Shown: piece by piece, positions 1 through 45,479 of the stretch | How positions within the stretch are numbered: the first letter of the stretch is position 1 | Layout of the letters: each line of letters opens with the position of its first letter | Source of the DNA: a virus | DNA length: 45,479 nt | Virus record (IMG/VR): IMGVR_UViG_3300045747_000435 | Location: 1 to 45,479 of that record | Strand: one strand, 5' to 3' | The notes under the pieces: model-generated | What the model saw: only the letters and a program-made list of their open reading frames with translations | Databases searched by the model: none | Told to the model about the DNA's origin: nothing | Position numbers and translations under genes: made by a program

Positions 1-127
1 GTGCCGGTTCGATTCCGGCCCCGGGCACCATAGGTTTGGCGCTATAGAAATGATAGCTACGTCTGCATCGTGTCTGCAACCATGTCTGCATTTACTTGTG
101 CGATACGGCAGCAACGCCTTGTATCTT
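1..127. repeat. Terminal exact direct repeat, copy 1 (identical to 45353-45479); probable circular-closure overlap
   Basis: 127/127 identity read by eye. Covers the tRNA-like 3' end (1-30), three GTCTGCA heptamers (61-90) and the 3' end of the holin CDS (92-127). Confidence 0.9.
61..92 (+). promoter_or_regulatory. Putative integrase arm-type sites (P' arm): three direct GTCTGCA heptamers at 61-67, 72-78 and 84-90
   Basis: Direct heptamers spaced 11-12 bp apart, about 30 bp downstream of the tRNA-like CCA end. Duplicated at 45413-45442 by the terminal overlap. Confidence 0.45.
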
Positions 128-490
128 CTCTAAGGTGCGAAGCCCGCCCAGGCCAAGCATCCCCATGAGAATTGGCATCATTTCTGAAATGTCTGCTGGG
201 CGTAGGTTCAGCGTCTTGCCAAGGTAGGCCGCGACAAAGACCGCGATGGGAAGTCCAATCCAGTTCCACGCGCAGGCCGCTCCACATACCCAGCCGATAA
301 AAGGTCGCCAGCCGGACACGAACACCGAAGGGTTCTTGGCCTCTTCCTTATTCGTGTCGGTCTGCGCCTGAATCAGAGCAAGGCTTGCTGCCAACTGCGC
401 TTTTTCCGATTCGGTCTTGTCGGGGAAGAACATCCCGATGATCCCTTTGGCAGCTTCTGCCGCTGCGCCAAGTCCTGTTAAGTCTGCCAT
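92..490 (-). CDS. Holin, three-TM 'GTA-type' holin family
   Basis: MADLTGLGAAAEAAKGIIGMFFPDK...SVFVSGWRPFIGWVCG...LGLGGLRTLEKIQG matches my recollection of the holin-of-3TMs family. Start ATG at 490 with a GGAGAA SD and TAATG overlap with the upstream ORF. The track ORF start at 544 is probably too long. Confidence 0.75.
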   Translation of the reverse strand: MADLTGLGAAAEAAKGIIGMFFPDKTESEKAQLAASLALIQAQTDTNKEEAKNPSVFVSGWRPFIGWVCGAACAWNWIGLPIAVFVAAYLGKTLNLRPADISEMMPILMGMLGLGGLRTLEKIQGVAAVSHK

Positions 491-714
491 TACAGTTCTC
501 CAAAGTAAGTCTGTTGAAGCGGCTGGTGCGTCAACGTGCGCCAAAGAATCCAGATTGCAGTTCCAAGGCCATGCGCTTCCCTGCTACGTCCTTGGTCAAC
601 GTAGTACGTCCGTTTGTCCAGCAACTTGACCAAAGCGATAGCTTCCAGTTCGGTCAAGCGTGCGTCCAGTGGGTTGACCTCATGCAACATAGTTTTTGGT
701 CCCATGCTCATCAA
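490..714 (-). CDS. Hypothetical small protein between endolysin and holin (start uncertain: TTG 714, ATG 711/705/690)
   Basis: Fills the endolysin-holin gap. Its stop overlaps the holin ATG (TAATG). No recognisable motif and no TM segment. Confidence 0.4.
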   Translation of the reverse strand: MMSMGPKTMLHEVNPLDARLTELEAIALVKLLDKRTYYVDQGRSREAHGLGTAIWILWRTLTHQPLQQTYFGEL

Positions 715-1108
715 TCACAAGTGCTTGGCGCTGCATACCGTTGAAAGCAATGTGGCACCATGAGTTCCACTCCAAGATCACCTGTTTGAAGTCCAAGTCG
801 GACTCTAGGATTGCGTCAACAATATCTTGAGGTGTGCCGTAGTTCGGACAGATAAAGTCCACGGCAAAGCCCGTTACGTGGTCACTGGTAGGTTTCGACC
901 CCACTGCCGCGTTGACGCCATTAGGTCCGGGCGACCTGTACCACGAATTGATGTGGATTGGTCGTTTACCGAGCATCAAGCGTATGGACTCCATACCCGC
1001 CGCAGCCGCTTTCATGTTCTCAATGACGTTGGCTGGAGGGTCGTTATCAATGCCACGGTGGGATGTGGCAATTGCCTCTTCCAGAGTGAAGTGTTCTGAC
1101 AAGTTCAT
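680..1108 (-). CDS. Endolysin, peptidase M15 (VanY/M15A-like zinc D-Ala-D-Ala/L-Ala-D-Glu peptidase)
   Basis: SWYRSPGPN...SDHVTGFAVDF...WCHIAF (H/D/H zinc-ligand pattern). ATGA overlap with the upstream gene. Sits in the lysis cassette. Confidence 0.8.
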   Translation of the reverse strand: MNLSEHFTLEEAIATSHRGIDNDPPANVIENMKAAAAGMESIRLMLGKRPIHINSWYRSPGPNGVNAAVGSKPTSDHVTGFAVDFICPNYGTPQDIVDAILESDLDFKQVILEWNSWCHIAFNGMQRQALVIDEHGTKNYVA

Positions 1109-1518
1109 TTCTTGGACTCCAGACGCTCGATGCGGGCCTCGATGCGGGCATCGGTGAGTTGCCCCTCATGCAGCGCGGTGTGGATCGCTTTAATGTCGTT
1201 GGCCGCGTAGACGATTGCGGCAATCACCACCGACTGCGCTGCGCCCAGAACCCACGCCGCAACTTTCCAGGCACCCTTGCCTTGATTCAGCAACTCGGCG
1301 TCCTCTTCGACTTTCTGCTCAAACCGTTCCAGGTGTTCTTCAAACTTGTTGTTCAGGCTTGCCGTCACCTGGGTGTTCGCCACCAGGCTGTTGTTGATGC
1401 TGTTCAAGATGATTAAAAAGCTGCGTTGCTTTGGATCATTCTCTTCAGCGATCATGGCCTCGATGTCGTGTCGTTTCATGTCCGACGCACGCCGAGAATA
1501 CAGTGACGAATCTGTCAT
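1105..1518 (-). CDS. Membrane protein of lysis cassette (single TM, coiled-coil flanks), function unknown
   Basis: Hydrophobic stretch AWKVAAWVLGAAQSVVIAAIVYAA. ATGA overlaps at both ends. Confidence 0.6.
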   Translation of the reverse strand: MTDSSLYSRRASDMKRHDIEAMIAEENDPKQRSFLIILNSINNSLVANTQVTASLNNKFEEHLERFEQKVEEDAELLNQGKGAWKVAAWVLGAAQSVVIAAIVYAANDIKAIHTALHEGQLTDARIEARIERLESKK

Positions 1519-1757
1519 TTTTGAAATTCCTGTGAGTACTGACGCCGCAATAGTTCTGACTCATAGGCAGCGCGGCAATGGTCGCGTTGTAACGGATAAA
1601 ACAGGAAATCGATCACTTTTCGCATGAACCCCCAAAAGTGGCCGTCGCGCTCCATGCGGTACGCCGCACTGGACATCGTTTCATCCGGCTCACCGTTGCA
1701 GATCGCCACGTTGATGAACTGGTCCAGGGCGATCAATACGCGAAGGATGTAGTTCAT
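1515..1757 (-). CDS. Hypothetical protein (80 aa)
   Basis: ATG at 1757 forms an ATGA overlap with the upstream stop. The LDQ..N....G.PDET.SS motif recalls small conserved phage proteins. The track start at 1766 is GTG. Confidence 0.55.
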   Translation of the reverse strand: MNYILRVLIALDQFINVAICNGEPDETMSSAAYRMERDGHFWGFMRKVIDFLFYPLQRDHCRAAYESELLRRQYSQEFQK

Positions 1758-2326
1758 AGCGGCCACCCGATAACGCTGAGTTGTTCGGGAGTCGTGGCCG
1801 CGTCGATCAGGGACCGTAACTCGGTGGCGACCGCAAATTGCGTTTGGACGTGCGTCCCGAGGGCCACGCCGACGGCGATCATAGCCGCCGCGTTTAGTGC
1901 GTGCGTCGTGTTATCGGCCAGCGTCCACACGGTCGCAAACGACGAACTAAGCGTCGCCAGCGTTACCGCCCCGGTTATGCGCGCCTGTGCGATCTGATCC
2001 GAGTCGAACGTCGAACCGTCCCACACAAAACCCGCGTACTCGCGGACCTCGCGCTCGGCCTTGATCGCGGCCCACTTTTCAGCTTTGAGTTGGTCGAGTG
2101 TGCGAGGGTCGTACCACTGTTTTGCAACGTAGTCGAAAACGTGGTTCGGCGAGGGTTGCGCGGGCATTACCACCAATGCGCCGTTTTCGACGTAGTGGGT
2201 GTAGGGGTGCAATTCTTCCGAAGTGGTGAACCCCATCGCGGAAATCACCGGGTCGGGGTGTTCACTCGGCGGGTATTGATTAATGAACGTAACTTGACCC
2301 GCCGGGGTGTGGTAGTAGTAAAACAT
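1754..2326 (-). CDS. DUF4376-like protein (tail fibre accessory/assembly-like)
   Basis: C-terminal pattern KAEKWAAIKAERE...GFVWDGSTFDSD..AQARITGA...DNT...L typical of DUF4376. Immediately downstream of the J-like gene. Confidence 0.6.
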   Translation of the reverse strand: MFYYYHTPAGQVTFINQYPPSEHPDPVISAMGFTTSEELHPYTHYVENGALVVMPAQPSPNHVFDYVAKQWYDPRTLDQLKAEKWAAIKAEREVREYAGFVWDGSTFDSDQIAQARITGAVTLATLSSSFATVWTLADNTTHALNAAAMIAVGVALGTHVQTQFAVATELRSLIDAATTPEQLSVIGWPL

Positions 2327-2328
2327 TT

Positions 2329-5300
2329 TTAGACCTTATTCTCGGTAAGGATCACGTCTGCATAGGCGTTAATCGTCGTCCCCACGGGTAACGTCAGGGC
2401 CGCGCCTAACGACGTGAATCCGCGCACGTCTAAGTAAAAGCGGACGCCATGCGATCCCGCAATCCAATCGGTAAACCTGCATATGACAGGGATCTGAAAA
2501 CGGGTATTCCTAAAGGTCGAGTTTGTCGGGTATGCGTAGATTTCAGAGGCAAATGCTACGGGTGTGGTTCCCCCTCCTAGAGCGGGAGGTACGGACCACC
2601 CGAGGCCAAAATTCCCGGTCTCGTCTTTTAGGTAGACGTTAACCTGAAACCAATACAAGGTAGACAGGTTACAGATCACCCCAATATCTAGTAGGGCGTT
2701 CAGTGTTACGGGTGCGCCTGTGCAAGTTAATAAACTCGACCCGCTTAATACCGTCACACTGGTGGCCGCCACGCTGGACACCGTCGAGAAATACGCCCGG
2801 CCCGAGGACGCCGCCACCGTCGCCGCGTTAGCGACTAGCCTGTCGGTTGTGATTGTCCCGGCGGATATTTTGGCGGCTGTGATCGTCCCCGTCGCGATCT
2901 CGTTCGCGGTGATCGCTCCCGCTGCGATTTGCGAGGCCGTGATCGTGTTCGCCGCTATTTGCCCAGCAGTTATCGTGTTCGCCGCGATTTGCCCTGCGGT
3001 GATCGTATTGGCCGCTAGTTGCGTGGCCGTGATTGCACCAGCAGCGATCTGCCCTGCTGTGATGGTGTTAGCTGCGATCTTGGCCGCAGTGATGGCACCA
3101 TCAACGATCAGTTCGCCCGTTACCAATTCCTCGATGCGAATGTCCTGCGCTTCCATGTAGCCAGCAGTGCTGGAATAATTTACCAACACCATTGGCGATG
3201 CCCACGGTGTCGTTGCCGTCCATATCCATGAAAACTCTGACCACGTTCCGCTGGGAACAACACCCTCCACGGAGCCTGCTATCTGGGTATAGCCACCAGT
3301 GTTTTTGGTAGTGTAGGCGTCAATCCGCAGATACATCGTGCCATTGCCACCAACATTTCGGGCCTTGCACGACACCTTGTATTGCTTGCCAATCGCAACT
3401 GGTACGCGGTTCGTTCCGTATGCCGACGCCCCACCAACGCCACCCCTGAGAGTTGTGGTGCCGGATACACCATCGGTGACACTGCCTTGCGTGGGGAAAG
3501 CGCCCCAGTTGCAAATCGTCCACGCTGCCGTGTCTGCGAAACCTGCGTCAAGCCATATGTTTTGACCCGCGCTTGGGGCAACAACCAGCTTGCCCGTGGT
3601 AATTGCACCCGCCGCAATGTCGGCGGCTTGAATGGTGCCCGCCGCAATCTTTCCTGCCACCACCGCGCCAGCGGCCAATTCGCTTGACGTAATAGCCCCG
3701 GCTGCAATCTGCGAGGCTGTAATGGTGTCGGCAGCAATCTGCGATGCAGTCACGGCACCGGCGTTGATCTTGGCCGTGGTGATGCTGTTGTCGGTGATCT
3801 GAGTGCTGACAATCTGACCCGTGATCTTAGCCGCAGCTATTGCTGCAAGCTGAGAGTCAGACAGAGTGCCCGTGACCTTGCTTGCGGCCATGCCAGCAAT
3901 CTGCGCGTCCGCAACCGTACCAGAGAGGTCGGTGGTCGGCACTGTCGCAACGTAGGCAGAACCGTTCCAGCGGTACAACTTGCCATCCGTTGTGTTGACG
4001 ATGGCCCGCGTGGTCAAGGTTCCAGGTACGCTGGAGACAACACTTACCGGCTCAATGCCCGCAGCGAAGGCATTGGCACTGATAATCCCGGCGGCAACCT
4101 GCCCAGAGGTGAGCGATCCCGGGATGCTACCCAAGGATATGGACCCGCCCCCAGCACCGCTCAAGGTGCCAGAACTGCTCAAAGTGATGGTGCTGTTGTC
4201 CAAGGCCACGGCAGCGTAGGTCACCGATAGTGCGCCCGTGCCCGCGCTGTAGTTGCCCGAGGTATCGCGGTGCTTCGCCCAGATGTTGAATGCGGTGCCC
4301 GTTGGCCGCGTCCACAGGAACGTGTTTGCGGTGCCTTGGTAGATGATCGTGCCAGCGGCCCAAGATGCGCCCACCTTGATAGTGGTGTCCTGGTAGTCCT
4401 TGTCCGCGCACATGTCCCAGGAGAGTTGGATGCCCGCCTCATTGGTGACATAGGCCAGCGAAGTGACATCCGCTGGGGGCGCACTCTTGCCAGCCACCGT
4501 GTGCGGCGATGCCGTGTACCAGGCCGATTGCGTGCCCATCGAGTTAACGAATCGGATGCGCACGTTGTAGATCAGCGTGTCCTTGACCGGGGAGATGTAG
4601 GCCACACCCTGCGCTGCCTCGGCATCCGCAATCGACTGCCAAGCGGTGTCGGTGGAGAGTTTGTATTCGATCTCAGCGATGGTGGTGAATACGTCCCCCG
4701 GGGGAGTCCACACGCACTTGATCCGACTGATGATCGACCCGTCGCCGCCAATCAGCAAATCGCTGGTGCCGCTGGAGAGCGTCAGTGCGCTGGGCGTGGT
4801 GATAGCAAATGGGTTTGGCAGGCTCAGTGTCGGCGTGCTGGTGATCGCGGTCAGCGTGTCCAGGTTGTAGACCGTGGCATCGTACTCATGCAGGACCACC
4901 TCCACGTCATCGTCATCGCGCAGCACCATCGAGAACACGCGGAACGTCTTGTTCACCCAGCCAGTGGTTGTGTGCGTGATGTTGACCACATCACCAACCT
5001 CGCACCGCAGTGCAGATTGGAATGCGCTGAACGACACCGTCAGGCCGAAGCGGCTTTGTTTGAGCTGTAGGCCCGCGAGTTGTTGTGCGGTGTACAGGTT
5101 TGTCGTAAACGGCAAGTCCAGCGTAGCTTCAAGCATCAGTCCGTTGTCTACGGCACGGTACGCTGTCGAGTCGCTGATCCCGTAATTCGGTTGCCAACTG
5201 TTATTGGGGTCGTAGAACGTGGCCGTCACCCGGTTGACCCGGTCCTTGCGGCCCGCAGTCGCGATGGTCCAGTTGCCGGTGATGTTGTCTTCATCGAACG

Positions 5301-6342
5301 TGAACGCTGCCGTAGTTGCGCGGTCAGGGATCAACTTGTACTTGCCCGCCGAGAAGACCAGCATCCCCCGGCAACTTGTCAGCAGAGACTTGACGTTGTT
5401 GTACGCGGTGTTGTCCACGTTGACCACACCGTTGCAGGTATACCGCTTCTGGGTTCCCGTAGGGATGGTAACCAGTTCATCGCAGTAGTTCGCCGCCGCG
5501 ATGATGCTGGCGTCATCGATGAGGGATGCGGGGATGCCCTTGCCGTACCGGGTGCTGGTCAGGTAGTCGCGGACGCACAGCGCGGGGTTGTCCGACCAGG
5601 CAGTGGTGCTGGTGCGCGGGTCATAGACCTTGACACCTTTCACATCGGCAGTAATGGTGGGGAGTCCGCTGAACGCTGTGGTCGAGTACTTCAACTTCAA
5701 ATATATGTACCCAACACCGTGCCCATTATGGTTTGCAGTCCAAAAACTTGGAAGGTCTGCCATTAGCGCAGCGTTGGATGCTTGCGTGTTCACCCCTGCA
5801 AAAAAAGCCCACGACACCAACCCGGTGAACTTGGTGTCAGTGACCAAAACATCATCGATGTAGACGCTATTAAACGAATCGATTTCGCCTTCGCTCAAGG
5901 CCACCACAAGGTGCAGGTATTCGTTGGTGGCCCCCGACACGTTTACAAATACGCGGGTGCCGCCCACCTTGCGCGTGCCGTAGATCACTGGGAGCGCGGC
6001 CACATTACTCGCGGTGTTGATCAGCACACCTTGGGCCATTGCGCTAGTCACGGGCGTTGGGGCCTGTGCCATATCGCTGCCCATCTGATCCAAGATGTAC
6101 AGCGTGGTCAAACCCTTGGCGACGGCACCCGCTGTGTAAATCGTACTAGCAGACAGGGTGCCGAAGGCAGTGGAGCCGAGTTGCCACTGCACCGCTTCGC
6201 CCACCATGCTGGGCACGAAGTAGAGTGCGGCCAGTTCCCCAATCGTCACCAGGTCATTGCCAGAACCCGGGGCGATGTCGTTACCGAGGTCGCGGACCCC
6301 TTGCTTGGTGTCGTTCCAAAGCTTGTCTAAAAAGCCACCCAT
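2329..6342 (-). CDS. Host-specificity / central tail fibre protein (lambda J-like), 1337 aa
   Basis: Size and position after the tail-tip genes. J-like N-terminal two thirds. C-terminal part carries two blocks of 10-aa repeats flanking a CBM-like domain. ATG 6342 overlaps the upstream stop (TAATG). Alternative GTG at 6357. Confidence 0.8.
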   Translation of the reverse strand: MGGFLDKLWNDTKQGVRDLGNDIAPGSGNDLVTIGELAALYFVPSMVGEAVQWQLGSTAFGTLSASTIYTAGAVAKGLTTLYILDQMGSDMAQAPTPVTSAMAQGVLINTASNVAALPVIYGTRKVGGTRVFVNVSGATNEYLHLVVALSEGEIDSFNSVYIDDVLVTDTKFTGLVSWAFFAGVNTQASNAALMADLPSFWTANHNGHGVGYIYLKLKYSTTAFSGLPTITADVKGVKVYDPRTSTTAWSDNPALCVRDYLTSTRYGKGIPASLIDDASIIAAANYCDELVTIPTGTQKRYTCNGVVNVDNTAYNNVKSLLTSCRGMLVFSAGKYKLIPDRATTAAFTFDEDNITGNWTIATAGRKDRVNRVTATFYDPNNSWQPNYGISDSTAYRAVDNGLMLEATLDLPFTTNLYTAQQLAGLQLKQSRFGLTVSFSAFQSALRCEVGDVVNITHTTTGWVNKTFRVFSMVLRDDDDVEVVLHEYDATVYNLDTLTAITSTPTLSLPNPFAITTPSALTLSSGTSDLLIGGDGSIISRIKCVWTPPGDVFTTIAEIEYKLSTDTAWQSIADAEAAQGVAYISPVKDTLIYNVRIRFVNSMGTQSAWYTASPHTVAGKSAPPADVTSLAYVTNEAGIQLSWDMCADKDYQDTTIKVGASWAAGTIIYQGTANTFLWTRPTGTAFNIWAKHRDTSGNYSAGTGALSVTYAAVALDNSTITLSSSGTLSGAGGGSISLGSIPGSLTSGQVAAGIISANAFAAGIEPVSVVSSVPGTLTTRAIVNTTDGKLYRWNGSAYVATVPTTDLSGTVADAQIAGMAASKVTGTLSDSQLAAIAAAKITGQIVSTQITDNSITTAKINAGAVTASQIAADTITASQIAAGAITSSELAAGAVVAGKIAAGTIQAADIAAGAITTGKLVVAPSAGQNIWLDAGFADTAAWTICNWGAFPTQGSVTDGVSGTTTLRGGVGGASAYGTNRVPVAIGKQYKVSCKARNVGGNGTMYLRIDAYTTKNTGGYTQIAGSVEGVVPSGTWSEFSWIWTATTPWASPMVLVNYSSTAGYMEAQDIRIEELVTGELIVDGAITAAKIAANTITAGQIAAGAITATQLAANTITAGQIAANTITAGQIAANTITASQIAAGAITANEIATGTITAAKISAGTITTDRLVANAATVAASSGRAYFSTVSSVAATSVTVLSGSSLLTCTGAPVTLNALLDIGVICNLSTLYWFQVNVYLKDETGNFGLGWSVPPALGGGTTPVAFASEIYAYPTNSTFRNTRFQIPVICRFTDWIAGSHGVRFYLDVRGFTSLGAALTLPVGTTINAYADVILTENKV
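2849..3118 (-). repeat. About nine tandem 30-bp (10-aa) coding repeats, consensus ITAGQIAANT
   Basis: GTGATCG... units begin at 2849, 2879, 2909, 2939, 2969, 2999, 3029, 3059 and 3089. Confidence 0.85.
3590..3900 (-). repeat. Second block of degenerate 30-bp (10-aa) coding repeats in the J-like gene
   Basis: Protein segment ...ITASQIAADTITASQIAAGAITSSELAAGAVVAGKIAAGTIQAADIAAGAITTGKL... Confidence 0.7.
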
Positions 6343-6899
6343 TATTTGGTCCCCCACTTCATTTGCTTATTGATCTGGGTGACGTAGTCGAAGAACTTGT
6401 CGCCTGGGAAATACACGTTTTGTTCCTGCGAATTTGTGTGCCGCCCTGGCTTACGATCAAAGTCACCCCACTGGTTGGTGGCACCAATCGCCACGGTGCA
6501 ATCTGACGGGCCGTCGCTGACCGTCATCGTGTCCATGCGACCGTCGAATATGCAGATTGGCGAAGTGATTACGCCCTGTGCTTCATCCAAGAACGCTTTG
6601 TAAATAAGCAGTTGCCTGTCCAGGAACGGCTCACTTAGCGCCAGCGCGACATAAGACTGATCGACGCCGGAAATAGCCAGGGTCACGTTGGGGATGGACA
6701 TGTCGCTAGACTCTTCAAGCCCGGTGAACGACAGCACTTTGCCAAATCCGTTGTAGACGTGCCCACCCCAACTTATTGAGCGTTGGCAGTCGGTGACGTA
6801 GTCCACCCCGCTGTCGAAGTGCAACTCAAAAAGGTAGCAAGGTGCGTTGGCACTCTTTACCAATTCGGTAATGAACGGGGACGATGCGCCGCGATCCAT
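6342..6899 (-). CDS. Minor tail / tail-tip protein (DUF2163- or DUF1833-like)
   Basis: Position between the distal tail protein and the J-like gene. The pattern APCYLFELHFDSG...NVTLAISGVD... recalls tail-tip families. Confidence 0.55.
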   Translation of the reverse strand: MDRGASSPFITELVKSANAPCYLFELHFDSGVDYVTDCQRSISWGGHVYNGFGKVLSFTGLEESSDMSIPNVTLAISGVDQSYVALALSEPFLDRQLLIYKAFLDEAQGVITSPICIFDGRMDTMTVSDGPSDCTVAIGATNQWGDFDRKPGRHTNSQEQNVYFPGDKFFDYVTQINKQMKWGTK

Positions 6900-7498
6900 C
6901 AGTACACCTCAACCACATTGATGTTCAGGGGGGCAAGCCCCCCAGCACCCGCGACGATGTCGGAGTTGTCGGAGGTGATTGCAACGGTGAAGGGGACGCT
7001 GGATGTCACGATGACCTCGCTATTCGCTGGGCTTTGCATGAGGGCAGGCTCGATGCTCACAGTCGCGTTTCCAGACACATCTGAGTTGGCGTCTGCCGTC
7101 ACCATGTACACCTTGGTGTGGCCGCTGAACTTGAGCAAATCCCCTGCTTTGGCGACACCCGTTGTAACGGCTGTAAAGCCTTTTAGGGAAATTGTTCGAC
7201 CCGTCTGCGCGGCCCCGTTCACCAGCGGTGTGCCCGACCATGATCCGCGAGGTGCGTTGCTGCCATTGAGCGTGCAAGTGAAGGTGTCGAACTGCCCGCG
7301 CTGGGCGATCAGGAATGCGTAAAACACCATGAAGTGGTCCCGCAGCATCGGCGTCCAGGTGTAGCTGATGCCCCACCGCTGTGCGTTGCGCGTGCGCACC
7401 TGGCGTTTGAGGGACTGCGACACCGAGATGCGTGTCGGTTGGATCGATGACAGGGTTGCCGTCGCCGGTCCCCGGACTGTAGGTAGTGTCCCGCTCAT
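6899..7498 (-). CDS. Distal tail protein-like minor tail protein
   Basis: Directly follows the tape measure gene (ATGA overlap at 7495-7498). 199 aa and beta-rich. Confidence 0.55.
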   Translation of the reverse strand: MSGTLPTVRGPATATLSSIQPTRISVSQSLKRQVRTRNAQRWGISYTWTPMLRDHFMVFYAFLIAQRGQFDTFTCTLNGSNAPRGSWSGTPLVNGAAQTGRTISLKGFTAVTTGVAKAGDLLKFSGHTKVYMVTADANSDVSGNATVSIEPALMQSPANSEVIVTSSVPFTVAITSDNSDIVAGAGGLAPLNINVVEVY

Positions 7499-10380
7499 AC
7501 TAATCTCCCCGCACGTTTAGCCATTGCTTGCCGAATGACACCTTCGACTACTTTCGCGTTGGACGCGATAAGCGCGGGCATCATTGATTGAATCTGCGCA
7601 ACCGTCTGCGCAGAGGCGTTGGGTGCGCTGATGGTGATGGGTTGGTTGACGATCACTGCACCGCCCCCGCCGCCTTTGAGGGACACCGGGATACGCTTGC
7701 CGTCTGGCAGCGGCACAAACGCTTCGTTCATGGAACCCTCGCCAAAGAGCGCAAGCTGCGGGCTAGTAGCTACCCCACCAGACGCATAGGCTTTGAGCGG
7801 CATGGGGCCGTCTGAGGTCATCACCCCACCCGTTGCGAAGCCGAATGCGGACTTGATGAATGAAGCTGCGGGGCCGGTTACGCTGGCGCGAACCTGCATA
7901 CGGATGATGTCGGCAATGATCTGGTCGAACAGTTGGCGCGACACATCCTTGCCAGTGGTGGCCCAGGTAACCAGGGCATCTTCCATACCCTTGAACGCGC
8001 TGGTGAACAGGTTCTCGCTGGCCTTGGCGACATTGCTCACATCGTCCAAGTAGTTGTTCAGTGCGCGGCTGGCACCAGACTTCCAATCAGCATCACCTGC
8101 CTTTAACTTGCCGTAGTACTCTTCCCAAGAGGCAATAGCCTTGTCCTGGGCTTCGTTGGCGACCTTCAGCGCGTCAGCGTAATCTTGCGCGTCCTGTGCG
8201 CTGCGCTTGGATTTCAAGTACTTCTGGGACGCGGTGTCCCGTTGTCCTTGGAACTTGTCGATGATCTGGTTCTTGGCCGAGTCTTGGCTATTTTGGGAAG
8301 TGCCCTTGGACTGCGCACCCAGTGTCCTGTCATACCCCAGTTGTAAGGTGTCCAGGTAGTCCTGCGCGGCCTTGCGGGCCTCTTCGTAGGCGTTGGTGAT
8401 CTTACCCAGCCCGGTGGCCTCTTGGATGTCCAGAATCACCCCGGCGGCGGCGGCAGTTGCACGGGCCTTTTGGCGTTGCGCCTGGAGGTCGAATATCTTT
8501 TTCTCTTGGTCCTGCTTCGCAATCTGGCGATCCAGTTCAGTGGCACCAATCAGTTTGCGTTGACGCTCACGATCTATTTCATCGGCCAGGGCGCTATCTT
8601 CTGCGTCGGCAGTGAGTTGCAGGAACATGCGCTTGGAGTCGTAGTAATCCTTTTCGGTGATCACACCAGCACTGCGCAAACCCTCAAGAATCTTTTCCCC
8701 GTTGCTGTACGCGGATGCTTGCGCTTCATAGGCTTTCTTGATCTTTTCCTCATCGAAGGACGCCTTGGCTTTGTCGAGTTGCTCGCGCTTTGCCATCTCA
8801 CCCGTGTCGGTGTACTTCTTGATGATCCCGGCTCGCAGTTCACCGTAGTCCTTGGTGGATATTCCCCCGGGAACCCCGACCAGACCTTTGTACTTGTTCT
8901 CAGCAGAAAGTAGTTCTTTGCGCTGTTGGAGTTCCTTGCTCAGATACTGGTCATGGTCCTTGTCGAACTGCGCCTTCAGATCAACCTGTTTCGCATCTGC
9001 GGTGTCGTAGCCCGCCATTTGCTTGCGCAGGTCCACCAGCGTCTGCAACGCGGCCATCTGCGCCTTGATGGCATCTGCTTTCGCTGGGCTGGAAAACACG
9101 GTGCCGTGACCGTCAGCGGACTTGACCTTCAGAGACTCCAGACTGTCCTTTAAGGCTTGCAGTTTTGTCTCTGGGGTGGTTTCCCTGCCGATATTCAGCA
9201 CGCTGTCCCACATGTTCTTGAACCAGGTGCCCACGTCCCGGGTAGCCGACTCTAGAGTTCCGAGGTTGGCTTTCAGGTTGTCCATGCCGTGGTTGGACGC
9301 ATCTGCAAATGCCTTCTGCGCCAAGGCCGCTGCCTGCGCAGACTTACCTTGCTCATCGAGGGCTTTGATCTGGTTGTACACCTCAAGCGTGAGGTAGTGC
9401 ATCGTGCTGTTGAGTTTCAGGCTGGCCCCAACCGGGTCTTTGCCCAACTCAACAAATTGCTTAACGGTATCGGCAACAGCAACACCCGTTTCACGTTGGA
9501 TGCGTATCGCTGCCGCTGCCATCTTTTCAAGTTGGTCGCCGCTCAGTTGGCCCGACCCCGCAAGTGCTGCCAACGCTTCCGCTGCCGCGCCTTTGGTGGA
9601 CCCTGTGACCTGGGACACGCGCATCGCCATCGCGGCCAACGCGCCAGAGGTCTGCCCAGCATAATCATTGGTCTGCACCAGGGCTTTATTGAACTCCTCC
9701 GCTTCCTTGCGACCCGCCAGGAATGCGTAGCCCAGTGTCCCAGCCACGGCCACCGCAATCGTCAAGGGGTTGATCAGGCCGGCGACATAGCCACCAATCG
9801 CGCTGACCGCTGGGCCAATGCCGCCGAACATGTCCTTTAACTGCCCACCCTGTTGGAGAAGCACAGTTAAAGGTTTTTGCCCACCTTGCAGGCCAACAAC
9901 AATGTCGGTCATCTGCGCGGGCACGTTGCGCATCGCAGCGGCCATTGCCTTCTGCGACATCTCGTATTTCTGCATCGTCGGGACTGCGGCCTCGACTGCC
10001 GCTGTCGTTGCCTTTTGCTGCACCTCCATCGCTTTCAGACGCTGAAGTCGCTCTTCCATCCCGGGGGTGATCTCGACGCCACGCTCTTGCGCGAGGGCAC
10101 GTTGAAAATCAGCAGTGCCTTTGGCCCCAGCGGCCATCGCGGCTATTTGTCTTTCAATACCCTGAACCATAGACCGCTGGGCGCGATCCAGGTTCTCGGC
10201 AGCTTTCGCGGGGGCGTCACCCAGCGAGGTCAGAGACTTGTTTGCTTTGCCGCTGGAAGTGACGATCTTGTCGGCCATGCCCTCGACTGCGGCACCCGCA
10301 GTCTGCGCACCCTTCTCGACCTCGGTGACATCCATCGAAACTTTGGCCTGGATGTGGCCCGCGCCTGTTGTGCCCGTCAT
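7495..10380 (-). CDS. Tail tape measure protein (961 aa)
   Basis: Long Ala/Gln/Lys-rich helical protein with a hydrophobic GxxxG-rich segment. Canonical position after the G/G-T chaperones. Confidence 0.9.
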   Translation of the reverse strand: MTGTTGAGHIQAKVSMDVTEVEKGAQTAGAAVEGMADKIVTSSGKANKSLTSLGDAPAKAAENLDRAQRSMVQGIERQIAAMAAGAKGTADFQRALAQERGVEITPGMEERLQRLKAMEVQQKATTAAVEAAVPTMQKYEMSQKAMAAAMRNVPAQMTDIVVGLQGGQKPLTVLLQQGGQLKDMFGGIGPAVSAIGGYVAGLINPLTIAVAVAGTLGYAFLAGRKEAEEFNKALVQTNDYAGQTSGALAAMAMRVSQVTGSTKGAAAEALAALAGSGQLSGDQLEKMAAAAIRIQRETGVAVADTVKQFVELGKDPVGASLKLNSTMHYLTLEVYNQIKALDEQGKSAQAAALAQKAFADASNHGMDNLKANLGTLESATRDVGTWFKNMWDSVLNIGRETTPETKLQALKDSLESLKVKSADGHGTVFSSPAKADAIKAQMAALQTLVDLRKQMAGYDTADAKQVDLKAQFDKDHDQYLSKELQQRKELLSAENKYKGLVGVPGGISTKDYGELRAGIIKKYTDTGEMAKREQLDKAKASFDEEKIKKAYEAQASAYSNGEKILEGLRSAGVITEKDYYDSKRMFLQLTADAEDSALADEIDRERQRKLIGATELDRQIAKQDQEKKIFDLQAQRQKARATAAAAGVILDIQEATGLGKITNAYEEARKAAQDYLDTLQLGYDRTLGAQSKGTSQNSQDSAKNQIIDKFQGQRDTASQKYLKSKRSAQDAQDYADALKVANEAQDKAIASWEEYYGKLKAGDADWKSGASRALNNYLDDVSNVAKASENLFTSAFKGMEDALVTWATTGKDVSRQLFDQIIADIIRMQVRASVTGPAASFIKSAFGFATGGVMTSDGPMPLKAYASGGVATSPQLALFGEGSMNEAFVPLPDGKRIPVSLKGGGGGAVIVNQPITISAPNASAQTVAQIQSMMPALIASNAKVVEGVIRQAMAKRAGRLV

Positions 10381-10381
10381 G

Positions 10382-11007
10382 CTATTCCTTCGCGTTCAAG
10401 ATGCTGATCGCTTCTGCCTCGGCAACGCGCATATCCGCGAACAGGTGGTCGTAGTCCTGCGGCGATAGGTTCATGCGGTCCATGAGGTGAAACATCACGT
10501 TGTAGTCAAGCCCTATGACCCCGCCCATGCCCACTCGCCACTGAGTGCCGAGGTTGCCGAACAGGGTTATAACGGCTTCGTTTTCGGGCCAGATTTCTAT
10601 GACCTCTTCACCGAAGTCCTCGGGCCGCAACCCGGCAGCTAACATCTCGGCTTCGTTGGTTGCCGGGGCGTAAACTGCCTGGACGGCCCGCTTCAGTTTC
10701 CCAGGCGTTTGCTTGTCAGTTCGCGCATGTACGTTGACTGAATCGCTTCAAAAGCACCCAGGTAGTTGTTCAACAACTTGTCAACGTGTTCCACATCGAA
10801 TGGTTCTTCAAGTTCCCATCCAGACGCGATGTCCATGATCGCCTCAACCCATGTGCGTCCTTCAGCTTCCAGCATCGAGAGCAGTTGCTCACGGGTGCGG
10901 CCTTTGAACGTGAATTCAACATCGGCAGTGCCCTCACCTGGGACGGGGATGGCGACGATTGCCGTGAAAGTGGGTTTCGGTGTAAGAGTGAATTTGGTCT
11001 TTGCCAT
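10382..11007 (-). CDS. Tail assembly chaperone G-T fusion made by -1 programmed frameshift at 10696-10702 (T part is DUF1799-like)
   Basis: The -1 frame is open from the slip site through the ATG at 10645 to the stop at 10382. The T part (GLDYNVMFHLMDRMNLSPQDY...) resembles DUF1799. Confidence 0.7.
10693..11007 (-). CDS. Tail assembly chaperone G
   Basis: 104 aa, located between the tail tube and tape measure genes. Ends ...KRLGN* with the slippery heptamer just before the stop. Confidence 0.8.
   Translation of the reverse strand: MAKTKFTLTPKPTFTAIVAIPVPGEGTADVEFTFKGRTREQLLSMLEAEGRTWVEAIMDIASGWELEEPFDVEHVDKLLNNYLGAFEAIQSTYMRELTSKRLGN
10696..10702 (-). promoter_or_regulatory. -1 ribosomal frameshift slippery heptamer G_GGA_AAC
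   Basis: Minus-strand reading is CTG GGA AAC TGA. This is X_XXY_YYZ in the correct phase, immediately 5' of the G stop codon. Confidence 0.75.
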
Positions 11008-11059
11008 GATGATTTTTCGGTGGAATTAAAAAGACCCGACAAGGTGCGACCAAGCGGGT

Positions 11060-11104
11060 ATAAAAACCTGCGGCCCCCGGGATACCCCAGGGCAAAACCG
11101 CAGG
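11060..11104 (-). terminator. Rho-independent terminator after the major tail gene
   Basis: Minus strand has a CCUGCGG...CCGCAGG outer stem enclosing a GC-rich inner stem, then UUUUUA. Lies 13 nt after the stop at 11117. Confidence 0.45.
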
Positions 11105-11116
11105 CGATGGCAACGA

Positions 11117-11761
11117 TTACGTTGTGTAGCGAACCGGGCGACCTTGCAGGGCGCAACCCACCTTCACAGACATCAGGTTGCCCTTGGTCATGGACGGGGT
11201 CTCATCCATCGCAAAGATGCCGTTGTAGAGGATGAACCCGCCTTGTGGCAGCGTGGCCCGCAGTGCGGTAGTGGAGCGGGTCAGCGCGACTGCCTTAACC
11301 GCTTGGTAACCAGCCAGCGAAGGATCGTCAGCGATTTCGATGGTCAGCGACTGTGCGCTGGTGGTCGTTGGGATTTGGTAATCCGAATTGGACTCCAGGA
11401 AGCTGTAGGTCTGATACTGGGGATCGCCACCGCTGGAGGTGCAACCGATGATCTGGCTCACCTGGGTCCAGGTGGTGATCTTGGTGATCGTGCCAGTGCC
11501 GGAACCTGCGGGGTAGCTTGTGGTGCTGGTGCTGTCGAAACCTTCCAGCACAACGGATGTGCCGGTGGGTGTCTTCACACGGAACACACGGTTGTTGGCA
11601 TTGGCCCAGCCCGAGGAGAAGGCAACATAGTCGCCAGCCACCAGGGTGTTGGTAACGGTCAATACCGCTTCCGATGCGTTGGTCGCGGCGGTAACGGTCA
11701 GAGGTGCGGCATATGCGCTGGCGATTGCCAGGACGATACCATTTGGGAGACTAACGCTCAT
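11117..11761 (-). CDS. Major tail (tube) protein
   Basis: 214 aa and Thr/Ser-rich. AGGAG SD. Position between the tail terminator and the chaperones. Confidence 0.75.
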   Translation of the reverse strand: MSVSLPNGIVLAIASAYAAPLTVTAATNASEAVLTVTNTLVAGDYVAFSSGWANANNRVFRVKTPTGTSVVLEGFDSTSTTSYPAGSGTGTITKITTWTQVSQIIGCTSSGGDPQYQTYSFLESNSDYQIPTTTSAQSLTIEIADDPSLAGYQAVKAVALTRSTTALRATLPQGGFILYNGIFAMDETPSMTKGNLMSVKVGCALQGRPVRYTT

Positions 11762-11796
11762 AGGGTACTCCTAAGTTAAAAGCGCCCTATTCGGGC

Positions 11797-11830
11797 AAGA
11801 AAAAAGCCCCGGGGATTTCTCCACGGGGCT
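11797..11830 (-). terminator. Rho-independent terminator between the DUF3168-like gene and the major tail gene
   Basis: Minus strand reads AGCCCCG-(12 nt)-CGGGGCU followed by UUUUUU. Confidence 0.5.
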
Positions 11831-11848
11831 TTGCTGGGGCGGGCAGAT

Positions 11849-12202
11849 TTATCGGTCTGCCCAAATACTGAAATCTTGGATCGCGGCATACACCGGGATG
11901 TCGGCGTCGAAACTTGCGTGCGGTGCGCCGGAGGGTTCCGCTTGGAACACCGTGGTCATGCGCAGCGCGTCCTCGATACTTTGGATCAGCGTGTTGGCCT
12001 CGGCACGGGTGTCGGACCACACGTTGATCTGCATCACCGCATTGCGCTTGTTGGGGATCAAGCGATCAAGATGATTGACCGCTTGCCCGCCGATTTGCTG
12101 ATACGTCACATACGGGCGTGCAGTGGTCGCTGGCGCGAAATCGGGGAATGACCTCGGGCACACGCCTTGCAGTAGCGTGAAGAGTTGGGACTCAAGACTC
12201 AT
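11849..12202 (-). CDS. Tail terminator / tail completion protein (DUF3168-like)
   Basis: 117 aa with the pattern P.....A..PYVTYQ......N..D......V.INVWS. Position before the tail tube gene. Confidence 0.65.
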   Translation of the reverse strand: MSLESQLFTLLQGVCPRSFPDFAPATTARPYVTYQQIGGQAVNHLDRLIPNKRNAVMQINVWSDTRAEANTLIQSIEDALRMTTVFQAEPSGAPHASFDADIPVYAAIQDFSIWADR

Positions 12203-12803
12203 CAGCGGCCTCTTGCATTTTTGTTAAAAGTACTTCTTCCATCGCTGCACGGGCAGCACCTTCTTTTTGTGCAATCGCGGGCCGCACAAACGGGTGCGCG
12301 GCGACTTGCCGAGGTGCGGCGAGTGGCTCCGACTTCACAGTAACCCACTGCCCTTTTTTCGGGCCATCCTTAACGATGAACGTGCGGTAGCGCATCATGT
12401 GCCCGTACTCCACCAGGTGCCCGTGCGGAGCCTTGCGTGCGTTCCAACTGGCGTGGTACTCAGCGACCTTGCCGTCTTCGGAATTGCTCTTGCTGTACAC
12501 CTGATAGATCGAGTCCTTCAGGTTGCCAGTTTTGGCACCCAGAGCGGCCACCTTCAACGGTGCATTCGCGAGGCCCAGGACGTTCATCTTGATCTGGTCG
12601 TAGATCACCTGGATGCCCGCCTGCGCGGCTGGGCGGACAGCGTCACCAGCGGCATCGGAAAGGTTCGCCAACAGTTGGCCGAAACCACTGGTGTCCACCG
12701 AGATGCCCAAGGTGTTCTTTCCCGGGGGAACGTGCTTGCCGTCGCCCCTGACGTAATCGCCCCAGTTGTGCTTCTTGTTCTTTGAACCCTTGGGGCGTGC
12801 CAT
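12192..12803 (-). CDS. HK97 gp10-family neck protein
   Basis: Pattern ...HLVEYGH....PFVRPA... and position after the head closure protein. Confidence 0.65.
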   Translation of the reverse strand: MARPKGSKNKKHNWGDYVRGDGKHVPPGKNTLGISVDTSGFGQLLANLSDAAGDAVRPAAQAGIQVIYDQIKMNVLGLANAPLKVAALGAKTGNLKDSIYQVYSKSNSEDGKVAEYHASWNARKAPHGHLVEYGHMMRYRTFIVKDGPKKGQWVTVKSEPLAAPRQVAAHPFVRPAIAQKEGAARAAMEEVLLTKMQEAADES

Positions 12804-13121
12804 TTAGGTCACCAGTTGGCACACCAGATCGGTGTACTCCTTGCCTTCCATGTCCATCAAGACGGCCTTGATGTCATAGACGTTGGTGCCTACCACTGCA
12901 CGCATCCCGGCGTTGAGTCCTGCACGGTAGCGGATGCGGATGCTGGCCTTCACCGTAGAGATGTCGGCATCGCCCTGGATCGATGAAACACCAGAGAGGT
13001 GCTTGACGTTCGCCCACACTGTCGCCAAATCGGTCCAGGTGAGGTATGACTGACCCACCGCATCCTGTGCGGTCACCGGCTGGCGCAGGGTCACCCGGTT
13101 GTTGAGTTGGCCCGCTCTCAT
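12804..13121 (-). CDS. Head closure / head-tail adaptor protein (SPP1 gp16-like)
   Basis: 105 aa. Begins MRAGQLNNRVTLRQP and carries ...VWANV... and ...YDIKAV..., typical of that family. Confidence 0.75.
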   Translation of the reverse strand: MRAGQLNNRVTLRQPVTAQDAVGQSYLTWTDLATVWANVKHLSGVSSIQGDADISTVKASIRIRYRAGLNAGMRAVVGTNVYDIKAVLMDMEGKEYTDLVCQLVT

Positions 13122-13693
13122 GCTGTTGTTATCGTGTAGCGATCCAGAAGACGGTCAACATAGTCCATCTTCATCAGGGTCGCCCGCTCCACCACTGTGG
13201 CTTCGCGGAATTTGTACATGGTGCCCACCTGAATCTTGATCCACGCCTTGATGGGTTCAGGGATCACGGTGGCGTCGGCATAGCCTGCAACGTAGCGCAC
13301 AGACACCGCGTTGATCTGCTCTCGCGTGACGGGCCAATCAGTGTTGTACGCGGGCACAACATAGGCCGAGTTGTCGCCGTCAGCGTTGTCCAGCGAGTAC
13401 AGGTTGCTGGCAAGCGTTTGCAGCACCCCGTTGGTGTCGTAGTACTTCAACGATGTGATCGACTGCACAGGGGAGCGAGTCAGCTCAAACGCTGCGGGAA
13501 AACTGTCCAGCGTCAGTTCCCAGGTCTGGGGCATCAGCACGCGGTTGAGAATCTGCTCCGCTTGCTCTGTAGCCGCGACGATATACGCTGTGATCAGCGC
13601 TTCATCGTCAGCGGCGTCCACCTTGCAGTGCAGCTTTGCTTCGGCCAGGCTCACCGGGGTGGTGGTTGCCGCAGTGATGAGTTTGATTGCCAT
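13118..13693 (-). CDS. Head-tail connector protein (gp6-like)
   Basis: N-terminal ...VSLAEAKLHCKVD..DDEALITAYIVAATEQAEQILNR is typical of the Phage_connect_1-like family. Confidence 0.75.
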   Translation of the reverse strand: MAIKLITAATTTPVSLAEAKLHCKVDAADDEALITAYIVAATEQAEQILNRVLMPQTWELTLDSFPAAFELTRSPVQSITSLKYYDTNGVLQTLASNLYSLDNADGDNSAYVVPAYNTDWPVTREQINAVSVRYVAGYADATVIPEPIKAWIKIQVGTMYKFREATVVERATLMKMDYVDRLLDRYTITTA

Positions 13694-14943
13694 TATCTTG
13701 AAATCCTTGCGGACCCTGTTCTTGCTGATCGCGTTCCGCCTGTATGCGCAAACCGCGAACTGCTTGATTCACTCCTACCCGCATACATCGCACCGGGGAT
13801 GACAGCGAAGCCTGTTGTCAAAGTACCCAATCCCGAGGTGCTAACACCCTGAGATGCGGCCATCAAAATCTTGGTGGTCAACTGGGCCGCTGATATGCAC
13901 TTGGCGGCATTGCCCGCCGCCCAGGCCGATGACCCTGCGGTCAGACTTGCCGATGACCCTGTAGTGGCCGCAACGCTCGATGAGAGTCGAATCGTTGTAA
14001 GCAGCGCGGCAGTCTGCGCGGCAGATACCGATTGGCTTGCGGCCATGCCCACCGAGGTGGTGAGTGCCGCGCTGGACGCCGGGGAAGCAGTGCTGCTTGC
14101 CACCAGGGCCGCAGACGCCGCGCCAGCACTCAGCGATGCGCTGGTGGATGTCACCGCGCTGTTGCTGGCCGCTGGCCGAATTGCTGTTGTCAACGCCGCA
14201 GTGGAGCCTGGTGCTGCCGTCGCGGATGCCGATAGGCCAGACCCCAGAGCGGTGAGTCCTGCCGTCGCGCTGGTAACCGCGTTCGCACTCGCTGCCAACG
14301 TGACTGCGGTGGTCATTGCCGCAGTAGCGGTGGTGACTGCCGTCACGCTGGCGGCTGGGCGGATAGCTGTTGTCAGCGATGCAGTGCTGGACGTTGCCCC
14401 TACGCTCGACGCCACCAATACCGCGCCAGCACCGTTTGCGGTGAGCGATGCGCTGGTTGATGTGGCCGCAGAGTTGCTGGCTGCAACCGGGATCGCCGTC
14501 GATAGCGCGGCAGTCCAGGAACTTGTCGCGGCCACCGATGCTGCAAGACCGGCACCGTTGGCCGTCAGAGAGGCCGCAGATGCGGTCACCGCAGAGTTTG
14601 ATGCAACGACACCAACTGCCGTCGATAGGCCCGCTATGGATGCTGTGGACGCGCTGTTGCTGGCCGATACCCAGATTGCTGTTGCGATTGATGCGCTGGC
14701 CGCTGTTATCGCGCTGTTGGACGCCGCGAGTGCAGCACCTACACCGTTTGCCGTCAGCGATGCGCTGGCCGCTGTTACCGCGCTGTTGGACGCCGAGAGC
14801 GCGGCACTGGTTGCAGCCGCACTCAGGTTCGCAGTCGATAATGTCGTTGCCGCGTTGGCCGCGACCAGGGCCGCGCTAGTCGCTGCTGTGCTTGCGGGTA
14901 GCGCACCTAACGGCAGTCCTGATAGTGCGCCAAAGCCGAGCAT
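13693..14943 (-). CDS. Ala/Ser/Thr-rich low-complexity repeat protein (416 aa), putative virion fibre/decoration component
   Basis: AAGGGG SD 7 nt before ATG 14943. Its stop overlaps the next gene's start (TAATG at 13691-13695). Repeated ASNSAVTAASASLTANG-type motifs. No charged residue in the first 194 aa. Confidence 0.6.
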   Translation of the reverse strand: MLGFGALSGLPLGALPASTAATSAALVAANAATTLSTANLSAAATSAALSASNSAVTAASASLTANGVGAALAASNSAITAASASIATAIWVSASNSASTASIAGLSTAVGVVASNSAVTASAASLTANGAGLAASVAATSSWTAALSTAIPVAASNSAATSTSASLTANGAGAVLVASSVGATSSTASLTTAIRPAASVTAVTTATAAMTTAVTLAASANAVTSATAGLTALGSGLSASATAAPGSTAALTTAIRPAASNSAVTSTSASLSAGAASAALVASSTASPASSAALTTSVGMAASQSVSAAQTAALLTTIRLSSSVAATTGSSASLTAGSSAWAAGNAAKCISAAQLTTKILMAASQGVSTSGLGTLTTGFAVIPGAMYAGRSESSSSRFAHTGGTRSARTGSARISR

Positions 14944-14954
14944 GAATTACCCCT

Positions 14955-15848
14955 TTACCAAGCGGTGATGATTACTAAGCCCGCGCCACCTTTTCCGCCT
15001 AGCCCCGCCGTTCCGCCGGTTACTGCGCCACCGCCACCGCCACCGCCAGAGCCATAGCCACCGTCGCCGCCGTTACCGCCGCCGGAAATCGTCGCCACCG
15101 GGAAACCCGACCCGCCGCCGCCGCCGCCATTGCTGTAAATCGGCCCTGTAAAACTGTAATTCCCTGCAAATCCCTTGCCGCCGTTTACGCCCGACGTCCC
15201 GGCTGCCCCTGCGGCGGCCGCTTTTGAAAAGTTGTTCGCGTTGCTCCCCGCGCCACCGGCGAATGCCGCCGCCGCGGACGGGGTCGCGCCTCCGCCTCCG
15301 CCCGTCGGTATTCCGCCTGTGCTGCTCGGTGACCCGCTCGCCCCGACTGCGCCCGCCGCCGCTCCCGCCGCGCCGCCCGCGCCGCCCCCGGCAAAAGCAT
15401 AGATCCCGAGTCCCGATAAACGAGATCCCGCGATAGTGTTGACGCTCCCGGCGGTTACGGCGTTACCGATAGCGGCGTTTGCTATCAAAATAGCCTGCGT
15501 CGAGTCGTTATTGAAATACACCGCGGTACTAATTGCCGCGCCCGCGCCTGACCCTTGCGCCCCGCCTTGGATATATAAAACGTCAGGTAAGGCCCACGCC
15601 GGAATTAATAGGGTCGATTGCCCGCCTGATCCGCCGCCCGCTCCGCCGAGTGCTGTGGTTCCGCCCGTGCCAACCGTTCCCGCTTTACCGTTCCCACCCG
15701 CGCCGATAGCGAGGATAAAAATCATGGAAACCCCGCGAGGTTTAACCCAAATTTGCGCCGGAGAGTTAGCCACGGCGACCGTCACCGTCCCAACAAATTG
15801 TTGGACATCTGCGGGCGTGTATGTAGGGACGTGGAAAGCGTCAAGCAT
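14955..15848 (-). CDS. Glycine-rich domain protein (minor tail/fibre-type Gly-rich domain)
   Basis: IWVKPRGVSMIFILAIGAGGNGKAG...GGAGGGSGG...GGGGGGSG...GGKGGAGLVIITAW resembles the Gly-rich domain of actinophage minor tail proteins. Confidence 0.6.
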   Translation of the reverse strand: MLDAFHVPTYTPADVQQFVGTVTVAVANSPAQIWVKPRGVSMIFILAIGAGGNGKAGTVGTGGTTALGGAGGGSGGQSTLLIPAWALPDVLYIQGGAQGSGAGAAISTAVYFNNDSTQAILIANAAIGNAVTAGSVNTIAGSRLSGLGIYAFAGGGAGGAAGAAAGAVGASGSPSSTGGIPTGGGGGATPSAAAAFAGGAGSNANNFSKAAAAGAAGTSGVNGGKGFAGNYSFTGPIYSNGGGGGGSGFPVATISGGGNGGDGGYGSGGGGGGGAVTGGTAGLGGKGGAGLVIITAW

Positions 15849-15851
15849 GAA

Positions 15852-16076
15852 TCACCCCAATGAGGGAATTTGCGCCGTTGTCAAAACGGGGATGTCGGTG
15901 GTCACTACTACAACCACCTGCTCAGTAGGCAGCGCGGGGGTTGGCGGGACGGATGAATACTCCAGATTGCCTGTCAAAGTAACTCCGTTGGAGTCGATGA
16001 CGTATGTGGCACCAGAGTCATCTGTCACCTGAGTCCCGGCGGAGCCGTCCTTGAAGTAGATTGTCAGATTAATCAT
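15852..16076 (-). CDS. Hypothetical protein (74 aa)
   Basis: Tightly packed in the operon (ATGA-type junction at 16076). No motif recognised. Confidence 0.45.
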   Translation of the reverse strand: MINLTIYFKDGSAGTQVTDDSGATYVIDSNGVTLTGNLEYSSVPPTPALPTEQVVVVVTTDIPVLTTAQIPSLG

Positions 16077-16540
16077 CAGTATTTACCTCCAACAGCAACT
16101 ACGTTCCATCCAGTAGTACCAGCACCAGTTGACGTACCGAATGCCACGCAAATCTTGAAGCCCGGGGGGATTGGCATGTTGATTGGCATCTCCAAGTGCG
16201 AATTCGCTGTGGTCTGCGACACGGTAATCGCCGGGAGTGATATTTCGTTGATAAGGTGGGTGTTCGCAGAGGTGTTGCTCACCAGCGCACCAGAGGTGAT
16301 GGTTGTGGTCGAATCAGCTAGAAATATGCGGCACACAGTCGCAATCACCGTCGAGATGCTCTGGAACAACAGACGCTGGCAATATCCCCCATTGGTGGCA
16401 TCAGCAACCCATATTGGGTATATCGTGCCTGTGCCGTCCTGCGCGGTGTTGGCCGTAGGACCGAGTAGCGTAGTCGCCGCCAGCGTGTCAGTCTGAATGT
16501 CTCCGACACGGGTGTATATGGGGTCACTATTTCCGGGCAT
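16076..16540 (-). CDS. Hypothetical structural-module protein (154 aa)
   Basis: Thr/Ser-rich and beta-like. Located within the insertion block. Confidence 0.5.
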   Translation of the reverse strand: MPGNSDPIYTRVGDIQTDTLAATTLLGPTANTAQDGTGTIYPIWVADATNGGYCQRLLFQSISTVIATVCRIFLADSTTTITSGALVSNTSANTHLINEISLPAITVSQTTANSHLEMPINMPIPPGFKICVAFGTSTGAGTTGWNVVAVGGKY

Positions 16541-16550
16541 TTAATGCTCC

Positions 16551-17576
16551 TTAAGGTAGGGCTTGACCGCGAGCCTGTGCGACTTGTAGCCCGATGTTTG
16601 CGTTGTCCACCAACTCAGCGTTGGCAGTGAGGAAGATGTCTTTGCTGCCAGCCGCGAAGCTAACAGCGGCACCGGCGTTAGACGATGCGCGGATGACATC
16701 ACGGGATAAAGCCCCGCCAGCGACACCGCATGGGGCGGGTGTGAACGTGGTGCTGTACCGGCCCACGCCTTTGGTGACTCGCACGTCGTCCATGTAACCG
16801 ACGAACGCCCATGTCGCGCTGATCGGACTGTCGTTGCCCAGTACCGGCCTCGCTGCGCCGACGGTGTAGACCGTCGAGTCGGTAAAGTTAGACCCCTCTT
16901 GCACCCCATTAATGAATAATCTGGTGACACCCGACACCCGACTGACGGCGATATGCGTGAACGAGGTGGTCGGTATGGTCGTGCCCCCCGTGATCTGAGT
17001 CGTGGCCCCCGTCACATAGATCACCTGACCCGTCGAGTTGATATACAGCGACTTGCGAGTAGTGTCCGCGCCGCTTGAAATCTGGTCGTTGTAGAGGCCC
17101 ATCATCGTTAAGGCCGCCGTAGGTTTGATCCACATTTCGACGGTCCAATCGCCCGACCCGAAGGCGAACGCCGCGCTGCCGTCACCCGTGAGTCCTGTGC
17201 TGGCCCCGCTGAAATACGCCGACGCGGTCCCGTACTTAAACGTCGAGGTGTTCAAGGTCACGCCGTTGGCGACGTTTGTCCATGTCAGAGGTGTGGGGCT
17301 AACGTCGGTGATCGTTGTGCTGCCGTTGGTGCCGTCAAACTGCAACAGAGTTTTCACGCTGGCCCACGACCCATCCCCGATATTACTGAACGCACCCTTA
17401 CCCACCTCCCACGCACCCGTGGATGAGTCCACGCAGCAATACGGGACTGACGGTGCGCCGTTGGGCAGAGCAGTTCCAAACGCCTGATAGGAAGTTGGGG
17501 GCGTACCCGCGAGAGCGAACGCACCAGTGCCGGTGGTACTGGTAACGTCGCGGACTCGGTCAGCTAGGATCGGCAT
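16551..17576 (-). CDS. LamG/concanavalin A-like lectin-fold domain protein with phage-fibre-type N-terminus
   Basis: FDG...FAFGSGDWTVEMWIKP...FTHIAVSRVSGVTRLFINGV...GYMDDVRVTKG is a Laminin_G_3-type signature. The N-terminus RVRDVTSTTGTGAFALAG recalls fibre N-termini. Confidence 0.7.
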   Translation of the reverse strand: MPILADRVRDVTSTTGTGAFALAGTPPTSYQAFGTALPNGAPSVPYCCVDSSTGAWEVGKGAFSNIGDGSWASVKTLLQFDGTNGSTTITDVSPTPLTWTNVANGVTLNTSTFKYGTASAYFSGASTGLTGDGSAAFAFGSGDWTVEMWIKPTAALTMMGLYNDQISSGADTTRKSLYINSTGQVIYVTGATTQITGGTTIPTTSFTHIAVSRVSGVTRLFINGVQEGSNFTDSTVYTVGAARPVLGNDSPISATWAFVGYMDDVRVTKGVGRYSTTFTPAPCGVAGGALSRDVIRASSNAGAAVSFAAGSKDIFLTANAELVDNANIGLQVAQARGQALP

Positions 17577-17577
17577 A

Positions 17578-18216
17578 TTAGGAGTCGATGGACAGAGTCA
17601 ACGCCGAGATCGCGAACGTGGGGGCTGGGTCGCCGTTGTTGATTGTCTTGACCGTAGTCAGAGGCTCAACTATCAACATGTTGCCAACCGTTGTTGCGTC
17701 ATAGAACGCTGCGGCCCATACATACGATGGCCCGCTGGTTGCAGTCGCGCCAAATGTCAGCACCGTATTGTTCGCGGTTGTGGGCACACCCGTTCCGCTG
17801 GACACGGCAGTGGTTGTCAGACCCTGTGTGCCCGCATAGTTTGCAGTCGATGCCGCAGTGTTGGACCGTGCGTAGCCGGTGTATGCCGCTTCGACGGCAG
17901 TCCCCGCACGGATGGCAGCGGCCTGCTCAGTGAAAGCGGCAGTGCCGTCTGTGATCACTTCCGAGTTGACACCAGGGTACAAAGTGCTTTGCGCGGCAGC
18001 GGATGTGCCAGCGGTGGTGCATTTGTAGAGGTGGGTCTTGCCGTCGTTGGCTGTCAGCGAAATGGTGTCGTTGAGTGCGTAGACAGTCGAGTTGCCACGC
18101 GGACCCTTGGTGCTGGTGAGCAACCCAATGGACAGCGCAGTCGTTGGAAAAGTGTAAGCAGTCGCACGCAGCAACTGATCCACCAACTTGTTGGCGAGAT
18201 ACGATGTGTAAAGCAT
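17578..18216 (-). CDS. Conserved phage protein of unknown function (212 aa), probable virion component
   Basis: Pattern YLANKLVDQLLR...YTFP..L.IGLLT...YARS...N.VLTFG.A......V.AAAFYDATTVGNML...INNGD...F.I.AL.LS.D recurs in many prophage structural regions, from memory. Confidence 0.55.
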   Translation of the reverse strand: MLYTSYLANKLVDQLLRATAYTFPTTALSIGLLTSTKGPRGNSTVYALNDTISLTANDGKTHLYKCTTAGTSAAAQSTLYPGVNSEVITDGTAAFTEQAAAIRAGTAVEAAYTGYARSNTAASTANYAGTQGLTTTAVSSGTGVPTTANNTVLTFGATATSGPSYVWAAAFYDATTVGNMLIVEPLTTVKTINNGDPAPTFAISALTLSIDS

Positions 18217-18232
18217 TGGGTTCTCCGCTTAA

Positions 18233-18403
18233 CTATTTCAAGGACTCGGCGTAAGCCACTGCCTCGGGGTGAGGGTCGAGTTCATCGCTGGCGTTTGCCG
18301 TTTCAGCATCCACTTCAACAACGTCATCGCATTCGCCAAATTGGCCTTTAGCCAAAACGCGGGCCTTAACGGGGCCGGTGTTTTCAGTTTTCTTCGTCGC
18401 CAT
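18233..18403 (-). CDS. Hypothetical small acidic protein (56 aa)
   Basis: ATG 18403 is preceded by a GGAG SD 6 nt upstream. The track start at 18415 is TTG. Confidence 0.5.
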   Translation of the reverse strand: MATKKTENTGPVKARVLAKGQFGECDDVVEVDAETANASDELDPHPEAVAYAESLK

Positions 18404-18410
18404 GTTCTGC

Positions 18411-18445
18411 TCCAAAAAAAGAAAAGGCAGGCCCGTAGGCCCGCC
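18411..18445 (-). terminator. Rho-independent terminator directly after the major capsid gene
   Basis: Minus strand reads GGCGGGCC-UAC(G)-GGCCUGCC followed by UUUUCUUUUUUU. Confidence 0.7.
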
Positions 18446-18463
18446 CGTTTCAGATTGCGACGA

Positions 18464-19723
18464 TTAGGTCGCGCTGTTTGCGTAGTAGCGGGTTGCGCCA
18501 CCAGCGTCGATCAAGTTGCCGCCGCTGCGCATGAACGCAACGAAGCCCACTTGGCCCAGCAGAGTGAATGCAGAGTCGGTCATGCGGAACAGGGTCAAGT
18601 CCATAACATCGCGCACGGTGTACTTGTTCAGTTGACCGAACAGGATGGACTTGGCATTCGCGGCCATGACAGGCATGTCCTGGTTGACGGTGATAGGACG
18701 GCCCATCAGCATGTCAGGGGCACCACCGTTGATCATCGCGTTGGCTTCATAGCCAGGAACGAAGATCGGACGGTTTTGCGCGTCCTTGATCTTGCGAATC
18801 ACCTTCAGCGAAGCATCGTTCATCATGTACCCGACACCGGCCTGGTTGCGGTAGGCTGGGTCCACGCTGTGTTCCAGGTCCACCAGATCGTCATAGATCA
18901 CCGACAGAGTCTGGCCGGTAAGACCAGTTTTGCCGACGCTGGAAGCAGTCAGCAAACCGTTGGGTTGGCCCGTGCCCGTGCCCACGGTGAAGTGGGTGTT
19001 CTGGATGCGGCCCAAGCGCATAGCCAGGATTTCCTGGATGTAGGCTTCGATGTCGATGAAGCTATCTTGCAACAATTCAAACGGGATGGCAATCTTCTTT
19101 GAGCTGTACTTGAACACATCCAAAGTGATGTTGCCGAACACGGTATCCAGAGCGGAAACAGCAGTGTTCTGGCCCACGATTTCACCAACTTCAGCAGTGG
19201 GGTCGGCCTTGGGGAAGTTCATGGTAATGCCGCTGCCGGTCTGGATGCGCTTGGCAACGCTGCGCATACCGCCATATGCCTTCATCATCACTTCCAAGGT
19301 CTTTTGATATTCCAGGGCAGTGGTGTATCCGCCTTCAGTCGTTGTCGTTGTGGACATCGCGTTGCGGATTTCAGGGGTCTGGCGGGCCAGCATGTGGTTG
19401 CGGTCTTCAGGAGACAGACCAGACATGCCGTTTGCCAAGAATGCTTTCAGGGCTTTGTTCTCACCACCTTGGGCACCGGGGATGCGAGTGGCAGCGTTCA
19501 GAGCGGCAGTGTGCTGCGCTTCGGGGGTGTCCAGTTGCAACTCGGCCATGCGTTTTTCGCGGGCCAGGTCGGCATCGACCAGTTCCACTTTCGCCAGAAC
19601 TTCATCCAATTTCTTGGAATCGGCTTCGGGCATGGCGACACCGGCGGCGTACTTGCCGTTCAGTTCTTGTGCTTCCTTAGAAAGCGTGTTGCGCAGGTTG
19701 CGCAGGTCTTGCAGTTTGCTCAT
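18464..19723 (-). CDS. Major capsid protein, HK97 family
   Basis: MSKLQDLRNLRN... delta-domain-like N-terminus, then HK97-type core motifs (...GGYT..., ...DLEHSVDPAYR..., ...FRMTDSAF...). AGGAG SD before ATG 19723. Confidence 0.9.
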   Translation of the reverse strand: MSKLQDLRNLRNTLSKEAQELNGKYAAGVAMPEADSKKLDEVLAKVELVDADLAREKRMAELQLDTPEAQHTAALNAATRIPGAQGGENKALKAFLANGMSGLSPEDRNHMLARQTPEIRNAMSTTTTTEGGYTTALEYQKTLEVMMKAYGGMRSVAKRIQTGSGITMNFPKADPTAEVGEIVGQNTAVSALDTVFGNITLDVFKYSSKKIAIPFELLQDSFIDIEAYIQEILAMRLGRIQNTHFTVGTGTGQPNGLLTASSVGKTGLTGQTLSVIYDDLVDLEHSVDPAYRNQAGVGYMMNDASLKVIRKIKDAQNRPIFVPGYEANAMINGGAPDMLMGRPITVNQDMPVMAANAKSILFGQLNKYTVRDVMDLTLFRMTDSAFTLLGQVGFVAFMRSGGNLIDAGGATRYYANSAT

Positions 19724-19810
19724 TTTTGAGACTCCTAAATGTGACTGCTCGCGCAAGTCGGGGGACACGAAAACCACCGGGCGGTGGCTGGCTCAGTTGC
19801 GCGAGGCGCG

Positions 19811-20578
19811 TTACTGACGGGTGGCGATCAACATCTTCACTTGACGTGATTGGTGATCGCGGTATTCGTTGCTGACCGTTTCGGGTTCAGGTGCGGGGGC
19901 GGGTTCTTCAACCTTGGGTTCAGGCATCGGGGCTTTGGCATACACCGACAAGTCCCATTCGTTTTTGGTCTTGCTGGGGCCGCAGACATCGCTCACAAAG
20001 CCCATCGTCTGGGCCTCACTGGCCGACATCCATGTCTCGGCTTGCATGAGGGTCAAGACAGCGTCTGTGGTCATGCCAGTGCGCTTTGCGTACTGGTCTG
20101 CGATCACGGCATCCACTTTGTCCAAAAGCGCAGCGGTGGCACGCATATCAGTGGCGTTGCCCATCGTCATGCACCAACCGCAATGGATCATAAAAAGTGC
20201 GCCGTCGCTCATCTCGATGGTGTCGGCAGCGGTGGCGACCACTGTGGCGGCACTCGCGGCCAGACCGTCGATGTGCGCGATCACATTGGCCTTGCAGTCG
20301 CGGATCGCGGCCACGATAGCTTGCGCGGCGAACACATCGCCCCCGGGGGAGTTGATGTGCAAGTGCAGGGTGCCGCCTTTGATGGCCCGCAGTTGCGGCA
20401 CCAGTGCCTCGGCGGACACGCCACCGTAGTAGTCAGCTTCCAGGTTGGTGGACACGATGCTGTCGTAGAGGTACATCGTGGACTCGCCGTCTGCCGTGGC
20501 AGCGGCCACCACAGAGCAAGGTTTTGCGTTGGCTTTGTTTCGCGCCACCAGCATCATCAAGCGGTTGTGCATCATCAT
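19811..20578 (-). CDS. Prohead maturation protease, ClpP/S14-like
   Basis: LHINSPGGDVFAAQAI...IDGLAASAATVVA...MIH motifs. Located between the portal and capsid genes. Confidence 0.85.
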   Translation of the reverse strand: MMMHNRLMMLVARNKANAKPCSVVAAATADGESTMYLYDSIVSTNLEADYYGGVSAEALVPQLRAIKGGTLHLHINSPGGDVFAAQAIVAAIRDCKANVIAHIDGLAASAATVVATAADTIEMSDGALFMIHCGWCMTMGNATDMRATAALLDKVDAVIADQYAKRTGMTTDAVLTLMQAETWMSASEAQTMGFVSDVCGPSKTKNEWDLSVYAKAPMPEPKVEEPAPAPEPETVSNEYRDHQSRQVKMLIATRQ

Positions 20579-21912
20579 TTGGCCTTTTTCTTTTCAGCGG
20601 GTTTAGGGTCCGCTGGCGCGGCATTTGGATCAGTCGGGGCGATGGCCTTGGTGACCTCATCGCCGCCATCCACTGGGGCCAGCAACTTCATGGAGCGGAC
20701 TTCGTTGACAGTGAGCCAGCCAGGTTCACCGGCGCGGCCCAGAGCCACGCGGAAAGCTTCGTTCTCGGTCTTCAGGTCACCGCGCTCGATATCAGTGACA
20801 TCAAACTCGACAAAATATTTCTGACGCTTGGGCCAGAACTTGCGGTTGATCTCTTGCTGGATTTTGGTCAGGTCGCGGCGCAGGGTGTACTTCACAAAAC
20901 CCTTGCCCATGTTCTCCTGGCCCGTGCCCCACGATGTGGTCTTCTCGGTGGACCCCACCATGAATGGAGGTACACCAAGCACGCGACAGATTTCTTCAAG
21001 ATTCCAGGATGCTGTTTGCAAAATCTGCGAATCTGCCTGGCTCAGTGTCAGTGGGGTGGCCTTGAGTCCGCCCGTAAGGATCGCTGGTTTGTGCGAGTTG
21101 CCGGAACCACCGTAAGCGTCCATCCATGTGGCCCGCAGGATTTCAACCTGCTCTTTGGTCATGTTGCCGGGGGTCTCCAACGCGAAGTCGGGGCGGGCAC
21201 CATTGGCAAAGAACTTTCCATTCCACTCGGCAGTCGCGATAGCAGTGCCAACCGCTTGACGTGCAGCGTAGGTGATTGGGCTGGGCGACATCACACCATC
21301 AAAGCCCAGCGACGGGACGTGCAGGATGTCGGCTGGGGCCAGAACGTACTGCGCACCCGCCAGTGGCGTCACCCGATACCAGAGTTTTCCGTTGATGTCG
21401 CGGAAGGGGTAGACGCGCAGCGGGTGATGCACACGCAATCCCGCGATGTCTGGAGAGTTGTAGTGCGGGCGGATGATCTCAGCGAACCCGTCGCCATAGA
21501 ACATCTTGCTGCTGATCAAGTACTCCCAGAACACTGCCGCCGAGATTTCATCATCAGCTTGCTCATTCAGGAACCACCAGTACGGGTGGTTTTTAGCCTT
21601 CTCGCGGCCAGTATCAGTGCGCTGGTAGATGTTCAACGGCAGCGTGCTGATAGCACCAGCAACCAGGGCCACGCAAGCGTAGACTGCCGACACCTTCATG
21701 GCCGTCGCTTCATTGACCAGCGATCCAGACGATGTGCTGAATCCCGAACCAATGGTGCGCACCAACTCATCAATGGTGAGGTTCTCGCGGGTCTGGTTCA
21801 GGTTCTGAACTGCGCGGGTCGCCTCTGGGCCGTTCGCACTGCGCCAAGCATTCAGCACAGCAGACCCAGGCACTTTGGCCTTTGCCTGTGCGATTTGAAA
21901 TGCTTGACTCAT
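20575..21912 (-). CDS. Portal protein, HK97 family
   Basis: 445 aa. Position after TerL. Typical ...SAVYACV..., ...PSPI..., ...PFMVG... pattern. Confidence 0.85.
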   Translation of the reverse strand: MSQAFQIAQAKAKVPGSAVLNAWRSANGPEATRAVQNLNQTRENLTIDELVRTIGSGFSTSSGSLVNEATAMKVSAVYACVALVAGAISTLPLNIYQRTDTGREKAKNHPYWWFLNEQADDEISAAVFWEYLISSKMFYGDGFAEIIRPHYNSPDIAGLRVHHPLRVYPFRDINGKLWYRVTPLAGAQYVLAPADILHVPSLGFDGVMSPSPITYAARQAVGTAIATAEWNGKFFANGARPDFALETPGNMTKEQVEILRATWMDAYGGSGNSHKPAILTGGLKATPLTLSQADSQILQTASWNLEEICRVLGVPPFMVGSTEKTTSWGTGQENMGKGFVKYTLRRDLTKIQQEINRKFWPKRQKYFVEFDVTDIERGDLKTENEAFRVALGRAGEPGWLTVNEVRSMKLLAPVDGGDEVTKAIAPTDPNAAPADPKPAEKKKAK

Positions 21913-23435
21913 AGAACAAATATCCCCGGAATGATGGTCTCATCCACCACTGGCATGACGCCCACGGCCATCGCCAGGGCGACCATGCCGTCAATGCGGC
22001 GGGTCTGTTTTCGTTTGTCGAATTTGCGGGCACCAGAGTCACCGACAACGGTGGCGTTCTTCGCGCACATCTCCAGCACCGGGTGATCACCGTGGCGCAG
22101 TTGTGCGCCCAGCAACTTCACCTCCAACTCGCGCAGCGCGGGTGTCATCGACACGGTGCCCTGCCCGAATGGTTTGAATTTCTCGATTTCCTCTTCGCTG
22201 AATCCGACCTTGGTGAGCCACGGTTTGAGGTGGATCATGTTGTAACGGTCAAAGCCAATCGCTTGCACATCGCAGCGGTCAAAGAGGCCGCGCAAAAACT
22301 CAGCGATGTATTCGTACTCAATGGCGCGGCCAGGTGTTGTGTTCAGGAACCCCTGCTTGGCCCACACGTCATACGGCACCCGGTCTTTCTTGGCTTTCTC
22401 GCGAAGACCTTCTTCCGGCAACCAAAATTCGCTATGCACGCCACCGTCTTCGGTGACCAATTCCAGGGCAGTCAAGTCATGGACGCTGGACAAGTCCAAA
22501 CCGCCCCACACCTTCTTGCCTTCGATGAGTCCGCAGATGCCACCGTTCTGTTTCCAGACCGACTGCGACACAAACGGTGACTGCATCTCCACCCGCTGAT
22601 TCAGGATCAGGTTGCGGAACGCTGGCTCATTCGCAGGCATTTCCTGCGCGGAGCGGCACTGCTTCTCGATGTCTTCGATGGACCTGAACTTGCCCATCGC
22701 GGGATTGCTTGCGGCCCATGCCTTGCGGTCATCCAGGGAGCAGTCCGCCGGGGCTTCGTACACATGGCACACCACCCGGGGGTCGGGCGCGTTCTTCTGC
22801 GCATCGATCCACACCGACAGCATGTCGGCGTCCGTTGGAGCCTGGGTGCTGATGGTGATCAGCAATGGGTTGGTGTAAGCACCCTGCGAGGAGGTGATCG
22901 CCTCGACAAAGGGGTCGGTGGGTCCAACGATCTGCCCCGTTTCATCCAAGATGGCAAGGATAGGGGACAACCCGTGGGCCGTCTTTCCCTCGGCACTCAG
23001 TGCCCGGTACAGGACGTTTTTGCTCAACCCAATGAGGCGTTTTCCTGATGGTTGAATGCGCACAAGCTTCGACAGCTTGGGCGACATCTCGATCATCTTT
23101 CGCGCCAGTTCAAAGACCACTGCGGCTTGCTCTTTGGACTGCGCCCCAGAAATGATCTGGGAATTTTGAACTGCTTCTGGACCCGCAAGGTGCGCTAAAA
23201 GCAACCCGCCAATCAGTGCGGTTTTGCCGTTCTTTCTCGCAATCGAGAGGATCGCGGTGTGCGTACCAACTGGCGAGTCATAAATGTCCCTTATGAACTT
23301 CTTTTGGAAGTCTTCCAGAACAATCGGTTTACCAATGTGCTGGCCCTCGGGCGCGACACAATACGTTTCGATGAAGGCGCAGACCTTCTCGCCGCGACTC
23401 ATCTTTGAAAATGCTTTGGGCTTTTTAGCCATCAC
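21909..23435 (-). CDS. terL: Terminase large subunit
   Basis: Walker A-like SIARKNGKTAL. Walker B ILDETG. C-terminal RNaseH-like nuclease part. 508 aa. Confidence 0.9.
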   Translation of the reverse strand: MMAKKPKAFSKMSRGEKVCAFIETYCVAPEGQHIGKPIVLEDFQKKFIRDIYDSPVGTHTAILSIARKNGKTALIGGLLLAHLAGPEAVQNSQIISGAQSKEQAAVVFELARKMIEMSPKLSKLVRIQPSGKRLIGLSKNVLYRALSAEGKTAHGLSPILAILDETGQIVGPTDPFVEAITSSQGAYTNPLLITISTQAPTDADMLSVWIDAQKNAPDPRVVCHVYEAPADCSLDDRKAWAASNPAMGKFRSIEDIEKQCRSAQEMPANEPAFRNLILNQRVEMQSPFVSQSVWKQNGGICGLIEGKKVWGGLDLSSVHDLTALELVTEDGGVHSEFWLPEEGLREKAKKDRVPYDVWAKQGFLNTTPGRAIEYEYIAEFLRGLFDRCDVQAIGFDRYNMIHLKPWLTKVGFSEEEIEKFKPFGQGTVSMTPALRELEVKLLGAQLRHGDHPVLEMCAKNATVVGDSGARKFDKRKQTRRIDGMVALAMAVGVMPVVDETIIPGIFVL

Positions 23436-23884
23436 GCAAGCAGCGGGTCATCCGCAAGTTCATCTCGCAACTTGCGCGATTGCGTTTCCAGTTTGCGGCT
23501 GGCCGAACTGTCTCGGGCGTCACCAGCGGCCTTGCCACCCATGCGCAGGGTGCGCATCAGGGCCATCTCGCGGCGGGCCAGTTGTTCCAGCACGGTCACC
23601 CGGGGGTTCATCACCGGGGTGCCGCGTGCGTTCTCCAGAACGGTGCCTTCGGCGTCCAGGTGCTTGGACTGCGCCTCGATGTCGGCCTGGGTGCGGGCCA
23701 ACTGCGCGGCCACCACCAGGTCCGCTGGACTCCACTCATCATGTGCCCGGGATAGCAGGATGCCGTCCCAAAAAGCCATGTCGGCTGGGCGCAGGGCGCA
23801 GTGCTTTGGCACCGCGTGCGTTTTGGCCGCGTTCACCATCGCCTTGACGGCAGAGGTGGAGGAGTCTGATCGTTGTTTGCGCAT
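23432..23884 (-). CDS. terS: Terminase small subunit (P27 family-like)
   Basis: 150 aa. Pattern ...FWDGIL...W...DL..AAQLAR......G.PV.NP... Immediately upstream of terL (ATGA overlap). Confidence 0.75.
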   Translation of the reverse strand: MRKQRSDSSTSAVKAMVNAAKTHAVPKHCALRPADMAFWDGILLSRAHDEWSPADLVVAAQLARTQADIEAQSKHLDAEGTVLENARGTPVMNPRVTVLEQLARREMALMRTLRMGGKAAGDARDSSASRKLETQSRKLRDELADDPLLA

Positions 23885-23888
23885 AGGG

Positions 23889-24182
23889 TCACCAGATCAC
23901 GCGCCCATCAGGACCGAATTTGGTACGCGCCCTGCCGGATTTCTCCAGCATTTGTTTGTCTGAGTCGTGGTGCAGCTTGCACAGCGACTGCCAATTCTCG
24001 GAATCCCAGAATAATTTCTGGTCACCTCGGTGCGGCTTTATATGGTCCACAACACTCGCCGGGGTTAATTCGCCCTCGGCCTGGCACATAACGCACAGTG
24101 GATGATTCCGTAAATACCCGTCCCGCGCTTTTCGCCACCGAGAGTCATAACCGCGTTGCGTTGAAGACGGTCTATTTTCCAT
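23889..24182 (-). CDS. HNH endonuclease (packaging-associated, HK97 gp74-like position)
   Basis: RGYDSRWRKARDGYLRNHPLCVMC...VDHIKPH...NWQSLCKLHH. ATG 24182 preferred over the TTG at 24203. Confidence 0.85.
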   Translation of the reverse strand: MENRPSSTQRGYDSRWRKARDGYLRNHPLCVMCQAEGELTPASVVDHIKPHRGDQKLFWDSENWQSLCKLHHDSDKQMLEKSGRARTKFGPDGRVIW

Positions 24183-24256
24183 ATTCAATTTTGCAGGCGG
24201 CAAAGCCTGCGCAAGCGGTAGTGGCTATTTGTGGATACACGGGCCAGATGGCGCGG

Positions 24257-24284
24257 ATTATCACGGTCGGGGAATATCAGTCAA
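24257..24284 (-). promoter_or_regulatory. Candidate sigma70-type promoter facing the late operon
   Basis: Minus strand reads TTGACT-16 nt-GATAAT, about 55 nt upstream of the HNH start region. Confidence 0.35.
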
Positions 24285-24602
24285 TACCTCGAGAATATTG
24301 TATTTAAAGTAATACAAAAGGTCGCGCACGCGCACAACCAACCCCAATCTGGGCCGAACCAGCGGAATAGCAATAAATCAAAGGGAACAGGCGGGTTGTG
24401 GGGGTCGGAGGCCAGAGTTTCGATATCCCCCCGGGGCGCAGGATGGTGCCTGCGGCCAGCCAGGATCGATTTTGAGCGCACATTTGCAGGGTATTAGTAG
24501 CGTGCCATGCATATTGATTTGCGTGCAGTGTAGGCCCTGCAAAACCACGCCCAGCCGGATCGCCGAAAATCGGGGGCAATACTGCACGCAGCGCATGCGG
24601 AT

Positions 24603-24630
24603 TTGTAAAAGGCCTTTTTCGTACTACAAT
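24603..24630 (+). promoter_or_regulatory. Candidate promoter of the plus-strand moron operon
   Basis: TTGTAA-16 nt-TACAAT, about 75 nt upstream of ATG 24705. Confidence 0.35.
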
Positions 24631-24663
24631 TGCGGCATGCCAAAAGCAAAGTGCAATTGGCGA

Positions 24664-24698
24664 AACCCGCAGGCGATGCGCCTGCATACTCTAGGAGT
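24664..24698 (+). repeat. 35-bp hairpin+SD cassette, copy 1 (identical to 25207-25241)
   Basis: AACCCGCAGGCGATGCGCCTGCATACTCTAGGAGT. Stem GCAGGCG/CGCCTGC with a 3-nt loop. GGAG lies 7 nt before ATG 24705. Confidence 0.9.
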
Positions 24699-24704
24699 TA
24701 GAAA

Positions 24705-25157
24705 ATGCGCACACTGAAGACTGAAGACGGCTATACATTCAAACTCATTAATGGTGTTTGGACTGATGGTGATATTTCTTTTGAAGACCCCAATACTTTG
24801 GGCGTGTCTTATGAAATCGAGGCTATTTCTTGCATTTGGATTAATACATCCATCTTAAATCCTGATGGTAGCTATACAGATTTGGGCACTTCACCTTTTA
24901 CCGAATGGCGTGGTGATGTGTGTGCTGCTGATGGCCCTTATGGATTGCACGATCATTTTTACCCTGTGCCCGATGATGCTGCGGACGATCATCCGTTTGT
25001 AATTGTTGACTCGCACATGTGCGCATACGCAAAAGCAGCATGGATTGCTTTTGATACTACGGGCGAATATGCGAATGAACAATCCATTGTCGCGAATGGT
25101 GAAGTATTTTCATGCACTGTGGAAAGCGTGGACGTTGCAACGAAATACTTCGGATAA
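24705..25157 (+). CDS. Hypothetical acidic protein (150 aa), moron gene 1
   Basis: Good SD. Visibly more AT-rich than the flanks. Asp/Glu-rich. No motif recognised. Confidence 0.6.
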   Translation: MRTLKTEDGYTFKLINGVWTDGDISFEDPNTLGVSYEIEAISCIWINTSILNPDGSYTDLGTSPFTEWRGDVCAADGPYGLHDHFYPVPDDAADDHPFVIVDSHMCAYAKAAWIAFDTTGEYANEQSIVANGEVFSCTVESVDVATKYFG

Positions 25158-25206
25158 AAACCCTAAATTTCAATCCTGCGTGCAGGGTTGCGGTGTAGTG
25201 TTTTTT

Positions 25207-25241
25207 AACCCGCAGGCGATGCGCCTGCATACTCTAGGAGT
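25207..25241 (+). repeat. 35-bp hairpin+SD cassette, copy 2
   Basis: Exact copy of 24664-24698. GGAG lies 7 nt before ATG 25248. Confidence 0.9.
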
Positions 25242-25247
25242 CTTGCA

Positions 25248-26045
25248 ATGTCCCACTATGTACCCGCTGATTTATTTTCGGTTGACACAAACCCCAAAAC
25301 CATAAAAGGCCAAAAATTCGGGTTTATGACAGCAGTCCTGTATATGGCACCCGCCGACCAATCGGGGCATCAGGTTTGCCCAATGGCAAAAATAGCCCAA
25401 TGCGAAAAGGCGTGTTTGTACCGTGCGGGACGTGGTGCTTTTAACGCCACCCAAAACGCCCGCATAAACAAAACCAAATATTTCTTTGAAGACCAAAACA
25501 CATTTATACTTCAAATTGCGCGAGAAGTTTCGCGTTTGGTAGTGCGTGCAAAAAATGCAGGTATGACTCTTTTAGTCCGCATGAACGGCACGCAGGATAT
25601 CAAATGGGAGAATGTACCGTTTACCATTCCCGCCGATTTTCGGCGGCCCCAGGGCGGATTTTTCCCCCAGCCAGGTGTTTATGAAAATATCTTTGCTGCT
25701 TTTCCCGATGTGCAGTTCTATGACTACACAAAAATGCCGTCGCGCGATGCATCCATCAAAAACTACGACCTAACATTTTCGTACTCAGGTGTGCCCGGAT
25801 ACCAAAAGTATGTAAGCCAGGCAATTGCGCAGGGCATGCGTATTGCCGTGGTTTTTCGCCATGAGCGGGACATTCCCTCTAAGTTTTTGGGCATGGATTG
25901 CGTGCCCGGTGATAACAGTGATATCCGCCATATTGAACCCCAAGGTGTGGTGGTGGCGTTGTACGCAAAAGGCCCGGCCAAAAAAGACATGAGCGGATTT
26001 GTGGTGGATGTGCCCGCCCGCGTTATTCCTTTGATGGTGGCGTAA
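25248..26045 (+). CDS. GP88-family-like protein (265 aa), function unknown
   Basis: TNPKTIKGQKFGFMTAVLYMAPADQSGHQVCPMA..CEKACLYRAGRG.....NARINKTKYFFED...LVRMNGTQDIKWE matches my recollection of the mycobacteriophage GP88 domain. Confidence 0.55.
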   Translation: MSHYVPADLFSVDTNPKTIKGQKFGFMTAVLYMAPADQSGHQVCPMAKIAQCEKACLYRAGRGAFNATQNARINKTKYFFEDQNTFILQIAREVSRLVVRAKNAGMTLLVRMNGTQDIKWENVPFTIPADFRRPQGGFFPQPGVYENIFAAFPDVQFYDYTKMPSRDASIKNYDLTFSYSGVPGYQKYVSQAIAQGMRIAVVFRHERDIPSKFLGMDCVPGDNSDIRHIEPQGVVVALYAKGPAKKDMSGFVVDVPARVIPLMVA

Positions 26046-26303
26046 ATGGAAACAAAAACTGTAGGCCATATCGTTTGGCAAAAATACGACATCCGCCATT
26101 GGGGCAAAAAACGCCCGTACTTTTCATGGTGTGCGGATGGTGATGGGTTACTCGCCATAAGGTTTTGGCGTGGTCGGTATCGCCTGTACAACGAATGGCA
26201 ATTTTTAGCAGACCTTGGAAGCGAACTGATGCCCGCCCTGCGTATTGCCACCCGGTACATGCAGCGCGTGGATACCGGCATGTATGAACATTTGAAAACC
26301 TAA
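26046..26303 (+). CDS. Hypothetical protein (85 aa), moron gene 3
   Basis: ATG immediately follows the upstream TAA. Trp/Arg-rich. Confidence 0.5.
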   Translation: METKTVGHIVWQKYDIRHWGKKRPYFSWCADGDGLLAIRFWRGRYRLYNEWQFLADLGSELMPALRIATRYMQRVDTGMYEHLKT

Positions 26304-26317
26304 AGCCCAAAACCCTG

Positions 26318-26343
26318 CGCCTGGTATCCGGGCGTTTTGTTTT
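26318..26343 (+). terminator. Rho-independent terminator closing the moron operon
   Basis: CGCCUGG-UAU-CCGGGCG (one G-U pair) followed by UUUUGUUUU. Confidence 0.6.
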
Positions 26344-26857
26344 GCGTTTTGTTTTGCGTTTTTCTTTTGGCCTGCGCATCAGTGCGGGCGGGTTTGCGTG
26401 CGTTTTTGCGGGTTTCGCAGGGAAAAACTGCGCCCGTGCGGATTATTTTTGAACTTTACATTCGACCCGATAGGAGGGCTTACATGCGTTTGATTGTGCT
26501 TTTGGCCGGTAGGTGGGTAACCCGCCCGCGATGCACGCCTGCACGCCGGGCTGGGCGTGTTTTCGGGGCATGTTTTGGGCCTGCGCACGCCTGCGTTTTT
26601 GGCCTTTTTGGGCCTGGAAATAGATTTTTGGCGGGCGATTACAGGCGTTTTTCGGGCATAGGGCACCTGATGTACCTACCGCCCAAAAAGTCGGCCCAAA
26701 CGCCCGATTTGAGGCCCTGGTGGGCTGAATTTGCGCAGGCAAAAGCCTGCAAAAACGGGCCTTGCCAGGGCAAAAAACCGATTTCGCGTGCTTTCCGGCC
26801 ACCCACCCCCGTGGGAATTTTGGGGCAAAAATTACTTACTTTTCTGGGAATTTGATC
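26332..26857. repeat. Non-coding region dense in G/C-flanked T4-6 and A4-6 tracts, including a 12/12/13-bp tandem GCGTTTTGTTTT x3 (26332-26368)
   Basis: T tracts on the plus strand at 26335-26652 (about 15), mostly A tracts at 26685-26831. GCAGGC-AAAA-GCCTGC hairpin at 26735-26750. No credible ORF. Confidence 0.7.
26783..26831 (+). repeat. 49-bp direct repeat, copy 1 (identical to 27376-27424)
   Basis: TTCGCGTGCTTTCCGGCCACCCACCCCCGTGGGAATTTTGGGGCAAAAA. Ends 26 nt before ATG 26858. Confidence 0.9.
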
Positions 26858-27361
26858 ATGTACAACCTTTTCACCGATGGCCGCATTACCGGGGCTGAAC
26901 TTCAGGTTTTTAGAAATATTTCTGGACTCACCCGCGCTGAGTTTGGCGGTCTTGTGGGTGTCGAGGCCCGCACCGTCAAGTTCTGGGAGAACGGACGCGC
27001 TGGTGTACCCGCCGACGTTGCGGATCGCGCCCAGCACCTCGCGGGCCATGCGCGGCAGTTGGTCGAGGCTTACCTGGATGCTGAGACCATCGCCCTGGTG
27101 CTGTTCAAGGACCAAAACGACCTGGCCCAAGCAATACCCGACGAATCAGGTATGCCATTCCAGTGCCACAACGCGGCGGTTTATGCGGCTTGCGCGGTGT
27201 TAGATCATGTCCGGGTGGTTTGGTTCGATAGAACGCTCTACAGCGCGTTTTTGATCGAGGAGGCCACTACCCCCTCGGACTACCCTGTTCTGACCCGCTG
27301 GGCGTTGACCACGGTGCCCGCGCAGGCCCTTGCCTTCAAGGCCGACCAACCCCCTTCGTAG
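26858..27361 (+). CDS. XRE-type helix-turn-helix protein with unknown C-terminal domain (167 aa)
   Basis: ITGAELQVFRNISGLTRAEFGGLVGVEARTVKFWENGRAGVP is an HTH_3-like motif. ATG 26858 is chosen because upstream codons lie inside the 49-bp repeat. Confidence 0.6.
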   Translation: MYNLFTDGRITGAELQVFRNISGLTRAEFGGLVGVEARTVKFWENGRAGVPADVADRAQHLAGHARQLVEAYLDAETIALVLFKDQNDLAQAIPDESGMPFQCHNAAVYAACAVLDHVRVVWFDRTLYSAFLIEEATTPSDYPVLTRWALTTVPAQALAFKADQPPS

Positions 27362-27375
27362 GGTTTGGGGGCCGG

Positions 27376-27424
27376 TTCGCGTGCTTTCCGGCCACCCACC
27401 CCCGTGGGAATTTTGGGGCAAAAA
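27376..27424 (+). repeat. 49-bp direct repeat, copy 2
   Basis: Exact copy. Starts 15 nt after the HTH gene stop. Confidence 0.9.
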
Positions 27425-27468
27425 ATTGTCTAATTTGTAGGAATTTGAGGTGCTGGTGCGGACCGCTG

Positions 27469-27690
27469 TCAGGGAGCGTGCCCGTACTTTTCTCGGAACT
27501 TCTGTTCCTTCATCTCGCACGCACCGGCTATGAACCGCGCCTCATCCGGGGTCAGTGACTTTTTCTCTTGCTGGCTCCAGCAAAACTTGATCTTGTCCCG
27601 GTCATCGCTTTTGGCGATCTCCTGGGGCGTGCGGCTACACCCTTGCAACAGCAGCAAGCTGGCCGTCAGGGCCATCGTTATCTTTTTCAT
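27469..27690 (-). CDS. Small lipoprotein (73 aa)
   Basis: MKKITMALTASLLLLQGC has a signal peptide and lipobox. AAGGAGG SD. The track ORF start at 27795 is too long. Confidence 0.7.
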   Translation of the reverse strand: MKKITMALTASLLLLQGCSRTPQEIAKSDDRDKIKFCWSQQEKKSLTPDEARFIAGACEMKEQKFREKYGHAP

Positions 27691-28126
27691 GGCTCGTTCC
27701 TCCTTGAATCCGAAGCATATCCTGCAACACCGCGTCCTGCCACCTGTCGCTCCCGCGCAGTGCGAGGTCCACCATCGAGCGGGCGTCGGACACATGCCTG
27801 CCCAATCCCTGGTAGTCCACCCGCATGAAGCGCACGGCCCTGGCCGGTGAGTAGCGGTAAACGTAGCACCACCGTAGCGCGTAGCGATGCAGCGGCGGCA
27901 GTTGGCCCACCAGACGCTCCACCTTCTGCGCTTCGATGATGTCGCACGCCACCCGATGTTCCCGGGGGTGCCACTGCCATGCGTGTGAGCGGTAGTCCCT
28001 GAACATCGGACTCACCTTGCTGGATGTCTGCGGAGTCACCCACCTGGCCCAATTCACCAACCGCTCATGCACCCACTTGTGGTGGTCAAAAACACGAACA
28101 AAATCTGGAACTGCATTTTTTTGCAT
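27635..28126 (-). CDS. Putative late-gene regulator (antiterminator Q-like / sigma region-4-like)
   Basis: ERLVNWARW......EAQKVERLVGQLPPLHRYALRWCYVY....AVRFMRV....L.RHVSDARSMV resembles Q-family and sigma70 region 4 layouts. Last gene but one of the leftward early operon. Confidence 0.4.
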   Translation of the reverse strand: MQKNAVPDFVRVFDHHKWVHERLVNWARWVTPQTSSKVSPMFRDYRSHAWQWHPREHRVACDIIEAQKVERLVGQLPPLHRYALRWCYVYRYSPARAVRFMRVDYQGLGRHVSDARSMVDLALRGSDRWQDAVLQDMLRIQGGTSHEKDNDGPDGQLAAVARV

Positions 28127-28183
28127 ACTTCTTCTAACGTGTAAAAAATTACTTACTCATACTCAGAAAACCTCGGTCCCCTT

Positions 28184-28226
28184 CCCTCATCCACCTCATG
28201 TCGTAGACACATGAGGTTGAGGAGGG
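28184..28226. promoter_or_regulatory. 18-bp imperfect inverted repeat inside a CCCTCA/TGAGGG motif cluster
   Basis: CCCTCATCCACCTCATGT-cgtagac-ACATGAGGTTGAGGAGGG (16/18 pairs), between the primase stop and the Q-like start. Confidence 0.5.
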
Positions 28227-28256
28227 AGTGCTAGGGTCCAACCCTCAAGTCCCTCA

Positions 28257-30347
28257 TTAGTCAATTGAGGGTGAGTGAGGAGATTGAGGGAACACCTTGT
28301 CATCCAAAACCGTAAAATATTGCGGACTCATGTTGCGAATAGACCGCTTGATGTTGTCCATGCGGGCCTTTTCCCCCGGCTTAATCGGTGACCTGTCGGC
28401 CACATATTTCGCCAAAACTGCAAAATCAACGTGGTTGTCGCCCATCAAAAGCCCGGTGAAAAGGCTCAAAATAAGTTGCTGGTTCTCGGTCCCGGGGGTC
28501 TTCGACTTCACCTCTGACGCCTTGAGATCGTTGTGGGTGACCACGCACGAACTGATGTCATCCCCGTCATCGTCCTGACCGATTACCACGGTGGTGAGGG
28601 TGAACCCATACTCCTCGCCGTCCTCCCCGTCTTTCAGCTTTGTAATGGTTGCGCTGCGCATCTGGGGTGCCCGCACCACCTCGATCTCAGCGTCGGCAGC
28701 GGCCCGCAGGCCAGACCATCCCCGGGCACCTTTGCTGCTGTCCTTGCCTGAGTGGTGGACCAGGATCACCAGGGCACCTGTGACGCGGTGCAAGGCCTTG
28801 CAGTGCGCCAGGGCGCGGCCAACGTCTTCGCCACTGTTCTCATTGGCCCCCGGCATGACCTGGGCAAAGGTGTCCACCACGATGATGTCTGTCGGCCCGT
28901 AGGATTTGACTGCGGCGATCAAGTCCTTGATGTCGTTCTTCTCCATGAAGTTGGGAGCGTCCCCGATAACGCCCAGCGGCATCTGGTCAATACCGTGGTG
29001 CTTGCAGTGCGCTGTGAGGCGGGTGCGAAAGCCAGACTCGCCTTCCGCGCAGATGTACACCACCCTGCCCTGCGTTGTCTTCATGCCGCGCCACTGTTGG
29101 CCGCGAGCGATGGCCGACACCATGTCCAGAACGTAGAACGTTTTGCCAGACCCGGACTCGCCAAATACAACTGCGAGTCCCGCCTTGGGCAACACGCCTT
29201 TGATGAACCACGAAGCTGCGGGCCGCTTCAGAAACTCAAAAATATCTTGCACCCGGAACCGATGTTCTTTGGGTTTGGCCTTTTCAGTCTTCGCTGCCTT
29301 GTCCGCGTCGGTGCTGATGTCATCGAACCCGGCCAGCGGGTCTGCTGTCTGCGCTTGCTCTGTCGCGCCAGCATCGGGTGCAGGCATATCGATTTCAGGT
29401 GCCCCAAGGTCATCAAATGCATCAGCGGTAATGCGGCGGGCGTCCGCCTTAGGCTTTGCCTTCTGGCAATGCTCAACCCAGATGTAGAGGCTGGCGCGGT
29501 CAGTGTCCTGGCGGCGGTGGTCCAGCGCGATCTCCATCGCGTGGGGGTTGTTCACCAGCACGCTGAAGACCTCTTGCTCATCCAGACCGGCCTGGAACAG
29601 CGCGATGGCCGCGACATGCAACTCGCCGCTGCGGTCCACGCCCCGGGTGACACCATCATCCAGGAAATCGCGGGTGTAGTACATCAGGTCCAGATCGTGG
29701 TGGTCGGGCAGCATCAACTCGGGCAACAGGTCAGGCATGTCGGCGGCTTCGATCTCCACCTTGCGGAAGTCGCGTCCGTACTTGGCACGCAACTCGGCCA
29801 TGACGCCTGGGGTCAGCGGGCGCAGTTCAGTGGGTGTGCCGCCAACGTGCGTGCCAGTGATCGTCAGGAAGCGCGGGGCATCGCCCCCATACACCTCGAT
29901 GCCCACCTGGTGGTTCATCCAATCTTTGGCCTCGCCTTCTGCGAAGCAGCGAACCCCGTGCCCGCTGGGCGACACCTCGGTGTAGGACTCCACTGAATTG
30001 ATGACGGCCACCGCCCACGGCGCGATCACACCGCTGTCATCGATGCAGTTGTCCAGATCGAAGCCCACAACACCGTGGTGGCCGGTCATGCAGTACCCGA
30101 CACCTGTTGCTTCGGGGTTAGCGTTGTAAGCCCGCAGTGCGTCTTCAAACGTGCCCCACTTCGCCAGGTTGGCGGTGCTGATGCCGTGGGGGCCATTCAG
30201 CGCGACAGGTATCTTGTCGAACTTGCCACGCTTTTCGTTGTAGACCGCTTTCCAGGGTGCCCAGCGTTTTTGATTGCGCAGGGCCGCAGGAATGTGCTGC
30301 GCCCCTTGGAAGGAGTTGATTTTTGGTTGGGACATGTTGACGCTCAT
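28257..30347 (-). CDS. Bifunctional primase-polymerase (AEP PrimPol) fused to a RepA/DnaB-like RecA-fold helicase (AAA_25-like)
   Basis: AEP motifs VGFDLDN, SPSGHGVR and IEVYGG..RFLTITG. Walker A GESGSGKTF. Walker B IIVVDTF. ATG 30347 overlaps the upstream stop (ATGA). Confidence 0.85.
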   Translation of the reverse strand: MSVNMSQPKINSFQGAQHIPAALRNQKRWAPWKAVYNEKRGKFDKIPVALNGPHGISTANLAKWGTFEDALRAYNANPEATGVGYCMTGHHGVVGFDLDNCIDDSGVIAPWAVAVINSVESYTEVSPSGHGVRCFAEGEAKDWMNHQVGIEVYGGDAPRFLTITGTHVGGTPTELRPLTPGVMAELRAKYGRDFRKVEIEAADMPDLLPELMLPDHHDLDLMYYTRDFLDDGVTRGVDRSGELHVAAIALFQAGLDEQEVFSVLVNNPHAMEIALDHRRQDTDRASLYIWVEHCQKAKPKADARRITADAFDDLGAPEIDMPAPDAGATEQAQTADPLAGFDDISTDADKAAKTEKAKPKEHRFRVQDIFEFLKRPAASWFIKGVLPKAGLAVVFGESGSGKTFYVLDMVSAIARGQQWRGMKTTQGRVVYICAEGESGFRTRLTAHCKHHGIDQMPLGVIGDAPNFMEKNDIKDLIAAVKSYGPTDIIVVDTFAQVMPGANENSGEDVGRALAHCKALHRVTGALVILVHHSGKDSSKGARGWSGLRAAADAEIEVVRAPQMRSATITKLKDGEDGEEYGFTLTTVVIGQDDDGDDISSCVVTHNDLKASEVKSKTPGTENQQLILSLFTGLLMGDNHVDFAVLAKYVADRSPIKPGEKARMDNIKRSIRNMSPQYFTVLDDKVFPQSPHSPSID

Positions 30348-30574
30348 GTTGGTGATACGGCCTCTAGCAGTTCTTTGACCTTGGGCGAGAGCAGGTCGTA
30401 GCGCGGGATGCCAAACAGCGCCTCGATCTCCAGGGCACGCTCTAGGGGTGCCCAACCCTGGTCAACCCACTTGCACACTGCGGCTTCGCTCACCTTCAGG
30501 GCGCGGGCCAGGGATTTCTGGTTGCCAGCCATTGCGGCGGCATCCACCATTGCGTTTCGTTTTACGTTTTCCAT
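30344..30574 (-). CDS. Cro-like HTH regulator (YdaS/Cro family)
   Basis: GNQKSLARALKVSEAAVCKWVDQGWAPLERALEIE. GGAGG SD before ATG 30574. Divergent from the repressor-like gene. Confidence 0.7.
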   Translation of the reverse strand: MENVKRNAMVDAAAMAGNQKSLARALKVSEAAVCKWVDQGWAPLERALEIEALFGIPRYDLLSPKVKELLEAVSPT

Positions 30575-30607
30575 CGGTTCCTCCGGGTAATTCACAAATC
30601 GTGAATC

Positions 30608-30623
30608 TTAACCGACAGGTGAA
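30608..30623. promoter_or_regulatory. Operator-like site TTAACCGACAGGTGAA, overlapping the candidate leftward promoter (-10 TAAGAT at 30605-30610, -35 TTACCC at 30628-30633, minus strand)
   Basis: Matches TTAACC-N4-GGTTAA with one mismatch. Confidence 0.45.
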
Positions 30624-30689
30624 CTAAGGGTAAACACTCTGTGATCTTTCTTGTAATCCCGGGCCAAAGGTTTATTGTTACCATCCCGA

Positions 30690-30705
30690 TTAACCACTAG
30701 GTTAA
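30690..30705. promoter_or_regulatory. Operator-like perfect palindrome TTAACCACTAGGTTAA
   Basis: 16-bp dyad located 37 nt upstream of the repressor-like ATG. Confidence 0.5.
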
Positions 30706-30741
30706 TAGGCCCGTAAGTTACTGTATGGATAGGAACACAAC

Positions 30742-31452
30742 ATGAACAACGTACCCACAGCTATCGAAGCACTGATGGCCGACCTGGAGCGGTTGGGCAT
30801 GAGCCAATCGCAGTTCGTTTTTAGACTTGGGCCAGACCAGGACGGCAGTGCTGTCACCGAGTCGGCCATCTCCATGTGGAAGAAGCGCGGCAACATCCCG
30901 CGCAAGTGGGAGCGCCGGGTGGTGGAGATACTTGGCCGCGACAGTTTGACTGCCCGCGTCCTGGAAGACCAGTTCGCCCAGCGGTGGTCCGATCAGCGGT
31001 ACGTTATAGATGTACAGGCCATCGCCCCCGCAATTCGCGAGGCACTTGGTGCCCCAAGCGCACCCCCGGTGAATGAGTTGGCGCTGCCTGAAGAGTTGCA
31101 GAAGTACCAGGGCCGCAGGGCCATCGAGGGCATAGACTTTTTAGGCATCGTTGGCCGCGCCGACTACATAAGCCCCCGCGTGGTGGCCGACCTTAAATGG
31201 GCGGTATCGGCAACGGTGAACCCCACGGTGTACCGCTCCTTGTTCCAGTTCGCGGCGATCCGCCAGCGGGACACCAACAAAAATCGCCACTACGGAGTGA
31301 TTCTGGTGGACCCGCAAGACCAGGTGCAAAACACCGCACGATTGCGCGTCGAAGCGTTGATGCTGGGCGTGACTTTTGAGGTGGTACGAAGCCTGGAAAT
31401 GGCCGCAAAACTGATCGAAGGTTGGGAAAACGGCCATTTGGACGCCGATTAA
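30742..31452 (+). CDS. Repressor-like protein: N-terminal HTH-like segment, unknown C-terminal domain (no S24 peptidase motifs)
   Basis: Divergent from the Cro-like gene. LGMSQSQFVFRLG....AISMWKKRGNIP. Monocistronic, followed by a strong terminator. Confidence 0.55.
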   Translation: MNNVPTAIEALMADLERLGMSQSQFVFRLGPDQDGSAVTESAISMWKKRGNIPRKWERRVVEILGRDSLTARVLEDQFAQRWSDQRYVIDVQAIAPAIREALGAPSAPPVNELALPEELQKYQGRRAIEGIDFLGIVGRADYISPRVVADLKWAVSATVNPTVYRSLFQFAAIRQRDTNKNRHYGVILVDPQDQVQNTARLRVEALMLGVTFEVVRSLEMAAKLIEGWENGHLDAD

Positions 31453-31481
31453 CGCTATATTTTTCATAGCAGCAAACCTAA

Positions 31482-31507
31482 TGCCCGCCTAGTGCGGGCA
31501 CTTTTTT
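31482..31507 (+). terminator. Rho-independent terminator after the repressor-like gene
   Basis: UGCCCGC-CUAGU-GCGGGCA followed by CUUUUUU. Confidence 0.8.
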
Positions 31508-31541
31508 GCTAAATATCTTCACATTTTTGTTCATTTTTGTG

Positions 31542-31569
31542 TTGCAGGGGCACAAATGTTAGGCATAAT
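31542..31569 (+). promoter_or_regulatory. Candidate rightward early promoter
   Basis: TTGCAG-16 nt-CATAAT. An operator-like site lies just downstream. Confidence 0.4.
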
Positions 31570-31579
31570 CCGTCGCAAG

Positions 31580-31595
31580 TTAACCAAGATGTTAA
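31580..31595. promoter_or_regulatory. Operator-like site TTAACCAAGATGTTAA
   Basis: Third TTAACC-N4-(G/T)GTTAA dyad. Lies between the candidate promoter and the first rightward gene. Confidence 0.45.
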
Positions 31596-31614
31596 CTGCA
31601 AGCAAAAGGGATTT

Positions 31615-31953
31615 ATGCCAACTTTCACACACCTCACTGACTCCGAAGTCGCCCGACTTCTGGACTCCCATCCTGACGTTCTGGTCGAAGCCAGCGTGCG
31701 TTTCCCCAAGTTGCCCACGCAACTGGAAGAGGCGCAGAACCTGATCAGCGTAATTGCTGATGCCGGTTTTGACATGACCAAAACCCGCGACATCGAAAAG
31801 GTCCGCGCTGCGGTGCGCTTCGCTGCGGAGCATGACATCAGCGGCGTGCAGGACATCCTGGACACGCTTTACGACATCGATCTGTTTGACGCGGCCTCGC
31901 TGCGCATTGCCTTCGTCCGCAAGAACAAAGAGGCCAGCGATGACGCTGCCTAA
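31615..31953 (+). CDS. Hypothetical protein (112 aa), first gene of the rightward operon
   Basis: AAGGGA SD. Acidic and helical. Confidence 0.55.
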   Translation: MPTFTHLTDSEVARLLDSHPDVLVEASVRFPKLPTQLEEAQNLISVIADAGFDMTKTRDIEKVRAAVRFAAEHDISGVQDILDTLYDIDLFDAASLRIAFVRKNKEASDDAA

Positions 31954-32047
31954 GTTCACCCCCATTCGCATCGCCTTGATCGTGGCCTATGTGGCCGCAC
32001 TGATCGTGGTCTATGGCGACATGTTCGTTTTCCGTTCAACCCTGTAA
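31940..32047 (+). CDS. Possible small membrane protein (35 aa)
   Basis: MTLPKFTPIRIALIVAYVAALIVVYGDMFVF has a single TM segment. Overlaps the upstream stop. Below the track length cut-off. Confidence 0.35.
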   Translation: MTLPKFTPIRIALIVAYVAALIVVYGDMFVFRSTL

Positions 32048-32064
32048 CTCAAGGAGTTTTCCAA

Positions 32065-32157
32065 ATGCGTCAACCCAGCGCAACCAAACGCGGCCCTGGC
32101 CGCTTCCACAAGTCTGGACACAAAAAGTCCAAAAAGTCCCTAACCCGCAACTCGTAG
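32065..32157 (+). CDS. Possible highly basic peptide (30 aa)
   Basis: AAGGAG SD 8 nt upstream. Sequence MRQPSATKRGPGRFHKSGHKKSKKSLTRNS. Confidence 0.35.
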   Translation: MRQPSATKRGPGRFHKSGHKKSKKSLTRNS

Positions 32158-32169
32158 GAGATACCTGAA

Positions 32170-32586
32170 ATGGTACGCATTACCCTGGAATTTGATGACC
32201 TCGACACCGCAGTGTCGGCCCTGAACCAACTGCACCGCAAAGCCGATGGCAAAGTCATCGCCGCTGTTGAAACCGAAGCGGTGGAAGTAAAAAAGCCGCA
32301 GAAGGCCGAAGCGAAAAAGCCCGAGGCCGCTGCACCTACCCCAACTGCGCCCGTGACGGCTACACCGTCATTGCCGGAAGTTGCTCCACCCACTCCTGCT
32401 TTGGAATCCCCTTCTGACGCTATCGAGTACTCGGTGGTCAAGAAGGCAGTCCTGGACATCATCAAGGTCAAAGGCAACAGCGCAGTCGAAAGCCTGTTGG
32501 CCGAGTTTGGTGTGAAGTCTGGCCCCGCTCTCAAGCCCGACCAGTACCCCGCAGTGTTGGCCCGCGCCAAGGAACTGGTGTCCTAA
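32170..32586 (+). CDS. Hypothetical protein with Pro/Ala/Lys-rich linker (138 aa)
   Basis: GGAG SD. No motif recognised. Confidence 0.55.
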   Translation: MVRITLEFDDLDTAVSALNQLHRKADGKVIAAVETEAVEVKKPQKAEAKKPEAAAPTPTAPVTATPSLPEVAPPTPALESPSDAIEYSVVKKAVLDIIKVKGNSAVESLLAEFGVKSGPALKPDQYPAVLARAKELVS

Positions 32587-33084
32587 ATGGCAAAGCACGC
32601 CAAGAAAAGCCCATCGTCGTATGGCCGCTGGAGCAAGTGCCCCGGCAGCATCCGACTCACTGCGGACATCAAGGATAAAACCTCGCCCGCAGCGGAAGAG
32701 GGAACTGCGGCCCACTGGCTGGCAGAGCAGGCACTGCGCAAGAACTGCGCTTGCAAGGACTTGCTGGGTGCCACTGCCGAAAACGGCATCGTGGTGGACC
32801 AGGACATGGTCTTCTACGTCCAGGGCTACGTTGACTATGTCAACGACCTGGTTGCCAGCACACCTGGTGCGCAACTGCTCATCGAGCAGAAGTTGCCAAT
32901 CGCGCACCTGACGGGTGAAGAGGATGCCACCGGCACCTCCGACGTTGTGGTGCTGGTTGACGATGAAATCATCGTGGTCGATCTCAAGTACGGACGCGGC
33001 GTTGCTGTCACTGCTGAAGGCAACGGCCAATTGCAGATGTACGCGCTGGGCGCAATGAAAGAGTTTGGGGTGCTGTATGACTGA
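32587..33084 (+). CDS. DUF2800 (Cas4-like PD-(D/E)xK exonuclease), N-terminal fragment
   Basis: SPSSYGRWSKCPGS...VVDLKYGRGVAVTAEGNGQLQMYALGA. Stops at TGA 33082-33084, where homologues continue. Confidence 0.75.
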   Translation: MAKHAKKSPSSYGRWSKCPGSIRLTADIKDKTSPAAEEGTAAHWLAEQALRKNCACKDLLGATAENGIVVDQDMVFYVQGYVDYVNDLVASTPGAQLLIEQKLPIAHLTGEEDATGTSDVVVLVDDEIIVVDLKYGRGVAVTAEGNGQLQMYALGAMKEFGVLYD

Positions 33085-33766
33085 ACTCAAACGTGTACGC
33101 ATGGTGATTCACCAACCCCGCCTGGGCATCGTCAGCGAGTGGACTCAGACCGTTGATGCGCTGAACCTCTTCAAAGAGGAAGTCAAGCAGGCGTCCGCCG
33201 CGTGTGACGCGCCCGACGCGCCCCTGGTGCCCGGTAACGACCAGTGCAAGTTCTGCCGTGGCAAGGCTCAGTGCGGTGCCCTGCGCACCGAGGTGCTTGG
33301 CATGTTTGAAGTCATCGAGCCTGCTGACCGCGATGTGGGTCAACTGGCGTTGGCGATGAGCAAGGCCGACATGATCGAGGCGTGGCTCAAGGCGATCCGG
33401 GGCCAACTGGAAAGCATGCTTTTCCAAGGCCAGAAAGTGCCTGGCTGGAAGATCGTCCAAGGCAAGCAAGGCAACCGCAAGTGGGTGTCCGATGCCCAGG
33501 CCGAAGAAGTGCTGAAGGCCATGCGCGTCAAGCATGACCAGATGTACGACTACTCGGTGATTTCCCCGACCACCGCTGAAAAGTTGATGAAGGCCGAAGT
33601 AATTGGACCGCGCCAGTGGCCCAAGTTGCAGTCCCTCATCACCCGCACCGAGGGCAAACCCTCTGTGGCCCCCGAGTCTGACAAGCGTCCTGCCATCTCT
33701 GTTGAGGCAACGGCAGACGCATTCGATGACCTCACTGTTTCCCAACCTGTCCTTACTACGGAGTAA
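33077..33766 (+). CDS. DUF2800 exonuclease, C-terminal fragment (+1 frame)
   Basis: ELKRVRMVIHQPRLG...CKFCRGKAQC continues the family pattern. ATG 33077 overlaps the upstream ORF by 8 nt. Confidence 0.7.
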   Translation: MTELKRVRMVIHQPRLGIVSEWTQTVDALNLFKEEVKQASAACDAPDAPLVPGNDQCKFCRGKAQCGALRTEVLGMFEVIEPADRDVGQLALAMSKADMIEAWLKAIRGQLESMLFQGQKVPGWKIVQGKQGNRKWVSDAQAEEVLKAMRVKHDQMYDYSVISPTTAEKLMKAEVIGPRQWPKLQSLITRTEGKPSVAPESDKRPAISVEATADAFDDLTVSQPVLTTE

Positions 33767-33771
33767 TTCTT

Positions 33772-34326
33772 ATGGACTTCATCCTGAAAAAAGTGCGCCT
33801 GTCGCACCCCACCCTGTTCCACGCCAAGGAATTCAAAGCCGGTGACGGCAAGCCGCGCTGGTCGGCAAGCTTCATCGTCGAACCTGGTAGCGCCAACGAC
33901 AAGATCATCCGCGATGCGATCAGCGCAGAAGCGAAGACCACCTGGGGCGACAAAGCCGCGCAGCAATTGAAGACCATGCAAGGCCAATCCAACAAGATGG
34001 CCTACCTGGATGGTGAAACCAAAGGCAAGCCTGAGTACGAAGGTCGCTGGGTGCTGTCCACGCACCGCGCAGCATCGCAGTCGCGCCCGCTGATCATTGA
34101 CCGCGACAAGTCCCCGCTGACCTCGGACGATGGCAAACCCTACGGTGGTTGCTACGTCAACGCGCAGGTTTCTATCTACTGCCAAGCAGGCGAGAACGCT
34201 GGTGTCCGCGCATCGTTCAGCGTGATCCAGTTCGTTGAAGACGGTGACGCCTTCGGCGCGGCCCCGCCCAGCGCGGACGGCTTCGATGACCTGGGTGCTG
34301 GCGCAGACGCCGCTGCCTTGATGTAA
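33772..34326 (+). CDS. DUF2815-type phage ssDNA-binding protein
   Basis: KKVRLSHPTLFHAKEF....GKPRWSASFIV... with an acidic C-terminal tail. Canonical partner of DUF2800. Confidence 0.7.
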   Translation: MDFILKKVRLSHPTLFHAKEFKAGDGKPRWSASFIVEPGSANDKIIRDAISAEAKTTWGDKAAQQLKTMQGQSNKMAYLDGETKGKPEYEGRWVLSTHRAASQSRPLIIDRDKSPLTSDDGKPYGGCYVNAQVSIYCQAGENAGVRASFSVIQFVEDGDAFGAAPPSADGFDDLGAGADAAALM

Positions 34327-34337
34327 GGGGCGCGGAG

Positions 34338-34661
34338 GTGTTTGTCCCCCATGACGCTGACTGCCCTGTTTGCGGGCGTGTGTTCCTCAAGGATGAGTCC
34401 TGGAAGCGCACATGCCTCAATTGCTGGATCGCGAAGAGAAACGCCGAAGACCCTTCGCGCCAACAACGCTACCACCAACAGCAGCAACAGCAGTCGCGCC
34501 AGCAATGGCAGGCACCCCCGCAGCAACCGCAAGGCAAGTTGGCAATCGACCAGACGATGTTGCGGCGACTGATTCAGTTAACGCACCCCGACAAGCACGG
34601 TGGCAGCGAGGCCGCGACTATCGCAACCCAATTTCTTTTGAAGCTGAAAGGGCAGATGTGA
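34338..34661 (+). CDS. Zn-ribbon / poly-Gln / mini J-domain-like protein
   Basis: CPVC...CLNC, then QQRYHQQQQQQSRQQWQAPPQQPQ, then LIQLTHPDKHGGSEAATIATQFLLKLK (HPD motif). GTG start with an AAGGGG SD. Confidence 0.55.
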   Translation: MFVPHDADCPVCGRVFLKDESWKRTCLNCWIAKRNAEDPSRQQRYHQQQQQQSRQQWQAPPQQPQGKLAIDQTMLRRLIQLTHPDKHGGSEAATIATQFLLKLKGQM

Positions 34662-34675
34662 TTGCCTCGCAGGGC

Positions 34676-35000
34676 ATGGCACAGAAAGGCATGGCAATGC
34701 AAAGCTATTCGGTAAGAGCGAAATCTTTTACCGAACCGTTTTGGTTCAAAAGCACCGCACCGCAAGGCGAGGCAGCGCAAAGCGGCGCATCGCAGGGCAA
34801 AGCTATTCGGTAAGGGTGAAAGCTTTTACCGAACCGTTTTGGTTCAACGGCCCCGCAGGGCATGGCAAAGCAGGGCAGCGCAAAGCAGGGCAAAGCTATT
34901 CGGTAAGGGTGAAAGCTTTTACCGAACCGTTTTGGTTCAAAGGCACGGCATCGCACGGTAGTGCAATGCAAAGCAGCGCAAAGCCTTGCAGTGCAAAGCA
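34676..35000 (+). repeat. Three ~95-bp tandem units with 51-nt conserved hairpin cores (34699-34749, 34797-34847, 34890-34940) plus nine GCAAAGC heptamers; candidate ori/iteron array or structured RNA array
   Basis: Cores B and C are identical; A differs at 3 nt. Hairpins at 34708-34735, 34806-34833 and 34899-34926. Heptamers at 34699, 34777, 34797, 34865, 34880, 34890, 34968, 34978 and 34993. Confidence 0.85.
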
Positions 35001-35080
35001 ACGCGACAAGGGTTCGCTCTTGTCAGGTCGCTTTGACCACCCAGCCGGGAATCTCGGTTGTTTTATTGAAGGAAATTTTT

Positions 35081-35680
35081 ATGTCGATCCAAAAAGCACG
35101 CATCACGATCACCGGGTTGAACTACCTGTTGCAGAACAACCCGCAGACCGTTGATCCGTTCAACAAGTTCAGCAAGGCGATGAAGGCAATCACCAAAAAG
35201 CGCACCGGCAAGACAGAGGACGATCTGATCGAGTTGGGCAACATCGAGACCGAAGCGAAGTTGTACTTCGACACGGACCTGGGTGTGTACGTCCCCACCC
35301 GCTGGTTGACCGAAGCGATCTGCACTGGCGCGTTTGCGGTCATCAAGACCGGCAAGGACAAGATGCGCGGCGGCATCTTTGCGGTGGAGGAAAAAGCGAA
35401 GCTTCGCTACAAGGACATGGACAAGGTGAAGACTCTCACCGACGTTGTTATGAACCCCGTGTTTCGCCACCGCGCCCTGTTGCCCCAAGGCCAGGTTCGC
35501 GTTCCAAAAGACTTCCCGATTTTCAAGAACTGGTCTTTCGCTACTGACATCGAATTTGATGACACGGTGGTGGATTTCCAAAGCCTTAAGCGTGTCGTTG
35601 AGCGCACCGCAACCTATGTCGGCTTCGGTGATTTCCGCCCCACGTTTGGCCGCGCAACCGCAGAGGTCGTGAATGTCTAA
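35081..35680 (+). CDS. Hypothetical protein (199 aa)
   Basis: GAAGGAAA SD. First gene after the repeat array. No motif recognised. Confidence 0.6.
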   Translation: MSIQKARITITGLNYLLQNNPQTVDPFNKFSKAMKAITKKRTGKTEDDLIELGNIETEAKLYFDTDLGVYVPTRWLTEAICTGAFAVIKTGKDKMRGGIFAVEEKAKLRYKDMDKVKTLTDVVMNPVFRHRALLPQGQVRVPKDFPIFKNWSFATDIEFDDTVVDFQSLKRVVERTATYVGFGDFRPTFGRATAEVVNV

Positions 35681-36095
35681 ACGTGACGCAAGCCGCGAAC
35701 TTTATGCGGCCTTGCAAGAGCAGGGTCTGCTGGAATACGGCAGCACCATCGAGACCTGGCAAGTCCACCACTTGCTGGGAATCGAGATGCCTACCGTGGG
35801 GACCAAAGCGGTGTTTGACCGCATAGCGGTCCAGGAACTCGCGGCAGTTGACTATGTGCGCAACATTTTGCTGGGCCAGGGCAAGTACCTGATGGGCACT
35901 TCCACGGGTTACCGGGTGTTGCTGCCCAGCGAAAACAAAGGGCAGATCGATAGTTACATCGAGAGCGCAGACCGCAAGCTGTCCCGCGCCTTGAAGTTGA
36001 GCCGAAACACACCGGCAGACCCCGCGTTTTCCCCCGATCAGGTGGAGGCCCGCATCCACATGAAGCGCAACAAACGAAGAGGTGTTGGCGAATGA
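35673..36095 (+). CDS. Hypothetical protein (140 aa)
   Basis: 8-nt ATGTCTAA overlap with the upstream gene. Basic C-terminus. Confidence 0.55.
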   Translation: MSKRDASRELYAALQEQGLLEYGSTIETWQVHHLLGIEMPTVGTKAVFDRIAVQELAAVDYVRNILLGQGKYLMGTSTGYRVLLPSENKGQIDSYIESADRKLSRALKLSRNTPADPAFSPDQVEARIHMKRNKRRGVGE

Positions 36096-37174
36096 CCCCA
36101 CGCAAACTCTGGATCGACCTGGAAACCTTTTCCAGCGTGGCAATCAAGCACGGTGCCCACCGCTACGCAACGCAGGCCGAAATCATCCTGCTTGCGTGGG
36201 CGTTGGATGACGGTCCTGTGAGCGTGTGGGACTGCACCCTGGACCCGCTCCCGCCCGCTGAGTTGCTACACGCAGAGTTTGATGAAATATGGGCGCACAA
36301 CTCTGGTTTTGACCGCACGGTGCTGCGGGCCTGCAAGCCCCACCTGGTGCCCACCGAACCCAGCCACTGGCGCGACACGATGGTGCAAGCCTATGCCCAC
36401 GGTCTGCCTGGTGCGCTTGGCACGCTGTGCGACATCCTGGGCGTGCCCACCGACAAAGCCAAGGACAAGGAAGGTAAGACACTCATCCGCTTGTTCTGCA
36501 TTCCCCCGGCGAAGAACCTCAAGCGGGGCCGCGCCACCCGTGAGACCCATCCGCAAGAGTGGGCCAAATTCGTGGAGTACGCCGCGCTGGACATCGAGGC
36601 AATGCGTGAGGTGCATCGCCGCCTGCCGCGTTGGAACTACCAGGGTGATGAACTTGCCCTGTGGCACCTGGACCAGCGCATCAACGACCGTGGTGTGATG
36701 ATCGACATGGACCTGGCCCGTGGCGCTATCCGCGCAGTAGAACGCGCCCAGGCAGACCTCAAGGCCCGCACGCAGGAGTTGACCGGAGGCGAGGTGGAGT
36801 CCACCACCAAGCGTGACCAGTTCCTCGCGCACCTGTTGGAGCAGTACGGTGTCGCGCTGCCCGACGTGCAGATCAGCACGCTAGAGCGCAGGCTCAGTGA
36901 CCCCGACCTCGATGCCGGTCTGCGCGAACTGTTGGCGATCCGCTTGCAGGCATCCAGCACCAGCACCGCTAAGTACAACACGCTGATCAACGCCACCAAT
37001 GACGATGACCGCTTGCGTGGCGTCTTGCAGTTCGATGGTGCTGGCCGCACACGCCGCTGGGCGGGACGCCTGTTCCAACCCCAGAACCTTCCACGCCCCA
37101 CGCTGAAAAACGATGACATCGATTTCGGCATCGAGGCAATCAAACTGGGCGCGGCCCACCTGTTCTATGAGTAA
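36092..37174 (+). CDS. Family A DNA polymerase, N-terminal fragment (3'-5' exonuclease and N-terminal polymerase part)
   Basis: Exo I motif WIDLETFS, WAHNSGFDRTVL, YAALDIEAM. Stops at TAA 37172-37174, just before polymerase motif A. Confidence 0.8.
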   Translation: MTPRKLWIDLETFSSVAIKHGAHRYATQAEIILLAWALDDGPVSVWDCTLDPLPPAELLHAEFDEIWAHNSGFDRTVLRACKPHLVPTEPSHWRDTMVQAYAHGLPGALGTLCDILGVPTDKAKDKEGKTLIRLFCIPPAKNLKRGRATRETHPQEWAKFVEYAALDIEAMREVHRRLPRWNYQGDELALWHLDQRINDRGVMIDMDLARGAIRAVERAQADLKARTQELTGGEVESTTKRDQFLAHLLEQYGVALPDVQISTLERRLSDPDLDAGLRELLAIRLQASSTSTAKYNTLINATNDDDRLRGVLQFDGAGRTRRWAGRLFQPQNLPRPTLKNDDIDFGIEAIKLGAAHLFYE

Positions 37175-38159
37175 CGTAATGGCCCTGGCCGCAAGCGCAC
37201 TGCGCGGCACCATCATCGCGCCAGCGGGCAAGAAACTGGTGGTGGCTGACTTGTCCAACATCGAAGGCCGCGACCAAGCGTGGCTGGCCGGTGAAGAGTG
37301 GAAGCTGAAAGCATTCCGCGACTTCGACAACGGCACCGGGCATGACCTTTACAAACTCGCATACAGCAAGTCGTTTGGTGCGGCCCCAGAGAAGGTGACC
37401 AAAGACCAACGCCAGGTCGGCAAGGTGCAGGAATTGGCCTTGGGATACGAAGGTGGCGTGGGCGCGTTTGTGACCTTCGCAGCGGCCTACAACATCGACC
37501 TGGAAGCACTGGCCCCCACGGTGCTATCCCTGGCCCCACAGCACCTGGTCGAGAAGTCTGAACAGTTCTATGCCTGGACCATCAAAGACAAGCGCAACAC
37601 GTTTGACCTGTCCCGCGATGCGTTCCTGGCCTGCGAGACATTGAAGCGCGGCTGGCGCGAAGCACATGCCGCAATCGCGGCCCTATGGCCTGCCCTCAAA
37701 GAGGCAGTGACGATGGCAGTTGAGCGGCCCGGCAACACCATCGCCTGTGGCCGATTCAAGTGCCGCCGCGATGGCAACTGGTTGCGCGTGGGCCTGCCCA
37801 GCGGCAACGTGCTTTGCTACCCCGCGCCTGAGATCGATGAGGAGGGTGCGTTCACCTACATGGGCATGAACCAGTACACCCGCCGCTGGTCCCGTTTGAA
37901 GAGTTATGGCGGCAAGATTTTCGAGAACGCATGCCAATCAGTCGCACGCGATGTGATGGCCCACAACATGCCATTGATCGAAACCGCAGGCTACGAAATC
38001 GTGCTGACTGTTCACGATGAAGTGATCTGCGAAGCACCCGACTCCGATGAATTTAACGAAGAGCAACTTTCCCAGTTGCTTGCAAACAACCCCCCGTGGG
38101 CACCAGACATGCCTCTGGCCGCTGCGGGTTTCCAAACCTACCGCTACCGAAAGGACTGA
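37167..38159 (+). CDS. Family A DNA polymerase, C-terminal fragment (+1 frame; motifs A, B, C)
   Basis: VVADLSNIEGR (motif A), RQVGKVQELALGYEGG (motif B), VLTVHDEVICE (motif C). ATG 37167 overlaps the upstream ORF by 8 nt. Confidence 0.8.
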   Translation: MSNVMALAASALRGTIIAPAGKKLVVADLSNIEGRDQAWLAGEEWKLKAFRDFDNGTGHDLYKLAYSKSFGAAPEKVTKDQRQVGKVQELALGYEGGVGAFVTFAAAYNIDLEALAPTVLSLAPQHLVEKSEQFYAWTIKDKRNTFDLSRDAFLACETLKRGWREAHAAIAALWPALKEAVTMAVERPGNTIACGRFKCRRDGNWLRVGLPSGNVLCYPAPEIDEEGAFTYMGMNQYTRRWSRLKSYGGKIFENACQSVARDVMAHNMPLIETAGYEIVLTVHDEVICEAPDSDEFNEEQLSQLLANNPPWAPDMPLAAAGFQTYRYRKD

Positions 38160-38237
38160 TCGTGCGTTTCCTGTTTAAATTTTTCTACTTCCGCCGCAAA
38201 GGGTTCACCCTGCGCAATGCATGGAGGTACGCCCGAA

Positions 38238-39170
38238 ATGCGTGACATCGTCCACCTAGTTTCTTGTAGTGGCGGCAAAGACTCCACTGCGACCTTGATC
38301 CTTGCGCTCAAGCAGTTTCCACACAACACGATGGCCGTGTTCGCTGACACCGGCAATGAGCATGAAGAGGTGTACACCTACCTGGACTATCTGGAGCGCA
38401 CTCTGGGCATCAAGATCGTTCGCCTGAAAGCCAACTTCGATGCTTGGTGGTATCGCAAGGCGGAATACATCCGTAATAAGTGGCCCGAAAAAGGCGTGCC
38501 TGCGGACGCGGTTGAACGCGCACTCGCGGTGTTCGACAAAGGCCCAACGGACAACCCGTACCTGAACCTGTGCGTCATTAAGGGCCGCTTCCCTTCGCGC
38601 ATGGCGCAGTTTTGCACGCAGTACCTTAAGACCCAGCCATTGACGCAATTCGCTTTGGAAATCTCCGACTTGCTGGACTGCGACATCTGGTCCTGGCAAG
38701 GTGTTCGCCGTGATGAATCCACCCGCCGCTCCAAGGCCGAGGGTTTTGATGATCTGACCGGCGGCATCTACGGTTTCCGCCCCATCGCCGGGTGGACGGC
38801 CCAAGAGGTGGTGGACTTCTGCTTGCAGCACGGTGTCGAGGTTAACCCGCTCTACAAGCAAGGTATGAACCGCGTGGGCTGCATGCCCTGCATCAACGCA
38901 TCAAAAGCTGAACTGGCAGAGATATCCCGCCGCTTCCCTGAACATATCGAGCGGATCGCTGAATGGGAGCGCATGGTCGCCCAAGGTTCTAAGCGCGGCG
39001 ACTCTTCGTTCTTTCCAGCACCCACGGGCGACAACCGTGGCGAACTGCGCGGCAACAACATCGTGTCCGTAGTCCGCTGGGCGAAGACGTTTCGTGGCGG
39101 CAAGGTTGCGGACCCCCAGTGGGACATGCAAGGCGAAGCCTGCTCCTCTAGCTATGGGTTGTGCGGATGA
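38238..39170 (+). CDS. PAPS reductase-like PP-loop enzyme
   Basis: SCSGGKDS PP-loop. WQGVRRDES. C-terminal Cys cluster. GGAGG SD 10 nt before ATG 38238. Confidence 0.7.
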   Translation: MRDIVHLVSCSGGKDSTATLILALKQFPHNTMAVFADTGNEHEEVYTYLDYLERTLGIKIVRLKANFDAWWYRKAEYIRNKWPEKGVPADAVERALAVFDKGPTDNPYLNLCVIKGRFPSRMAQFCTQYLKTQPLTQFALEISDLLDCDIWSWQGVRRDESTRRSKAEGFDDLTGGIYGFRPIAGWTAQEVVDFCLQHGVEVNPLYKQGMNRVGCMPCINASKAELAEISRRFPEHIERIAEWERMVAQGSKRGDSSFFPAPTGDNRGELRGNNIVSVVRWAKTFRGGKVADPQWDMQGEACSSSYGLCG

Positions 39171-39493
39171 GACTCCTTACCTTGCCGAACTATAGCTGCC
39201 ACATCTACTTGAGCGGCCCCATCGATGTCGCGAAGCAAATCCTGCGGGAAGAGTGCTTGCGCGAAGGTCTTTGCGTGACTGTGGAACCTACCACCTACAT
39301 CTACACCGGGGGTGAGGAGCAGGGTTATGTGGTGGGCCTTGTCAACTACCCCCGCTTTCCGAAATCTCCTGGCGAGATCAAGGAGCGGGCTATGCGAATC
39401 GCTACCGATTTGCTGCTCAAAACACATCAACTGTCTGCCCTGGTGGTGGACCCAATGGAATCGTCCTGGGTGTCCAGGCGCACAGAGGAATAG
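39167..39493 (+). CDS. Hypothetical protein (108 aa)
   Basis: ATGA overlap with the upstream stop. Confidence 0.5.
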   Translation: MRLLTLPNYSCHIYLSGPIDVAKQILREECLREGLCVTVEPTTYIYTGGEEQGYVVGLVNYPRFPKSPGEIKERAMRIATDLLLKTHQLSALVVDPMESSWVSRRTEE

Positions 39494-39495
39494 CA

Positions 39496-39783
39496 ATGCG
39501 CGAATCAGAAATCGAAGACCACCTGGTCAAGCGGGTGAAAGAGTTGGGCGGCGAAGTGCGCAAGGTCGCTTGGATCGGGCGCAAAGGCGCACCTGATCGC
39601 CTGGTGATGATGCCCGCAGTGGCGTTCACTTTTGACCAACCCAACACCATTTGGGTCGAACTGAAAGCACCGGGCGAAAAGGCGAAACCCCACCAAAAAC
39701 GTGAGCATGACCGTATGCGCGACATGGGTCAGCGTGTTGTGGTGATCGACTCCATCGAAGGTGTTGAGGAGTTGCTGGCATGA
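39496..39783 (+). CDS. VRR-NUC domain nuclease
   Basis: EIEDHLVKRVKELGG...GAPDRLV...WVELKAPGEKAKPHQ...G..VVVIDS. Confidence 0.8.
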   Translation: MRESEIEDHLVKRVKELGGEVRKVAWIGRKGAPDRLVMMPAVAFTFDQPNTIWVELKAPGEKAKPHQKREHDRMRDMGQRVVVIDSIEGVEELLA

Positions 39784-39953
39784 CCGAAAAAAAGCAACGC
39801 AAAAACGGGCGTCCTGCGCTCACCCCGGGCCAACCCCGGGTCTCCACATCGGTGAGCCTTACCCGCGACCTCCAGGTGCTGTTTTATCGGCTGGGTGGCA
39901 GCAAGTGGCTCCGCGAAACCATCGCCAAAGCTGCGGGAGCGTTGAAGAAATGA
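39780..39953 (+). CDS. Small basic protein (57 aa), possible ribbon-helix-helix DNA binder
   Basis: ATGA overlaps at both ends. GRPALTPGQPRVSTSVSLTRDLQVLFYRLGG. Below the track cut-off. Confidence 0.45.
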   Translation: MTEKKQRKNGRPALTPGQPRVSTSVSLTRDLQVLFYRLGGSKWLRETIAKAAGALKK

Positions 39954-40159
39954 GACCAAAGAAATGGAGGGACGGCACCGTGAAGAGCATGAACAACGCT
40001 TTCAACTGGCAGGGCCAGCCCAGCATCTTCACGGCTAAAGGTCAGCGGGCAACGATTGCCTATGTGGTCCAGGTTGCGCTGCGCGTGAACCAGGACGGTG
40101 CCCTTGGGGCGCATGGCCGAATCGATAAGCGCAAGCGCACAAGGAGGATCGTCAAGTGA
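39950..40159 (+). CDS. Hypothetical basic protein (69 aa)
   Basis: ATGA overlap upstream and GTGA overlap downstream. Confidence 0.45.
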   Translation: MRPKKWRDGTVKSMNNAFNWQGQPSIFTAKGQRATIAYVVQVALRVNQDGALGAHGRIDKRKRTRRIVK

Positions 40160-41529
40160 TCTACACACCACGCCCCTACGGTGCGCTGATCACCGACCAC
40201 ATCATTGAAAACCCACGCTGCGGGGTTTGGGCCAGCATGGGTATGGGCAAGACCGTGGGCACGCTCACGGCGCTGTCCTCTTTGCTCCTGGTCGAAGACG
40301 GCCCGGTGTTGGTGGTGGCACCCCTGCGTGTTGCCCGCAGCACCTGGCCGGATGAATGCCGCAAGTTCGACCACATCAAACATCTGCGCTGCATGCCTAT
40401 TGTCGGCAACGTAAAGGACCGCACCAACGCGGCCCGCGTGCCTGCCGACATCTACACCACCAATTACGAAAACCTGCCCTGGTTGGTCGAGTTTTGGGGT
40501 GACAAGTGGCCTTACAAAATCCTGGTGCTGGATGAGTCCACCAAGGTCAAGTCGTTCCGTACCCGCCAGGGTGGCGTGCGGGCCAAGGCACTCGGAAGCA
40601 TTGCGCACACAAAGGTCAAACGCTTGATCGAATTGACAGGCACACCAGCACCCGCAGGTTTGCAATCACTGTGGGGCCAGATGTGGTTCCTGGACATCGG
40701 TGCGCGGCTGGGCAAGTCCTACACCGCGTTCACTGACCGCTGGTTCCGTACCGACTTCAATGGGTACGGTCTGCGGCCTCTGCCAGGTGCGCAAGTAGAA
40801 ATCCAAGACAAGATCAAAGACCTGTGCCTGACCGTGGACGCTAAGGATTGGTTCGACATCAAAGACCCCATCGTCAACAACATGTACATCGATCTTCCAC
40901 CGCGTGCGCGAAAGCATTACAACGACATGGAGAAGGAAATGTTCATGGCACTGGAGTCGGGGCATGAGGTCGAAGCTTTCAACGCCGCAAGCCGCACGAT
41001 CAAGTGCTTGCAGATTGCATCGGGCGCGACCTATGTCGGCAACTCCAACATCGATTGGGAAGAACTGCACGATGGAAAAATTCAAGCGTTGGAGTCAATC
41101 GTGGAAGAGGCATCTGGCATGCCCGTCCTGGTGGCCTATCACTTCAAGAGCGATCTTTCCAGGTTGCAAAAAGCTTTCCCTGCGGGCCGGGTGTTGGACT
41201 CTAACCCTGCAACGATTGATGATTGGAACAGCGGCAGAGTACCAGTGCTGTTTGCGCACCCGCAGTCGGCGGGCCACGGTCTCAATTTGCAAGATGGCGG
41301 AAACATCCTAGTCTACTTTTCGCACTGGTGGAGCCTGGAAGAGCGCATGCAGATTGCTGAACGCATTGGCCCCACCCGCCAGATGCAAGCTGGGTATGAC
41401 CGCCCGGTGTTTGTCCACAACATCATCGCCCGCGACACCGTTGATGAACTGGTCATCGAGCGTGTGAACAGCAAACGCGATGTCCAGGAGATTCTCCTGG
41501 AAGCGATGAAAAAGAAAGCCTTCATATGA
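40156..41529 (+). CDS. SNF2-family helicase
   Basis: GMGKT (motif I), LDEST (motif II), C-terminal helicase domain with QSAGHGLNLQ. AAGGAGG SD before GTG 40156. Confidence 0.85.
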   Translation: MIYTPRPYGALITDHIIENPRCGVWASMGMGKTVGTLTALSSLLLVEDGPVLVVAPLRVARSTWPDECRKFDHIKHLRCMPIVGNVKDRTNAARVPADIYTTNYENLPWLVEFWGDKWPYKILVLDESTKVKSFRTRQGGVRAKALGSIAHTKVKRLIELTGTPAPAGLQSLWGQMWFLDIGARLGKSYTAFTDRWFRTDFNGYGLRPLPGAQVEIQDKIKDLCLTVDAKDWFDIKDPIVNNMYIDLPPRARKHYNDMEKEMFMALESGHEVEAFNAASRTIKCLQIASGATYVGNSNIDWEELHDGKIQALESIVEEASGMPVLVAYHFKSDLSRLQKAFPAGRVLDSNPATIDDWNSGRVPVLFAHPQSAGHGLNLQDGGNILVYFSHWWSLEERMQIAERIGPTRQMQAGYDRPVFVHNIIARDTVDELVIERVNSKRDVQEILLEAMKKKAFI

Positions 41530-41768
41530 ACTGCCCCCACTGCGGAAAGACCCACAAGGGCATCGTGCTGGAGTCCCGGCCCCATGACGTTGGGGTGCTT
41601 CGCAAACGCGCCTGCGGGGCGTGCGGCAAGTCCTATGTGACGCTGGAGTTTGCCGACCCTGACCTGATCCTTGCGCGATCCCGACCAGACAAATTGGCCG
41701 CAGTTGCCAAACAGAAAGCTGCACAACTCCGAGTCACCAACACCGATATTTTTAGAGCATGGAAATGA
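41526..41768 (+). CDS. Zinc-ribbon protein (NrdR-like N-terminal ribbon)
   Basis: CPHCG...ESR...RKRACGACGKSYVTLE. Confidence 0.55.
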   Translation: MNCPHCGKTHKGIVLESRPHDVGVLRKRACGACGKSYVTLEFADPDLILARSRPDKLAAVAKQKAAQLRVTNTDIFRAWK

Positions 41769-41929
41769 AAAAACTCACACCCGAAGAGAAGAAAAGCATC
41801 GAAGCCAATGCCGTGGAAGCGGCACGCGATGGCCTGCACCCCAAGGACGCTTGCCCCTGGCCGTTTGGTAGCGAGGAAGGCAAACACTGGATTGCGGTCT
41901 GGGCGCTAGTGTGGGGGCACTCGAAATGA
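41765..41929 (+). CDS. Hypothetical small protein (54 aa)
   Basis: ATGA overlaps at both ends. Below the track cut-off. Confidence 0.4.
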   Translation: MKKLTPEEKKSIEANAVEAARDGLHPKDACPWPFGSEEGKHWIAVWALVWGHSK

Positions 41930-42078
41930 ACTGTTCTGGAGATTGCCGCCAAGGTCGTGAGTGCGACTGCGGGGAACCCATGCCACTGAGCGAGTACTTG
42001 TGTGTCATCCCGCTGATCGTTGTCAGCACGTTGTGCGGGCTTACCGGGATTTATCTTATTGCGAGGTACTTTATATGA
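41926..42078 (+). CDS. Hypothetical Cys-rich small membrane protein (50 aa)
   Basis: MNCSGDCRQGRECDCGEP...CVIPLIVVSTLCGLTGIYLIARYFI. ATGA overlaps at both ends. Confidence 0.4.
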   Translation: MNCSGDCRQGRECDCGEPMPLSEYLCVIPLIVVSTLCGLTGIYLIARYFI

Positions 42079-42338
42079 CTGAACTGCCGCAACCAGACGT
42101 GATGCTGCCCCACGGCAAGTATGAAATTTTGACGCGTAAGGAAATGGTCTCCTTCTACACAGCAGACACAGTACGCCAACTGATTGCACAAGCGCGTGAG
42201 GATGCGCTGGAAGAAGCAATCATTCTGAACTGGACAGAGATCATGCGTGAAGGTGCTCTTGTTACTTGGGGAGATGCTGAAACGCTTGGTGACCGAGTGA
42301 TCGCAATTCTTGATAAGTTGAAGGAGCAAGTGAAATGA
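42075..42338 (+). CDS. Hypothetical protein (87 aa)
   Basis: ATGA overlaps. AT-richer segment begins here. Confidence 0.5.
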   Translation: MTELPQPDVMLPHGKYEILTRKEMVSFYTADTVRQLIAQAREDALEEAIILNWTEIMREGALVTWGDAETLGDRVIAILDKLKEQVK

Positions 42339-43126
42339 ACATCCCAAAAGAAACAGTTGATCAGTTTGTCAATGAAGCAATGGATAAGTACATAACTAAG
42401 GATGCTCAGTTCCAGCATGTCGCCCAACGTGCAGTCGAGTGGACGTTGCAGCAGCTTGGTGCTGTGGACATGGAGCCTGATGGAGCGATTGAAGTTTACT
42501 CAGGAACTAACGAGCGCGGCTTGCCTGAGTACACGTACCAAGATGGGTATTCCGCCACCCAACTTGCAGCAGCACGGTTGCAGTGCCTGAAAGACTACGA
42601 GCGACTTATGGAGTCGCATATCGCGACACTTCAGCGCATCGCAGAGTTGGAAGCGCAGGTTGAATTGTTGTTGAAAGAGCGCACTGCTGGCGTCGAATCT
42701 GCCAATCATCGTGTAGATGTGCGGAATCAGCGCATCGCAGAGTTGGAAGCGCAGTTGGCACATGAACGAAGCCTTGTCGGTAAGTACATGGCTCAGTGCA
42801 ATGAGCAGGAGCGCAGCAAGCAAGAGCCTATTATGGTGCATGGGTTTGAGGCCATACACAAGGAAGGCGGAGGCACGGTACTACGCCCAATCACACGAAC
42901 CATTGCAGCACCAGTTGACCAACAGGCAGAGATTGAAGCTGTACGCAAAGCCAACATCGACTGCATGAATCACTACAACGATGCACGGGCAGAGATTGAA
43001 CGGATGCGTGAGGCGTTGGAGCAAACATACGTAGCACTGCTGCCACACAAATCGACGGTACTGCGTTGGTACACACCGACTGACCAAGCCATTGACGCTG
43101 CCCGTGCAGCATTGGAGAAGAAATGA
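42335..43126 (+). CDS. Hypothetical coiled-coil protein (263 aa)
   Basis: Internal repeat QRIAELEAQ occurs twice. Heptad-like sequence. Confidence 0.55.
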   Translation: MNIPKETVDQFVNEAMDKYITKDAQFQHVAQRAVEWTLQQLGAVDMEPDGAIEVYSGTNERGLPEYTYQDGYSATQLAAARLQCLKDYERLMESHIATLQRIAELEAQVELLLKERTAGVESANHRVDVRNQRIAELEAQLAHERSLVGKYMAQCNEQERSKQEPIMVHGFEAIHKEGGGTVLRPITRTIAAPVDQQAEIEAVRKANIDCMNHYNDARAEIERMREALEQTYVALLPHKSTVLRWYTPTDQAIDAARAALEKK

Positions 43127-43308
43127 ACACACTTGAAGATCGTATCTACGCATGGCTCACACACGGCCATGCCAAGAATGGTATTAACTGGCATGACGCT
43201 ATGGACACGGCAAAAGCCAAACTGAATCACATGGATCACGTTGAGTTTCTGGAACTTATCAGCCACGAAATTAGCGATATGCTGCGCTACAAGGAGGATG
43301 CAAAATGA
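43123..43308 (+). CDS. Hypothetical protein (61 aa)
   Basis: ATGA overlaps at both ends. Confidence 0.45.
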   Translation: MNTLEDRIYAWLTHGHAKNGINWHDAMDTAKAKLNHMDHVEFLELISHEISDMLRYKEDAK

Positions 43309-43829
43309 CCATTAAAGAAACCATCCTGCCGCTGGCAGATTCGTATGCTGGACGTGCGTCAGTAGCATTCAACGATGCAAACATTCTGCTGGCAGACAAA
43401 GCCCGAGCCGCCCTGTGCGCTGCACTCGATGCCGCTGACCGAGAATTGGAGGCTGCACGTAATGCAGCGTTCAGCGAGGGCGTTCGTGCTGGGAAGATTG
43501 AAGCAGAGAACGCGGCGTTGCGAAAAGAACTCACAGAACTGCGCGAACTGCACACCGTACGGATGAACGCCCTGCAACCCTACAGCAAGTGGTACGAAGA
43601 ACTGCGCCAAGCTACGGACGGTGGCAGCGAGTCAATGACGCATGAAGATGCGATTGCCCATGTGGAGTACCTGAGTGATGCTTATGCGGAGCGCAGCAAG
43701 CAAGAGCAGATGACGTTTGAAGAAATCATGCACATTGCAGGACAGTTTGGCGAGATGGACACGATGAAAGAACAATGCGCATTCGCCAGAGCAGTCCTCG
43801 CAGCCCACGGTATAGGAGAGCAAGGATGA
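43305..43829 (+). CDS. Hypothetical coiled-coil protein (174 aa)
   Basis: Shares an ERSKQE motif with the 263-aa protein. Confidence 0.5.
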   Translation: MTIKETILPLADSYAGRASVAFNDANILLADKARAALCAALDAADRELEAARNAAFSEGVRAGKIEAENAALRKELTELRELHTVRMNALQPYSKWYEELRQATDGGSESMTHEDAIAHVEYLSDAYAERSKQEQMTFEEIMHIAGQFGEMDTMKEQCAFARAVLAAHGIGEQG

Positions 43830-44032
43830 TCCAAGACACTGAAACCCTAGTGCGGAACGATATCTATTTGCGCCAGTTAAAAGGTCTGGCTAAATACGGC
43901 ACCACAGTGTCAGAGAACCCGCTGCCGTTGCGTGCTTGGCTCCAACATCAGTATGAGGAACTTCTGGATGCTGCCGTTTATTGCAAACGCGCTATCCAAC
44001 AAATTGATGCGGAGGCCGATGATGGGAAGTGA
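43826..44032 (+). CDS. Hypothetical protein (68 aa), weak resemblance to small MazG-like NTP-pyrophosphohydrolase N-termini
   Basis: KGLAKYG....W..HQYEELLDAAVY pattern. ATGA overlap upstream. Confidence 0.4.
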   Translation: MIQDTETLVRNDIYLRQLKGLAKYGTTVSENPLPLRAWLQHQYEELLDAAVYCKRAIQQIDAEADDGK

Positions 44033-44231
44033 ATTTCTATCGCCCATTGATCTGCACTCGCTGACCGGCTATGCGCGGCCCGGGAAGCAGGCCCAGTGGC
44101 TCAAGGATCACGGTATCCCGCACCGCGTTGACGGTGCCAGGGTGATCGTCGCGTCCAAGCATGTGACAAGTTGGTTGGAAGGTCGTACAGTTGTCAGTTC
44201 CAGTGGCCCGAATTGGGGAGCAGTGAAGTGA
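44022..44231 (+). CDS. DUF4224-like protein, probable excisionase/recombination directionality factor
   Basis: LSPIDLHSLTGYARPGKQAQWLKDHGIPHRVDG.RVIV. Immediately upstream of int (GTGA overlap). Confidence 0.6.
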   Translation: MGSEFLSPIDLHSLTGYARPGKQAQWLKDHGIPHRVDGARVIVASKHVTSWLEGRTVVSSSGPNWGAVK

Positions 44232-45223
44232 GCAATAAATATCCGCGCCTGCGCACGCACACCCGCAAGGGAAAGTCTGGACAGGTGTGGACATGGTGGA
44301 CCTACGATCAGCGCCCCCACGGCCCGGAAATAAGCCTTGGCCGCGACTATGCGAAGGCGTTGGAGCAGTGGGAACTCCTGCACCTGAAAAAGCCACTGAC
44401 GATTGGACGGGTGCAGGAAGCAATCAACGCCTGGCGCGATGAAGTGCTGCCCAGCTACCCCAACAGTGAAACCCGCAAGTCGTACACCAAGCAACTCCGC
44501 AACGTCGAAGCCTGGTGCGGCCAAATGTCATGGTATGAGATCACGCTGCCGTTGATGCGGCAGTACCTGCGTGCAAGGTCTGCAAAGACCCAAGGCAACC
44601 GCGAACTGTCGGTGCTATCAATCGTGTGGTCATACGCCCGCAAGGAAGGAATGACCGAACTGCAATGGCCCGCTGCCGGGGTGAAGGATTGGAAGAATGA
44701 AGAACAGGCAAGAACTTTTGAAGTCACCGACGAAATCTTCAACGCAATTTACGAAGCTGGTGACGCTGTACTCCGGGCTTGCATGGACATCGCAACCGCG
44801 ACAGGGATGCGCCTCACTGACGCCAGAACTGTGCGCTTACCAGTGGACGGAAAGCTTCGGTTCAAGTCCAGCAAGCGAGGTAAGTATTCGTTTTTTGAGG
44901 TTGCCGAGTCCCCTATCCTCTCAGACCTTATCGCTCGACGCGGCAATGTGGATTGCGTGACCCTGCTGTGTACACCCACCGGGCGCACGGTGTCGGAGTC
45001 GATGCTGCGCGACAGGTATGACGTGGCCCGCGCTGCCGCCGCCGAAAAGAACCCTGCGCTTTCGGATCAGATCAAAGCGATGTTCCTGCGCGACTGCCGC
45101 AAGCGTGCCGCTGACCTGGCCGAGGACACCGACGCCGCAAGCAAACTCTTGCAGCATTCCAGCACCGCGCTGACCACCACCCACTACCGCACCAAGGGTA
45201 CGAAATTGAAGGCGGTACGGTGA
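44228..45223 (+). CDS. int: Tyrosine integrase
   Basis: ATGMRLTDAR (catalytic Arg box), LLQHSSTALTTTHYR (His/Tyr box). Adjacent to the tRNA-like attP core. GTG start. Confidence 0.85.
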   Translation: MSNKYPRLRTHTRKGKSGQVWTWWTYDQRPHGPEISLGRDYAKALEQWELLHLKKPLTIGRVQEAINAWRDEVLPSYPNSETRKSYTKQLRNVEAWCGQMSWYEITLPLMRQYLRARSAKTQGNRELSVLSIVWSYARKEGMTELQWPAAGVKDWKNEEQARTFEVTDEIFNAIYEAGDAVLRACMDIATATGMRLTDARTVRLPVDGKLRFKSSKRGKYSFFEVAESPILSDLIARRGNVDCVTLLCTPTGRTVSESMLRDRYDVARAAAAEKNPALSDQIKAMFLRDCRKRAADLAEDTDAASKLLQHSSTALTTTHYRTKGTKLKAVR

Positions 45224-45227
45224 TGAA

Positions 45228-45284
45228 AACCATGTCTGCATTACCCTCCGGCCAGAGTGAGAAAACCGCCGAAGAAATGCAGAC
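45228..45284 (+). promoter_or_regulatory. Putative integrase arm-type sites (P arm): AACCATGTCTGCATT (45228-45242) and inverted TGCAGAC (45278-45284)
   Basis: The 15-nt AACCATGTCTGCATT is identical to 78-92. The GTCTGCA heptamer recurs five times around the core. Confidence 0.45.
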
Positions 45285-45324
45285 GCGATTGGCCGCAAAC
45301 CCGCATGGTTAAGCCATTTCAGGA

Positions 45325-45382
45325 TGGGACTCAAAATCCCCCGCCGCAAGGCGTGCCGGTTCGATTCCGGCCCCGGGCACCA
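45325..45382 (+). other. attP core candidate: 3' portion of a tRNA-Leu(CAA)-like sequence (anticodon arm to CCA); not a complete tRNA
   Basis: Anticodon loop CTCAAAA (CAA at 45332-45334). Variable arm CGCC-GCAA-GGCG. T arm GCCGG-TTCGATT-CCGGC. Acceptor 3' strand CCCGGGC+A+CCA ends at 45382. No GCCCGGG 5' acceptor strand or D arm upstream. Lies directly downstream of int. Confidence 0.7.
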
Positions 45383-45479
45383 TAGGTTTGGCGCTATAGA
45401 AATGATAGCTACGTCTGCATCGTGTCTGCAACCATGTCTGCATTTACTTGTGCGATACGGCAGCAACGCCTTGTATCTT
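45353..45479. repeat. Terminal exact direct repeat, copy 2 (identical to 1-127)
   Basis: Same 127-nt string as the window start. It begins inside the variable arm of the tRNA-like segment. Confidence 0.9.

Follow-up and report, generated by a model that had tools for sequence, protein, structure and literature searches.

Genes between the capsid and head-tail adaptor genes

The window, i.e. the whole stretch of 45,479 nucleotides of viral DNA analysed here, carries six tightly packed genes on the minus strand at 13693-18216. They lie between the capsid gene (18464-19777; Phage_capsid, E = 6e-60) and the gene of a gp6-like head-tail adaptor of 191 amino acids (13118-13693, minus strand; Phage_connect_1, E = 6e-8; phrog_442, E = 4.5e-26). 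An ORF check confirmed all six reading frames, as a previous reading of the sequence alone (the sequence-only reading) had placed them. From the capsid side they are w212 (17578-18216), w341 (16551-17576), w154 (16076-16540), w74 (15852-16076), w297 (14955-15848) and w416 (13693-14943), encoding proteins of 212, 341, 154, 74, 297 and 416 amino acids. Gaps between neighbouring genes of the block do not exceed 11 nt, the remaining junctions being overlaps of the ATGA type. The start of the adaptor gene, a backbone gene, overlaps the stop of w416.

Directly 3' of the capsid gene we found a terminator-like hairpin on the minus strand (18425..18446) with a stem of 9 pairs, 7 of them G-C, a 4-nt loop and the tail TTTCTTTTTT, whose T-run reaches approximately position 18415. 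This confirms the strong terminator proposed from the sequence alone. The proposal that the block lies downstream of it holds for the position, but an ORF of 60 amino acids (18233-18415) intervenes. This ORF is part of the conserved backbone and stands outside the insert, so that the hairpin is upstream of both the ORF and the six genes. A search for sigma-70-like promoters from 12500 to 20000 yielded no site where 2.4 were expected. The six genes are on the late-gene strand and translationally coupled to the late genes, and none of the six N-termini, judged by eye, resembles a classical signal peptide. The tail-tip genes are located 6 kb away from the block. As had been pointed out before, the tail is equipped separately, with a tape measure, a distal tail protein and a J-like protein.

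A replaceable cassette

The closest relative (L031) shares 90% identity in the capsid and 91% in the terminase with the window. In blastn comparisons the two DNAs are 77% identical over 18236-24157 and 71% over 9146-13709, and no homology connects these two stretches; where the window has 13710..18235 (minus strand), the relative carries 2.7 kb of unrelated genes. Since this segment is exactly replaced, the six genes form a cassette. Among relatives the gap between the capsid and adaptor genes spans 0.3 to 5.5 kb and holds other fibre-like cargo, for example a collagen-like fibre and an SGNH esterase, or none. The block had been regarded as an accessory insert, with the provision that close relatives might show it to be a standard arrangement; the synteny comparison shows the opposite.

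The gene order bead (w212 position), w341 core, w154, optional w74, w297 and rope (w416 position) recurs in six further genomes (L024, L025, L026, L059, L060, L061), and is thus shared by sipho-, myo- and podophage contigs and found with unrelated capsid types. In L060, a P2-like myophage prophage, the cassette is situated at the prophage end adjoining the integrase, and in L061, an SU10-like podophage, between terminase and portal; in both it is far from the neck genes. The L024 cassette is flanked by an adaptor-like structural protein, Gp77, and a connector protein, and it contains a small lipoprotein-like ORF. Judged from these sequence comparisons, all six genes move horizontally as a single cassette at a variable site.

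A Gp80-family bead protein

The product of w212, previously described as a conserved phage family protein, is indeed one and can now be assigned to the Pfam family Gp80 (PF23140; 60.7 bits, cut-off 27, E = 2.3e-16). PF23140 is present in 120 of the 120 w212 homologues listed. A profile of the w212 family (27 members) matched PDB chain 8jou_a with E = 9.2e-13, residues 3-39 aligning with 4-39 and residues 128-207 with 62-136 of the gp80 chain. The match covers both halves of the fold, which are separated in w212 by a conserved insertion of about 88 amino acids (residues 40-127). By sequence homology w212 is a counterpart of gp80 of phage GP4, the 'bead' of its fibre I. GP4 is a Ralstonia podophage whose fibre I structure is deposited as PDB 8JOU (Zheng et al. 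2023, J Mol Biol 435:168258); the entry contains 10 gp80 chains. As summarised in the Bas63 paper, a rope protein in this fibre carries five dimers of gp80 and is interlocked with a collar of the Ig-like type. This collar, Gp77, is described as a fibre-tail adaptor ringing the head-to-tail adaptor.

Homologues with 60-85% identity to w212 occur in phages with other head genes that are 23-40% identical or unrelated; where this holds for portal, terminase and capsid, Gp80 identity is 60-80%. In three genomes (L001, L002, L013) the Gp80 gene comes after the portal gene, and metagenomic loci with w212-type beads retain the GP4 order bead, rope, Gp77.

A repeat protein as candidate rope

The composition of w416 is 30% Ala, 20% Ser and 14% Thr, in line with its earlier description as Ala/Ser/Thr-rich. 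It is not simply of low complexity: residues 22-376 comprise 17 repeats of about 20 amino acids, spaced by 20 (nine times), 23 (four times) or 21 residues (three times), with the consensus Taa.LAASnsA.TastAsLT. Identity at lag 20 is 0.237 compared to 0.164 in shuffled sequences (z = 4.3; 3/1000), a moderate signal in a low-complexity protein. The N-terminus reads MLGF..LS..PLG and the C-terminal tail is Arg-rich. The MLGF-type N-terminus occurs only alongside genes of the w341, w154, w74 and w297 types.

In GP4 the best lag of gp79, which is encoded beside gp80, is also 20 (z = 5.1). About 19 more proteins, candidate partners encoded in blocks led by Gp80 or phrog_644, are all repetitive with a period of 20-24 residues, and the gene that closes almost every Gp80-led block shows a w416-like periodicity. 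Ropes beside w212-type beads have a period of 20 and share the consensus ..LAS.SA.T..SA.LTT, whereas most ropes beside phrog_644-type beads (L026, L031, L040, L059) repeat every 22-24 residues and follow different consensus sequences. Since both period and consensus change along with the bead family, w416 is likely an extended 'rope' for the bead monomers, a candidate assigned by its sequence. By analogy, gp79 would be the rope of GP4. The cassettes of the window and L031 are non-homologous apart from similar C-terminal rope tails, GGTRSARTGSARISR and GGSRISRIGSSRIAR.

Adhesin-type genes between bead and putative rope

The domain calls made previously for w341 (LamG) and w297 (Gly-rich) were also correct. 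In w341, Laminin_G_3 (PF13385) scores 61.3 bits against a threshold of 27.6 (E = 1.6e-16, residues 138-268), and a domain of this family in an arabinanase was matched in the PDB with E = 3.6e-4. The LamG lectin-fold domain sits within a loop of a conserved core of about 120 amino acids, composed of residues 1-66 and 286-341. Versions of 116-125 amino acids that lack the insert are found in L025, L026, L060 and L061 and align with both ends of w341.

Structure prediction and Foldseek, suggested earlier for all of the proteins, were informative for w297 and gave no significant PDB match for w154. The AlphaFold2 model of w154 (pLDDT 73, pTM 0.72) is an eight-strand jelly roll; its best PDB hits are TNF-like and fibre-tip folds with E = 0.015, and in BFVD it matches uncharacterised phage proteins only. 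Its family is large (970 clusters at E <= 1e-3), unannotated and of phage origin. The w154 gene is always directly upstream of that of the Gly-rich protein, with w74-type small ORFs as the sole intervening genes, if any. Homologues of w74, a small optional partner, are found in L024 (E = 6e-51) and L059; small ORFs resembling it are present in L059 and L060 and absent from L025, L026 and L061.

The adhesin-like protein w297 contains 28% Gly. Its model (pLDDT 84, pTM 0.83) combines beta-strands, beginning at residue 14, with long Gly-rich stretches devoid of regular secondary structure, and shows no N-terminal helical docking domain. Foldseek retrieved the Bxb1 tail tip (9d93_Qa, E = 1.9e-7), the Pam3 fibre (7ypx_A, E = 1.2e-4) and, weakly, the glycine-rich domain of ALK; the phage matches are fibres of the tail tip or baseplate and not of the neck. 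Many homologues of w297 carry PF21722 (Gly_rich_2), while w297 itself matches no Pfam family at E <= 0.1, PF21722 included. Its fold, predicted with confidence, is a beta-sandwich bearing a glycine-rich lattice of the Pam3 gp24/Bxb1 tail-tip type, a membership assigned via this fold and the homologues. In cultured Rhodobacter phages the pair w154 and w297 occupies the tail-fibre position after the J-like protein. In RcBaka it stands among the tail genes, behind those for the J-like protein and a 443-aa fibre; in L027-L030 it has large fibre-like proteins on one side and the tail sheath on the other.

A proposed beads-on-a-string fibre and alternative readings

Since the cassette proteins are of the fibre or adhesin type, a second receptor-binding system, as had been considered, is the best reading. 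We lean towards the view that the cassette adds an accessory receptor-binding 'beads-on-a-string' fibre to this HK97-like siphophage. Expression would depend on read-through of the late head operon past the post-capsid terminator, and this attenuation should keep copy numbers below that of the capsid protein. Dimers of w212 would bind along w416, with one repeat held by each monomer through beta-strand complementation, so that about eight dimers would make up a flexible chain. At its Arg-rich C-terminus the rope may be fastened to the neck, at or next to the head-tail adaptor as the putative docking partner; the similar rope tails of the window and L031 point to such an anchor. The four remaining proteins would then constitute the glycan- or surface-binding part, probably at the rope's free N-terminus, whose MLGF type is found only with those genes. 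Such a fibre could make a reversible first contact with surface polysaccharide, and swapping of cassettes at this site would alter host range.

The fibre probably sits at the neck of this long-tailed phage; in the window the cassette directly precedes the adaptor gene. Its location in the virion had been called unpredictable, but GP4, Bas63 and Sf14 make the neck predictable in principle. A local HMM for the Gp77 collar (PF23148), which detects Gp77 in L002, L008, L009, L011, L013, L015, L018, L024 and GP4, matched no window ORF of at least 40 amino acids. Pfam searches with w74 and w154 did not return Gp77, and no Gp77-like domain was detectable in the head-tail adaptor (hhalign probability 0.06%). 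With the collar missing from the window, we infer both the neck location and the mode of anchoring, which would have to dispense with the Ig-like Gp77 that GP4 uses.

A different attachment is conceivable, although we regard it as rather unlikely: w341, w154, w74 and w297, and perhaps the bead chain, could be tail-tip or side tail fibres attached to the distal tail protein or the J-like protein, in analogy to the lambda side fibres and the Bxb1 polyglycine proteins, the proximity to neck genes being incidental. This would agree with the Foldseek result, in which w297 matched Bxb1 tail-tip chains and the Pam3 baseplate fibre best, and with the location of the Bxb1 polyglycine domains on the central fibre. 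It would also agree with the w154/w297 pairs behind the J-like protein and fibre of RcBaka and before the tail sheath in L027-L030, and with a cassette that works from many genomic positions (L060, L061). Yet in each of seven genomes the adhesin genes either separate the bead gene from the rope gene or adjoin the two, which argues for one assembly, and the solved relatives of the bead are attached to the adaptor or neck. The block also overlaps the adaptor gene at 6 kb from the tail-tip genes, and the N-terminal helices by which Pam3 gp24 docks are missing from w297.

A head-fibre or capsid-decoration system that binds the capsid surface, like Hoc-like or head-fibre proteins, had been raised by the sequence-only reading and appears improbable to us. 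It would suit genes placed in the head module right behind the capsid gene, the Gp80 genes that follow the portal gene in L001, L002 and L013, and the upward-facing whiskers of Bas63, which contact the capsid. It would also suit the weak PHROG matches of w212 to phrog_240 ('head protein', E = 2.4e-4) and phrog_20658 ('head decoration', E = 3.4e-3). However, homology of w212 to a solved or curated decoration family received no support from Pfam, NCBIfam or the PDB. We found no experimental basis for the label of phrog_240, which also matches Gp80 and appears to be the Gp80 family itself; the solved member of that family, the better-supported homologue of w212, is a fibre protein around the head-to-tail adaptor of GP4. 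Moreover, the cassette lies apart from the capsid genes in L060 and L061 and accompanies unrelated capsid types elsewhere. Very improbable, in our estimate, is non-structural moron cargo at a recombination hot spot, e.g. exclusion or cell-surface proteins that the infected cell or the lysogen would produce, with w212 alone as the relic of a fibre gene. The variability of the site, the integrase next to the L060 cassette and the lipoprotein-like ORF in L024 would fit such cargo. Against it stand the shared strand and translational coupling with the late genes, the lack of an internal promoter-like site and of N-termini resembling signal peptides by eye, the resemblance of all proteins with a recognisable fold to virion fibre parts, and a gene order conserved across seven genomes except for the optional w74.

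Comparison with known fibre systems

With the polyglycine adhesins (cyanophage Pam3 gp24, Salmonella phage S16 gp38, Bxb1 minor tail proteins) w297 shares the predicted beta-sandwich and glycine-rich lattice, the host-recognising part of Pam3 gp24 and S16 gp38. It differs in lacking the N-terminal helical domain that docks to the baseplate or fibre tip, and its gene is found with w154 in a neck-side cassette instead of near a baseplate or long tail fibre. The Anabaena myophage A-1(L) bears bead-chain-like neck fibres of gp82, gp81 and gp80 that are flexible, accessory and self-assembling. The likeness, one of description and not of homology, lies in repeated beads at the neck, a distal carbohydrate-binding module and genes apart from the other structural genes. 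In A-1(L), however, trimeric beads are joined head to tail without a rope, and gp82 links to the 15-fold neck protein.

GP4 is related to the window by the sequence homology of gp80 and w212, by a nearby gene for a repeat protein with a 20-residue period (gp79, next to gp80, in GP4) and by fibre genes downstream of the capsid and adaptor genes. The differences are the Gp77 collar of GP4, the extra conserved insertion of about 88 amino acids in w212, the 17 rope repeats as compared to five GP4 dimers, which we read as about ten rope segments, and the four adhesin-type genes nested between bead and rope in the window.

The collar whiskers of the myophages Bas63 and Sf14 (Felixounavirus) are connected to the window through their common link to GP4. 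According to the Bas63 paper, whisker dimers surround a rope 'like beads on a string' and the rope completes each incomplete sandwich; this strand complementation between monomer and repeat was solved there and is reported for GP4 fibre I. Here too the dimers, structural relatives of gp80, are threaded on a rope at the neck, and the C-terminal side is the anchored rope end. By contrast, in Bas63 the rope extends the Ig-like collar protein at its N-terminus and holds two dimers only, the 12 whiskers point alternately up and down, and the system has no associated adhesin genes. Beads-on-a-string fibres are so far known only from one short-tailed and two contractile-tailed phages; GP4 is a podophage, whereas the virion of the window is that of a siphophage.

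Organisation of the six-gene block and its flanks

The six proteins encoded between the capsid and adaptor genes are named here by their length in amino acids. All six ORFs were recovered on the minus strand exactly where the sequence-only reading had placed them: w212 (17578–18216), w341 (16551–17576), w154 (16076–16540), w74 (15852–16076), w297 (14955–15848) and w416 (13693–14943). The flanks likewise agree with that reading, with the major capsid gene (18464–19777; Phage_capsid, E 6e-60) on one side and the gene of a gp6-like head-tail adaptor (13118–13693; Phage_connect_1; phrog_442, E 4.5e-26) on the other, next to the head-closure gene (12804–13121). The terminator proposed directly after the capsid gene corresponds to a minus-strand hairpin 3' of the capsid stop codon, its stem (18446–18425) comprising 9 pairs, 7 of them G-C, followed by TTTCTTTTTT. 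As claimed before, the tail has a set of its own, with a tape measure of lambda type, a distal tail protein like pb9 and a J-like protein. At the left end of the window, past the J-like gene, minus-strand ORFs encode a GTA-type 3-TM holin (PF11351; 92–544), an M15 peptidase endolysin (680–1108) and a DUF4376 protein (1754–2326); an HNH endonuclease ORF (23889–24203, minus strand) adjoins the small terminase gene.

Within the block genes are separated by at most 11 nt or overlap in the ATGA manner. No sigma-70-like promoter was found in 12500–20000, where 2.4 were expected, so the simplest reading is that the late transcript includes the block. High G+C content at 14–16 kb (63–65%) was considered as a sign of foreign origin and rejected, since Gly and Ala codons explain it.

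Replacement of the block in related phages

Relatives were retrieved via the capsid protein; L-numbers denote related contigs and loci. In L031, the closest relative by capsid, the capsid protein, large terminase and adaptor are 90%, 91% and 74% identical to those of the window, and DNA homology is continuous over 18236–24157 and 9146–13709. The interval 13710–18235 consists of exactly the six genes minus their last 16 nt, and in its place L031 holds 2.7 kb with three unrelated genes. Among the ten relatives holding both flanking genes, the capsid-adaptor gap varies from 0.3–0.5 kb (L042, L047) to 5.5 kb (L034). Cargo consists of cassettes of a bead protein and an extended repeat protein, or rope, in L031, L034 and L040, of an SGNH/GDSL esterase-like 505-aa protein in L039 (11115–12632) and of a collagen-repeat fibre protein in L038 (8296–9375). 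The six genes are a replaceable cassette at a variable site, which seems to be dedicated to surface-interacting appendages. A standard conserved arrangement, which the sequence-only reading had named as the finding that would speak against it, is the opposite of what we see: the cargo differs between relatives.

The cassette is itself mosaic. Compared with L024, w154 is 90%, w74 75% and the LamG part of w341 74% identical, but the bead only 33%; L002 carries a 79% identical bead and none of the inner genes. Neither megablast of 13000–19800 nor tblastn of w212 and of w297 gave a match among deposited phages.

Between the terminator and w212 lies an acidic 60-aa ORF (18233–18415, minus strand) that had been missed previously. 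Its true start is probably the ATG at 18403, with a GGAG ahead of it. It is kept after the capsid gene in L031, L032, L033, L039 and L041 despite their differing cargo, and in L042 and L047, which have no cargo, an unmatched small ORF of 86–88 aa stands in its place. This ORF is a backbone gene outside the cassette. NCBIfam holds no family for it or for the six cassette proteins.

w212 and the Gp80 bead family

w212 matches the Pfam family PF23140, "Podophage GP4 fiber I protein gp80", with 60.7 bits (threshold 27), and a profile of 27 family members retrieved chain 8jou_a of the Ralstonia podophage GP4 (E 9.2e-13). Residues 3–39 and 128–207, which represent both ends of the fold, align to 8jou_a and enclose an insertion of about 88 residues that is highly conserved; PDB entry 8JOU contains ten copies of the gp80 chain. 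As judged from these alignments w212 is a bead protein of the Gp80 family, and our confidence in the homology statements is high.

A total of 331 homologues of w212 were collected, mostly metagenomic and some from Burkholderiales (Aquabacterium, Rhodoferax). We take the bead gene to be horizontally mobile because beads 60–85% identical to w212 (among the matches listed) occur in phages with portal, terminase and capsid proteins that are unrelated or only 23–40% identical. Its position differs: the block lies between Portal_Mu and Mu_F in L001, between a lambda-type portal and the protease-capsid genes in L002 and L011 (portal type by Pfam for L002 only), between an HK97-type portal and the capsid gene in L013, and between capsid and adaptor genes in the window. 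A scan of the genome contigs with w212 gave only one locus. In many bead loci the bead gene is followed by genes for a protein of about 200–260 aa, an Ala-rich repeat protein and a 94–103-aa protein of the Ig-like collar family Gp77 (PF23148), detected by Pfam and a local HMM.

At the cassette head the position of the Gp80 bead can be taken by a protein of the phrog_644 family (139–155 aa), as in L031 (10641–11105), L040 (1134–1553) and L026 (2656–3090) and also in L041, L043 and L059. This family could be analogous to the beads or very remotely related to them; homology to Gp80 was unsupported, with an hhalign probability of 0.8%.

Repeat structure of the candidate rope w416

w416 is more than a plain low-complexity sequence. 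We found it to be ordered into 17 units of about 20 residues over positions 22–376, spaced by 20 (nine times), 23 (four times) or 21 residues (three times), with the consensus Taa.LAASnsA.TastAsLT. Identity at lag 20 is 0.237 compared to 0.164 ± 0.017 in shuffles (z 4.3), and an equal value at any lag was reached in 3 of 1000 shuffles. For GP4 gp79, whose gene directly follows that of gp80, the best lag is likewise 20 (z 5.1; 1 of 1000 shuffles). Further candidate partner proteins of blocks led by Gp80 or phrog_644 beads showed a period of 20–24 residues in 19 of 19 cases, with 9 to 27 units. Ropes beside w212-type beads have in common a period of 20 and the consensus ..LAS.SA.T..SA.LTT; those beside phrog_644-type beads mostly have a period of 22–24 and quite different consensus sequences, such as APTKGALTLTG..PTV in L031, AAQGAYALSGQAA in L026 and QTGNYSLSGNAASL in L040. 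Taken together, this co-variation, the adjacency of the genes and the agreement in period with GP4 are as expected if each repeat docks one bead monomer, as in the myophage Bas63. w416 is thus likely to be the rope, an assignment we make with moderate confidence, and we infer that gp79 is the rope of GP4. PDB sequence searches with GP4 gp79 and gp78 found neither protein.

Near the C-terminus of the ropes of L002, L011, L024 and L008, all from loci with Gp77, the motif (P/E)(S/A)R-x-(Y/L)-x-(V/I) is repeated, and it is also seen in GP4 gp79 at residues ~215–265. The motif does not occur in every rope; its segments might serve to interlock with the collar. A narrower C-terminal motif, SR-x-L-x-V, was considered as common to gp79 and the ropes of Gp77 loci and was dropped after a regular-expression count found it in only some ropes.

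In the window a plus-strand ORF of 365 aa (13871–14968) is an antisense shadow of the Ala-rich w416 gene. In L002 (11413–12258) and L003 (1991–2833) the public call of the homologous rope gene (281 and 280 aa) lies on the wrong strand, and a plus-strand 370-aa ORF with 20/43-residue repeats is the one resembling w416.

The four inner genes: a conserved unit of adhesin character

Gene order of the inner genes was compared using HMMs built from the window proteins. A fixed order of w341 core, w154, optional w74, one to three copies of w297 and a rope with an MLGF..LS..P(L/I) N-terminus was found in the window and in L024, L025, L026, L059, L060 and L061. In the P2-like prophage L060 a complete cassette (9184–14742) follows gpD at the prophage end, beside the integrase gene and far from any neck gene. 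Its parts are a 145-aa lead protein recognised by Pfam as Gp80, a w341 core with w154, two small ORFs, a pair of Gly-rich paralogues and an MLGF rope of 559 aa that has 24 repeats. In the SU10-like podophage L061 the cassette lies between terminase and portal genes.

In w341 a LamG domain interrupts a core of about 120 aa: insert-free versions of 116–125 aa align to both ends of the protein. In its L024 homologue two separate tblastn matches suggest that the LamG-type insertion is present twice. When w341 and w297 were searched as single sequences against the PDB, the only matches were a LamG-type domain of an arabinanase and a compositional one. A by-eye likeness of the w341 core to the N-terminal domain of the GP4 fibres gp75/gp76 was discarded (hhalign probability 0.4%). 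The model of w297 is of high confidence (pLDDT 84, pTM 0.83), and Foldseek matched it to the Bxb1 tail-tip chains 9d93_Qa and Qb (E 1.9e-7), to the fibre gp24 of cyanophage Pam3 (E 1.2e-4) and weakly to the glycine-rich domain of ALK; many w297 homologues contain Pfam Gly_rich_2. The Bxb1 polyglycine domains are located on the central fibre, and the tip of Pam3 gp24 resembles the S16 adhesin gp38. w154 is modelled as an eight-strand jelly roll (pLDDT 73) with no significant solved structural neighbour and only uncharacterised phage proteins as BFVD matches; its family, which lacks a Pfam model, comprises about 970 clusters at 50% identity.

As a pair, w154 and w297 also turn up where bead and rope are absent, in the myophage contigs L027–L030 (upstream of the tail sheath gene) and in ten cultured Rhodobacter capsulatus phages, and thus behave as a portable adhesin tip. 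In RcBaka (L062, MW677509; 11998–13295) gp24 (jelly roll; HMM E 3e-39) and gp25 (polyglycine, 31% Gly; E 4e-51), both annotated as hypothetical, directly follow the J-like protein and a 443-aa fibre and precede the holin. They are candidate tail-fibre tip adhesins in an available phage-host system.

Between the Gly-rich and rope genes of L024 lies a 53-aa ORF (9122–9283) with a lipoprotein-like N-terminus (MRFVLAALLTACS...), which may be a moron within the cassette.

Proposed attachment of the fibre and alternative readings

Gp77 was not detected in the window, either by Pfam or by the local HMM that readily finds it elsewhere. Other candidates for a collar failed as well: a hidden Gp77-like domain in the 191-aa adaptor, which has no relative in the PDB, received an hhalign probability of 0.06%, and w74 and w154 showed no Pfam match to Gp77, w154 being modelled as the jelly roll described. 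The end of the w416 gene lies inside the adaptor start codon. The ropes of the window and L031, otherwise unrelated, end in similar Arg-rich tails (..GGTRSARTGSARISR and ..GGSRISRIGSSRIAR), a likeness reaching past the 16 nt of common DNA. Rope-type last genes at the same site in L034 and L040 also end Arg-rich; non-rope cargo does not. Because of the overlap with the adaptor gene and the Arg-rich rope tails of this lineage we propose the C-terminal tail of w416 as neck anchor. Judging from co-occurrence, this tail would be specific to the backbone, and the MLGF N-terminus would bear the adhesin set. We hold neck location and anchoring with lower confidence than the homologies and the rope assignment.

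The main alternative is that the fibre sits at the tail tip or as a side fibre instead of at the neck. In structure w297 matches tail-tip and baseplate fibres, and w154 and w297 stand in tail contexts in RcBaka and L027–L030, all of which would fit this location. The case for capsid decoration is weak. It draws on the label "head protein" of phrog_240, which matches w212 (E 2e-4), but also an L034 protein of the Gp80 family (6041–6550; E 1.6e-26), so that phrog_240 seems to be the Gp80 family itself and its label probably reflects gene position rather than evidence. That the block is a non-structural moron is unlikely in view of its coupling to late genes and its fibre-like folds.

Altogether we lean, with reserve, towards a cassette encoding a beads-on-a-string fibre. 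A wider proposal is more doubtful: the cassette might be a self-contained plug-in fibre module for any tailed-phage body plan (sipho, myo or podo) that does not need the Gp77 collar. The number of repeats in the rope (9 to 27 among the ropes here) would then set fibre length like a ruler, and each repeat of 20–24 residues would be a docking code for a co-evolving bead of Gp80 or phrog_644 type. One rope end would carry the portable adhesin head of polyglycine, jelly-roll and lectin domains, the other a short Arg-rich tail matched to the neck of the recipient virion. If so, a single cassette swap could re-programme host range.

Comparison with known beads-on-a-string fibres

The Gp80 bead, the LamG domain and the polyglycine adhesin are of known kinds, and GP4, Bas63 and Sf14 are published cases of the beads-on-a-string principle. 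In the literature searched, four aspects appear to be new: the principle in an HK97-like siphophage without Gp77 collar, the rope as a family of 20–24-residue repeats that co-varies with the family of the bead, a portable unit nested in the cassette (w341 core, w154 and polyglycine adhesin), and a whole that behaves as a swappable cassette and recurs in sipho-, myo- and podophage contigs. If true, the principle would be widespread and horizontally mobile, would span three tail morphologies and could be combined with polyglycine adhesins and lectin domains. Ropes would be recognisable from their 20–24-residue periodicity, with the repeat type following the bead family. Several large "hypothetical" families would gain names, for example the w154 family and its Gly-rich partner in cultured Rhodobacter phages. 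The capsid-adaptor junction of this HK97-like lineage would be a place where host-recognition gear is swapped, which would help in predicting and engineering host range.

In the structure papers considered, fibres of this type have been solved for a single podophage, GP4, and for Bas63 and Sf14, two myophages that are related; the literature searched yielded no siphophage example. Published accounts of GP4 describe a ring of 15 copies of a 93-aa Ig-like "fibre-tail adaptor" around the head-to-tail adaptor; in fibre I, five gp80 dimers sit on an independent "rope" protein, which is interlocked with this collar. The order from bead to Gp77 in the loci described here mirrors gp80-gp79-gp78-gp77 of GP4. 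Whereas the GP4 rope is anchored by a Gp77-family collar, the window is without Gp77, which raises the structural question of how such a fibre is anchored without an Ig-like collar. In Bas63 each whisker monomer has an incomplete beta-sandwich, which the rope, running through grooves, completes, and the Ig-like collar, described as homologous to that of GP4, is mounted at the interface of adaptor and head-completion protein. Rope and collar of Bas63 form one chain with the rope on the N-terminal side, and the gene order of rope followed by Gp77 in the Gp77 loci is consistent with this arrangement.

What the first reader, a model, noticed from the sequence alone, without database searches (positions are those of the whole stretch)
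34676..35000. Three ~95-bp units with an invariant 51-nt hairpin core (GAAA tetraloop in two of three) and nine same-strand GCAAAGC heptamers in the replication operon
Seen directly:
- The 51-nt cores lie at 34699-34749 (A), 34797-34847 (B) and 34890-34940 (C). B and C are identical. A differs at only 3 nt, all at the hairpin apex.
- In units B and C the core folds on the plus-strand sense as UUCGGUAAGGGU-GAAA-GCUUUUACCGAA. That is 12 bp including G-U wobbles, which pair only in plus-sense RNA, capped by a GNRA tetraloop. In unit A the apex changes leave an 11-bp stem with a 6-nt CGAAAU loop (C-U mismatch at the closing pair). All three are followed by CCGUUUUGGUU.
- The unit periods are 98 and 93 bp, which breaks any single reading frame.
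- The intervening 42-47 bp are degenerate copies of each other.
- GCAAAGC occurs 9 times on one strand (34699, 34777, 34797, 34865, 34880, 34890, 34968, 34978, 34993), with 10-20 bp spacing inside clusters.
- This is the only large gap in an otherwise tightly coupled operon. It sits between the SSB plus Zn-ribbon/J-like genes and an unknown 199-aa gene plus PolA.

Hypotheses:
1. An iteron-type origin, by analogy with the P4 ori/crr repeats and lambdoid iterons. A J-domain-like gene next door would fit replisome loading.
2. An array of structured small RNAs or attenuators acting with the downstream 199-aa protein, which has the geometry of a type III toxin-antitoxin locus.

I cannot tell which from sequence alone.
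Basis: partly seen in the sequence, partly recalled or inferred. Interest (0 to 1): 0.75.

Follow-up and report, generated by a model that had tools for sequence, protein, structure and literature searches.

The report
Phage VIPR guide-RNA array (GCA-type)
The repeats are four tandem guide-RNA genes of a phage VIPR system, a CRISPR-like RNA-guided DNA-binding system first described in 2026 preprints, not a replication origin; this copy uses a GCA repeat motif instead of the published GGY motif.

Summary
The gap at 34662-35080 holds four units, not three. Each unit is a run of 9-13 pentamers, GCA plus two variable bases, followed by a conserved two-hairpin tail. The "degenerate spacers" and the GCAAAGC heptamers are by-products of these pentamers.

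The downstream 199-aa protein matches the solved SUSP1 Vipr protein (profile E 2.8e-20). Its predicted structure has a Cas7/Csm3-type RAMP fold. The next gene, 140 aa, resembles the accessory gene vap1. This matches the VIPR architecture in two 2026 bioRxiv preprints: about 100-nt vrRNAs made of pentamer repeats plus a structured tail. Vipr coats the RNA as a filament, and the variable dinucleotides read double-stranded DNA to silence rival phages.

About 45 related loci carry the same arrays. Tail pairing covaries strongly and needs plus-strand G-U pairs. The array, vipr and the 140-aa gene occur together in unrelated phage backbones. The origin and type III toxin-antitoxin readings are rejected.

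The one new point is the motif. This Vipr clade uses GCA/NN, not GGY/NN, and has matching substitutions at the published base-contact residues. No natural target was found.

The parts
34664..34749 (+). vrRNA 1: 9 pentamers (34664-34708: GCCTC GCAGG GCATG GCACA GAAAG GCATG GCAAT GCAAA GCTAT) plus a 3' tail. Tail hairpin 1 is 34710-34733 and hairpin 2 is 34734-34746, followed by CAA.
   Evidence: Pentamer phase analysis. Fold at -19.1 kcal/mol, z = -5.1. Tail covariation across 30 homologous tails.
34752..34847 (+). vrRNA 2: 11 pentamers (34752-34806) plus tail. Hairpin 1 is 34808-34831 with a GAAA loop. Hairpin 2 is 34832-34844.
   Evidence: -21.0 kcal/mol, z = -4.3.
34850..34940 (+). vrRNA 3: 10 pentamers (34850-34899) plus a tail identical to that of vrRNA 2. 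Hairpin 1 is 34901-34924. Hairpin 2 is 34925-34937.
   Evidence: core C is identical to core B.
Hairpin 1 is 35005-35024 (GACAAGGG-UUCG-CUCUUGUC). Hairpin 2 is 35026-35038 (GGUC-GCUUU-GACC).
   Evidence: -20.4 kcal/mol, z = -3.8. The same tail type recurs in L003, L004 and L006.
35042..35067 (+). Terminator-like hairpin plus TTTTATT between the array and the vipr ribosome-binding site. Its role is unknown; it may set the ratio of vrRNA to vipr mRNA.
   Evidence: Scan hit with 8 pairs, but the fold is weak (-10.1 kcal/mol, z = -1.9). A stronger equivalent sits at the same place in L004 and L003.
35081..35680 (+). vipr: 199-aa Vipr protein, a minimal RAMP/Cas7-like RNA-binding subunit. Predicted to bind one protomer per pentamer.
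   Evidence: PDB 36pp_D 'SUSP1 Vipr protein': E 2.8e-20 with a profile and 2.1e-14 with the single sequence. AF2 model (pLDDT 79) matches Csm3/Cas7 chains. phrog_4652, E 1e-50. 830 homologues found.
35673..36095 (+). vap1-like accessory gene, 140 aa. Its start overlaps the vipr stop by 8 nt.
   Evidence: A homologous gene follows vipr in every clade locus where the downstream region was read, with 45% identity in an unrelated phage backbone (L027). Profile-profile match to the genes that follow vipr in SUSP2, LittleE and Medea1: probability 84.7%, E 6.7e-6. Pairwise to SUSP2 gp039: E 3e-4.

Best explanation
The 420-bp gap is the guide-RNA array of a phage-encoded VIPR (Viral Interference Programmable Repeat) system. 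The full module is four vrRNA genes (34664-35040), then vipr (35081-35680), then a vap1-like gene (35673-36095).

Each vrRNA of about 86-98 nt has two parts. The first is a guide region of 9-13 pentamers, in which a constant GCA alternates with two free bases. The second is a constant 3' tail of two hairpins, possibly closed into a pseudoknot.

The following mechanism is inferred from the published SUSP1 and P. fulva systems and is not shown here:
- The array is transcribed with the early operon on the plus strand and cut into unit RNAs.
- Vipr protomers polymerise along each RNA, one per pentamer, starting from the tail end.
- The constant trinucleotide is buried in the protein and the variable dinucleotides are displayed.
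- The filament reads double-stranded DNA through those dinucleotides, skipping every third target base.
- It forms an R-loop/triplex that blocks transcription of a competing phage, prophage or satellite.

Shown here:
- homology and fold of the protein;
- pentamer periodicity with hypervariable dinucleotides;
- covarying plus-strand tail structure;
- linkage of array, vipr and the vap-like gene across unrelated phage backbones;
- a clade-wide switch of the constant motif from GGY to GCA, with matching substitutions at the published base-contact residues.
For: Protein.
- The family profile hits PDB 36pp_D 'SUSP1 Vipr protein' over residues 7-197 at E 2.8e-20. The single sequence gives E 2.1e-14.
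- The G-loop motif GFGDFRPTFGR aligns with SUSP1 GVGDWRPRFGR.
- The AF2 model's best PDB matches are Csm3/Cas7 RAMP chains, E 2e-4 to 1e-3.

RNA.
- The window has four plus-strand tracts of 9-13 in-phase pentamers and none elsewhere in 45 kb.
- Over 294 pentamers from 26 tracts in 12 loci, G is 0.97, C 0.91 and A 0.90. Positions 4-5 carry about 0 bits, and all 16 dinucleotides are used.
- Unit length and layout, a repeat tract followed by a structured tail, match the published vrRNAs of about 100 nt with 9-16 repeats (bioRxiv 10.64898/2026.04.26.720920).

Tail structure, from 30 tails in a MAFFT alignment not fitted to any structure.
- 88.9% of cells are paired, against 67.6% in shuffles (0 of 500 reach the observed value).
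- 14 of 18 pairs change on both sides.
- Slid controls give 29-49% paired.
- G-U pairs dominate several positions.

Context.
- The array, vipr and 140-aa gene travel together in different phage backbones.
- A near-consensus sigma-70 promoter sits 15 nt upstream of the first tract in L009.
- The 140-aa family matches the genes that follow vipr in SUSP2, LittleE and Medea1.

Comparison with published-type loci.
- SUSP2 arrays read GGTNN and LittleE arrays read GGCNN with the same detector.
- Of 35 IMG/VR loci with the clade signature N/S/K19, W75, K143, non-Arg145 and F185, 28 had a detectable array. 27 read GCAnn and one (L116) reads GAAnn. Distant loci read GGC/GGT.
- SUSP1 contact residues H17, R138, W178 and M72 (bioRxiv 10.64898/2026.04.26.720927) are N19, F145, F185 and W75 here. 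D177, R179 and K33 are kept.
Against: - No expression, processing or binding data exist for this locus.
- The constant motif is GCA, not the defining GGY. The published Arg that contacts G2 is absent, so the binding mode and skip rule are extrapolated.
- No natural target was found.
  - There is no self-target in the window.
  - IMG/VR scans with 8-dinucleotide cores of all four guides gave only chance-level hits that do not extend.
  - One metagenome scan with the full vrRNA 2 code gave three homologous bacterial hits with the wrong codon phase.
  - 99 clade guides against about 1 Mb of held sequence showed no excess at 1-nt skip over skips of 0, 2, 3 or 4.
- The vap1 homology is modest (84.7% probability).
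- The pseudoknot is not established.
Confidence: 0.88

Rival explanations
1. Cis-acting leader. The pentamer tracts and hairpins are binding sites through which Vipr, or another multimeric protein, autoregulates transcription or translation of vipr. This would resemble TRAP on the trp leader, and the RNAs would not be trans-acting guides.
For: The arrays in the window lie directly upstream of vipr, with a terminator-like hairpin between them. Triplets repeated every 5 nt are the TRAP-type binding geometry (own knowledge).
Against: In many clade loci the arrays lie downstream of vipr or vap, or on both sides (L022, L077, L078, L080, L088, L090, L099). Each unit has its own complete tail. The two free bases are hypervariable between units and loci while the rest is conserved, which fits a specificity code rather than an operator. 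The homologous SUSP1 RNAs are experimentally trans-acting guides.
Confidence: 0.05
2. Iteron-type or single-strand replication origin. The repeated GCAAAGC/GCA motifs and hairpins are bound by the phage initiator, primase-helicase or SSB.
For: The array lies in a replication gene cluster between the Gp2.5-like SSB and PolA. It contains many same-strand short repeats.
Against: - The element follows vipr into phages with different replication or recombination modules.
- BPP-1, the closest cultured relative of this module, has neither vipr nor a comparable gap; its SSB-bbp41 gap is 117 bp.
- Pairing relies on plus-strand G-U pairs, and the minus strand folds poorly.
- There is no AT-rich unwinding region; GC is 0.59.
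- A 5-bp period places successive sites on opposite faces of duplex DNA.
Confidence: 0.03
3. Type III toxin-antitoxin locus. Tandem antitoxin RNAs, a terminator, then a toxin endoribonuclease that processes and is inhibited by the repeats.
For: The geometry of repeats, terminator-like hairpin and gene matches ToxIN (own knowledge of ToxIN).
Against: The protein is a RAMP/Vipr homologue. It has no match in PADLOC, Pfam or NCBIfam. The units are about 95 nt with hypervariable content rather than near-identical short repeats (about 36 nt in ToxI, own knowledge). A third conserved gene follows.
Confidence: 0.02

Closest known systems
VIPR systems, type II (Escherichia phage SUSP1 and a Pseudomonas fulva prophage; bioRxiv 10.64898/2026.04.26.720920 and 10.64898/2026.04.26.720927)
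   Same: - Homologous Vipr protein of about 200 aa.
- vrRNA units of about 100 nt, made of 9-16 pentamer repeats with two hypervariable bases, followed by a conserved structured tail.
- Arrays flank vipr on its strand.
- The order vrRNAs-vipr-vap matches that reported for P. fulva.
- Phage-encoded.
- A homologous downstream accessory gene.
   Different: - The constant trinucleotide is GCA, not GGY.
- The base-contact residues differ: H17 to N, R138 to F/A, W178 to F, M72 to W.
- The tail is two simple hairpins of variable sequence; a pseudoknot is only possible.
- Two tail classes coexist in one array.
- Targets and skip rule are unverified.
- Protein identity to SUSP2 Vipr is only 28%.
Class 1 CRISPR Cas7/Csm3-crRNA backbone filaments
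   Same: RAMP fold. One protomer binds per fixed RNA increment. A constant handle sits beside a variable guide.
   Different: There is no CRISPR repeat-spacer array, no other cas genes and no adaptation module. The guide information is non-contiguous (2 of every 5 nt) rather than a continuous spacer.
Type III toxin-antitoxin systems (ToxIN, CptIN, TenpIN)
   Same: Tandem structured RNA units upstream of a protein gene, with an intervening terminator-like hairpin. The RNA and protein form a complex.
   Different: The protein fold and family differ. The units are long and internally variable. No toxin or endoribonuclease signature is present.
TRAP-trp leader RNA (Bacillus)
   Same: A conserved triplet repeated about every 5 nt on single-stranded RNA, read by one protein subunit per repeat.
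   Different: TRAP is a closed 11-mer ring unrelated in fold, acts in cis on one leader, and its spacers carry no information.
Iteron origins (phage P4 ori/crr, lambdoid ori)
   Same: A cluster of same-orientation short repeats in a non-coding gap near replication genes.
   Different: Iterons are duplex sites of about 17-22 bp with roughly helical-turn spacing next to their initiator gene and an AT-rich region. None of that applies here.

Membership tests
VIPR system | An adjacent gene encodes a Vipr protein: a minimal RAMP of about 20 kDa with an RRM core, glycine-rich loop and thumb. | tested here: met
   PDB SUSP1 Vipr at E 2.8e-20 (profile) and 2.1e-14 (single sequence), covering residues 7-197. 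The G-loop GFGDFRPTFGR aligns with GVGDWRPRFGR. The AF2 model matches Csm3/Cas7 chains.
VIPR system | vrRNA made of tandem pentanucleotide repeats (9-16) in which a conserved trinucleotide alternates with a hypervariable NN. | tested here: met
   Four tracts of 9-13 in-phase pentamers. Positions 1-3 carry 1.4-1.7 bits and positions 4-5 carry 0.01-0.10 bits over 294 pentamers. All 16 dinucleotides occur.
VIPR system | The conserved trinucleotide is GGY (YNNGG). The paper also admits NNNGG, YNNNG and NNNNG. | tested here: not met
   The consensus is GCA/NN here and in 27 of the 28 clade loci with a detectable array. Written as CANNG it fits 'YNNNG' only in a shifted register. The string 'GCA' does not occur in the text of the first preprint. 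Its figure S17 could not be seen.
VIPR system | A conserved, structured 3' tail immediately after the repeat tract. | tested here: met
   A two-hairpin tail with strong covariation: 88.9% of cells paired against 67.6% in shuffles, and 14 of 18 pairs with compensatory changes. Folds give z -3.8 to -5.1.
VIPR system | Tail pseudoknot (reported for the SUSP1 clade). | tested here: inconclusive
   The hairpin-2 loop (GYUUU) is complementary to the AAAGC of the last pentamers, and the loop changes to GUUGA where the upstream sequence is GCAAC (L008, L009). Both sides are nearly invariant, and a shuffle test is weak: 4.59 against 4.29, sd 0.12.
VIPR system | An accessory vap gene beside vipr. | tested here: met
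   A 140-aa gene overlaps the vipr stop and a homologue is present in every clade locus where the downstream region was read. hhalign against the genes after vipr in SUSP2, LittleE and Medea1 gives probability 84.7%, E 6.7e-6. Support is modest.
VIPR system | RNAs of about 100 nt are expressed and co-purify with Vipr. | not testable with these tools
   Only indirect support: a sigma-70-like promoter 15 nt upstream of the first tract in L009, and the array shares the strand of the operon.
VIPR system | The NN code matches natural DNA targets under the 1-nt-skip rule. | tested here: inconclusive
   No target was found in the window, in about 1 Mb of held loci, in IMG/VR (four exact-core scans) or in one metagenome scan. 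All hits were at chance level. The exact-match tool is much less sensitive than the published profile search.
Type III toxin-antitoxin | The downstream gene encodes a ToxN/CptN/TenpN-type endoribonuclease toxin. | tested here: not met
   No PADLOC, Pfam or NCBIfam match. The fold is RAMP.
Iteron-type replication origin | Duplex repeats tied to the replicon's initiator and conserved with the replication module. | tested here: not met
   The element co-occurs with vipr in unrelated backbones and is absent from BPP-1. Its structure is strand-specific.
Rfam RNA families | A match to any curated covariance model. | tested here: not met
   No hit at gathering thresholds across the window. Only noise (E above 3) appeared in 34300-35400.

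The most novel reading that the evidence does not exclude
The GCA/NN arrays define a VIPR subtype that may not have been described. In it, the 'constant' trinucleotide and the protein's base-reading residues have co-evolved: H17 to N, R138 to F/A, W178 to F, M72 to W. This would give a naturally orthogonal Vipr-vrRNA pair. Because the thumb arginine is lost, the register or skip rule for reading DNA might differ. L116, which reads GAA/NN with Ile at position 145, hints at further handle variants.
Probability: 0.35. Interest if true: 0.65.

Novelty: new member of a known kind. Interest (0 to 1): 0.5.

Why it matters
VIPR is a very recently reported RNA-guided system for recognising double-stranded DNA, proposed to predate CRISPR. 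Recognising this locus as VIPR removes a false origin or toxin-antitoxin annotation from a BPP-1-like phage. It also shows the module is a mobile inter-phage weapon carried inside early operons.

The added value is a clade, about 45 loci in hand, whose guide scaffold is GCA/NN instead of GGY/NN. It carries matched changes at exactly the residues shown by cryo-EM to read G1, G2 and Y3. That makes the protein-RNA handle code directly testable by residue swaps. It also suggests orthogonal Vipr-vrRNA pairs for multiplexed programmable DNA binding.

Tried and rejected
- Rfam at gathering thresholds over the whole window, and at E up to 10 over 34300-35400: nothing meaningful.
- tRNA/tmRNA scan: none.
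- blastn of the gap against 50,697 phage records: only a 32-nt chance match in Q antiterminator genes.
- Exact hairpin pattern in IMG/VR: no hits. The hairpin sequence is not conserved; only its structure is.
- PADLOC, Pfam and NCBIfam for the three flanking small proteins: no hits.
- Self-targeting by skip rules 0-3 in the window and first loci: background only. The skip-3 hits are the arrays themselves.
- Target hunts, all at chance level:
  - four IMG/VR scans with 8-dinucleotide cores of vrRNA 1-4 gave 12-17 hits each with random flanks;
  - the one 18/18 match (L044) lies in a portal gene of a different, lower-GC-looking phage, with the skip base off the wobble position, and is expected by chance (about 1 in 17 x 1/16);
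  - the metagenome scan with the full vrRNA 2 code gave three homologous bacterial hits with the wrong codon phase and non-matching flank;
  - 99 clade guides against about 1 Mb showed no excess at skip 1.
- Pseudoknot shuffle test: weak.
- A TRAP-like cis leader and primase GCA recognition sites were considered early. Both were dropped once the Vipr homology and the downstream arrays in other loci were seen.

Full report
**1. The observation**

The non-coding gap lies between a 107-aa ORF (34338-34661) and a 199-aa ORF (35081-35680).
- The 51-nt cores lie at 34699, 34797 and 34890. B and C are identical, and A differs at three apex positions.
- As plus-strand RNA the cores fold into the stated 12-bp GAAA-capped hairpin, or 11 bp with a 6-nt loop in A. 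The z-scores are -4.3 and -5.1 against dinucleotide shuffles. The minus strand of B reaches only -12.1 kcal/mol, against -21.0 for the plus strand.
- GCAAAGC occurs nine times, at exactly the listed positions, all on the plus strand.

**2.

- The stretches between the hairpins are not degenerate spacers. They are strict 5-nt-period tracts of GCA plus two free bases.
- All 32 GCA triplets in 34662-35045 are 5 or 10 nt apart within four tracts. No comparable run exists anywhere else in the 45-kb window on either strand, or in shuffles.
- The tracts have 9, 11, 10 and 13 pentamers.
- The fourth tract (34943-35007) is followed by a different tail: GACAAGGG-UUCG-CUCUUGUC, then GGUC-GCUUU-GACC. There are therefore four units.
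- The CCGUUUUGGUU that follows each core is itself a small hairpin.
- GCAAAGC is just GCA-AA-GCA.

**3. Conservation**

- Homologues of the 199-aa protein were found in IMG/VR contigs, a MAG contig, other metagenome contigs and Vibrio phage 1.266.O.
- In the 12 clade loci where the flanks were read by eye, the gene is flanked on its own strand by arrays of the same build. Each unit is a GCA/NN tract followed by two hairpins whose sequences differ but whose pairing is kept.
- In a further set of 35 IMG/VR loci carrying the clade signature, 28 had a detectable array.
- Over 294 pentamers from 26 tracts, G, C and A at positions 1-3 are 97%, 91% and 90% conserved. Positions 4-5 carry essentially no information, and all 16 dinucleotides occur. 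The tract caller requires 2 of 3 matches per pentamer, so the first three values are somewhat inflated.
- An unfitted MAFFT alignment of 30 tails was tested.
  - 88.9% of cells are paired, against 67.6% in shuffles (0 of 500 reach the observed value).
  - 14 of 18 pairs change on both sides.
  - Slid controls give 29-49% paired.
  - Several positions are dominated by G-U pairs.
- The structure is therefore selected on the plus strand as RNA.

**4. The protein**

- Pfam, NCBIfam and PADLOC give nothing. PHROGs gives only phrog_4652, of unknown function.
- A profile of the family hits one solved structure, 36pp_D 'SUSP1 Vipr protein', at E 2.8e-20 over nearly full length. The single sequence gives E 2.1e-14.
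- An AlphaFold model (pLDDT 79) was searched against a PDB library that predates that entry. It finds Csm3/Cas7 RAMP subunits as its best matches.

**5. What is known about this family**

Two bioRxiv preprints from April-June 2026 describe VIPR systems (10.64898/2026.04.26.720920 and 10.64898/2026.04.26.720927).
- The system consists of a Vipr protein of about 20 kDa and vrRNAs of about 100 nt.
- Each vrRNA has 9-16 pentamer repeats, with a conserved GGY alternating with hypervariable NN, and a conserved structured 3' tail.
- One Vipr protomer binds each repeat and buries GGY. The NN pairs read double-stranded DNA, skipping one target base per repeat.
- Binding silences transcription of rival phages, prophages and satellites.
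- The loci are minimal: vipr plus an accessory vap gene, with arrays in the flanking intergenic regions.

The window matches this anatomy point for point, including the order vrRNAs-vipr-vap reported for the P. fulva prophage.
- The 140-aa gene overlapping the vipr stop has a homologue in every clade locus where the downstream region was read.
- Its family aligns with the genes that follow vipr in SUSP2, LittleE and Medea1, at hhalign probability 84.7%, E 6.7e-6.

**6. Why not an origin or a toxin-antitoxin locus**

- The array-vipr-vap module occurs beside SSB/PolA in L026, in a NinB/NinG lambdoid-type phage (L027), after RecT (L028) and in a Vibrio phage. In many loci the arrays lie downstream of vipr.
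- BPP-1, the nearest cultured relative of the surrounding replication genes, lacks the module. The element is therefore linked to vipr, not to replication.
- The strand-specific G-U pairing, the absence of an AT-rich region and the 5-bp period also argue against duplex iterons.
- The type III toxin-antitoxin geometry is superficially similar, including a terminator-like hairpin at 35042-35067 with stronger equivalents in L003 and L004. However, the protein is a RAMP, not an endoribonuclease toxin, and the units are long and internally variable.

**7. What differs from the published systems**

- The constant trinucleotide is GCA, not GGY.
- With the same detector, SUSP2 arrays read GGTNN and mycobacteriophage LittleE arrays read GGCNN. 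Vibrio phage 1.266.O, whose Vipr is 49% identical to ours, reads GCANN.
- Of the 28 signature-bearing IMG/VR loci with a detectable array, 27 read GCAnn and one (L116) reads GAAnn. Distant loci read GGC/GGT.
- The cryo-EM paper names the SUSP1 residues that read each base: G1 by H17 and D177, G2 by R138 and W178, and Y3 by E71, M72, R179 and C173. K33 contacts the target backbone.
- In this clade D177, R179 and K33 are kept. H17 becomes N19, R138 becomes F145 (A, V, M or T in relatives), W178 becomes F185 and M72 becomes W75.
- The clade signature is consistent across representatives of 37-53% identity, with a few exceptions (for example Arg or Lys at position 145 in P0132 and P0130). Most more distant Vipr proteins have H and R at these positions, with W, Y or F at position 185.
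- The positions that changed in the RNA (G2 to C, Y3 to A) correspond to the residues that changed in the protein. This is correlative, and the register assignment is inferred.
- The first preprint mentions 'a related consensus' and the alternatives NNNGG, YNNNG and NNNNG. CANNG fits YNNNG only in a shifted register. 'GCA' does not appear in its text, and I could not see the relevant figure. I therefore cannot say whether this variant is already catalogued.

**8. What remains open**

- I could not find natural targets. Self-scans, cross-scans of 99 clade guides against about 1 Mb, four IMG/VR scans and one metagenome scan gave only chance-level matches. The exact-pattern tool is far less sensitive than the profile search used in the preprint, so this is weak negative evidence.
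- The pseudoknot is plausible but unproven. The hairpin-2 loop GYUUU is complementary to the AAAGC of the last pentamers, and changes to GUUGA where the upstream sequence is GCAAC.
- Expression and processing are inferred only. The window region has no promoter-like site, so the array is probably co-transcribed with the early operon. In L009 a near-consensus promoter lies 15 nt upstream of the first tract.

**9. Verdict**

- The finding is real and biologically important, but it belongs to a kind described in 2026.
- It is a VIPR locus with four vrRNAs, vipr and a vap1-like gene, and a new member of that kind.
- It has a variant repeat motif (GCA/NN) and matched protein substitutions that may or may not already be catalogued.

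Noticed in passing
window 32587-33084 with 33065-33766, and 36092-37174 with 37113-38159: Two replication genes are each split into two overlapping ORFs in different frames. They are the DUF2800/PD-(D/E)XK exonuclease and the family A DNA polymerase. In relative L026 the exonuclease is one 405-aa gene, but the polymerase region is again in several ORFs. Possible causes are frameshifts or assembly errors, decay, or a naturally split polymerase.
   Followed up: partly
window 34338-34661: The 107-aa ORF just upstream of the array has a CxxC...CxxC zinc-ribbon-like N-terminus, a glutamine-rich linker and a C-terminal 'LTHPDKHGGS' J-domain-like HPD motif. It matches no Pfam, PHROG, NCBIfam or PADLOC family. 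No ORF is called between the SSB gene and vipr in L026, so it is probably not part of the VIPR module.
   Followed up: partly
L116:2126-2445: One clade locus has three arrays whose constant trinucleotide is GAA rather than GCA. Its Vipr has Ile at the position equivalent to F145. This may be a further handle variant.
   Followed up: no
L022 (Vibrio phage 1.266.O), L077, L078, L080, L088, L090, L099: In many clade loci the vrRNA arrays lie downstream of vipr/vap or on both sides, with up to 6 tracts. Some tracts are much longer than the published 9-16 repeats, for example 20-27 pentamers in L090 and L108, though these may be adjoining units merged by my detector.
   Followed up: partly
L009 (JBAQEV010000020.1): A contig binned as a 'Candidatus Saccharimonadales' MAG carries the same vrRNA-vipr-vap module at 66% Vipr identity. 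Strong sigma-70-type promoters lie upstream. It looks like a phage or prophage contig and may be mis-binned.
   Followed up: no
window 34699-34749, 34797-34847, 34890-34940 versus 34993-35040: Two different tail classes coexist in one array: GCUAUUCGG...CCGAACCGUUUUGGUUCAA and GCGACAAGG...CUUGUCAGGUCGCUUUGACC. Both recur nearly unchanged in other loci (L003, L004, L006), while other tails vary freely. The reason is unknown.
   Followed up: partly
window 38217-39170: A PAPS-reductase-like gene (PF01507, phrog_424) sits directly after the DNA polymerase in the replication cluster.
   Followed up: no
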